Assembly: GCF_000010625.1 (NCBI RefSeq)
Contig: NC_010296.1
Coordinates: 420,001-452,000, forward strand
Direction: 5' to 3'
Origin: Microcystis aeruginosa NIES-843
GTDB lineage: Bacteria; Cyanobacteriota; Cyanobacteriia; Cyanobacteriales; Microcystaceae
Length of the DNA stretch: 32,000 bases
How positions within the stretch are numbered: the stretch's first letter is position 1; each line of letters opens with the position of its first letter. The notes beneath the pieces are model-generated. The model made no database searches, was not told the DNA's origin, and worked only from the letters and a program-made list of their open reading frames with translations. The position numbers and the translations under genes are program-made. Below, piece by piece: positions 1 to 32,000 of this stretch.

Positions 1-106
1 TCTACTAATGACAGTAGCCTAGTTACTCAGGAGCCGGATACGGCGAAAGTCGTAAGTCCGGTTTTGAAGCAGGGGGTGGGAAGGCGACTTCCTGCTCTAC
101 TGTAAC
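1..106 (+). mobile_element. ORF-less group II intron, 3' fragment (domains V-VI), cut by window edge (copy 0)
   Basis: Identical to the last 106 nt of the four full copies. Domain V is GAGCCGGATACGGCGAAAGTCGTAAGTCCGGTTT at 31-64. The fragment ends ...CTACTGTAAC at 106, directly followed by the GGGTTTTACC part of MITE-A. Confidence 0.8.
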
Positions 107-260
107 GGGTTTTACCGATTTTGAGGTGGTCAATTACCTAATTTTCAGGGAAAAAGTACCTGAATTTTCCCCCCGATCACTCCCATGCCAGGCACTTTTT
201 GATTTCAAAAAAGCCTAAAGATATTATCCAACAAGGTTTTTAGATTTATTCAGCAAACCC
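107..260 (+). mobile_element. MITE-A, right part (downstream of intron insertion)
   Basis: Aligns with 7234-7382 and 17790-17945. Ends in the terminal repeat TTATTCAGCAAACCC, the reverse complement of the left end GGGTTTGCTGAA seen in other copies. Confidence 0.75.
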
Positions 261-616
261 TAAATATTTTACACAATTCATACCAGGTAAGCAAGAGGGC
301 TACACCACTACTACCGAATCATTACCCGCCCTCTTTGAACAACTTCTGCTGCTCACCATAAGTGAGAGAAAATCACAAATAGGAGATGCACCCGGTTATG
401 CCTGCTACGAATAAAGAAAAATGGTATTAGTTTTCCTTACGGGGGGGATATAGCTTAAAACGGGTGATTTCTCGGTTATCCAAGCGGTAAACTTTGATTG
501 AGGATCAATTGGGGACGTAAGCGACGGAGTTTGCGTCTCTTTGTTATAATTCAAAGGCTAGGCTATAATAAATCTTCATAAACACCGATAATTTTAGTCA
601 AAGATGTAAAAAAAGG

Positions 617-802
617 GGTTCTTCGTTACTTGGTATGGTTCAATAGGGGGGCATAAATCGACTAAATCCTTATCTGGCAAGAGACTTAATTGATTAGTTC
701 GCTCTAGATCGAAAACAATTGACATAAATCCCCGAATGTCTTTCTATATAAGAGTTTCATTCCTTGTAACCCTGTCCGTTGCATAAGACAAACCGAAGAA
801 CC
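617..802 (+). mobile_element. MITE-B copy 1 (about 187 bp, TIR GGTTCTTCG...CGAAGAACC)
   Basis: Four copies occur in the window (617, 8100, 17139, 30497 inverted). This copy has a perfect 8-bp target site duplication (TSD) AAAAAAGG at 609-616 and 803-810. Confidence 0.85.
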
Positions 803-862
803 AAAAAAGGAAGATCATGATTGTGAGAGCGTGTAATTAGTATAATTAAAGTAAAAATCATT

Positions 863-1044
863 GGGAGCATCTCACCTTTGCAATGAGCATAAATACTTAG
901 TGGAAAAATAGGCTTTTCGAGGGTAATTCTTGTTTTAATTCTCCATGTACGCAGTCTTTAAAAGCCTCTATTTCGTTCCAAGACACGATTAAGAGTGGCT
1001 TTTAGGCTAAGTATAATTACTTATCGCGTAAGTGAGATGCTCCC
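863..1044 (+). mobile_element. MITE-E (182 bp) with the termini of the ISKra4-like IS
   Basis: TIR is GGGAGCATCTCAC...GTGAGATGCTCCC. The 8-bp TSD AAATCATT lies at 855-862 and 1045-1052. The left 40 bp matches the left end of the IS starting at 22788. Confidence 0.8.
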
Positions 1045-1063
1045 AAATCATTCCAAGGTAGCC

Positions 1064-1264
1064 ATGATTAAAAACATTAATGTAACTGGACTTAAACCTG
1101 AACAAATTCAGCAGATACAAGCAATTATTGCCGCATTTAAAGCTCAAAATCAACTCAATAAAAGTGAAACTGAAATTGATATGATTGAATACCTGTTGGA
1201 AAATCCTATAGAGGTTGATAATTTAGAATTTATGAAACGAGAAGAAATTTATGACAGAACTTAA
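1064..1264 (+). CDS. small antitoxin-like protein upstream of the PIN toxin
   Basis: Its stop overlaps the PIN gene start at 1251 by 14 nt. The 66-aa product ends ...REEIYDRT. I chose the ATG at 1064 because the longer ORF from 995 starts inside MITE-E. Confidence 0.55.
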   Translation: MIKNINVTGLKPEQIQQIQAIIAAFKAQNQLNKSETEIDMIEYLLENPIEVDNLEFMKREEIYDRT

Positions 1265-1613
1265 AAATCATAGTTGTTTTGTTGATTCTAATATTTGGCT
1301 TTATGCTTTTTCCACTGATAAAAGAGAAGAAAGTAAAAGAATATTGGCAAAACAATTAATTAAAGAAAAGTCCATCATTATTAGTACCCAAATAATTAAT
1401 GAGGTTTCTTGTAATTTACTTAAAAAGCATAAGCTTGATGAAAAACAACTGTTTAAATTAATTGTTTCCTTTTATAGCAAATATCAAGTTATCTCATTTA
1501 ATCTTGATATTTTTGAATCTGCATATAATCTGAGAACTCAATATCATCTATCATTTTGGGATAGTTTAGTGATTGCTTGCGCTTCATTTTCTGATGCAAA
1601 TATTGGGACTTAA
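1251..1613 (+). pseudogene. vapC: PIN-domain (VapC-like) toxin, 3' end truncated by IS701-like copy A
   Basis: Acidic PIN residues appear in FVDSN, INEV and FWDSL contexts, and the fourth acidic motif is missing. The ORF runs into the IS terminus TGGGACTTAAAC at 1604 and stops there. Confidence 0.7.
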
Positions 1614-1822
1614 ACGATCAACAAGAGTATAATAGAGTATAATTGTTATAGAATAAGCACTTTACGTTGAAAGAGCGGCGATGAAAGAGACAACCCCAGC
1701 TGCGATGCCTCCCTGCTTTGACCGATGGTGTCGGCGGTTTGACAATTGCTTCAAAAACGAAGCGCAAAAAAACGGCTTCAGACAATATTTAGGGTCTGCT
1801 GAAAAAGTTTTTCCTAGGGGCA

Positions 1823-1843
1823 GGGTGTAGGGTGTGGGGTGTG
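1823..1843 (+). repeat. GGGTGT[GA] heptamer tract (3 units), 5' exon of intron copy 1
   Basis: Direct reading gives GGGTGTA GGGTGTG GGGTGTG, immediately followed by GTGCG. Confidence 0.9.
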
Positions 1844-2628
1844 GTGCGATTCGTTGGCTAGAAACTAGACAGTAAGACGTTTAGAGGATTAGCCGCTTGG
1901 TAAATGTAGTACCTTGATAACTTTATAACCCTACAGGTGCGGGTTAGTAATAACCTTAGTCCTGTCCTCTAGATGCCTAGAGTGACGGCATTTCCTGCTG
2001 CTTTAGACTTGGTACATCTGAGGTAGTGAGCGAGGAAAAAAAAGCGGTATCTGATAGCCTAAATCAGAAACCCGTTGAGCCAGAACCTATGGATAGCCCT
2101 GGGGCGAAGATACGAATTAACCATCGTCAACACCCACGAGCCAAAAGGCTGACAGGCTCGAAACAAAAGTTAACAGAGTTGGGGCTGATAGCTCATACCA
2201 CTATCAGTAAGGCATTCCCGTTACTCTGTTGTGGACAGTATCATCCTAAGGGTTCAACCAATGGTTATAGGGAACGAAGTAACCCTGATTGACTCTGCCC
2301 GTTCGGGGCAGTAGGAAACCATCCGCAAGTCAATAGAGGGAGAGGATGTCCTTAAAAGCCAAGGCTTTGAGTAATATCAAAGATATGCTGACAAAGGACG
2401 GGTAACTAGGAAGTCTAAGCAACAATCAACGGTCATATACGCCCTAAAACCAACAATCTTGTCTGGTGGGGATACAGCCAAGAGGGTTGAATAGACAAGG
2501 AAATAATAATTCCCATTATTATTCTACTAATGACAGTAGCCTAGTTACTCAGGAGCCGGATACGGCGAAAGTCGTAAGTCCGGTTTTGAAGCAGGGGGTG
2601 GGAAGGCGACTTCCTGCTCTACTGTAAC
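1844..2628 (+). mobile_element. ORF-less group II intron copy 1 (785 nt)
   Basis: Has 5' GTGCG and 3' ...CTACTGTAAC. Domain V at 2553-2586 has a 9-bp stem with the AGC triad, an AA bulge, a 5-bp stem and a GAAA loop. Domain VI is a hairpin with a GCGA loop and an unpaired A 8 nt from the end. There is no RT ORF. Confidence 0.8.
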
Positions 2629-2728
2629 GGGTGTGGGGTGTGGGGTGTAGGGTGTAGGGTGTGGGGTGTAGGGTGTGGGGTGTGGGGTGTGGGGAAGTGG
2701 GGGTGTGGGGTGTAGGGTGTGGGGTGTG
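2629..2728 (+). repeat. GGGTGT[GA] heptamer tract (100 bp) between intron copies 1 and 2
   Basis: Direct reading shows about 14 units, including one irregular unit GGGGAAGTGGGG. Confidence 0.9.
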
Positions 2729-3268
2729 GTGCGATTCGTTGGCTAGAAACTAGACAGTAAGACGTTTAGAGGATTAGCCGCTTGGTAAATGTAGTACCTT
2801 GATAACTTTATAACCCTACAGGTGCGGGTTAGTAATAACCTTAGTCCTGTCCTCTAGATGCCTAGAGTGACGGCATTTCCTGCTGCTTTAGACTTGGTAC
2901 ATCTGAGGTAGTGAGCGAGGAAAAAAAAAAGCGGTATCTGATAGCCTAAATCAGAAACCCGTTGAGCCAGAACCTATGGATAGCCCTGGGGCGAAGATAC
3001 GAATTAACCATCGTCAACACCCACGAGCCAAAAGGCTGACAGGCTCGAAACAAAAGTTAACAGAGTTGGGGCTGATAGCTCATACCACTATCAGTAAGGC
3101 ATTCCCGTTACTCTGTTGTGGACAGTATCATCCTAAGGGTTCAACCAATGGTTATAGGGAACGAAGTAACCCTGATTGACTCTGCCCGTTCGGGGCAGTA
3201 GGAAACCATCCGCAAGTCAATAGAGGGAGAGGATGTCCTTAAAAGCCAAGGCTTTGAGTAATATCAAA

Positions 3269-5342
3269 CCCACATTCCGCACCCTAAGTGTCACAACGTC
3301 TCAAAAGAGGAAGGGGCGCGAGTCAAAATACTTATCTAGAGGAGTGAGTTGGCGGCAAGCTGCCGGCAACTAAGCCGAAAATTTCAGAGTTCCCCCGGTC
3401 ATTCTCAATAAACAGTGCTTGTTGAGAATGACTAGGCAATCAGACTTAACATCTAGGGGGAGATGTTCCAGTTGCTCGCTTTGTTTTGTCACCCCTTGAA
3501 GTCAATCCATCTGGTCAAGATAAGAGATAATATTCCTGGCAAGGTTTGGGAAAAAATCTCAAAATGTTGCGCCTCTCATCCGTTAAGTTGCTAATCTTTT
3601 GATTGTCTTGAATACGGACGAGATGAATCCCTTGAAAGCCCTGAAATATCCAGCGTAACGTCGGTCGGTCAGTTAACTTACCCAACGGATTTTTCAGTCC
3701 CGTCTCCTGCTGTTTTAAACTTAAACGAAGTTGTCTTTGACCAATAGTATAAACCAGCAGGCACAAGCCCATGAGCATGGCCATGACCTCGATTCTATGG
3801 GGAGATTTGAGAAAGACACTGTGGGCAAAAAAGCAGGGGTCTTTGAGAAAAGAAAATCCTCTTTCCGGAGCTTGTTGCCCTTTATATTTTTTGAGTATAT
3901 CCTCACTGCTTAATCGTTGTTTCTCCAAATCGTTAGTTGCTAAAACGAATCGTCCTGCTCGTTTCTTTAGCCTCTCAATGGCGGTCAAATTCAACTCTAA
4001 TTCGGCTTGAACTTGATAGCTTTGAGAGGGTAAATCGTCTTTTGATTTGAGTTTTGACCCCTGGGACTCAGGCGGAATGAGATTGACTTTAATCTCCGTT
4101 AACTGATGAGATTTTAAGGAGTCAGATAATCCTTTGGCTATCGCCAACGCCACCGCTCTATTCTCAAATTCTCTTCGGGATAGTTGCCGGATTTTTTCTT
4201 GGGCAGAATTCTTTTCCTGCTCGATTTTTTTCTCTAATTTTTTCAAGTCTGATTCTTGTCTAGCTTGACTTTCAACTAGCAACCATCTTTGTTCTATCCC
4301 CCCATAGTTAGAGATGGTTTCCCGCCAGGAATAACCCGGTATTTCTGAATCGGTTAACTCTTTTTCTGAGATGCTATCAACCAACTCTTGAGCCTCTTTA
4401 ATGCTTAATGGTACTCGAGACAACCAACGCATTTCTTTCATTAGTTTTAAATTCTCTTTGCTATAGAGGGCGCTATCGCCGACTATTAAACTGTCAAAGT
4501 CAACTTGTTTTTTAAATTCTCGGGCGATTTGACCAAAAACCGCTTTGTCCGCTTCATTTCCGTCCCCTACTTTCAGGAATAAAGGTACATCTCCATCCCC
4601 ACTTACGATTAAGTCAATCATAAATTGTTTTAAGTCAGGTCTTCGGTCGCGGGAGTATCCGTAGGTAATTTTTATTGGCTGTTGTCTGGTTTCAATTTCT
4701 TCTCCCACTGCTCCTGATTTCAGGATTTCTACTGTTGGGTATTCCTTGTTATATTCTCCTTCTACTGATAGAGAAGTCGAATCTAAATGGGAGTTCTCGG
4801 TTGCTACACCAAATTTTTTCACGGCCGCTAAACTAATCAGTAGGAAAATGACCGAAACATTAAGTTGATAAAGTTTGTCCATTACTCGACCAATTTTATC
4901 ATCATTCAGGTGTTTTGGTTCGATGCCCTCTCCCAGCAGATGTTCGGTTGCTTTATCTTCAAAAAATTGAGGAAATAAATACAAGGCTCGGGAGACAAAT
5001 CCCAATCCATTCAGGATAATTGCTTTCACGACTTGCCCAGCTGTGACAATTTCTCCTCGCTCAATTGAGACTTGTTCGTTGATAATTTCAACGATTCCTA
5101 TTTCATCGATAATTCCGGCTACTAATCCCAGATGGTCTAGATTTTTGACTTCAATTTCTGTTGATTGATTCATGGTCGAACAGTCCACTCGCCTCAGTTT
5201 TCCAACAATTCCTATTTTTTCATAATTAGGGGTCTCAAGACCCCCCTAGCGGCCACCGAGAAAACCTTCACCAGCTAGGTATTTTTACTCAAGTCTCTGG
5301 CGGGGGACAGCTTATGTGACAGTTGAGGGTGCGGAATGTGGG
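3269..5342 (-). mobile_element. IS1634-like element copy 1 (2074 bp)
   Basis: Termini are CCCACATTCCGCACCCT...AGGGTGCGGAATGTGGG. The 6-bp TSD ATCAAA lies at 3263-3268 and 5343-5348, and the uninterrupted target is visible in the other intron copies. Confidence 0.9.
3515..5188 (-). CDS. IS1634-family (IS4-related) DDE transposase
   Basis: 557-aa ORF with N-terminus ...NLDHLGLVAGIIDEIGIVEIINE, typical of IS1634-type transposases. Three near-identical copies are in the window. The likely true start is the internal MNQSTEIEV. Confidence 0.8.
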   Translation of the reverse strand: MDCSTMNQSTEIEVKNLDHLGLVAGIIDEIGIVEIINEQVSIERGEIVTAGQVVKAIILNGLGFVSRALYLFPQFFEDKATEHLLGEGIEPKHLNDDKIGRVMDKLYQLNVSVIFLLISLAAVKKFGVATENSHLDSTSLSVEGEYNKEYPTVEILKSGAVGEEIETRQQPIKITYGYSRDRRPDLKQFMIDLIVSGDGDVPLFLKVGDGNEADKAVFGQIAREFKKQVDFDSLIVGDSALYSKENLKLMKEMRWLSRVPLSIKEAQELVDSISEKELTDSEIPGYSWRETISNYGGIEQRWLLVESQARQESDLKKLEKKIEQEKNSAQEKIRQLSRREFENRAVALAIAKGLSDSLKSHQLTEIKVNLIPPESQGSKLKSKDDLPSQSYQVQAELELNLTAIERLKKRAGRFVLATNDLEKQRLSSEDILKKYKGQQAPERGFSFLKDPCFFAHSVFLKSPHRIEVMAMLMGLCLLVYTIGQRQLRLSLKQQETGLKNPLGKLTDRPTLRWIFQGFQGIHLVRIQDNQKISNLTDERRNILRFFPKPCQEYYLLS

Positions 5343-5595
5343 ATCAAAGATATGCTGACAAAGGACGGGTAACTAGGAAGTCTAAGCAACAATCAACGGT
5401 CATATACGCCCTAAAACCAACAATCTTGTCTGGTGGGGATACAGCCAAGAGGGTTGAATAGACAAGGAAATAATAATTCCCATTATTATTCTACTAATGA
5501 CAGTAGCCTAGTTACTCAGGAGCCGGATACGGCGAAAGTCGTAAGTCCGGTTTTGAAGCAGGGGGTGGGAAGGCGACTTCCTGCTCTACTGTAAC

Positions 5596-5653
5596 GGGTG
5601 TGGGGTGTGGGGTGTGGGGAAGTGGGGGTGTGGGGTGTAGGGTGTGGGGTGTG
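5596..5653 (+). repeat. GGGTGT[GA] heptamer tract (58 bp) between intron copies 2 and 3
   Basis: Matches the 3' 58 bp of the 2629-2728 tract, including the irregular GGGGAAGTGGGG unit. Confidence 0.85.
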
Positions 5654-6437
5654 GTGCGATTCGTTGGCTAGAAACTAGACAGTAAGACGTTTAGAGGATT
5701 AGCCGCTTGGTAAATGTAGTACCTTGATAACTTTATAACCCTACAGGTGCGGGTTAGTAATAACCTTAGTCCTGTCCTCTAGATGCCTAGAGTGACGGCA
5801 TTTCCTGCTGCTTTAGACTTGGTACATCTGAGGTAGTGAGCGAGGAAAAAAAGCGGTATCTGATAGCCTAAATCAGAAACCCGTTGAGCCAGAACCTATG
5901 GATAGCCCTGGGGCGAAGATACGAATTAACCATCGTCAACACCCACGAGCCAAAAGGCTGACAGGCTCGAAACAAAAGTTAACAGAGTTGGGGCTGATAG
6001 CTCATACCACTATCAGTAAGGCATTCCCGTTACTCTGTTGTGGACAGTATCATCCTAAGGGTTCAACCAATGGTTATAGGGAACGAAGTAACCCTGATTG
6101 ACTCTGCCCGTTCGGGGCAGTAGGAAACCATCCGCAAGTCAATAGAGGGAGAGGATGTCCTTAAAAGCCAAGGCTTTGAGTAATATCAAAGATATGCTGA
6201 CAAAGGACGGGTAACTAGGAAGTCTAAGCAACAATCAACGGTCATATACGCCCTAAAACCAACAATCTTGTCTGGTGGGGATACAGCCAAGAGGGTTGAA
6301 TAGACAAGGAAATAATAATTCCCATTATTATTCTACTAATGACAGTAGCCTAGTTACTCAGGAGCCGGATACGGCGAAAGTCGTAAGTCCGGTTTTGAAG
6401 CAGGGGGTGGGAAGGCGACTTCCTGCTCTACTGTAAC
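5654..6437 (+). mobile_element. ORF-less group II intron copy 3 (784 nt)
   Basis: Same sequence as copy 1 with an A7 tract. Its 3' end abuts the 5' GTGCG of copy 4 with no exon between them. Confidence 0.8.
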
Positions 6438-7222
6438 GTGCGATTCGTTGGCTAGAAACTAGACAGTAAGACGTTTAGAGGATTAGCCGCTTGGTAAATG
6501 TAGTACCTTGATAACTTTATAACCCTACAGGTGCGGGTTAGTAATAACCTTAGTCCTGTCCTCTAGATGCCTAGAGTGACGGCATTTCCTGCTGCTTTAG
6601 ACTTGGTACATCTGAGGTAGTGAGCGAGGAAAAAAAAGCGGTATCTGATAGCCTAAATCAGAAACCCGTTGAGCCAGAACCTATGGATAGCCCTGGGGCG
6701 AAGATACGAATTAACCATCGTCAACACCCACGAGCCAAAAGGCTGACAGGCTCGAAACAAAAGTTAACAGAGTTGGGGCTGATAGCTCATACCACTATCA
6801 GTAAGGCATTCCCGTTACTCTGTTGTGGACAGTATCATCCTAAGGGTTCAACCAATGGTTATAGGGAACGAAGTAACCCTGATTGACTCTGCCCGTTCGG
6901 GGCAGTAGGAAACCATCCGCAAGTCAATAGAGGGAGAGGATGTCCTTAAAAGCCAAGGCTTTGAGTAATATCAAAGATATGCTGACAAAGGACGGGTAAC
7001 TAGGAAGTCTAAGCAACAATCAACGGTCATATACGCCCTAAAACCAACAATCTTGTCTGGTGGGGATACAGCCAAGAGGGTTGAATAGACAAGGAAATAA
7101 TAATTCCCATTATTATTCTACTAATGACAGTAGCCTAGTTACTCAGGAGCCGGATACGGCGAAAGTCGTAAGTCCGGTTTTGAAGCAGGGGGTGGGAAGG
7201 CGACTTCCTGCTCTACTGTAAC
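6438..7222 (+). mobile_element. ORF-less group II intron copy 4 (785 nt)
   Basis: Same sequence as copy 1 with an A8 tract. It is followed by GGGTGTGGGGTTTTACC, the remainder of MITE-A. Confidence 0.8.
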
Positions 7223-8099
7223 GGGTGTGGGGTTTTACCGATTTTGAGGGGGTCAATTACCTAATTTTCAGGGAAAAAGTCCCGGAATTTACCCCTGATC
7301 ACTCCCATATCTGGTACTTTTTGAGGGGAAAAAAGTCCAAAAGTCTTATCCAACAAGGTTTTTAGATTTATTCAGCCAGCCCTATTTAGGAGGATTATTA
7401 GGGGAAAGTGAGAGGAAAAACCTCACTCAAATTGCCAATAATGCCGTCGGAGTAGTTTATAACCGATTACATCACTTTTTGACCGAATCTCCCTGGTCAG
7501 ACCGTCAGGTGAATGAATGTCGGTTGCAAGTGATGAACCAATGCCGCCAGACGCAAATCCCCCGAGGATTTTCCCTGATTGTCGATGACTCAGGACATCG
7601 AAAAAGTGGCAATCTGACCGCCGGAGTTGGCAGGCAGTACCTAGGAGAAATTGGCAAGACAGACAACGGAATAGTCGCCGTCACTACCCATCTCTACGAC
7701 GGCAAAAAAAGTGTCCCCCTAGACAGGGAAATTTATCAACCGGCTAGTTCCTTAGCCGAGGGGAAAGAAGACAAAGAATTTAAGAAGAAACCAGAGATAG
7801 CGATAGATTTAATTGACCGGAGCTTAACCAGAGGCTATCGACCGAAAATCGTCTTAATAGATGCTGGTTATGGCAACAACACAAATTTTCTCAAAGCCCT
7901 GGAAGAAAGAAAGCTAAAATACTTAGGAGGATTGGCAAAAAATCGAAAAGTAATTATTGAAAAAGAAGGGGGTGTGGAAGAAACAATCCAGCTTGAGCAA
8001 CTAGCAAAAAGCCTATCAGAAAAGGATTGGGAGAAAATCACCCTAAATCTAGATAAAGAAAAAACGGTTTGGGTAGCGGTATTCAGAGCGAAAATATCT

Positions 8100-8286
8100 G
8101 GTTCTTCGTTACTTGGTATGGTTCGATAGGGGGGCATAAATCGACTAAATCCTTATCTGGTAAGAGACTTAATTGATTAGTTCGCTCTATATCAAAAACA
8201 ATTGACAAAAATCGCTAAATGCCTTTCTATATAACGGTTCCATCCCTTATAACCCCCGTCCATTGCATAACACAAACCGAAGAGCC
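8100..8286 (+). mobile_element. MITE-B copy 2, inside the copy A transposase gene
   Basis: The 8-bp TSD AAATATCT lies at 8092-8099 and 8287-8294. The uninterrupted site is visible in copy B. Confidence 0.85.
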
Positions 8287-8552
8287 AAATATCTCAACTA
8301 GAAGGAGAAAGGAACTTGGCGATCGTCATGAATGCAAGTTCAATGGAAAAAGCCACAGAGGTGGACTATTTCATCACCAATGTAGTTGAGGCAGATACAG
8401 TAACAGCTTCGTGGATAGTGAGGACTTACACCGAAAGAAATTGGGTGGAAGTATTCTACCGAGAAGCCAAAGGATGGTTAGGGTTAAGGGAATATCAAGT
8501 CAGGGATAAACGAAGCTTACTTCGTCATTTTATCCTGGTGTTTTGTGCCTAT

Positions 8553-9915
8553 TGGGACTTAAACAAATTTCAAGCCCAAACAAAGCCTAAACTGGCTTTG
8601 TAAGCGGCAAACACATCCCGATTCTCGGTCAGCCACTCAAAGAAACGGAAAGACATCGCTGTCCGAAAAGCTTCCAAGGCTTCCACAAAAGTGTTTAAAG
8701 GTCGATTCGCCCACTGCCTTTGCAATCCCCCAGTTAACTTATGCCACAGGATAAATGTATAGGCACAAAACACCAGGATAAAATGACGAAGTAAGCTTCG
8801 TTTATCCCTGACTTGGTATTCCCTTAACCCTAACCATCCTTTGGCTTCTCGGTAGAATACTTCCACCCAATTTCTTTCGGTGTAAGTCTTGACTATCCAC
8901 GACGCTGTTACTGTATCTGCCTCAACTACATTGGTGATGAAATAGTCCACCTCTGTGGCTTTTTCCATTGAACTTGCATTCATGACGATCGCCAAGTTCC
9001 TTTCTCCTTCTAGTTGAGATATTTTCGCTCTGAATACCGCTACCCAAACCGTTTTTTCTTTATCTAGATTTAGGGTGATTTTCTCCCAATCCTTTTCTGA
9101 TAGGCTTTTTGCTAGTTGCTCAAGCTGGATTGTTTCTTCCACACCCCCTTCTTTTTCAATAATTACTTTTCGATTTTTTGCCAATCCTCCTAAGTATTTT
9201 AGCTTTCTTTCTTCCAGGGCTTTGAGAAAATTTGTGTTGTTGCCATAACCAGCATCTATTAAGACGATTTTCGGTCGATAGCCTCTGGTTAAGCTCCGGT
9301 CAATTAAATCTATCGCTATCTCCGGTTTCTTCTTAAATTCTTTGTCTTCTTTCCCCTCGGCTAAGGAACTAGCCGGTTGATAAATTTCAATGTCTAGGGG
9401 GACACTTTTTTTGCCGTCGTAGAGATGGGTAGTGACGGCGACTATTCCGTTGTCTGTCTTGCCAATTTCTCCTAGGTACTGCCTGCCAACTCCGGCGGTC
9501 AGATTGCCACTTTTTCGATGTCCTGAGTCATCGACAATCAGGGAAAATCCTCGGGGGATTTGCGTCTGGCGGCATTGGTTCATCACTTGCAACCGACATT
9601 CATTCACCTGACGGTCTGACCAGGGAGATTCGGTCAAAAAGTGATGTAATCGGTTATAAACTACTCCGACGGCATTATTGGCCATTTGAGTGAGGTTTTT
9701 CCGCTCACTTTCCCCTAATAATCCTCCTAAATATTGTCTGAAGCCGTTTTTTTGCGCTTCGTTTTTGAAGCAATTGTCAAACCGCCGACACCATCGGTCA
9801 AAGCATGGGGGCATCGCGGCTGGGGTTGTCTCTTTCATCGCTGATCTTTCAACGTAAAGTGCTTACTCTTTAACGATTATACTCGATTTGATCTTTATTT
9901 GGCGTTTAAGTCCCA
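8553..9915 (-). mobile_element. IS701-like element copy B (1363 bp, intact), inserted into copy A
   Basis: Termini are TGGGACTTAAAC/GTTTAAGTCCCA. The 4-bp TSD CTAT lies at 8549-8552 and 9916-9919, and the empty site GCCTATACATTT is visible within copy B itself. Confidence 0.85.
8570..9838 (-). CDS. IS701-family DDE transposase (intact, 422 aa)
   Basis: Uninterrupted ORF. Motifs FRQYLGGLL...RKN, HHFLTESPW and DDSGHRKSG...GVGRQYLGEIGK are typical of the IS701 group. Confidence 0.75.
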   Translation of the reverse strand: MKETTPAAMPPCFDRWCRRFDNCFKNEAQKNGFRQYLGGLLGESERKNLTQMANNAVGVVYNRLHHFLTESPWSDRQVNECRLQVMNQCRQTQIPRGFSLIVDDSGHRKSGNLTAGVGRQYLGEIGKTDNGIVAVTTHLYDGKKSVPLDIEIYQPASSLAEGKEDKEFKKKPEIAIDLIDRSLTRGYRPKIVLIDAGYGNNTNFLKALEERKLKYLGGLAKNRKVIIEKEGGVEETIQLEQLAKSLSEKDWEKITLNLDKEKTVWVAVFRAKISQLEGERNLAIVMNASSMEKATEVDYFITNVVEADTVTASWIVKTYTERNWVEVFYREAKGWLGLREYQVRDKRSLLRHFILVFCAYTFILWHKLTGGLQRQWANRPLNTFVEALEAFRTAMSFRFFEWLTENRDVFAAYKASLGFVWA

Positions 9916-11375
9916 CTATACATTTATCCTGTGGCATAAGTTAACTGGGGGATTGCAAAGGCAGTGGGCGAATCGACCTTTAAACACTTTTGTGGAAGCC
10001 TTGGAAGCTTTTCGGACAGCGATGTCTTTCCGTTTCTTTGAGTGGCTGACCGAGAATCGGGATGTGTTTGCCGCTTACAAAGCCAGTTTAGGCTTTGTTT
10101 GGGCTTGAAATTTGTTTAAGTCCCACTATAAAGACCGAAAGAGCCTCCTCGCTTACGTTAAAAAAGTGCTGGACAATTTTGGAGGCGAGTATGTAATTAA
10201 TTTTGCCTAGGTACTTAATACAGTGAGTTCTTTTCTTCTTCGGTGAATTCTAGGTTAATCATGTTTTCAATGAGTGCTTTGCTTCTAATTATGACTCTTA
10301 AACTATATTATTGCGCCAATTCAAAAATGAAACGCATCAACCTCAAGAGTTGACAAAGAAAGGCTCATCAGGTACTGTCTGATCATTAACAAAAACAAAT
10401 CAGACCCAAAATGAGCCACCAACATCTTAACATAGAACAAAGAAACTTGCTCTACCAACTTAGTCAGGAGGGAAATTTATCTCAACGGCAAATGGCCGTC
10501 TGGCTCGGATGTCATCAAAGCACAATATCACGGGAATTAAAAAGGAATCAAAGTTCCCTTGGCTGCTATCTACCTGACACAGCACAAGCTCAAAGCGAGA
10601 CAAGGCGAAAAAATGCCAAACAACCCTTTAAAAATGTCAGCGAGTCAGCCTTAGAGTTGGTCAAAGAAGGATTGAAAGATTATCATAGTCCCGAACAAAT
10701 AGCAGGTCGTCTGAAAAGAGCCAGTCAAGAATCTCTCAGTCACGAAACCATCTATCAAATGATCTATCAGAACTATCACGGATGTGGAGAGTACCAGAAA
10801 TATTTACGCCGGGGGCTTTGTCAAAGAAAGAGTCGAGGCGGAGCAAAAAGTAAGCGTGGAGGGATTCCAGGGCGTGTAGATATCAGCGAGCGACCAGTAA
10901 TTGCTGACCAGAAAACTGAAATCGGTCATTGGGAAAGTGACACAATGATTGGAGGCAATCATCTAGGAGTTCTCGTTACTCATGTAGATAAAGCCTCGAA
11001 ATTTTTAGGAGCAGGATTAGCCAAAAACAAAACCGCATCGGAAATCAATAGAGTCACAGAAAAACTTTTTCAAGAGATTCACCCTGACAAAAGAAAAACC
11101 TTTACTTGTGACAACGGCAAAGAATTTTGTGGACATCAAGAGTTGAGTCAGAAACTAGGAGCAGATTTTTATTTTGCTACTCCTTATCATTCGTGGGAGA
11201 GGGGATTAAACGAGCATACCAAGGGACTGTTAAGACAATTTTTCCCCAAGGGAACGAATTTTAAAATCGTTAAGCCAGAGGAGGTGGAAAGAGCCGTAAA
11301 CTTGATTAACAATCGTCCTCGAAAATGTCTTGACTATCGTACCCCGAATGAGGTATTCTATAAAGGTAGATCAGA

Positions 11376-12593
11376 AGACCTCTTGCATAATTTTTTTATG
11401 GTATAATATAAGGTTTTGCTTTTTTCTCAATTCTTAGATTGAAGTGGAAAAAAGAATAAAATGTGATCTTAGGTCAGGAAATCATCTATAATTTTGCTAT
11501 GTTTATTAGCAAAATTATGGATTATCAAAACTGATCAGATGAACAATTCAAACGCCGTTTCGGTGTGTATAAACAAACCTATAGAAAGATGGTAGAATCA
11601 GTAAAAAGTGTTGAAGCCGACTCTAATTCACCATCTAAAAGGGGACCGAAACCTAAACTATCTATAGAAGAACAAGTTTTAGTAACGTTAGAATATTGGC
11701 GAGAATATAGAACATATTTTCACATTGGTACAAGCTGGGAACTATCAGAATCAACTATATGTCGGATTGTAAATAAGACGGAAAAAATGCTTTTACAATC
11801 GGGAAACTTCCGTTTAAAAGGAAAAAAAGCTTTACTCAATCAAGCAGAGATACCGGTCGTAACGGTAATGGATGTAACGGAAACTCCCATTGAACGCCCC
11901 AAAAAGAAACAGAAAGATTTTTTGGGGGGTAAAAGAGGTTATCATACTTTAAAATCCCAATTAGTAGCTGATCAAAATACCGAGGAAATTATCTGTGTCT
12001 TTTGTGGGAAAGGTAGAGGTCATGATTTTAGTTTATTTAAAAAAAGTCGAGTTCGTTTTCATCCTTTAACTACCAGCATAGAAGACAGTGGTTATCAGGG
12101 AATAGCTGCATACCATAGTAATAGTTATACACCGAAAAAGAAATCGAAAAATAGAAAATTAACAGAGTTAGAAAAAGAGTATAACAAGGCTTTAGCCAAA
12201 GAAAGGATTATCATTGAACCTATAAATAGGAAACTCAAAATCTTTAAAATCTTATCCTGTAAATATCGGAATCGTCGTCGAAGATATAGTTTAAGAGTTA
12301 ACTTGTTGGCGGCTATTTATAACGGTGAGTTAGGGATAGGTATAGCAGCTTCTTAAAAGTTGCCTAAAGATTAATCAAGTCAAGGAGAATTTATTCTCAA
12401 TTTTTATAATTGAGATAGTTTGTGCCGCTTAAATAAAGAGGTTTTGATAACCAAATTAAAGCATATCTAAAGAGTTTTGAGTTAAAAGTTAAACTTCAAG
12501 TTTTCATTCAGGACGAATGTACTGGTTAACTAATTTTTTGGGGAAAATTAGTTAACCCATCATTATAACATATAATTAATTTGCAAGAGTTCT
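11376..12593 (+). mobile_element. IS5-like (DDE_Tnp_4 / Harbinger-type) element
   Basis: TIR is AGACCTCTTGCA / TGCAAGAGTTCT. A possible 3-bp TSD AGA lies at 11373-11375 and 12594-12596. Confidence 0.6.
11517..12356 (+). pseudogene. IS5-family DDE_Tnp_4 transposase with an in-frame TGA at codon 6
   Basis: ATG at 11517 reads MDYQN, then TGA at 11532-11534, then SDEQFKRRFGV..., joining the ORF listed from 11565. The conserved N-terminal FKRRFGV motif lies upstream of the listed GTG start. Confidence 0.6.
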
Positions 12594-12921
12594 AGACAGT
12601 GATGCAATTCAGACTTGAATTGGCCTTGTCCTTGAGTAAAAAATGCAAGTTGTAGCCGTGCAAAGTATAGTAGGGGATATTCGTACCAATGCAGCCGGTT
12701 TAATCATTAATTCCCTTGATTTTGGCTTCGCTGCGGATGTTGCTCAAAATATCAATAACTTCGCCGATATTGGCAATGTCAACAGTCCCCTAGTTACCTC
12801 TAATTTCCCCCTATTCCGAAGCGGTACATTAGACAATACTAACGGATTAATTGATAACCTAAGCGGTGGTTCAGTTCCCCAAGCAAATCAAGGTAAAGCG
12901 ATTGGTATTAATCAATTAAAT

Positions 12922-14759
12922 CCAGCAATTCTCATTTTAAAAAGTAACAAGTGATACAGACAGAAACAAAGCTTTAAGCAAGCTACAAAATGCGCTCCCG
13001 CGAGTGCGACTGCATCGCAGAGAAGTGAGTATATAGAGTATTTATACTCAAAATATTTGAAAGATGGGAGAAATCTAGAACAAAAGTTCTCTACATCAGA
13101 AAGAGAACCAAATAAAAATTGATGATTGTTGTCTGTTGAGGTAAAATTATTAAGTTGGAAATATTAATTAATCAAACTGTTCTGCGATGACGAAAAAGGC
13201 TGTGACTTGAGAAATTCCTGAATTAATACAATTTTTAGTTCAAGAATTACATGACTTACCCGATGACAGAAAACCAGGAAACAATACCAAATATCAGGTA
13301 GAAGATGCAGTTAAGGCGGCTTTTTCGGTTTTTTTTACTCAGTCACCTTCTTTTTTAGAGCATCAACGTTTGATGAAAAGTAGTAAGGGAAAAGATAATG
13401 CTTCAAGTTTATTTGGTATCAAAAAAATACCTGGTGATAATCAAATCAGAAACCTGTTAGATCCTATCCCAGCTGCCACAATATTTGGCTCTTTTCAACA
13501 AGTCTATCAATGGTTAAAAAAACCGGGAGTTATTAAAAAATTTTTCTACTTAGATGAGGAAATTTTAATAGCTTTAGATGGTACGGAATATTTTTCTTCA
13601 AAGAAAATTAGTTGTCCCCATTGTAATTGCCGCAATCCTCGTAATGGAACGACAACTTATTTTCATGGTTGCGTCACGCCAATTGTGGTTTCTCCTGAGC
13701 AAAAACAAGTGATTAATTTAGAACCAGAATTTATTAAAAAACAAGATGGGCAGCAAAAACAAGATTGTGAAAATGCGGCTGTTAAAAGATGGTTAGATAA
13801 GAATCATCAAAAGAAGTATGGTTATCCTGTAACCCTGTTAGGAGATGACTTATACTCTCGCCAACCTATCTGTGAGTTAGCTCTAAAACAAGGTTATAAT
13901 TTTATTTTTGTTTGTCTTGAAACTTCTCATAAAACCTTATATGAATGGCGAGAATTTTTAGAAAAAAGTGGAGAAGTTAAAACCGTAGAAAAGAAACAAT
14001 GGGATGGACGAAAGAATCTCATTTATCGTTATCGTTATGTTTCTAGAGTTCCTCTGAGAGAGGTCGAGTCAAGTCTCGAAGTTAATTGGTGTGAAGTCAC
14101 GGTCATTAATGAAAAAACACAGAAAATTATCTATCAAAATAATTGGATTACCAATCATCAAATTACTGAAAATAATGTTGAAAAAATTGTCAAAGCTGGA
14201 CGCAGCAGATGGAAAGTTGAGAATGAAGGAAATAACGTTCTTAAAAATCACGGTTATAATTTAGAACATAATTTTGGTCATGGTCAAAGTCATTTATGCG
14301 AGTTCTTGTTGTCTTTAAATTTACTAGCTTTTTTATTTCATACCGTTTTAGATTTAGTTAATCATACTTATCAAAAGATTCGTGAGTTATTAGTTACTCG
14401 CACCAGTTTTTTTAATGATATTCGTACTTTATTAAAATATTTTTGGTTTAAGAATTGGTCAGAGTTTTTCTTGTTTATTCTTACCGAATATGTCCCGCTC
14501 AAAAAAATAAATTCTAGTTAAAAATGTCAATTTTTCGAGAGAAGGAAAGATTATTTTATTCATTGAAAAAACCACAAATTAGGTCAGAATTTCAGCTAAA
14601 TTTATGAGTTGAGATAAGTTTTTTATGGGCAGATATTTTAAAACTGTCTCTTGAAGCTAATTATGATGATTATCTTGAAAAAAAATGATAATTAGACAGA
14701 AGTTCTCTTGTTCACATAGAGAACTTTATCTTCTTTTGTTTTCAAAATGAGAATTGCTG
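12922..14759 (+). mobile_element. IS4-superfamily element (1838 bp)
   Basis: TIR is CAGCAATTCTCATTTT / CAAAATGAGAATTGCTG. A perfect 8-bp TSD AATTAAAT lies at 12914-12921 and 14760-14767. Confidence 0.85.
13187..14521 (+). pseudogene. IS4-like DDE transposase (possibly ISNCY-type) with an in-frame TGA at codon 8
   Basis: ATG at 13187 reads MTKKAVT, then TGA at 13208-13210, then EIPELIQFLVQELHDLPDDRKPGNNTKYQ..., continuous with the ORF listed from 13370. The C-terminus carries an RSRWKVENEGNNVLK (YREK-like) motif. Confidence 0.6.
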
Positions 14760-15913
14760 AATTAAATCGCTTTAGTCTGCTACGCTTTAATGTAGTCGGT
14801 ACACGGGACAACTCCAACCTAACCGTCACCTTTGATCCTTCCCAAATTGGTTTTGCTGATGGCACATTTGCTGATCCTAATGGTACTTTAAGCTTAACCC
14901 GTAACATCATTATCAATGATGCTCCCATCGTCGGTACTATTAATAACGTCAACCTCGCCGAAAGAAGCGCAGCAGGTACAGTAGTAGTAGCCGGTAACTT
15001 AGTCGAAGCAACCGATGATAATTACGGACAAACTCCCACCTTTAGCCTCAGTACCTCTCCTAAAGATGGGTCAGGAAATAACCTTTTTGCCATCAATGCA
15101 ACCACCGGAGAAATTACCCTCACTCAAGCAGGTTCTAATACCATTGACTATGAAAGTGGAGTAATATCCTATCAATTGGGAGTCAGAGCAACTGACGGTT
15201 ACAAAACCTCTGCGGAAAAGACATTTAACGTTAAGATTACTAACGTTAATGAAGGGACAATAGTCGTAGATAAAACTGCTGTTACCTTCGGGACAAAACT
15301 CTCCCAATACCGACAAGGTGCAACCGATAGCCTGTTTGTCCGTCCTAACTTTGCTGACAAAACCCAATACATTGATATTACTAATACCGCAGTGGGAACT
15401 AATGATGTACTCGCTATTGCTGGTATTACTATTAATGCACAAAATGTCACCACAGATGCCAATTTTGCCAATGGAGACATACTGCTAAACCCCGGACAAA
15501 CTCGACGTATTGCTTTAGCATATACACCCAAAGCAGCGCAAGAAAACTTCAATTTGGCTAACGGTTTAGTCATCAACAGTAATGCTCAAAACAATTCCGC
15601 TTTGAACATTCAACTAACAGGGAAATCAACCTTTAACAGTGATATTTCCTACGATGAACGGGTGAATTTAACCGACTTAACTACCTTACAACGTCCGGGG
15701 TTATTTGGTAGTAGCAGTGAACAAACTAACTATGACCCTACTGCTGATATTACCGGAGATGGAAGAATTAATCTTGCCGAATTAGTTCCCTTCAATTCCG
15801 AATTTGGATTAGTTGTTTAGATTAACTCTGTAGGTTGGGTTGACCCAAGAAAACCCAACAATTCAGATTAATTATGATGGCTTTTGATTAGGTTTGATGG
15901 GTTACGAATTGCG

Positions 15914-16132
15914 CTAAACCATCCTACAAAATAAAGGTTCAGGTAAGGAGTCATTATCTGCTTGATAAGCAATCATTAGGGATTCTATAGCTTCTTTTCC
16001 ATTAGCGACAGCTTCCTCATAAGTATCTCCATGAGTACGCCAATATTGCCACGGAAAATCAGGCAATGCAACCAAAAAACAATTGTCTTCATCAGACCAT
16101 TGAATCACCATGGGATATTTAATTTGTGCCAT
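15914..16132 (-). CDS. hicB: HicB-family antitoxin
   Basis: MAQIKYPMVIQWSDEDNCFLVALPDFPW...GDTYEEAVANGKEAIESL...LPEP matches the HicB/UPF0150 pattern. The start at 16132 was chosen over the upstream extension. Confidence 0.7.
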   Translation of the reverse strand: MAQIKYPMVIQWSDEDNCFLVALPDFPWQYWRTHGDTYEEAVANGKEAIESLMIAYQADNDSLPEPLFCRMV

Positions 16133-16498
16133 TTTCTTGATTCCTCTTACCTTCTTTTTCTTGATACAGCTTTGCATCGGCACTGTCTTTTCCAGAAACA
16201 GTAACTTTACCAGAGTACAGATGATGTACCCAGTTAGTGGGACTTAGACAAAAAACAAATCGAGAAAAGCCTCAACTCCAATCCCCGCTTGGGATTTACT
16301 TCGAGAAGCCCAAAATCGCTGAAACCCAGATATATCAAGGAAAATCATAAATCGAGGTTAACCCTTTGTCCCGTAATGGTTTGAGCCTTTTTTGCTGACC
16401 GAAAACGCCTAAGTCCCATTAGTGTGACTTCCCTTGCCAGGTTTTTGAATAAATGCTGCTTTGCGTAGCATTTGTTTTAACTCGCTAACTTTTTTAAC
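16119..16498 (-). pseudogene. hicA: HicA-like toxin gene split by MITE-C
   Basis: Removing 16238-16418 plus one TTAG gives ...KKVSELKQMLRKAAFIQKPGKGSHTNWVHHLYSGKVTVSGKDSADAK..., matching the HicA GSH and VTV.GK pattern. The stop overlaps the hicB start. The start codon is unclear (GTT after a stop). Confidence 0.5.
16238..16418 (-). mobile_element. MITE-C copy 1 (181 bp, IS701-like termini)
   Basis: TIR is TGGGACTTAG...CTAAGTCCCA. The 4-bp TSD TTAG lies at 16234-16237 and 16419-16422. It is the inverted counterpart of 31029-31209. Confidence 0.85.
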
Positions 16499-16514
16499 TC
16501 AGGAGAACTACATT

Positions 16515-17135
16515 ATGTCTAGTCTGACTACTCAATTCAACCTCAAAACTGATAATAGTGGCCTAGTGGGAACTATTATTAATAGTCCTCTCCGTGTAGG
16601 CGATAGATTTTTTGTAGAAATTTTAATGGAAAATAGTGATATTAATCCGGTCGGTATCACTAGCAGTGCCATTAATTTATCCTTCGATCCTCGCTCAATT
16701 CAAAACATCGACAATCCTTTCAATCCCTCAGATATCAATAGTCCTCTTGTTACCTCTAGTTTCCCCTTTGGACGCACGGGAATCTTAGACAATACCAATG
16801 GTTCAATTACTAACTTAGTCGGCGGTTCTTTACCATTTTTGGGCATTGGTTCACCTCTAGGAATTAATCAATTGGATACTTTTAGTTTATTGTATTTTCA
16901 AGTAATCGGCAATGGTAATTCTGGTCTGGTACTTAATATTGATTTATCTCAAACTGGTTTTAGCGATGGCAGTGTTGCCAGTTATTCTGGTAATCAAAGT
17001 CAGTTTATAAAAATAGTTCAAGTGGGTTCATCGACAGCTATTCCCGAACCTTCTACAATTTTGGCAATAGTAATATTAGGGTTAGGTGTATTGCTGTCTA
17101 AAAAGCGCAATCAAGACAGTAGTAATGATGGTTAA
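16515..17135 (+). CDS. cohesin-like domain protein with a PEP-CTERM anchor
   Basis: AGGAG lies upstream of the ATG at 16515. The C-terminus IPEPSTILAIVILGLGVLLSKKR is a PEP-CTERM motif followed by a TM helix and a basic tail. The N-terminal domain is paralogous to 12643-12921 and its continuation after the IS. Confidence 0.75.
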   Translation: MSSLTTQFNLKTDNSGLVGTIINSPLRVGDRFFVEILMENSDINPVGITSSAINLSFDPRSIQNIDNPFNPSDINSPLVTSSFPFGRTGILDNTNGSITNLVGGSLPFLGIGSPLGINQLDTFSLLYFQVIGNGNSGLVLNIDLSQTGFSDGSVASYSGNQSQFIKIVQVGSSTAIPEPSTILAIVILGLGVLLSKKRNQDSSNDG

Positions 17136-17138
17136 TTG

Positions 17139-17324
17139 GGTTCTTCGTTACTTGGTATGGTTCAATAGGGGGGCATAAATCGACTAAATCCTTATCTGGC
17201 AAGAGACTTAATTGATTAGTTCGCTCTAGATCGAAAACAATTGACATAAATCCCCGAATGTCTTTCTATATAAGAGTTTCATTCCTTGTAACCCTGTCCG
17301 TTGCATAAGACAAACCGAAGAACC
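17139..17324 (+). mobile_element. MITE-B copy 3
   Basis: The 8-bp TSD GTTAATTG lies at 17131-17138 and 17325-17332. The TSD includes the stop codon of the PEP-CTERM gene. Confidence 0.85.
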
Positions 17325-17380
17325 GTTAATTGATATTTTTAGGGGACGTGAGTGATGATGTTTACGTCCCTGATTGATAC

Positions 17381-17988
17381 TCAAAAAAACTGTAAGTTAG
17401 GATAGGCTAAAATTGCATTATCTTCAGTAGCCACTACTAAATTATGCTGTAAAGCTTGACAGATTAAAAGACGGTCAAAAGGATCTTTATGAAGGAGTGG
17501 TAAATCTTTTAAATGTACTAGGCTTTTTTCATCAATAACTAAACTGTTAATTAAATGCTGTTTTCTTTTTTTGGGAAGATATAGGTCAGGACGCTCAGGA
17601 AAATTTAATTTGCCTAACTGATACTTAATAACGCACTCCCAAACAGAGACTACACTCAAAAAAACTTCGTTATTGCTATTTTTTATCTGACGGCATATTT
17701 TTTCAGACAAGCGCGGATGATCACTAATTAGGGTTTGCTGAAAAAATTTTTCCTGGGGACAGGGTGTGGGGTGTAGGGTGTAGGGTGTAGGGTTTTACCC
17801 ATTTTCAGGGGGTCAATTACCTAATTTTCAGGGAAAAAGTGCCTAAATTTTCCCCCCCCGATCACCCCAATGTCTGGCACTTTTTGATGGGAAAAAAGTC
17901 TAAAAGTCTTACCCAACAAGGTTTTAAGATTTATTGAGCAAACACTAATTAACCAAAGAAAAATGTGTGTATCTAGTAACAATCTCAT
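17381..17988 (-). pseudogene. vapC: PIN-domain VapC toxin gene disrupted by MITE-A
   Basis: Removing 17731-17945 plus one TAATTA restores MRLLLDTHIFLWLISDHPRLSEKICRQ...VWECVIKYQLGKL. The ATG at 17988 overlaps the upstream antitoxin stop as ATGA. Confidence 0.8.
17731..17945 (+). mobile_element. MITE-A, intron-free reference copy (215 bp)
   Basis: Ends are GGGTTTGCTGAA...TTGAGCAAACAC. The 6-bp TSD TAATTA lies at 17725-17730 and 17946-17951. It contains 4 heptamer units at about 17762-17789. Confidence 0.8.
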
Positions 17989-18341
17989 TGTGGATAAAAC
18001 AAGTCTAAAACTTCTTCTGGTAAAGGTTCGTTGAAATCATCGGAGATGGTAAATTCTCCTCTAGCTAATCCTACCGGACGAGATCGATGAGATTGACTTA
18101 AAAATTGCCAAATTATCTTAATTTCATTTTCACTTAAAGGATTTGTATTGTCCATTTCTTGGTTATTTTTAACTAAAAATTGCCATTTTTGTAATGCTTT
18201 TTCTGTTAGGTAATTGTCGGATTTGTTTGCTGCCTCTTGATGAGTTAACTTATCAATAAATTGCCCAACTAAATTAAGATTGTCTGCGGACAAAATTGCT
18301 AACTTCTCAGTTAATAACTGGCGTAATTCTACATCGTTCAT
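17985..18341 (-). CDS. antitoxin-like protein paired with vapC
   Basis: 118-aa ORF overlapping the vapC start by 4 nt. Its C-terminus RPVGLARGEFTISDDFNEPLPEEVLDLF resembles the tails of cyanobacterial PIN-associated antitoxins. Confidence 0.55.
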   Translation of the reverse strand: MNDVELRQLLTEKLAILSADNLNLVGQFIDKLTHQEAANKSDNYLTEKALQKWQFLVKNNQEMDNTNPLSENEIKIIWQFLSQSHRSRPVGLARGEFTISDDFNEPLPEEVLDLFYPQ

Positions 18342-18409
18342 GATTTTTTAACTATTAACTAAACATCGATTGTAGTCCCCAAAAAGGATAGATACACCCA
18401 GGTTAATTC

Positions 18410-18904
18410 CTAGAGGAGTAATTTCGGGGCTGTCAACCAGAATAACTCACACTTGCCTAGGGGATTTTCCTGATTGGGAACCTCTAGACCAATTATTCCC
18501 GCTTTTTTGACCGATAATTTTCCTTGAAACTTGCCCCAAACTAGCATTTCCGTCCAATAGCCTAAATCCGGTTCGTGGCCTACCATTGCGATCGCGTTTT
18601 CCTCTCGCTGATAGTCCGACTTTTGCCACCATTGCACCCAATCTTGAATATTGCCGTTGGGAGATAGGGGATTAAATTGCTCAATTTTACGGCTTAAACC
18701 CGCTTTTTGCAAAATTTCGGCGGTTTGCACGGCACGCACCAGGGGAGAAGTGAGAATTAGGTCAAATTTCACCCCCAACTGTCCTAATCTTTGGGCAATT
18801 TTAGCAGTTTTTGCCTTACCTTCCTCGGTTAAAGGACGTTCCCCATCGTTGAGATAATCCCCCGATTGTCCTGCTAATCCATGACGCACAAAATAAAGTT
18901 TCAT
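18410..18904 (-). CDS. sixA: phosphohistidine phosphatase SixA
   Basis: LYFVRHGLA...RPLTEEG...TSPLVRAVQTAEI...VGHEP are the histidine-phosphatase motifs, and the protein is SixA-sized (164 aa). Confidence 0.8.
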   Translation of the reverse strand: MKLYFVRHGLAGQSGDYLNDGERPLTEEGKAKTAKIAQRLGQLGVKFDLILTSPLVRAVQTAEILQKAGLSRKIEQFNPLSPNGNIQDWVQWWQKSDYQREENAIAMVGHEPDLGYWTEMLVWGKFQGKLSVKKAGIIGLEVPNQENPLGKCELFWLTAPKLLL

Positions 18905-18956
18905 ATCAGTGTTAGGTCGGTCTTGGCAATGTTAACAGATAGCTGAGGTCTAATAG

Positions 18957-20180
18957 CTAGGTGCGAATTACCTTTTCATCTGGGTTAACTAGATGGGAAA
19001 GTTTCTGTTTAATTTGGGTGTCATACAGTTCCCACTTAAGTTTTGCGTATTCGGCATTATTATTAAAACCACCGAGGAAACCGATAGGAATTTCAAAACC
19101 TCCGGCCATATAACGACCACCACCAAAAAAGCGACCTTGGTTATCCTGTCCGAAAGCTTCCTTGAGAAATTCATCGGGATCTAGGGTAATTTTACTGGTA
19201 CGCATAGAACCAATGACTAACTCGATATCCTCATCTTCATCGTGAACGATACCGTAAACTAAAGCCGTGTGAACATTTTCTTCTGTCACCAAAAAATCGG
19301 CAGCCTGGGGAATCGCATCTCGGTCATCATAACGCAAATAACCGACCCCGGCGATCGAATAATTATTTTTAATAATACGGTTTTTCAGGGCCCGTTCAAT
19401 CACATCCATCACCCTTCGGGATCTGGCCGATTGCAGGACAGCGTTTAATAATTGAGCATCGTAGAAACGACTGAGATAACCAGCAGCAATAAATTCACAT
19501 TCTTGCGCTTGCATTAAATTATTCGTATCCGATCGCAATCCGTGCATCAAGGCTGTGGCACACTTAACATGGATGGTATCGCTACTATTAAAACTTATTA
19601 ACCCTTTTTGGATATATTGGGTTAACATCGTCGCCGTTGCCCGGATTTGGGGGCGAATATCGACAAATTCTGCGTCTAGATCCCCTTGGCGAGTATGATG
19701 ATCAATCACGACAATAATGGGAATTTTTGCCTGTTTAACCAGAGTGGTTAACTGACTATTGGTTCCCTGACCATCGACAAAAACACAACCGTGATAAACG
19801 GATAGATCTCTATCCTTGAGGGTATGGACTCCCCAACGTTTAGCCGGTAAACCCGTTAGTTTTACCAAAGCGACATTTTCCTGATGGGAGAGAGTACCCG
19901 CATAGACTATATCACAGTGAATATCGTACTGTTCGGCGATAATTTGATAGGCCCAGGCACTAGAAAGAGCATCGGGATCCGGGAAATCCTGCATCACCAC
20001 AATTTGATTTTCGCCGCGGTGATTTTCCAAAGTACGTCGCAGGCGATCGATTAGGGAAATAAGTAGGGTATCATTACTAACCGTGACTGGAGGAAGGGGA
20101 CATACTGCCGACGCTTCCCCTACCACTACATCGGTTTCGAGGGACTTGGCAGGAACTAGACTCAGTAATTCAGCCATCAT
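18957..20180 (-). CDS. DHH-family phosphoesterase (NrnA-like)
   Basis: Carries DFPDPDALSSA, VFVDGQG, VIDHH and a C-terminal FFGGGRYMAGGF, matching the DHH/DHHA1 motif pattern. 407 aa. Confidence 0.7.
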   Translation of the reverse strand: MMAELLSLVPAKSLETDVVVGEASAVCPLPPVTVSNDTLLISLIDRLRRTLENHRGENQIVVMQDFPDPDALSSAWAYQIIAEQYDIHCDIVYAGTLSHQENVALVKLTGLPAKRWGVHTLKDRDLSVYHGCVFVDGQGTNSQLTTLVKQAKIPIIVVIDHHTRQGDLDAEFVDIRPQIRATATMLTQYIQKGLISFNSSDTIHVKCATALMHGLRSDTNNLMQAQECEFIAAGYLSRFYDAQLLNAVLQSARSRRVMDVIERALKNRIIKNNYSIAGVGYLRYDDRDAIPQAADFLVTEENVHTALVYGIVHDEDEDIELVIGSMRTSKITLDPDEFLKEAFGQDNQGRFFGGGRYMAGGFEIPIGFLGGFNNNAEYAKLKWELYDTQIKQKLSHLVNPDEKVIRT

Positions 20181-20398
20181 TTTTAGAAAAGTTCGCTTAA
20201 AGGTAGATTCAGTCAGGATTTTTTGAGTTAATTAATTCTAGACGATATTCTCGCTCGATCGGTTCATCTCAATTATTAAGCTTTTCTCGCCCCTAGCTCC
20301 TTACTCTGGGGCTATAACTCTAGTCTATCAAAAGACCCCTGCCGTTTGTTCTGGGAGAGGAGTTAGGGCAATTAACCATCGCTGCCATTACTTGAGAA

Positions 20399-22471
20399 CC
20401 CACATTCCGCACCCTAAGTGTCACAACGTCTCAAAAGAGGAAGGGGCGTGAGTCAAAATACTTATCTAGAGGAGTGAGTTGGCGGCAAGCTGCCGGCAAC
20501 TAAGCCGAAAATTTCAGAGTTCCCCCGGTCATTCTCAATAAACAGTGCTTGTTGAGAATGACTAGGCAATCAGACTTAACATCTAGGGGGAGATGTTCCA
20601 GTTGCTCGCTTTGTTTTGTCACCCCTTGAAGTCAATCCATCTGGTCAAGATAAGAGATAATATTCCTGGCAAGGTTTGGGGAAAAATCTCAAAATGTTGC
20701 GCCTCTCATCCGTTAAGTTGCTAATCTTTTGATTGTCTTGAATACGGACGAGATGAATCCCTTGAAAGCCCTGAAATATCCAGCGTAACGTCGGTCGGTC
20801 AGTTAACTTACCCAACGGATTTTTCAGTCCCGTCTCCTGCTGTTTTAAACTTAAACGAAGTTGTCTTTGACCAATAGTATAAACCAGCAGGCACAAGCCC
20901 ATGAGCATGGCCATGACCTCGATTCTATGGGGAGATTTGAGAAAGACACTGTGGGCAAAAAAGCAGGGGTCTTTGAGAAAAGAAAATCCTCTTTCCGGAG
21001 CTTGTTGCCCTTTATATTTTTTGAGTATATCCTCACTGCTTAATCGTTGTTTCTCCAAATCGTTAGTTGCTAAAACGAATCGTCCTGCTCGTTTCTTTAG
21101 CCTCTCAATGGCGGTCAAATTCAACTCTAATTCGGCTTGAACTTGATAGCTTTGAGAGGGTAAATCGTCTTTTGATTTGAGTTTTGACCCCTGGGACTCA
21201 GGCGGAATGAGATTGACTTTAATCTCCGTTAACTGATGAGATTTTAAGGAGTCAGATAATCCTTTGGCTATCGCCAACGCCACCGCTCTATTCTCAAATT
21301 CTCTTCGGGATAGTTGCCGGATTTTTTCTTGGGCAGAATTCTTTTCCTGCTCGATTTTTTTCTCTAATTTTTTCAAGTCTGATTCTTGTCTAGCTTGACT
21401 TTCAACTAGCAACCATCTTTGTTCTATCCCCCCATAGTTAGAGCTTGTTTCCCGCCAGGAATAACCCGGTATTTCTGAATCGGTTAACTCTTTTTCTGAG
21501 ATGCTATCGACTAACTCTTGAGCCTCTTTAATGCTTAATGGTACTCGAGACAACCAACGCATTTCTTTCATTAGTTTTAAATTCTCTTTGCTATAGAGGG
21601 CGCTATCGCCGACTATTAAACTGTCAAAGTCAACTTGTTTTTTAAATTCTCGGGCGATTTGACCAAAAACCGCTTTGTCCGCTTCATTTCCGTCCCATAC
21701 TTTCAGGAATAAAGGTACATCTCCATCCCCACTTACGATTAAGTCAATCATAAATTGTTTTAAGTCAGGTCTTCGGTCGCGGGAGTATCCGTAGGTAATT
21801 TTTATTGGCTGTTGTCTGGTTTCAATTTCTTCTCCCACTGCTCCTGATTTCAGGATTTCTACTGTTGGGTATTCCTTTTTATATTCTCCTTCTACTGATA
21901 GAGAAGTCGAATCTAAATGGGAGTTCTCGGTTGCTACACCAAATTTTTTCACGGCGGCTAAACTGATGAGTAGGAAAATGACCGAAACATTAAGTTGATA
22001 AAGTTTGTCCATTACTCGACCAATTTTATCATCATTCAAGTGCTTGGGTTCGATGCCCTCTCCCAGCAGATGTTCGGTTGCTTTATCTTCAAAAAATTGA
22101 GGAAATAAATACAAGGCTCGGGAGACAAATCCCAATCCATTCAGGATAATTGCTTTCACTACTTGCCCCGCTGTGACAATTTCTCCTCGCTCAATTGAGA
22201 CTTGTTCGTTGATAATTTCAACGATTCCTATTTCATCGATAATTCCGGCTACTAATCCCAGATGGTCTAGATTTTTGACTTCAATTTCTGTTGATTGATT
22301 CATGGTCGAACAGCCCACTGCCTAAGTTTTCCAACAATTCCTATTTTTTCATAATTAGGGGTCTCAAGCTCCCCCTAACGGCCACCGAGAAAACCTTCAC
22401 CAGATAAGTATTTTTACTCAAGTCTCTGGCGGGGGACAGCTTATGTGACAGTTGAGGGTGCGGAATGTGGG
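20399..22471 (-). mobile_element. IS1634-like element copy 2 (2073 bp), no matching TSD
   Basis: Same termini as copy 1, but the flanks TGAGAA and CTCCAA differ. The left flank is a truncated MITE-X-like end and the right flank is a truncated transposase gene. Confidence 0.85.
20645..22318 (-). CDS. IS1634-family DDE transposase (most diverged copy)
   Basis: 557 aa with about 4 substitutions relative to copies 1 and 3, for example KVWDGNEAD versus KVGDGNEAD. Confidence 0.75.
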   Translation of the reverse strand: MGCSTMNQSTEIEVKNLDHLGLVAGIIDEIGIVEIINEQVSIERGEIVTAGQVVKAIILNGLGFVSRALYLFPQFFEDKATEHLLGEGIEPKHLNDDKIGRVMDKLYQLNVSVIFLLISLAAVKKFGVATENSHLDSTSLSVEGEYKKEYPTVEILKSGAVGEEIETRQQPIKITYGYSRDRRPDLKQFMIDLIVSGDGDVPLFLKVWDGNEADKAVFGQIAREFKKQVDFDSLIVGDSALYSKENLKLMKEMRWLSRVPLSIKEAQELVDSISEKELTDSEIPGYSWRETSSNYGGIEQRWLLVESQARQESDLKKLEKKIEQEKNSAQEKIRQLSRREFENRAVALAIAKGLSDSLKSHQLTEIKVNLIPPESQGSKLKSKDDLPSQSYQVQAELELNLTAIERLKKRAGRFVLATNDLEKQRLSSEDILKKYKGQQAPERGFSFLKDPCFFAHSVFLKSPHRIEVMAMLMGLCLLVYTIGQRQLRLSLKQQETGLKNPLGKLTDRPTLRWIFQGFQGIHLVRIQDNQKISNLTDERRNILRFFPKPCQEYYLLS

Positions 22472-22751
22472 CTCCAAATAAATAGAATTGTCTAGAAACG
22501 GGGGGAGGAATAGTAGCCGAAACGACTGATAATAAGCTATCAACTGCTTTTTGATAATTGTCATTTGTTGGACTTGGTAAAAACTCTTGAATCCCTTTAT
22601 ATAAACTGTTATAATCTCGACGAAATAAAGGGTTCAAAGATAATTCGGCAACTGTTGAAGCTTGTCGATTCGACGAGAGGGAATCCAGCAATTCCATGAC
22701 CGTCTCGCGTCTCGAACCAAGGGCGTTATAGAGTTGCCTTCTCCACTTCAA
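22472..22751 (-). pseudogene. N-terminal fragment of another DDE transposase, truncated by IS1634-like copy 2
   Basis: MKWRRQLYNALGSRRETVMELLDSLSS...LSLNPLFRRDYNSLYKGI resembles IS4/IS701-type N-termini. The ORF tail beyond 22472 is IS sequence. Confidence 0.5.
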
Positions 22752-22787
22752 AAGTTCTTCGACATCAGGACAAATTTCTAAATTTCT

Positions 22788-23911
22788 GGGAGCATCTCAC
22801 TTATGCAATGAGTATTAATGCTTATAGCCGTCAACAACTAGAAAATCTTCAACTTGATCACAAAGAGAAATGAGATTATAATAGTTATAGCTTACAATTC
22901 AGAATATGGCTCGATAGGAGGAATAATTCAATGTTATCAGAAAATGAAAAAAGAATTAAAGAGTTATGTCAAGAGTTAGGGCAATGTCTCTATGAGCAAT
23001 CCCCAATTAAGAAATTTAATAACTTGGGAGAGATAGAGGAGACAGTCAGAGATTTAATGATTCATTATGTCAACCCAGAAATCGGTATTTTTTTGTCAAA
23101 ACAAGCACAGAAGAAACCGCCGGTCGGACGAGAAAAGTGAAAAGTATTTTGGGGGAATTACCAATTACAGAAAAACAAGCGAAGAAGTTAGAAGTAAAGC
23201 CTCGGACTCAGATGAGTCCAATGTTAGAGAAGAACTGTTTGTTATTAAGTGGCGATGAATCCTACGAGAAATCGGCGCAGAAAATCAAATCATTGACAGG
23301 GATTGCTGTTTCTCACAGTACCCAACAACGCCTCGTGCATCGCTATGCTTTTGAAGAATTACCGTCTAACCCAGAAGTCGAAGTGGAAGAAATGAGCATA
23401 GATGGCGGTAAGGTACGACTAAGAACTGCCAAGGGAAAAGCCTTGATTTGGCGTGATTATAAAGCAGTGAGTTTTCATCAACTGGGGGTAGCGGCCTTTT
23501 TTCAAAATAACTCGGCTTTATTAGATTTGGTTAATTCTCAAGTTTTGGCTGAACCTTTAATTTGTTTAGGAGATGGACATGATGGTATCTGGAATTTATT
23601 TGGTCAGATAGGAGAGAAACAGGAAAGAATTGAAATATTGGATTGGTATCATTTAATCGAAAACCTCTATAAAGTTGGCGGGTCATTCCAGCGGATTGAT
23701 GAGGTAAAATGTTTTCTATGGAAGGGGGAAGTGGATGCTGCTATCTCCTGTTTTGAGGGATGGTCAGAGCCGCAAGTGGAGAATTTTATTATTTATTTGA
23801 ACAAGCATAAACATCGAATTGTCAATTATGGTTATTTGCAGGCAGAGGGCATTTCGATTGGCTCTGGCTCTGTTGAATCAAAAATTAAACAAATTGCTCA
23901 TCGTCTTAAAA
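22788..23911 (+). mobile_element. ISKra4-like element, left part only (truncated or interrupted at 23911)
   Basis: The left end GGGAGCATCTCACTTATGCAATGAG matches the MITE-E terminus. No matching right end was found after 27060. Confidence 0.6.
22931..23911 (+). pseudogene. ISKra4-family transposase, frameshifted and 3'-truncated
   Basis: Two overlapping ORFs (22931-23140 and 23137 onward) differ by a -1 frame. The second frame is already open upstream (..ETAGRTRKVKSILGEL). The sequence DGGKVRLR...LGDGHDGIWN...ILDWYHLIENLYK is ISKra4-like. The ORF is cut by IS1634-like copy 3 at 23912. Confidence 0.6.
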
Positions 23912-24065
23912 CCCACATTCCGCACCCTCAACTGTCACATAAGCTGTCCCCCGCCAGAGACTTGAGTAAAAATACCTAGCTGGTGAAGGTTTTCTCGGTG
24001 GCCGCTAGGGGGGTCTTGAGACCCCTAATTATGAAAAAATAGGAATTGTTGGAAAACTGAGGCGA

Positions 24066-25739
24066 GTGGACTGTTCGACCATGAATCAATCAACAGAAAT
24101 TGAAGTCAAAAATCTAGACCATCTGGGATTAGTAGCCGGAATTATCGATGAAATAGGAATCGTTGAAATTATCAACGAACAAGTCTCAATTGAGCGAGGA
24201 GAAATTGTCACAGCTGGGCAAGTCGTGAAAGCAATTATCCTGAATGGATTGGGATTTGTCTCCCGAGCCTTGTATTTATTTCCTCAATTTTTTGAAGATA
24301 AAGCAACCGAACATCTGCTGGGAGAGGGCATCGAACCAAAACACCTGAATGATGATAAAATTGGTCGAGTAATGGACAAACTTTATCAACTTAATGTTTC
24401 GGTCATTTTCCTACTGATTAGTTTAGCGGCCGTGAAAAAATTTGGTGTAGCAACCGAGAACTCCCATTTAGATTCGACTTCTCTATCAGTAGAAGGAGAA
24501 TATAACAAGGAATACCCAACAGTAGAAATCCTGAAATCAGGAGCAGTGGGAGAAGAAATTGAAACCAGACAACAGCCAATAAAAATTACCTACGGATACT
24601 CCCGCGACCGAAGACCTGACTTAAAACAATTTATGATTGACTTAATCGTAAGTGGGGATGGAGATGTACCTTTATTCCTGAAAGTAGGGGACGGAAATGA
24701 AGCGGACAAAGCGGTTTTTGGTCAAATCGCCCGAGAATTTAAAAAACAAGTTGACTTTGACAGTTTAATAGTCGGCGATAGCGCCCTCTATAGCAAAGAG
24801 AATTTAAAACTAATGAAAGAAATGCGTTGGTTGTCTCGAGTACCATTAAGCATTAAAGAGGCTCAAGAGTTGGTTGATAGCATCTCAGAAAAAGAGTTAA
24901 CCGATTCAGAAATACCGGGTTATTCCTGGCGGGAAACCATCTCTAACTATGGGGGGATAGAACAAAGATGGTTGCTAGTTGAAAGTCAAGCTAGACAAGA
25001 ATCAGACTTGAAAAAATTAGAGAAAAAAATCGAGCAAGAAAAGAATTCTGCCCAAGAAAAAATCCGGCAACTATCCCGAAGAGAATTTGAGAATAGAGCG
25101 GTGGCGTTGGCGATAGCCAAAGGATTATCTGACTCCTTAAAATCTCATCAGTTAACGGAGATTAAAGTCAATCTCATTCCGCCTGAGTCTCAGCAGTCAA
25201 AACTCAAATCAAAAGACGATTTGCCCTCTCAAAGCTATCAAGTTCAAGCCGAATTAGAGTTGAATTTGACCGCCATTGAGAGGCTAAAGAAACGAGCAGG
25301 ACGATTCGTTTTAGCAACTAACGATTTGGAGAAACAACGATTAAGCAGTGAGGATATACTCAAAAAATATAAAGGGCAACAAGCTCCGGAAAGAGGATTT
25401 TCTTTTCTCAAAGACCCCTGCTTTTTTGCCCACAGTGTCTTTCTCAAATCTCCCCATAGAATCGAGGTCATGGCCATGCTCATGGGCTTGTGCCTGCTGG
25501 TTTATACTATTGGTCAAAGACAACTTCGTTTAAGTTTAAAACAGCAGGAGACGGGACTGAAAAATCCGTTGGGTAAGTTAACTGACCGACCGACGTTACG
25601 CTGGATATTTCAGGGCTTTCAAGGGATTCATCTCGTCCGTATTCAAGACAATCAAAAGATTAGCAACTTAACGGATGAGAGGCGCAACATTTTGAGATTT
25701 TTCCCCAAACCTTGCCAGGAATATTATCTCTTATCTTGA
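24066..25739 (+). CDS. IS1634-family DDE transposase
   Basis: 557 aa, one substitution relative to copy 1. Confidence 0.8.
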   Translation: MDCSTMNQSTEIEVKNLDHLGLVAGIIDEIGIVEIINEQVSIERGEIVTAGQVVKAIILNGLGFVSRALYLFPQFFEDKATEHLLGEGIEPKHLNDDKIGRVMDKLYQLNVSVIFLLISLAAVKKFGVATENSHLDSTSLSVEGEYNKEYPTVEILKSGAVGEEIETRQQPIKITYGYSRDRRPDLKQFMIDLIVSGDGDVPLFLKVGDGNEADKAVFGQIAREFKKQVDFDSLIVGDSALYSKENLKLMKEMRWLSRVPLSIKEAQELVDSISEKELTDSEIPGYSWRETISNYGGIEQRWLLVESQARQESDLKKLEKKIEQEKNSAQEKIRQLSRREFENRAVALAIAKGLSDSLKSHQLTEIKVNLIPPESQQSKLKSKDDLPSQSYQVQAELELNLTAIERLKKRAGRFVLATNDLEKQRLSSEDILKKYKGQQAPERGFSFLKDPCFFAHSVFLKSPHRIEVMAMLMGLCLLVYTIGQRQLRLSLKQQETGLKNPLGKLTDRPTLRWIFQGFQGIHLVRIQDNQKISNLTDERRNILRFFPKPCQEYYLLS

Positions 25740-26126
25740 CCAGATGGATTGACTTCAAGGGGTGACAAAACAAAGCGAGCAACTGGAACATCTCCCCCTA
25801 GATGTTAAGTCTGATTGCCTAGTCATTCTCAACAAGCACTGTTTATTGAGAATGACCGGGGGAACTCTGAAATTTTCGGCTTAGTTGCCGGCAGCTTGCC
25901 GCCAACTCACTCCTCTAGATAAGTATTTTGACTCGCGCCCCTTCCTCTTTTGAGACGTTGTGACACTTATACCATTTTTCCTTATTCGTGGCAGGCATCA
26001 TAGTCCCCTCTCCCACCCTGACAGGTGTAGGTTTATTACAAAGAGGTGAGCAGTCACACACTCATGGCGAGAAAATCAAGCTAGAGATTTAGAGGAGCAT
26101 AGCGAAAGACAATGCTAAACAACAAA

Positions 26127-26842
26127 CCCACATTCCGCACCCTAAAGTGTCACATTGAAAATTTTATCTAAATCGTCAAAACGATTGCCGGCTCTGAATT
26201 ACAGGCTAATTTGTTTGCCCAGCAGATGCACAATTGGCGCTAAAAATCTGATAGCTCTGATACCAAATTATTGAGATGGACTCTCATTAAGCTGGCGAGC
26301 GCTGACTAGAGTGTGACACTTCACGATTCTTAGTAATCGCTAAAAGTCTTACTATACCTGGACTTCCCCCGTATAAACATACTAGCTATGGCTAAAAGTC
26401 TTATAGAGCCTGAGTTAAAGCCATATAATACTAATGGACTACTGGACACAAACTCCTGAAGTCCTTACGCTGATAGGGTTTGAGGCAAAAATTTTCAAAT
26501 TTGACCTTTCGACCATTATAGCTTGTTTCCGGGCAGAAAACCATCAAAAACATGGCTACAGAGGGAATCGCTGACTCTAGAGATTAATGACACCATCTGT
26601 TACAATGAGGTTAGCGATCACTATACAGCCAACTCTACGGAATCGCTCTACTCCAGATACAGTCAACGGTACAGCCATTTTCAAGCGAAAAATGTACCCA
26701 GTAGCGGCTTGTCAATTTTTTCTGAGAAGCTCCAGGCAGTAAGGGTTTTGTTGATTTTTTAGTATTTCTGTATGGGGGAAGTCCAGCTATACAAGGGCTA
26801 GAGCAACTGTTGGTTTCAACCGACTAGGGTGCGGAATGTGGG
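26127..26842. mobile_element. non-autonomous derivative of the IS1634-like element (716 bp, no transposase)
   Basis: Shares the 17-bp termini CCCACATTCCGCACCCT / AGGGTGCGGAATGTGGG and about 28 bp of the left subterminal sequence. The flanks AACAAA and TTCTAT do not match. Confidence 0.7.
26358..26786. mobile_element. MITE-F (429 bp) nested in the 716-bp element
   Basis: TIR is CTGGACTTCCCCC / GGGGGAAGTCCAG. The 6-bp TSD CTATAC lies at 26352-26357 and 26787-26792. Confidence 0.65.
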
Positions 26843-27146
26843 TTCTATTACCCTAATTGCTGATTTACTAAAAGGTTTGTCGATTCACCTTCATCGTTGG
26901 AGTTCTTTCCCTCCCACCCCCGTTGACGCTTTTTACTACTCCCCTTCCTCTTACTTGTAAAATACCTACACCTGTCAGGGGGGGGGTTGGGGGGGGGTGA
27001 GGGTAATTAACTATCTCTGCCATTACTTTAGAAAAATGGTATTAGGGTGCGGAATGTGGGTTTAAATGCGCGGGCAGCTTACTATACCAAACCCCTTAAT
27101 TTTCCCTTCAGGCTCGACCATCTACCTAATTCTTGAGTAAAATTTC

Positions 27147-29293
27147 ATGGCCCAACTGGACAACATCGAAGCGATCGAAAAAAAGCTATGGAAAGCGGCC
27201 GATACTCTGCGCGCTAATTCTAACTATGCCAGTAACGAGTATTTTCTGCCCGTTATGGGCTTGATTTTCCTTCGTCATGCCTACAGTCGTTTTCTCAAGG
27301 TTAAGAGGGAGGTAGAGGCGGATTTACCGAAGCGAGGGGGTAAAACACGCTCCTTAACCAAAGAAGATTTCTTGTGCAAAGGAGCGATCTATCTCCAAGA
27401 AAAAGCTCAGTTCGATTTTCTGGTGGCGCTCCCCGATAGCGTCAATCGATCGACCTCCTTAATGGAAGCAATGCTATCGATCGAGGGGGATTATCCACCT
27501 TTAGGGGGTATTTTACCGAAAACGGAATACCAAGAACTAGATAACGTGGTATTAGGGAATTTACTACGGATTTTAAACCCAGAAGAGTTAAAAAAAGCCG
27601 ATGGGGATATTTTCGGGCGAATTTATGAATATTTCCTAACACAATTCGCTAATCTCAAAGCTCACGATAACGGAGAGTTTTTTACTCCCGTTTCTCTAGT
27701 ATCTTTGATCGCCAATGTTTTAGAACCCGATCACGGATTGGTTTTCGATCCTGCCTGTGGTTCGGGGGGAATGTTTGTCCAGAGCGCACATTTCGTTGAG
27801 AGACAGCGCATCAATCCCCAGATGTTAACTTTTAAAGGGTTAGAGAAGAATCCGACCACAATTCGTTTAGCCAAGATGAATCTCGCGGTTCACGGTTTAG
27901 AAGGGGATATCCAAAAAGCGATCACCTACTACGAGGATCCGCTGGCATTGGCCGGGAAAGTGGATTATGTGATGGCCAATCCTCCCTTCAACGTGGACGA
28001 GGTGGATAAGCTTAGACGCATTTAAGTTTCCTACTCGTATCCCTATCTACAAGGCGTTCCAGGATATTAAAGTGCAATGTAAGTGCGTCTAAGCTTAGTA
28101 AGGTAGATGGTGATGAGCGCTTACCCTTCGGATTGCCGGGGGTCAATAAAAGTAACAAAGTTTCCAACGGTAACTATCTATGGATCAGTTACTTCTACAG
28201 CTATCTCAATGATCGAGGAAAAGCCGGTTTTGTCATGTCTTCCCAAGCTTCCAGCGCCGGGAGAGACGAAGGCAAGGTAAGACAGAAGTTAATCGAGACG
28301 GGAACGGTGGACATAATGATCGCGATCCGCTCTAACTTTTTCTATACCCGCTCCGTACCCTGCGAGTTGTGGTTTCTCAATCGAGGGAAACCCGCCGAGC
28401 TTCAAGATAAGATATTAATGATCGATGCCCGCAATATTTACCGGAAAGTAAACCGGACGATCAACGATTTTAGCCCAGAGCAGTTACAGAATATTCTCTC
28501 GATTGTCTGGCTCTATCGGAGTGAATCGAAGCGTTTTATCGATTTGGTTGTCGGTTATTGCCAGAGTATCGATCGAGAGTATCAGGGATCGATCGCTCTT
28601 TTACAAAACTATTGCGAGCATCTGGACAAGTTAACCGAGGCCCTAGAGAAATTTTATAATCTCATCGATGAAAAAGACGGAACATGGTTAGAACTCCGAA
28701 CAGCATCTGAGCTTTTCAAAGATGACATCGATAAATACGCCGGTTTCGCTCCGATTTCCTATAACGCTGATGATTTAGAGACTTTACACGAGGCTGTCCG
28801 CTGTTATCACGAATACGGCGAATTTAGCCGGGATCTGGGCAAACAGGCGGATCTGGTGAATAAGTTATTAGGTCGAGCGATCGAGCGTGCCGAGAAGGAT
28901 CTGGGGGCAAGAGATAGTAAACTGTGGTGGAATTCCCGCGAACTCAACACCTTACGCAAAGAAGCCGATACAAGCCGTCAGAATGCGATCGAACAGCTTA
29001 AATCGCTTCGTGGTTTCTACCGTCACGCTCACTGGCTATTAGAAAGGTTCCCCGATGCCAAGCTGCGGGATGTGGAAGGGTTGGTTAAAGTGGTCGATCG
29101 CGAGGAGTTACAGGCGAATGATTGGAGTTTAACCCCCGGACGCTATGTAGGCGTTTCCCCAGAGGAGGAAGATGAGGATTTCGATTTCGAGGAAACGTTA
29201 CGCGAAATTCATCTGGAGTTAAATGATCTCAACTCCGAGGCGATTCGTTTAGCTGATGAAATTGCGAAGAATTTTGAAGGGTTAGGAATTTAA
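27147..29293 (+). pseudogene. hsdM: Type I restriction-modification methyltransferase subunit HsdM, frameshifted by an 87-bp MITE
   Basis: Has an HsdM N-terminal domain (LWKAADTLR), motif I DPACGSGGMF and motif IV NPPF. ORFs 27147-28025 and 28133-29293 join in frame (NVDEVDSKVDGDERLPFGLPG) when 28009-28095 plus a TA are removed. Confidence 0.85.
28009..28095. mobile_element. MITE-G (87 bp hairpin-type MITE, TA duplication)
   Basis: The 14-bp perfect inverted repeats TAAGCTTAGACGCA / TGCGTCTAAGCTTA include the flanking TA. The net insertion of 89 bp explains the frame change between the two hsdM ORFs. Confidence 0.75.
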
Positions 29294-29328
29294 AAAAGAA
29301 CTTGGGTATATTTCCTTAAAGGAGACCG

Positions 29329-29748
29329 ATGGAGATAGCGATCGTGTCTAAATTAAAATACGGTGTTTATTTTCTACCCTACAATCCCGATTTAGTCCCT
29401 AGAGCCAAGGAAATGCGAAAAAATCCCACACCGACAGAAAAAAAGTTATGGGCTTTTCTCCGACAATTTCCCTTAAAAATGTGGCGACAGCGACCGATCG
29501 ATCATTTTATCGTTGATTTCTATTGTCCGAAGTTGAAATTAGTGATCGAGGTGGATGGGGAGGTTCATCTTACTCCGGAGGCAATGGCTTATGATGCTAG
29601 AAGAACGAAGGTTTTAGAGGGATACGGATTAACGGTGATCCGTTTCACCAATGATGAGGTTAAATACGATTTCGAGGCGGTTTGTGAGAAAATATCGGGG
29701 TTTATTTCTTCGCTTCCTGTCTGTACGGAGCTTGGTGATCCCCCCTAG
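29329..29748 (+). CDS. DUF559 (Vsr-like endonuclease fold) protein
   Basis: AGGAG precedes the ATG. The sequence MRKNPTPTEKKLWAFLR...WRQRPIDHFIVDFYCPKLKLVIEVDGEVH...RTKVLEGYGLTVIRFTNDEV is the DUF559 signature. Confidence 0.8.
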   Translation: MEIAIVSKLKYGVYFLPYNPDLVPRAKEMRKNPTPTEKKLWAFLRQFPLKMWRQRPIDHFIVDFYCPKLKLVIEVDGEVHLTPEAMAYDARRTKVLEGYGLTVIRFTNDEVKYDFEAVCEKISGFISSLPVCTELGDPP

Positions 29749-29880
29749 CCCCCCTTTTCAAGGCTATCCCCCCTAGCCCCCCTTTTCAAGGCTATCCCCC
29801 CTAGCCCCCCTTTTCAAGGCTATCCCCCCTAGCCCCCCTTTTCAAGGCTATCCCCCCTAGCCCCCCTTTTCAAGGGGGGA
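29739..29880 (+). repeat. 28-bp tandem repeat (4 perfect units plus 1 variant), TCCCCCCTAGCCCCCCTTTTCAAGGCTA
   Basis: Direct reading. The last unit ends CCCCCCTTTTCAAGGGGGGA, and an inverted partner CCCCCTTGAAAAGGGGGATTTAGGGGGA lies at about 29947-29975. The DUF559 stop codon lies in unit 1. Confidence 0.9.
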
Positions 29881-30496
29881 ACCGGAATCGGAATCGGAGC
29901 GCGGTAGGGGTGCTGGTGGTGAGACGGGCGCTATGGCTGCGTAAGTCCCCCTTGAAAAGGGGGATTTAGGGGGATAAAAAGTCCCGCTTCCCACCAGTGA
30001 TTCCCGATGCTTCTCAATTGATCGCATAAATATAAGGAACCCTCACGAATATGAAATGGCAACGAATAGTATTCTCACAACTGTATTTAGAACCTTCAAG
30101 AAATGGAATATATAAATCACAAGAAAATCATGGCACTGGTATTAAAATTATAAATATGGGTGAGTTATTCGGATATGATTTTATTGCGGATCAGCCGATG
30201 AAACGTATTTCAATGACCGATTCAGAGATCGATAGATTTTGTTTACAAAATGGCGATCTACTATTCGGGCGAAGATCTTTAGTAGAATCTGGTGCTGGTA
30301 AATGCTCACTTATCGATAATATGATCGAGAAAACCACCTTTGAATCATCGATTATTCGGGTTAGGCTAGATCCTAATTTGGCATTACCTAAATTTTATTA
30401 TTACTGGTTTAAATCTTTAAGAGGAAGTGGTGCTATACGAGCTATAGTAACAGGAACTAATGTCAAAGGGATTAAGGGAAGCGACTTAAAAAATAT

Positions 30497-30683
30497 GGCT
30501 CTTCGGTAATTGTTATGCAATGGACGGGGGTTATAAGGGATGGAACCCTTATATAGAAAGGCGTTTAGCGATTTTTGTCAATTGTTTTTGATCTAAAGCG
30601 AACTCATCAATTAAGTCTTTTGCCAGATAAGGATTTAGTCAATTTATGCCCCCCTATCGAACCATACCAAGTAACGAAGAGCC
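30497..30683 (-). mobile_element. MITE-B copy 4 (inverted), in hsdS
   Basis: The 8-bp TSD AAAAATAT lies at 30489-30496 and 30684-30691. Confidence 0.85.
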
Positions 30684-31028
30684 AAAAATATAATAGTTGA
30701 TTATCCTTCAATTATTACTCAACAGAAAATCGCCGATATCCTCTCCAAATATGATGATTTAATCGAAAATAATCGCCGCCGCATCGAGTTATTAGAACGT
30801 TCAGCCCGCTTACTTTACAAGGAATGGTTCGTCCGTTTACGCTTCCCCGGACACGAACACACCCCGATTATTGATGGTATTCCTGAAGGGTGGGAGAATA
30901 CAAAAATTACTAATTTATGTTATGTGATTGATGGAACTCACGATAGTCCTAAACCCGTACATGAAGGATACTATTTAGTAACTGGAAGACATATAACAGA
31001 TGGTTTTATTGATTTTTCTAAATGCTAT

Positions 31029-31209
31029 TGGGACTTAGGCGTTTTCGGTCAGCAAAAAAGGCTCAAACCATTACGGGACAAAGGGTTAACCTCGATTTAT
31101 GATTTTCCTTGATATATCTGGGTTTCAGCGATTTTGGGCTTCTCGAAGTAAATCCCAAGCGGGGATTGGAGTTGAAGCTTTTCTCGATTTGTTTTTTGTC
31201 TAAGTCCCA
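31029..31209 (+). mobile_element. MITE-C copy 2, in hsdS
   Basis: TIR is TGGGACTTAG / CTAAGTCCCA. The 4-bp TSD CTAT lies at 31025-31028 and 31210-31213. Confidence 0.85.
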
Positions 31210-31736
31210 CTATGTGATTACTGATGAAGACCATCAAAAGGTTATGCAAAGGAGCAGACCAGAAACAGGAGATATAATTTTTTCAAATATCGGGACATTA
31301 GGTTCAACGGTTTTGGTAGATAATGAATTCGAGTTTAGTATAAAAAATGTAGCTTTATTTAAACCTTTTGACAAAAACTATTCTAGTTTTATATTTTTAT
31401 ATTTTTCCGATCCTGCTACTTTAAGAAAAATGGAAATTCAGTCTTCTGGAACATCACAAAAGTTTTTTAGTTTGAAATTTTTAAGAGGCTTGCATATACT
31501 TACTCCTAATAAAACTCTTCTTAGATTATTTAATGATGTAGTCGAGCCAGCGTTAAAACAACGCTCTCTATTGCATAAATACAATCAAAAACTAAAACAA
31601 GCGCGTGACATACTACTTCCGAAACTTATGAATGGAGAGATCGAGGTGTAGAGGCGAAAGAGCGATCGCACCTGTAAAAATCCCTGAAAATTGGCAATAT
31701 TAATAAAATAAACCACTCCCCTGCACAATCGACCCT

Positions 31737-32000
31737 ATGACCACCGAGGATAAAGTACAACAACTCACCGCCAACTGTCTGCGAGATCAACTTGGTTGGC
31801 AGAGTGTCTATGCTTATAATCAAGAGGATTACGGTGAAAACAGCCTGCTCGGACGGCAAAATCAGAAAGAAGTTATCCTCAAACGCTACCTAAAACAGAA
31901 ATTACGAGAATTTAACCCCAATCTTCCCGAAGAAGCCTATAAATCCGCCATTCTCCAAATCGAAGAAATCAACTCTAGTCAAACCCTTCTGGCCACCAAT
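31737..32000 (+). CDS. hsdR: Type I restriction enzyme R subunit HsdR, N-terminal part (runs off the window)
   Basis: An open frame from the ATG at 31737 reads MTTEDKVQQLTANCLRDQLGWQSVYAYNQEDYGENSLLGRQNQKEVILKRYLKQKLREFNPNLPEE, an HsdR-type N-terminus. It is absent from the ORF track because it has no stop in the window. The position after hsdM and hsdS supports the call. Confidence 0.65.
   Translation, partial: MTTEDKVQQLTANCLRDQLGWQSVYAYNQEDYGENSLLGRQNQKEVILKRYLKQKLREFNPNLPEEAYKSAILQIEEINSSQTLLATN

Follow-up and report, generated by a model that had tools for sequence, protein, structure and literature searches.

An ORF-less group II intron of Microcystis aeruginosa arrayed in a heptamer microsatellite

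RmInt1 in ISRm2011-2 and other bacterial group II introns home into insertion sequences (IS) or transposase genes. Class C (IIC) introns are found at terminators and attC sites, where they recognize a DNA stem-loop and use a short EBS1 and no EBS2. In cyanobacteria, ORF-less introns are mobilized in trans and proliferate (Mohr, Ghanem and Lambowitz 2010, PMC2882425). Among them, the IIB-type TeI3 of Thermosynechococcus elongatus has lost its ORF, is present in many near-identical copies and receives its reverse transcriptase (RT) in trans (PMC2882425). In E. coli, a second copy of the IIB1 intron EcKTE56.groEL enters between the 5′ exon and a resident copy, the delta-ORF form doing so more often; the G of the resident intron serves as IBS3, and the product is an exact head-to-tail junction, ...|GTGCG (Mob DNA 2025, PMC12584367). 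In Trichodesmium erythraeum, clustered related ORF-less introns, including a twintron, lie nested or separated by coding exons in the essential gene dnaN, with the maturase encoded elsewhere (PMC4649490; Meng et al. 2005).

We analyzed a 32,000-nucleotide stretch of M. aeruginosa NIES-843 (NC_010296.1, positions 420,001 to 452,000), hereafter the window. Judging from sequence, we consider it about 85% probable that a 785-nt ORF-less intron of the IIB chloroplast-like type is a non-autonomous retroelement of this species, which targets a heptamer microsatellite, uses an RT supplied in trans and formed its local array in five steps. As with RmInt1, location within another mobile element makes the homing site studied here multi-copy, and a full-length Microcystis intron in IS605 tnpB genes is another case of such homing. 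However, the RmInt1-type target is a unique sequence within an IS, whereas the present target is a microsatellite that also occurs outside its carrier, a miniature element (MITE). Like IIC introns, the intron lands at dispersed copies of a non-coding motif that recurs in the genome, but it uses ordinary predicted EBS1 and EBS2 pairing.

The intron resembles TeI3 in type, ORF loss, near-identical copies and dependence on RT in trans. TeI3, however, keeps N- and C-terminal ORF remnants, has close RT-bearing siblings (TeI4) and belongs to families that diverged to many targets (PMC2882425); for the Microcystis intron tblastn detected no remnant, no such sibling was found, and one repeated target is kept. 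The array shares the exact junction of intron 3′ end and GTGCG with EcKTE56.groEL, which was studied by over-expression at one site only, the stop codon of groEL, and needs a U-G wobble at EBS3 (PMC12584367), whereas the Microcystis case is natural and the resident G is the normal +1 base. In contrast to the dnaN introns, the Microcystis introns lie in non-coding repeats and appear to be without host function. The sequence-only reading could not assign the arrangement to any described case, but ORF-less proliferation (PMC2882425) and head-to-tail integration (PMC12584367) both fit it. A search of the literature on Microcystis, MITEs or STRR together with group II introns found no description of this intron.

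Intron copies and ribozyme features

A unit of 784–787 nt occurs in four direct copies on the forward strand, at 1844–2628, 2729–5595, 5654–6437 and 6438–7222, exactly where they had been placed from the letters alone. A further copy is cut by the window edge, leaving a 3′ fragment (1–106, forward strand; end of domain IV, domains V and VI) 100% identical to 2523–2628. Copy 1 (785 nt) and copy 4 (785 nt) are identical over their whole length, and copy 3 (784 nt) stands head-to-tail with copy 4. The sole variation among the four is the A-tract in GCGAGG(A)nGCGG, which counts A8, A10, A7 and A8 in copies 1 to 4; copy 3 thus has one A fewer, and copy 2 two more, than copies 1 and 4. This count bears out the proposal that the copies differ at one tract and were amplified recently. 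Copy 2 is split into a 5′ part (2729–3268) and a 3′ part (5349–5595) by a 2074-bp IS1634-like element in domain III (3269–5342, minus strand). This element has 17-bp terminal inverted repeats, a 6-bp target duplication (ATCAAA at 3263–3268 and 5343–5348) and a transposase gene (3515–5188, minus strand; Pfam DUF4277 and DDE_Tnp_1), and two more copies lie in the window at 20397–22477 and 23904–25969.

Every copy begins with GTGCG and ends with CTACTGTAAC, which fits the GUGYG...AY boundary consensus as GUGCG...AC. The boundaries are fixed by the tandem junction together with about 40 junction sequences in all, which agree on the same termini as claimed earlier. In the array, GGGTGTG adjoins the intron 5′ end at three of four junctions and the 3′ end likewise at three of four. 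The earlier statement that each insertion lies between GGGTGTG units holds at these positions but fails at 6437|6438, where an intron 3′ end is joined to an intron 5′ end with zero exon bases between. The intron is not annotated as such, and gene callers give a spurious 88-aa ORF within it.

Covariance models were used to examine the ribozyme. Rfam Intron_gpII (RF00029) matched all five 3′ ends (29–106, 2551–2628, 5518–5595, 6360–6437 and 7145–7222) with 55 bits against a cut-off of 40; the D1D4-2 model gave a partial match of 26.7 bits, below its cut-off of 36. Domain V of copy 1 (2553–2586, forward strand; 34 nt) was located by RF00029, a plastid D5 model and folding; it forms a 10-bp stem, an AA bulge, a 5-bp stem and a GAAA loop, contains the AGC triad and also matches plastid ndhA/ndhB models. 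The candidate branch point is a bulged A in domain VI (2621, forward strand), 8 nt from the 3′ end in both the minimum free energy (MFE) fold and the RF00029 alignment. The intron also contains UAUGG and CCUAAG, which would make an 11-nt tetraloop-receptor motif. Domains I–III could be aligned and co-folded with those of six group II introns from cyanobacteria (an intact RT gene is present in five), and 60 of the 103 pairs in the consensus fold show compensatory changes. The +1 base was G at every site examined, and no EBS3 was located in the intron fold.

No RT-type ORF was found in the unit. A tblastn search with five RTs for an ORF remnant in domain IV returned a single match, caused by nucleotide conservation of domain V. 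The intron can thus only be non-autonomous. By these boundaries, domains V and VI and the co-folding of domains I–III, the unit classifies as a group II intron without RT or maturase ORF, in agreement with the initial assignment; it is probably of the IIB chloroplast-like type.

Target site and origin of the array

The heptamer tract 5′ of copy 1 (1823–1843, forward strand; GGGTGTA GGGTGTG GGGTGTG) contains IBS2 and IBS1. Inside and outside the window, 17 of 17 exon 5′ junctions read GGGTGT-R-GGGTGT-R, and genuine 3′ exons begin with GG (22/22). The predicted target is two consecutive heptamers, 5′-GGGTGT-R-GGGTGT-R | GG. A candidate EBS2 (ACACCC; 2130–2135 of copy 1, forward strand, intron nt 287–292) came from a complement search and fold and is complementary to GGGUGU at exon positions −14 to −9, which read GGGTGT in all 17 exon 5′ junctions with a heptamer upstream; this putative assignment was made from complementarity and alignment position. 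A candidate EBS1 (CAUACC; 2194–2199, forward strand, intron nt 351–356) falls, in the MFE fold, within the 9-nt loop that closes a domain I hairpin and is complementary to GGUGUG at −6 to −1, although an A at −1 in three of the 17 junctions gives a C-A mismatch. The stem of this hairpin co-varies across the aligned introns and its loop differs between them; in the RT-bearing Microcystis intron, the homologous loop GAUAGA is a perfect complement of its own exon, UCUAUC. Two other EBS1 candidates, UACAUC(U) at nt 170 and UACGCC(C) at nt 595, were rejected, as both are outside the conserved domain I hairpin that holds EBS1 in the aligned relatives.

Because both guide sequences read the repeat unit, each array gives several in-register sites, and one tract can hold four intron copies; the local tract still has ten unoccupied perfect sites. 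These matching candidates strengthen the view of the tract as a multi-copy homing site. Movement as a DNA transposon with a 7-bp target duplication was rejected, since sites at the array edges show GGGTGTG on one side only, with no target duplication.

The spacers record part of the history of the array. Spacer 1 (2629–2728, forward strand) comprises 14 heptamer-like units, including the irregular GGGGAAGTG, and spacer 2 (5596–5653, forward strand; 8 units) is its exact 58-nt suffix, irregular unit included, indicating duplication of a spacer together with an intron. Part of the array thus probably arose by segmental duplication and not simply by four retrohoming events. We propose that the intron would first have retrohomed into the tract of a pre-existing MITE copy, that recombination out of register among intron copies would then have duplicated a spacer with its intron, and that the spacers would have changed by microsatellite slippage. 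A single retrohoming into a site already occupied would next have produced the exon-less junction 6437|6438, and insertion of the IS1634-like element would have disabled copy 2. A history in which each of the four copies retrohomed on its own into an already long microsatellite, without any duplication at the DNA level, would account for the perfect target at every exon 5′ junction and for the differing A-tract lengths, which independent reverse transcription would give; the ten free sites mean that targets are plentiful, and GGGGAAGT units are found in other arrays too. We nevertheless regard this history as unlikely, because it does not explain the exact match of spacer 2 to the last 58 nt of spacer 1, nor the 26 heptamer units of the local array against about 4 in both an intron-free MITE copy and a MITE copy with one intron (L016).

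For the tandem junction, we infer that copy 3 inserted between the heptamer exon and an already resident copy 4; the resident intron begins with G, the normal +1 base, which makes this possible. The junction might instead stem from an RT template switch, in which the enzyme left one intron RNA at its 5′ end and resumed at the 3′ end of a second, or from copying of circular RNA; group II intron RTs are well known to switch templates end to end, and the junction is exact, with no base gained or lost. This origin is rather improbable, since copy 3 (A7) and copy 4 (A8) are not alike and integration at an occupied site needs nothing new. Moreover, the occupied-site route was demonstrated directly by experiment in 2025, with the same junction signature (PMC12584367).

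Carrier MITE and sites elsewhere in Microcystis

The MITE that carries the introns spans 1792–7382 and has TATTTA as a direct repeat on its flanks (6 bp; 8 bp at most if the adjoining GG is included). Its left arm (1792–1822, forward strand; terminal inverted repeat GGGTCTGCTGAA...) is the same in L016 and similar in the intron-free copy (17731–17947, forward strand; flanking repeat TAATTA), whose tract, GGGTGTG (GGGTGTA)x3, contains no full IBS2 plus IBS1 site. One heptamer and the right arm occupy 7223–7382 (forward strand), followed by TATTTA. The right arm of a second copy (107–262, forward strand) is joined to the intron fragment after GGG, without a full heptamer, which places fragment 1–106 in a second MITE copy as had been noted. 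The right arms at 107–262, 7223–7384 and 17790–17951 are 79–90% identical. The MITEs (three copies in the window and at least seven elsewhere) are short, non-coding and diverged, and their ends, GGGT(C/T)TGCTGAA... and ...TTCAGC(N)4CCC, form imperfect terminal inverted repeats.

The carrier interrupts an IS701-like element (copy A), whose left part (1600–1791, forward strand; transposase start at 1681) is 90% identical to 9919–9726 and which resumes at 7389. Removal of the MITE and one TATTTA restored the transposase frame (DDE_5, 7e-43). Upstream, a PIN-domain toxin ORF (1251–1613, forward strand; Pfam PIN 3e-11, profile positions 2–101 of 120) has its last 14 nt and stop codon inside the IS701-like sequence, so its C-terminus has been replaced. 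The frame restoration and the two domain matches support the suggested nesting of introns in a MITE, in a transposase gene, in a truncated toxin gene.

Other Microcystis assemblies and metagenomes yielded about 25 junctions with the same intron. Its copies, at over 20 different sites, are 98.6–100% identical, mostly without any difference, and share one orientation; in two JGI metagenome loci (L014 and L015) the copies are truncated or interrupted. Metagenome contigs spanning the 785-nt repeat may be chimeric, so which 5′ flank belongs to which 3′ flank is unreliable in them. Short-read Microcystis assemblies break at this roughly 100%-identical repeat. Outside the window, a MITE-like left arm forms the 5′ exon at 3 of 14 junctions and the MITE right arm the 3′ exon at 7 of 18; most 5′ junctions lie in non-MITE arrays adjoining housekeeping genes. 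Any GGGTGTR heptamer array thus serves as homing site, and not specifically a tract inside the MITE as initially supposed.

It was also suggested that the intron hitch-hikes on the MITE. Spread chiefly as a passenger moved by a DNA transposase would agree with the 7 of 18 outside 3′ exons, and both window sites, that are right arms of this MITE family. However, the enclosed introns are about 100% identical while the arms differ by 10–21%, so the introns entered MITE copies that had already diverged. The register in the tract also varies among sites (0, 1 or 2 units downstream of the intron), and with most 5′ junctions in non-MITE arrays we consider passenger spread very improbable. An assembly artefact, with the repeat collapsed or expanded, is the least credible account of the four-copy array: near-identical 785-nt repeats are hard to assemble and short-read assemblies do break there, but the copies are distinguishable by the IS in copy 2, by spacer length (100, 58 and 0 nt) and by tracts of A7, A8 and A10.

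Source of the reverse transcriptase and significance

In the retrohoming pathway we propose, the intron RNA would reverse-splice into the G-rich strand and be copied by an RT/maturase supplied in trans. Seven RTs of group II introns have been reported for M. aeruginosa NIES-843 (PMC8934634). We searched for a full-length, RT-encoding relative with the same domain V/VI, as the sequence-only reading had advised. The exact domain V 33-mer matched only ORF-less contig ends of one Microcystis MAG among GTDB representative genomes and had no match in IMG/VR; the exact 5′ 27-mer matched seven loci in JGI metagenomes, none with an RT; and blastn against plasmids returned only 75–87% matches over short stretches, in Nostocales. 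Thus, no closely related RT-bearing sibling was found in these four collections.

A search route from a Fremyella RT through a Gloeothece RT led to two Microcystis RTs (P0158 and P0160), whose intron lies in tnpB and is distantly related in its RNA to the ORF-less unit (about 55% identity over domains I–III). The best RNA match was a Fremyella plasmid intron (about 59%, domains I–III). These nearest RNA relatives (Fremyella L011 and Microcystis L021) encode proteins with RVT_N, RVT_1, GIIM and HNH domains, as expected of RT-X-D-En proteins in the chloroplast-like (CL) lineage. The En-less RTs P0123 and P0124 were dismissed as cognates because they are not close. A candidate helper would be the RT-X-HNH protein (586 aa) encoded by the full-length intron that Microcystis carries in IS605 tnpB genes. 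We tentatively suggest, at slightly less than even odds, that the unit represents an orphan ORF-less lineage specialized on the heptamer microsatellite, which borrows the RT of this approximately 55%-identical tnpB intron and whose arrays are expanded by recombination.

The array provides a probable natural instance of head-to-tail tandem integration, otherwise observed to date only under over-expression in E. coli. Since the natural target is a simple repeat, genome sequences directly show copy number, register and the growth of arrays. With close RT-bearing siblings apparently lacking, one may ask how promiscuous the helper RT is. ORF-less introns with a borrowed RT are the standard model for how spliceosomal-type introns may have spread, and an orphan lineage of this kind, if true, would be a natural case of bacterial intron proliferation uncoupled from a cognate RT.

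Structure and copies of the ORF-less intron

Repeat comparison located four full copies of the intron, all in the same direct orientation and 784-787 nt long, at 1844-2628 (copy 1), 2729-5595 (copy 2), 5654-6437 (copy 3) and 6438-7222 (copy 4), and a 3′ fragment at 1-106. Copy 2 is split by an insertion sequence of 2074 bp (3269-5342) whose 17-bp terminal inverted repeats match perfectly and which is flanked by a 6-bp target duplication (ATCAAA). Its transposase (557 aa; DUF4277 and DDE_Tnp_1, an IS1634-like architecture) occurs twice more in the window. Copies 1 and 4 show no differences, and copies 2 and 3 differ from them solely in the length of one A-tract (A8, A10, A7 and A8 in copies 1 to 4), as the sequence-only reading had stated. 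The GGGTGT(G/A) tract comprises 3 units upstream of copy 1, 14 units (100 nt) between copies 1 and 2, 8 units (58 nt) between copies 2 and 3, and 1 unit downstream of copy 4. Copies 3 and 4 are joined without an intervening base, the former ending in ...CTACTGTAAC and the latter starting with GTGCGATT....

The Rfam model Intron_gpII, which covers domains V and VI, scored 55 bits at all five 3′ ends, above its gathering score of 40. A permissive scan added a plastid domain V model and a D1D4-2 match (1990-2057) that was partial and below threshold. In the MFE fold, an AA bulge separates the 10-bp and 5-bp stems of domain V, which is capped by a GAAA loop; domain VI has a GCGA loop and an A bulging out 8 nucleotides from the 3′ end; and the 151-nt domain IV (nt 557-707) has an 11-bp closing stem. 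Domains I-III (nt 1-557) were alignable over their full length to six cyanobacterial group II introns, five of them with an intact RT gene (Fremyella plasmid, Gloeothece plasmid, Microcystis NIES-2549 and two metagenomic introns) and the sixth, from a Nostoc plasmid, with a decayed RT. RNAalifold gave 103 consensus pairs; of these, 60 remain paired through two-sided changes in at least one sequence. UAUGG and CCUAAG are both present in the unit and would form the predicted 11-nt receptor docking the GAAA loop.

No RT-type ORF was found in the unit, and tblastn with five RT proteins detected no ORF remnant in domain IV. The sole weak match was rejected as an RT remnant, as it reflects conserved domain V nucleotides, a region into which the Fremyella ORF extends. 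Based on the Rfam match, the fold, the domain I-III alignment and the lack of an RT ORF or remnant, the unit is an ORF-less group II intron RNA with a complete structure, in agreement with the initial assignment.

Target site and formation of the array

The 5′ and 3′ junctions were counted separately because metagenome contigs that cross the intron repeat may be chimeric. All heptamer exon/intron 5′ junctions (17/17, window and outside loci) had the sequence GGGTGT-R-GGGTGT-R immediately before the intron, with G at position -1 in 14 and A in 3, and all 22 genuine 3′ exons started with GG. At array-edge sites the heptamer is present on one side only, for example GGGTGTG-intron-GGGAGATTAAAT. 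These sites therefore show no target duplication around the intron, which excludes a cut-and-paste transposon.

The candidate EBS1, CAUACC (nt 351-356), is part of the 9-nt loop that caps a hairpin of domain I and is complementary to GGUGUG at exon positions -6 to -1. ACACCC (nt 287-292), the putative EBS2, is complementary to GGGUGU at -14 to -9. The assignment of the EBS1 hairpin is supported because its stem co-varies in the alignment, its loop differs among introns, and the loop GAUAGA of the RT-bearing Microcystis intron is exactly complementary to its own exon end, UCUAUC. EBS3 was searched for in the unit and not located. Judging from these complementarities, one repeat unit would be read by EBS1 and EBS2 alike. 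The predicted site is any array with two units followed by G, and long arrays would offer many in-register sites because both guides read the same unit. GGGTGTRGGGTGTG matches 13 times within the window tract, where chance would predict none, and 3 of these matches are occupied.

At the joint 6437/6438, a second copy would integrate at the same 5′ exon after the site had been occupied; the upstream pairing would be unchanged, and +1 would still be G, the first base of the resident intron. Experiments with the E. coli groEL IIB1 intron have demonstrated tandem integration, which is commoner with its delta-ORF form (PMC12584367); the 6437/6438 joint has the same junction signature. The reverse order, with copy 4 entering after copy 3, was rejected, as CUGUAAC would have to pair with EBS1 and does not. 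Spacer 2 (5596-5653) is exactly the final 58 nt of spacer 1 (2629-2728), including the irregular unit GGGGAAGTG, and the array has 26 heptamer units, whereas the empty MITE and a MITE copy with one intron (L016) have about 4 each. The simplest account is that unequal recombination between 785-nt intron copies duplicated a spacer together with an intron, followed by slippage. We infer that the array is a mixture of retrohoming and DNA-level duplication.

The carrier MITE and surrounding mobile elements

The terminal inverted repeats of the carrier (1792-7382) are imperfect, and TATTTA flanks it as a direct repeat. When it is removed along with one TATTTA, an IS701-like DDE_5 transposase regains its reading frame; the carrier is a genuine MITE, and its proposed location inside an IS transposase gene was correct. 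A second carrier copy terminates at 262. The copy at 17731-17947 has TAATTA as its flanking repeat and contains no intron; its tract is GGGTGTG (GGGTGTA)x3, without a full IBS2 + IBS1 site.

The sequence-only reading also proposed that an intron homing into a MITE can hitch-hike on a DNA transposon. A MITE-like left arm was found in 3 of 14 outside 5′ exons and the right arm in 7 of 18 outside 3′ exons. Because most outside junctions are thus non-MITE, the MITE arms are only 79-90% identical to one another whereas the introns inside are identical, and the intron register within the tract differs among MITE copies, the introns landed in MITE copies that had already diverged. Co-transposition of the intron with the MITE is not supported.

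A 187-nt element occurs in four copies of 86-100% identity (616-802, 8100-8289, 17138-17324 and 30496-30683), one of which also splits the IS701-like transposase gene that holds the intron-bearing MITE. Its short ORF (MPFYITVPSLITPVHCITQTEE) closely resembles that of an ISL3-type 187-nt MITE of Microcystis PCC 7806 (PMC11448079). A 188-nt sequence present twice in opposite orientation (16235-16422 and 31025-31212; 98.9% identity) possibly represents a further MITE family. The second IS701-like copy (8759-9919, minus strand) is surrounded by a 213-nt inverted repeat of 99.5% identity (8550-8762 and 9916-10128), and the end of the first IS701-like copy is the exact start of the left repeat, reflecting either a palindromic element containing the second copy or a rearrangement between the IS copies. 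Three further transposase genes follow one another at 10411-14521: IS30-like (HTH_38 + rve), IS5-like (DDE_Tnp_4) and one that matches DDE_Tnp_1 weakly. The gene hsdM for the type I restriction methylase is divided into two ORFs about 110 nt apart (27147-28025, N-terminal domain and first half of N6_Mtase; 28133-29293, second half of N6_Mtase), probably through an interruption or a frameshift; downstream of the methylase genes, a 28-nt unit (ATCCCCCCTAGCCCCCCTTTTCAAGGCT) is repeated perfectly in tandem, 4.9 times (29738-29875). Nested mobile elements are densely packed across the entire window. Outside it, a second heptamer array of the TAACTGA or CTGATCA type is often found downstream of the G-rich arrays (L005, L008, L013, L029 and other loci); this repeat family has been described for Beggiatoaceae and some cyanobacteria (MacGregor 2015, cited in PMC4853749).

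Distribution, RT-bearing relatives and novelty

Among GTDB representative genomes, exact matches to the domain V 33-mer came only from one Microcystis aeruginosa MAG, where they mark nine contig ends, as is typical of a repeat that interrupts short-read assembly. Seven metagenome loci were identified with the 5′ 27-mer, and two full-length metagenome copies showed 99.7% and 98.6% identity. A spurious 88-aa ORF within the intron was gene-called on seven further contigs, each with the complete 785-nt sequence (99.7-100% identity). Several sites are flanked by housekeeping genes, e.g. metK, uvrD, tatC and response regulators. One 3′ flank (GGGAGATTAAATAAAAGC..., beside a response-regulator gene) is shared by four loci (L013, L032, L033 and L034) from different samples with at least three differing 5′ flanks, the cause being either ectopic recombination among copies of the intron or short-read contigs that are chimeric at the 785-nt repeat.

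No RT gene is encoded in the window. Microcystis NIES-843 has seven group II RTs, six of them nearly identical and with an HNH domain (PMC8934634). The Microcystis intron with this HNH-type RT, about 2.37 kb long and retrieved from three genomes, encodes a 586-aa RVT_N-RT-GIIM-HNH protein and is located at the start of IS605 tnpB genes (exon ...AAGTACAGAATCTATC), which are Cas12f-like. In each of the three genomes (L021, L022 and L023, ~2456-4820) it directly follows the first ten tnpB codons, MLKAFKYRIY, and therefore homes into TnpB genes. Across domains I-III it shares only about 55% identity with the ORF-less unit. The closest relative found, carried by Fremyella and Tolypothrix plasmids, reaches about 59% identity, with 77% in the first 88 nt, and the RT proteins of the Microcystis and Fremyella introns are 59% identical to each other. 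The search for a full-length RT-bearing relative thus returned distant ones but no close one, and the helper RT is putative; a close RT-bearing sibling may be present in genomes beyond those scanned. A related 1129-nt intron on plasmid pn1 of Nostoc sp. UHCC 0926 (L010, 3501-4629) has an internally deleted RT gene with remnants of aa 44-308 and 577-607, and exemplifies an intermediate step in the loss of the ORF within the lineage nearest the ORF-less Microcystis intron.

Introns homing into other mobile elements have already been described. ORF-less introns proliferate via a helper RT in the cyanobacteria T. elongatus (PMC2882425) and Trichodesmium, and Arthrospira has 79 ORF-less copies (PMC2853384). 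The arrangement had been considered unassignable to any described case; this is too broad, as both ORF-less proliferation (PMC2882425) and tandem integration (PMC12584367) are known components. Full-text literature searches returned no account of the Microcystis element or of a group II intron that targets a microsatellite. What is new is the apparent absence of the cognate RT, a head-to-tail array of natural origin, and a target that would be a heptamer microsatellite recognised by EBS1 as well as EBS2.

Follow-up and report, generated by a model that had tools for sequence, protein, structure and literature searches.

How two complete group II introns come to lie head to tail on a bacterial chromosome, with no exon between them, is the question raised by a locus of Microcystis aeruginosa NIES-843. 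The window, that is, the whole stretch of DNA analyzed here, comprises 32,000 nt (contig NC_010296.1, positions 420,001 to 452,000, forward strand). In it, C6437, the last base of one intron copy (copy 3), adjoins G6438, the first base of the next (copy 4), on the plus strand, and the zero-length spacer can be read directly from the sequence. The initial annotation of this stretch described the exon-less junction and proposed that a new intron had homed into the 5' exon just upstream of a resident one. The best explanation, drawn from a single junction in a single assembly, is probably of this kind: retrohoming of copy 3 into an occupied site, in front of resident copy 4, followed by ordered splicing of the two.

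The element concerned, 785 nt in length and ORF-less, is a IIB-like group II intron of Microcystis. Group II introns are marked by a domain V/VI region that contains a catalytic AGC, a loop of the GNRA type, and, 7 to 8 nt from the 3' end, a bulged adenosine as branch point; their canonical ends are GUGYG (5') and AY (3'). The termini of the Microcystis intron (GUGCG...AAC) are canonical, with GTGCGATTCG at the 5' start and CTACTGTAAC at the 3' end. Its 34-nt domain V contains AGC and a GAAA loop, and in domain VI the branch A, 8 nt from the 3' end, is bulged and followed by CUGUAAC. The Rfam model of domains V and VI (RF00029) has five matches on the plus strand, each scoring 55 bits versus a gathering score of 40, which end at positions 106, 2628, 5595, 6437, and 7222. 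The Rfam model of domains I to IV (RF01999) shows only a partial, subthreshold match (26.7 bits versus 36). The predicted fold of the 785-nt RNA is more stable than those of shuffled sequences (z = -5.1, single-sequence MFE) and, without covariation, as the copies are identical, can be read as six domains: domain I closed by the I(i) stem (7-12/430-435), domain II (439-497), domain III (505-556), domain IV (557-707), domain V, and domain VI.

Copies 1 to 4 (Table 1) are identical except for a single A-run, which is 8, 10, 7, and 8 nt long, respectively. Copy 2 was compared after removal of an insertion sequence (IS) together with one copy of its 6-bp target duplication, which restores the intron exactly. 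A run of seven A residues is likewise seen in a JGI metagenome contig assembled separately (L032). Among 11 full copies, taken from the window as well as from independent contigs of metagenomes or genomes, the differences amount to 0 to 2 substitutions, indicating that this intron family has spread very recently; among the GTDB representative genomes, its 5' end is confined to Microcystis. No RT ORF is found within the intron, only short ORFs (88, 53, and 31 to 35 aa), none of them recognizable as an RT, and a look-up of the 53-aa ORF gave no match. Mobility must therefore depend on an RT acting in trans, presumably one encoded elsewhere in the genome.

Table 1. Features of the intron array and its surroundings (window coordinates)
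Feature	Position	Strand	Remarks
Intron, 3' end only, cut by window start	1-106	+	RF00029 match 29-106; identical to the last 106 nt of copies 1 and 4
MITE right arm	107-266		Starts with GGGTTTTACC, directly after the truncated intron
DDE_5 (IS701-like) transposase gene, 5' part	1681-1793	+	Interrupted by MITE and array
MITE left arm	1794-1843	+	Ends with GGGTGTA GGGTGTG GGGTGTG, the 5' exon of copy 1
Intron copy 1 (785 nt)	1844-2628	+	EBS2a C2128; EBS2 2130-2134; EBS1 2194-2199
Heptamer spacer, copies 1 to 2 (100 nt)	2629-2728	+	Last 58 nt identical to 5596-5653
Intron copy 2 with IS in predicted domain III	2729-5595	+	IS removal restores the intron
IS in copy 2 (2,074 bp)	3269-5342		557-aa transposase on the minus strand; 6-bp target duplication ATCAAA
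Heptamer spacer (58 nt), 5' exon of copy 3	5596-5653	+	IBS2a G5640; IBS2 5641-5645; IBS1 5648-5653; A-15 at 5639
Intron copy 3 (784 nt)	5654-6437	+	A-run 7; probable newcomer; EBS2a C5937; EBS2 5939-5943; EBS1 6003-6008
Junction	6437-6438	+	Last base of copy 3 (C) and G1 of copy 4; G6438 is the +1 (IBS3) base for copy 3
Intron copy 4 (785 nt)	6438-7222	+	A-run 8; probable resident at the ancestral MITE unit 3/unit 4 site
Last heptamer (GGGTGTG) and MITE right arm	7223-7382	+	Repeat family D7
Intron-free MITE copy	17731-17943	+	Tract GGGTGTG GGGTGTA GGGTGTA GGGTGTA GGGTTTTACC

At the junction, the canonical 3' end of copy 3 (...CUACUGUAAC) abuts G1 of copy 4 (GUGCGA...), which gives ...tcctgctctactgtaac/gtgcgattcgttgg..., or, in a longer reading, ...GGCGACTTCCTGCTCTACTGTAAC/GTGCGATTCGTTGGCTAG... 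(the slash marks the joint). The 20-mer CTACTGTAACGTGCGATTCG that spans it occurs once in the window versus 0 expected from 100 shuffles, and one of the RF00029 matches ends precisely there. No bases have been added or lost, with no extra nontemplated bases, and no junction-spanning ORF suited to a protein-level look-up was found. The intron boundaries were set by comparing copies with differing flanks: depending on the context, the base before GTGCGA is A, G, or C, which places the 5' boundary exactly, and, given this end, the junction sets the 3' end at C as well. The junction thus defines the ends of the element, as had been proposed. The contrast drawn with nested twintrons likewise holds: copies 3 and 4 are both complete and uninterrupted, neither lies inside the other, and the insertion point is the boundary itself. 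The pair also shows the sequence signature of a tandem retrohoming product, namely, an exact joint of the 3' end to G1, intact IBS1 and IBS2 before copy 3, and the native 3' exon after copy 4. Two complete elements joined exactly at their functional ends are not a product of chance.

Without a host gene as ordinarily understood, the array sits in a (GGGTGTR)n heptamer tract inside a MITE of ~213 bp with terminal inverted repeats GGGTYTGCTG.../...CAGCRRRCCC, and the MITE in turn lies within an IS transposase gene. Excision of positions 1794 to 7390, which joins 1681-1793 to 7391-8129, yields one open reading frame with a Pfam DDE_5 match (3.4e-43), and the target-site duplication TATTTA(GG) is found at 1786-1793 and 7383-7390. 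Microcystis viridis NIES-102 carries a paralogous IS::MITE that is free of introns and has the tract GGGTGTA GGGTGTG GGGTGTG GGGTGTG GGGTTTTACC. Taken together, the 21 nt to the left of copy 1 and the 7 nt to the right of copy 4 are exactly this empty tract, and the 3' flank of copy 4 (GGGTGTG GGGTTTTACC) agrees with the empty paralogue. Thus, the whole array occupies one former site, between units 3 and 4. More generally, the window is a mosaic of 98 to 100% matches to the M. viridis NIES-102 genome, and one of its proteins is identical to a protein of that strain. In other samples, the orthologous locus is present only as contigs that break at the intron.

Apart from homing, other processes have remodeled the array. 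The two 58-nt spacer stretches that are identical to each other (Table 1) both contain the rare motif GGGAAGTGGGGGTGTG, which is absent from the ancestral MITE tract, yet typical of the intron 5' flank at other loci. The shared 58 nt and this nonancestral motif suggest that duplication of a spacer-plus-intron unit, possibly with gene conversion from other loci, also contributed. The IS in copy 2, whose transposase combines the Pfam domains DUF4277 and DDE_Tnp_1, was inserted later than this duplication.

The target of the intron can be derived from its flanks at many loci. In total, 22 distinct 30-nt 5' flanks (with the junction between copies 3 and 4 included) and 8 distinct 3' flanks were collected, the former from at least three genomes and several metagenomes. 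The 5' and 3' flanks were analyzed separately; metagenome short-read contigs may be chimeric across the identical repeat. With the junction excluded, the 21 distinct 5' flanks give the target consensus (T/C)A GGGTGT R GGGTGT R, immediately followed by the intron. The first GGGTGT, at positions -14 to -9, is found in all 21 flanks, GGTGT at -6 to -2 in 19, and A at -15 in 18, whereas position -1 is either G (12 flanks) or A (9 flanks). Even two off-consensus sites (L007 and L011) have an intact IBS2. On the 3' side, the first base was expected to be G in both kinds of context, GGG and GTG, and it is G in 8 of 8 distinct flanks, the intron's own G1 included; positions +2 and +3 are GG in all of them except the junction (GTG). 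The further claim of the initial annotation, that recognition depends almost wholly on the upstream exon, is plausible but unproven, since all nonjunction 3' flanks begin with GGG, and positions +2 and +3 might therefore contribute.

In IIB1 and IIB2 introns, EBS1, in a terminal loop, pairs with positions -6 to -1 of the 5' exon, EBS2 (5 bp) with -13 to -9, and EBS2a, two positions upstream of EBS2 in a multibranched loop, with -14, while -8 and -7 are unpaired (PMC8643678). In addition, EBS3 in the coordination loop pairs with +1. A search of the folded Microcystis intron against the GGGTGTG exon, as had been suggested, led to the assignment of all three elements, each pairing with the 5' exon. 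The sole all-Watson-Crick match to GGGUGU within the intron is ACACCC (intron positions 287 to 292). It had been put forward (as 2130-2135 of copy 1) as a candidate exon-binding site and does pair with GGGTGT, but its role is that of EBS2, in conjunction with EBS2a (C2128), and not of EBS1 (CAUACC, 2194-2199). Accordingly, EBS2 is assigned to ACACC (287 to 291; pairing with -13 to -9), found in a multibranched loop upstream of the EBS1 hairpin, and EBS2a to C285, two positions before ACACC (pairing with G-14). EBS1 is assigned to CAUACC (351 to 356; pairing with -6 to -1), which complements GGUGUG and is located in a 9-nt terminal loop that is ~100% unpaired in the predicted ensemble. The internal loop of the same hairpin, GGCAU, is complementary to an AUGCC loop at 130 to 134, a candidate α-α' pairing, and in the modeled fold this layout appears to be the classical one of EBS1 with α' in subdomain Id3. 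EBS1, EBS2, and EBS2a agree with the IIB1/IIB2 layout, with the caveat that C351 mismatches A-1 at 9 of the 21 sites; because of this C·A mismatch, the register of EBS1 is not fully secure. The intron copies at two A-1 sites (L020 and L021) show no compensating change.

Several other assignments were considered and rejected. A shifted phase of the intron (UGCGA...AACG, with CAACACCC as EBS1) would have noncanonical ends and conflicts with the RF00029 alignment. UACAUCU (170 to 176) as EBS1 is half base-paired and belongs to a conserved, RF01999-matched hairpin taken as subdomain Ic; its pairing would extend to A as well as G at -1, which would explain why both bases occur there. UACGCCC (595 to 601) falls within predicted domain IV. 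Telomerase-like templating of the heptamers by CAACACCCAC was also dismissed, as the tandem complement would need CCCC.

The probable order of insertion follows from the upstream flanks of the two copies. Copy 3 lies directly behind TA GGGTGT G GGGTGT G, which matches the target consensus perfectly, and is itself followed by G1 of copy 4, identical to the normal +1 base. Copy 4, by contrast, is preceded by the tail of copy 3 (...UGCUCUACUGUAAC), whose EBS pairing energies are -0.5 and +0.9 kcal/mol versus -5.9 and -8.5 kcal/mol for the real exons. This tail pairs with neither EBS1 nor EBS2, so that homing of copy 4 behind copy 3 can be rejected and copy 4 would be expected to splice only once copy 3 has been removed. 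To our knowledge, all group II introns start with G, and an occupied site therefore still offers every base that is paired by the intron RNA.

The resulting model has the following steps. The intron would retrohome into heptamer microsatellites of the consensus (T/C)A-GGGTGT-R-GGGTGT-R before G, with its RNA reading the top strand through EBS1 (-6 to -1), EBS2 (-13 to -9), EBS2a (G-14), and a single putative EBS3 base (G+1). A second RNP would reverse-splice its RNA at the boundary of ...GGGTGTG with G1 of the resident, copy 4; once copied into DNA, this RNA would become copy 3 and leave the exon-less sequence ...CUGUAAC/GUGCGA.... In a transcript, copy 3 would splice first, joining GGGUGUG to GUGCGA and thereby restoring the 5' exon of copy 4, and copy 4 would splice only after that. 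Both mechanistic proposals of the initial annotation are thus retained. Homing of the newcomer directly upstream of the resident is supported by the perfect target in the flank of copy 3, by G1 at position +1, and by a precedent from Escherichia coli (see below). The proposal that the downstream copy would receive its proper 5' exon through splicing of the upstream one is consistent with the predicted inability of copy 4 to use its upstream tail and with the expected rejoining of GGGUGUG. What the sequences show directly is the joint itself, that the copies are identical, that the binding sites complement the exon, that the flanks are conserved, and that copy 4 could not use the tail of copy 3; insertion order, RT source, EBS3, and the act of splicing are inferred.

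Further exon-less junctions, which had been suggested as a check, were sought and none were found in the GTDB representative genomes or JGI metagenome contigs. Searches for junctions with spacers of 0 to 30 nt gave 0 matches in the GTDB representative genomes and only two chance matches, in unrelated sequence, in the JGI metagenome contigs; spacers of 7 to 28 nt between copies were found in neither collection. An IMG/VR search with the intron's 3' end also gave 0 matches. Short-read assemblies break in this repeat, with contigs ending ~100 nt into the intron, which makes the negative results for junctions weak.

Instead of two successive homings, the dimer might have been formed in a single RT-dependent event. 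The RT, on reaching the 5' end of one intron RNA, could switch to a second such RNA at its 3' end; a circular intron RNA could be copied; or a free intron could reverse-splice at the 5' splice junction of a precursor RNA, with subsequent synthesis of cDNA and recombination. Such routes have precedents: group II RTs are reported to be efficient at end-to-end template switching (PMC3683930), head-to-tail tandems formed via template switching or RNA-level reverse splicing were named as possibilities by Stabell et al. (2007) (PMC1865049), and a group II intron of Trichodesmium is set free as a true circle (PMC4649490). However, nontemplated bases are absent from the junction, integration of the product would need extra, unobserved steps, and the difference between A-runs of 7 and 8 is easier to account for by two events, even though this run is hypermutable. 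An origin in one event therefore appears unlikely. Its RNA-level variant shares the target logic of occupied-site retrohoming and is hard to distinguish from it.

Precise deletion of a spacer, by slippage or illegitimate recombination between copies that were once separated by heptamers, is quite unlikely. Heptamer tracts do vary in length, both within the array (100 and 58 nt) and between loci and strains, and the duplicated 58-nt spacer is another sign of recombination here. Nevertheless, heptamer slippage or unequal exchange stops at one unit (7 nt), losing this last unit would demand that both breaks fall precisely on the intron ends, where the microhomology is only 1 nt (G), and no intermediates of 7 to 28 nt were found anywhere searched. 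Unequal crossing-over between heptamers or introns was rejected as a source of a zero-length spacer: it yields either junctions that already exist or a remainder of no less than 7 nt. An assembly or consensus artifact among 100%-identical 785-nt repeats is very improbable: identical tandem repeats are hard to assemble, these copies differ only in homopolymer length (a typical class of long-read errors), and the junction is absent from all other data sets searched, but repeat collapse or expansion reuses existing junctions and creates no new 20-mer, consensus loss of a whole G/T-rich spacer of at least 7 nt would be unusual, and the JGI contig with seven A residues indicates that the homopolymer differences are at least partly real.

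Retrohoming into the occupied site, if true, has several implications. The normal +1 base would be matched by the intron's own G1, so occupied sites would stay targets, and a single 4-unit microsatellite could grow into a kilobase-scale head-to-tail array of ribozymes with an obligate 5'-to-3' splicing order, by which a site-specific retroelement would naturally give rise to a tandem array. Homing into occupied sites would then take place in a wild bacterial genome too, not just in overexpression assays. Given the common initial G, a general rule may be suggested, namely, that head-to-tail stacking is open to any group II intron with a +1 partner that tolerates G. The Microcystis pair may, tentatively, be the first natural chromosomal side-by-side group II "twintron," from a lineage specialized on MITE-borne, G-rich heptanucleotide microsatellites. 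This microsatellite-homing intron family is previously undescribed and documents an ORF-less intron that targets a microsatellite within another mobile element; such targeting explains the local multicopy arrays and the assembly breaks in Microcystis genomes. The pair also offers a natural substrate for the study of obligately ordered splicing and has a practical bearing on multicopy targetron integration and on the annotation of repeat-rich cyanobacterial genomes.

A literature search, which was not exhaustive, turned up no natural pair of group II introns arranged head to tail; the only account found of such stacking is an E. coli laboratory assay published in 2025. The group II twintrons known to date from bacteria have a nested layout (PMC2882425, PMC4649490, and PMC4424553). 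Nested twintrons, known from Euglena plastids, Thermosynechococcus elongatus (TeI3 in TeI4), Trichodesmium (Tery_4732), and Methanosarcina, share with the Microcystis pair homing into an occupied locus, an imposed splicing order, and perpetual homing sites in nonessential DNA (same references). However, in these twintrons the inner intron interrupts the outer one, whereas neither Microcystis copy is interrupted, the insertion having occurred at the exon/intron boundary, and it is the upstream copy, not an inner one, that would have to splice first.

Adjacent modules with no exon between them, as seen here, are found in the group I tandem twintrons of fungal mitochondria (Hypomyces aurantius cox3; Ophiostoma ips cob I4 and cox3 I2), for which a "ratchet" order, with the upstream module first, has been proposed (PMC8393795). 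These are group I introns with homing endonucleases in protein-coding mitochondrial genes, and they differ from the Microcystis pair in the mechanism of origin and the chemistry of splicing. The TeI3 family of T. elongatus resembles the Microcystis intron in being a proliferating, ORF-less cyanobacterial group II family mobilized in trans. An assay of TeI3c selected distal A residues in the 5' exon (PMC2882425), which may be compared with A-15 in the Microcystis target. Unlike the TeI3 family, the Microcystis intron targets heptanucleotides repeated in tandem within a MITE, with the result that several copies form an array at a single locus.

The E. coli IIB1 intron EcKTE56.groEL forms tandem copies in 22.4% (ΔORF) and 4.2% (wild type) of integrants (PMC12584367) and in ~3% of intron-containing nanopore reads (PMC12584367; Mob DNA 2025;16:41). 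Its authors attribute this to pairing of EBS3(U) with the resident copy's first G as IBS3(G), resulting in the junction CCGAC/GTGCG (PMC12584367). As proposed for Microcystis, the second copy enters between the 5' exon and the resident G1, EBS1 and EBS2 read an unchanged 5' exon, and G1 serves as IBS3; the junction of the intron 3' end with GTGCG is of the same kind. The E. coli tandems come from laboratory overexpression assays and nanopore reads of assay cultures, whereas the Microcystis pair is natural; the former involve a noncanonical EBS3(U)-G wobble and a site at the groEL stop codon, the latter noncoding heptamer repeats of a cyanobacterium. In Microcystis, where the RT must act in trans, the normal +1 base is already G, so that the occupied site looks native and mimics the empty site even better than that of EcKTE56.groEL. 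The Microcystis pair is a natural instance of a known process, whose mechanism is known from the 2025 laboratory study.

The heptamer microsatellite targeted by the intron is carried by a MITE of ~213 bp, which has the terminal inverted repeats GGGTYTGCTG/CAGCRRRCCC and an AT-rich target duplication of 6 to 8 bp. One MITE copy is found within a DDE_5 transposase gene in both NIES-843 and M. viridis NIES-102. Tracts of (GGGTGTR)n with n of at least 4, such as the spacer upstream of the second intron copy (2629-2728), match the G-quadruplex motif G3-N4, and the strand with this motif is the one that receives the intron by reverse splicing.

The last 58 nt of that spacer are an exact copy of the heptamer spacer upstream of the third intron copy (5596-5653). 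The repeated stretch contains an odd motif, GGGAAGTGGGGGTGTG, which the MITE of the intron-free paralogue in NIES-102 lacks and which is common in the 5' flanks of the intron at other loci. Together, the repeated spacer and the distribution of this motif suggest duplication of a unit consisting of spacer and intron and/or gene conversion between loci. One 3' flank (GGGAGATTAAAT...), adjoining a response-regulator gene, recurs in contigs L024, L025, L026, and L032 from different metagenome assemblies, where it is attached to four distinct 5' flanks. Either the tract or array at that locus is truly polymorphic, or the contigs are chimeras assembled across the 785-nt intron, whose copies are identical.

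The sole difference among the intron copies in the window is the length of an A-run at intron positions 193 to 200, directly 3' of GUGAGCGAGG; this run consists of 7 or 8 residues in the metagenome copies. The predicted domain III of the second copy is interrupted by a 2.07-kb IS, with a 6-bp duplication, ATCAAA. This IS, present in three copies, encodes a 557-aa transposase that combines DUF4277 and DDE_Tnp_1 domains. A family of short dispersed 187-nt repeats and an element of 182 nt, which has the terminal inverted repeat GGGAGCATCTCAC and is found twice in NIES-102 with 100% identity, are probably other MITEs. The window also encodes a type I restriction-modification methylase (HsdM_N and N6_Mtase domains), seemingly in two open reading frames ~100 nt apart (27147-28025 and 28133-29293), so that this gene is disrupted or frameshifted.

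Intron A-runs and repeated elements (window coordinates unless indicated)
Feature	Position	Detail
A-run	2036-2043	8
A-run	2921-2930	10
A-run	5846-5852	7
A-run	6630-6637	8
2.07-kb IS	3269-5342	(-); in second intron copy
2.07-kb IS	~20399-22472	(-)
2.07-kb IS	~23940-26013	(+)
187-nt repeat	616-802	
187-nt repeat	8099-8285	
187-nt repeat	17138-17324	
182-nt element	863-1044	
~213-bp MITE	1792-7382 (holding the intron array)	
~213-bp MITE	17731-17943	
~213-bp MITE	107-266 (right arm)	
~213-bp MITE	10113-10325	NIES-102 sequence (L033)

Conservation upstream of the insertion point reaches further than the positions attributed to EBS pairing. Among the 21 distinct insertion sites in the window and in contigs L007 to L032, position -16 is invariably T or C, and position -15 is A in 18. 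The latter may be read by a protein, as in the T. elongatus introns TeI3c/TeI4c, for which protein recognition of A-14/A-15 has been reported (PMC2882425).
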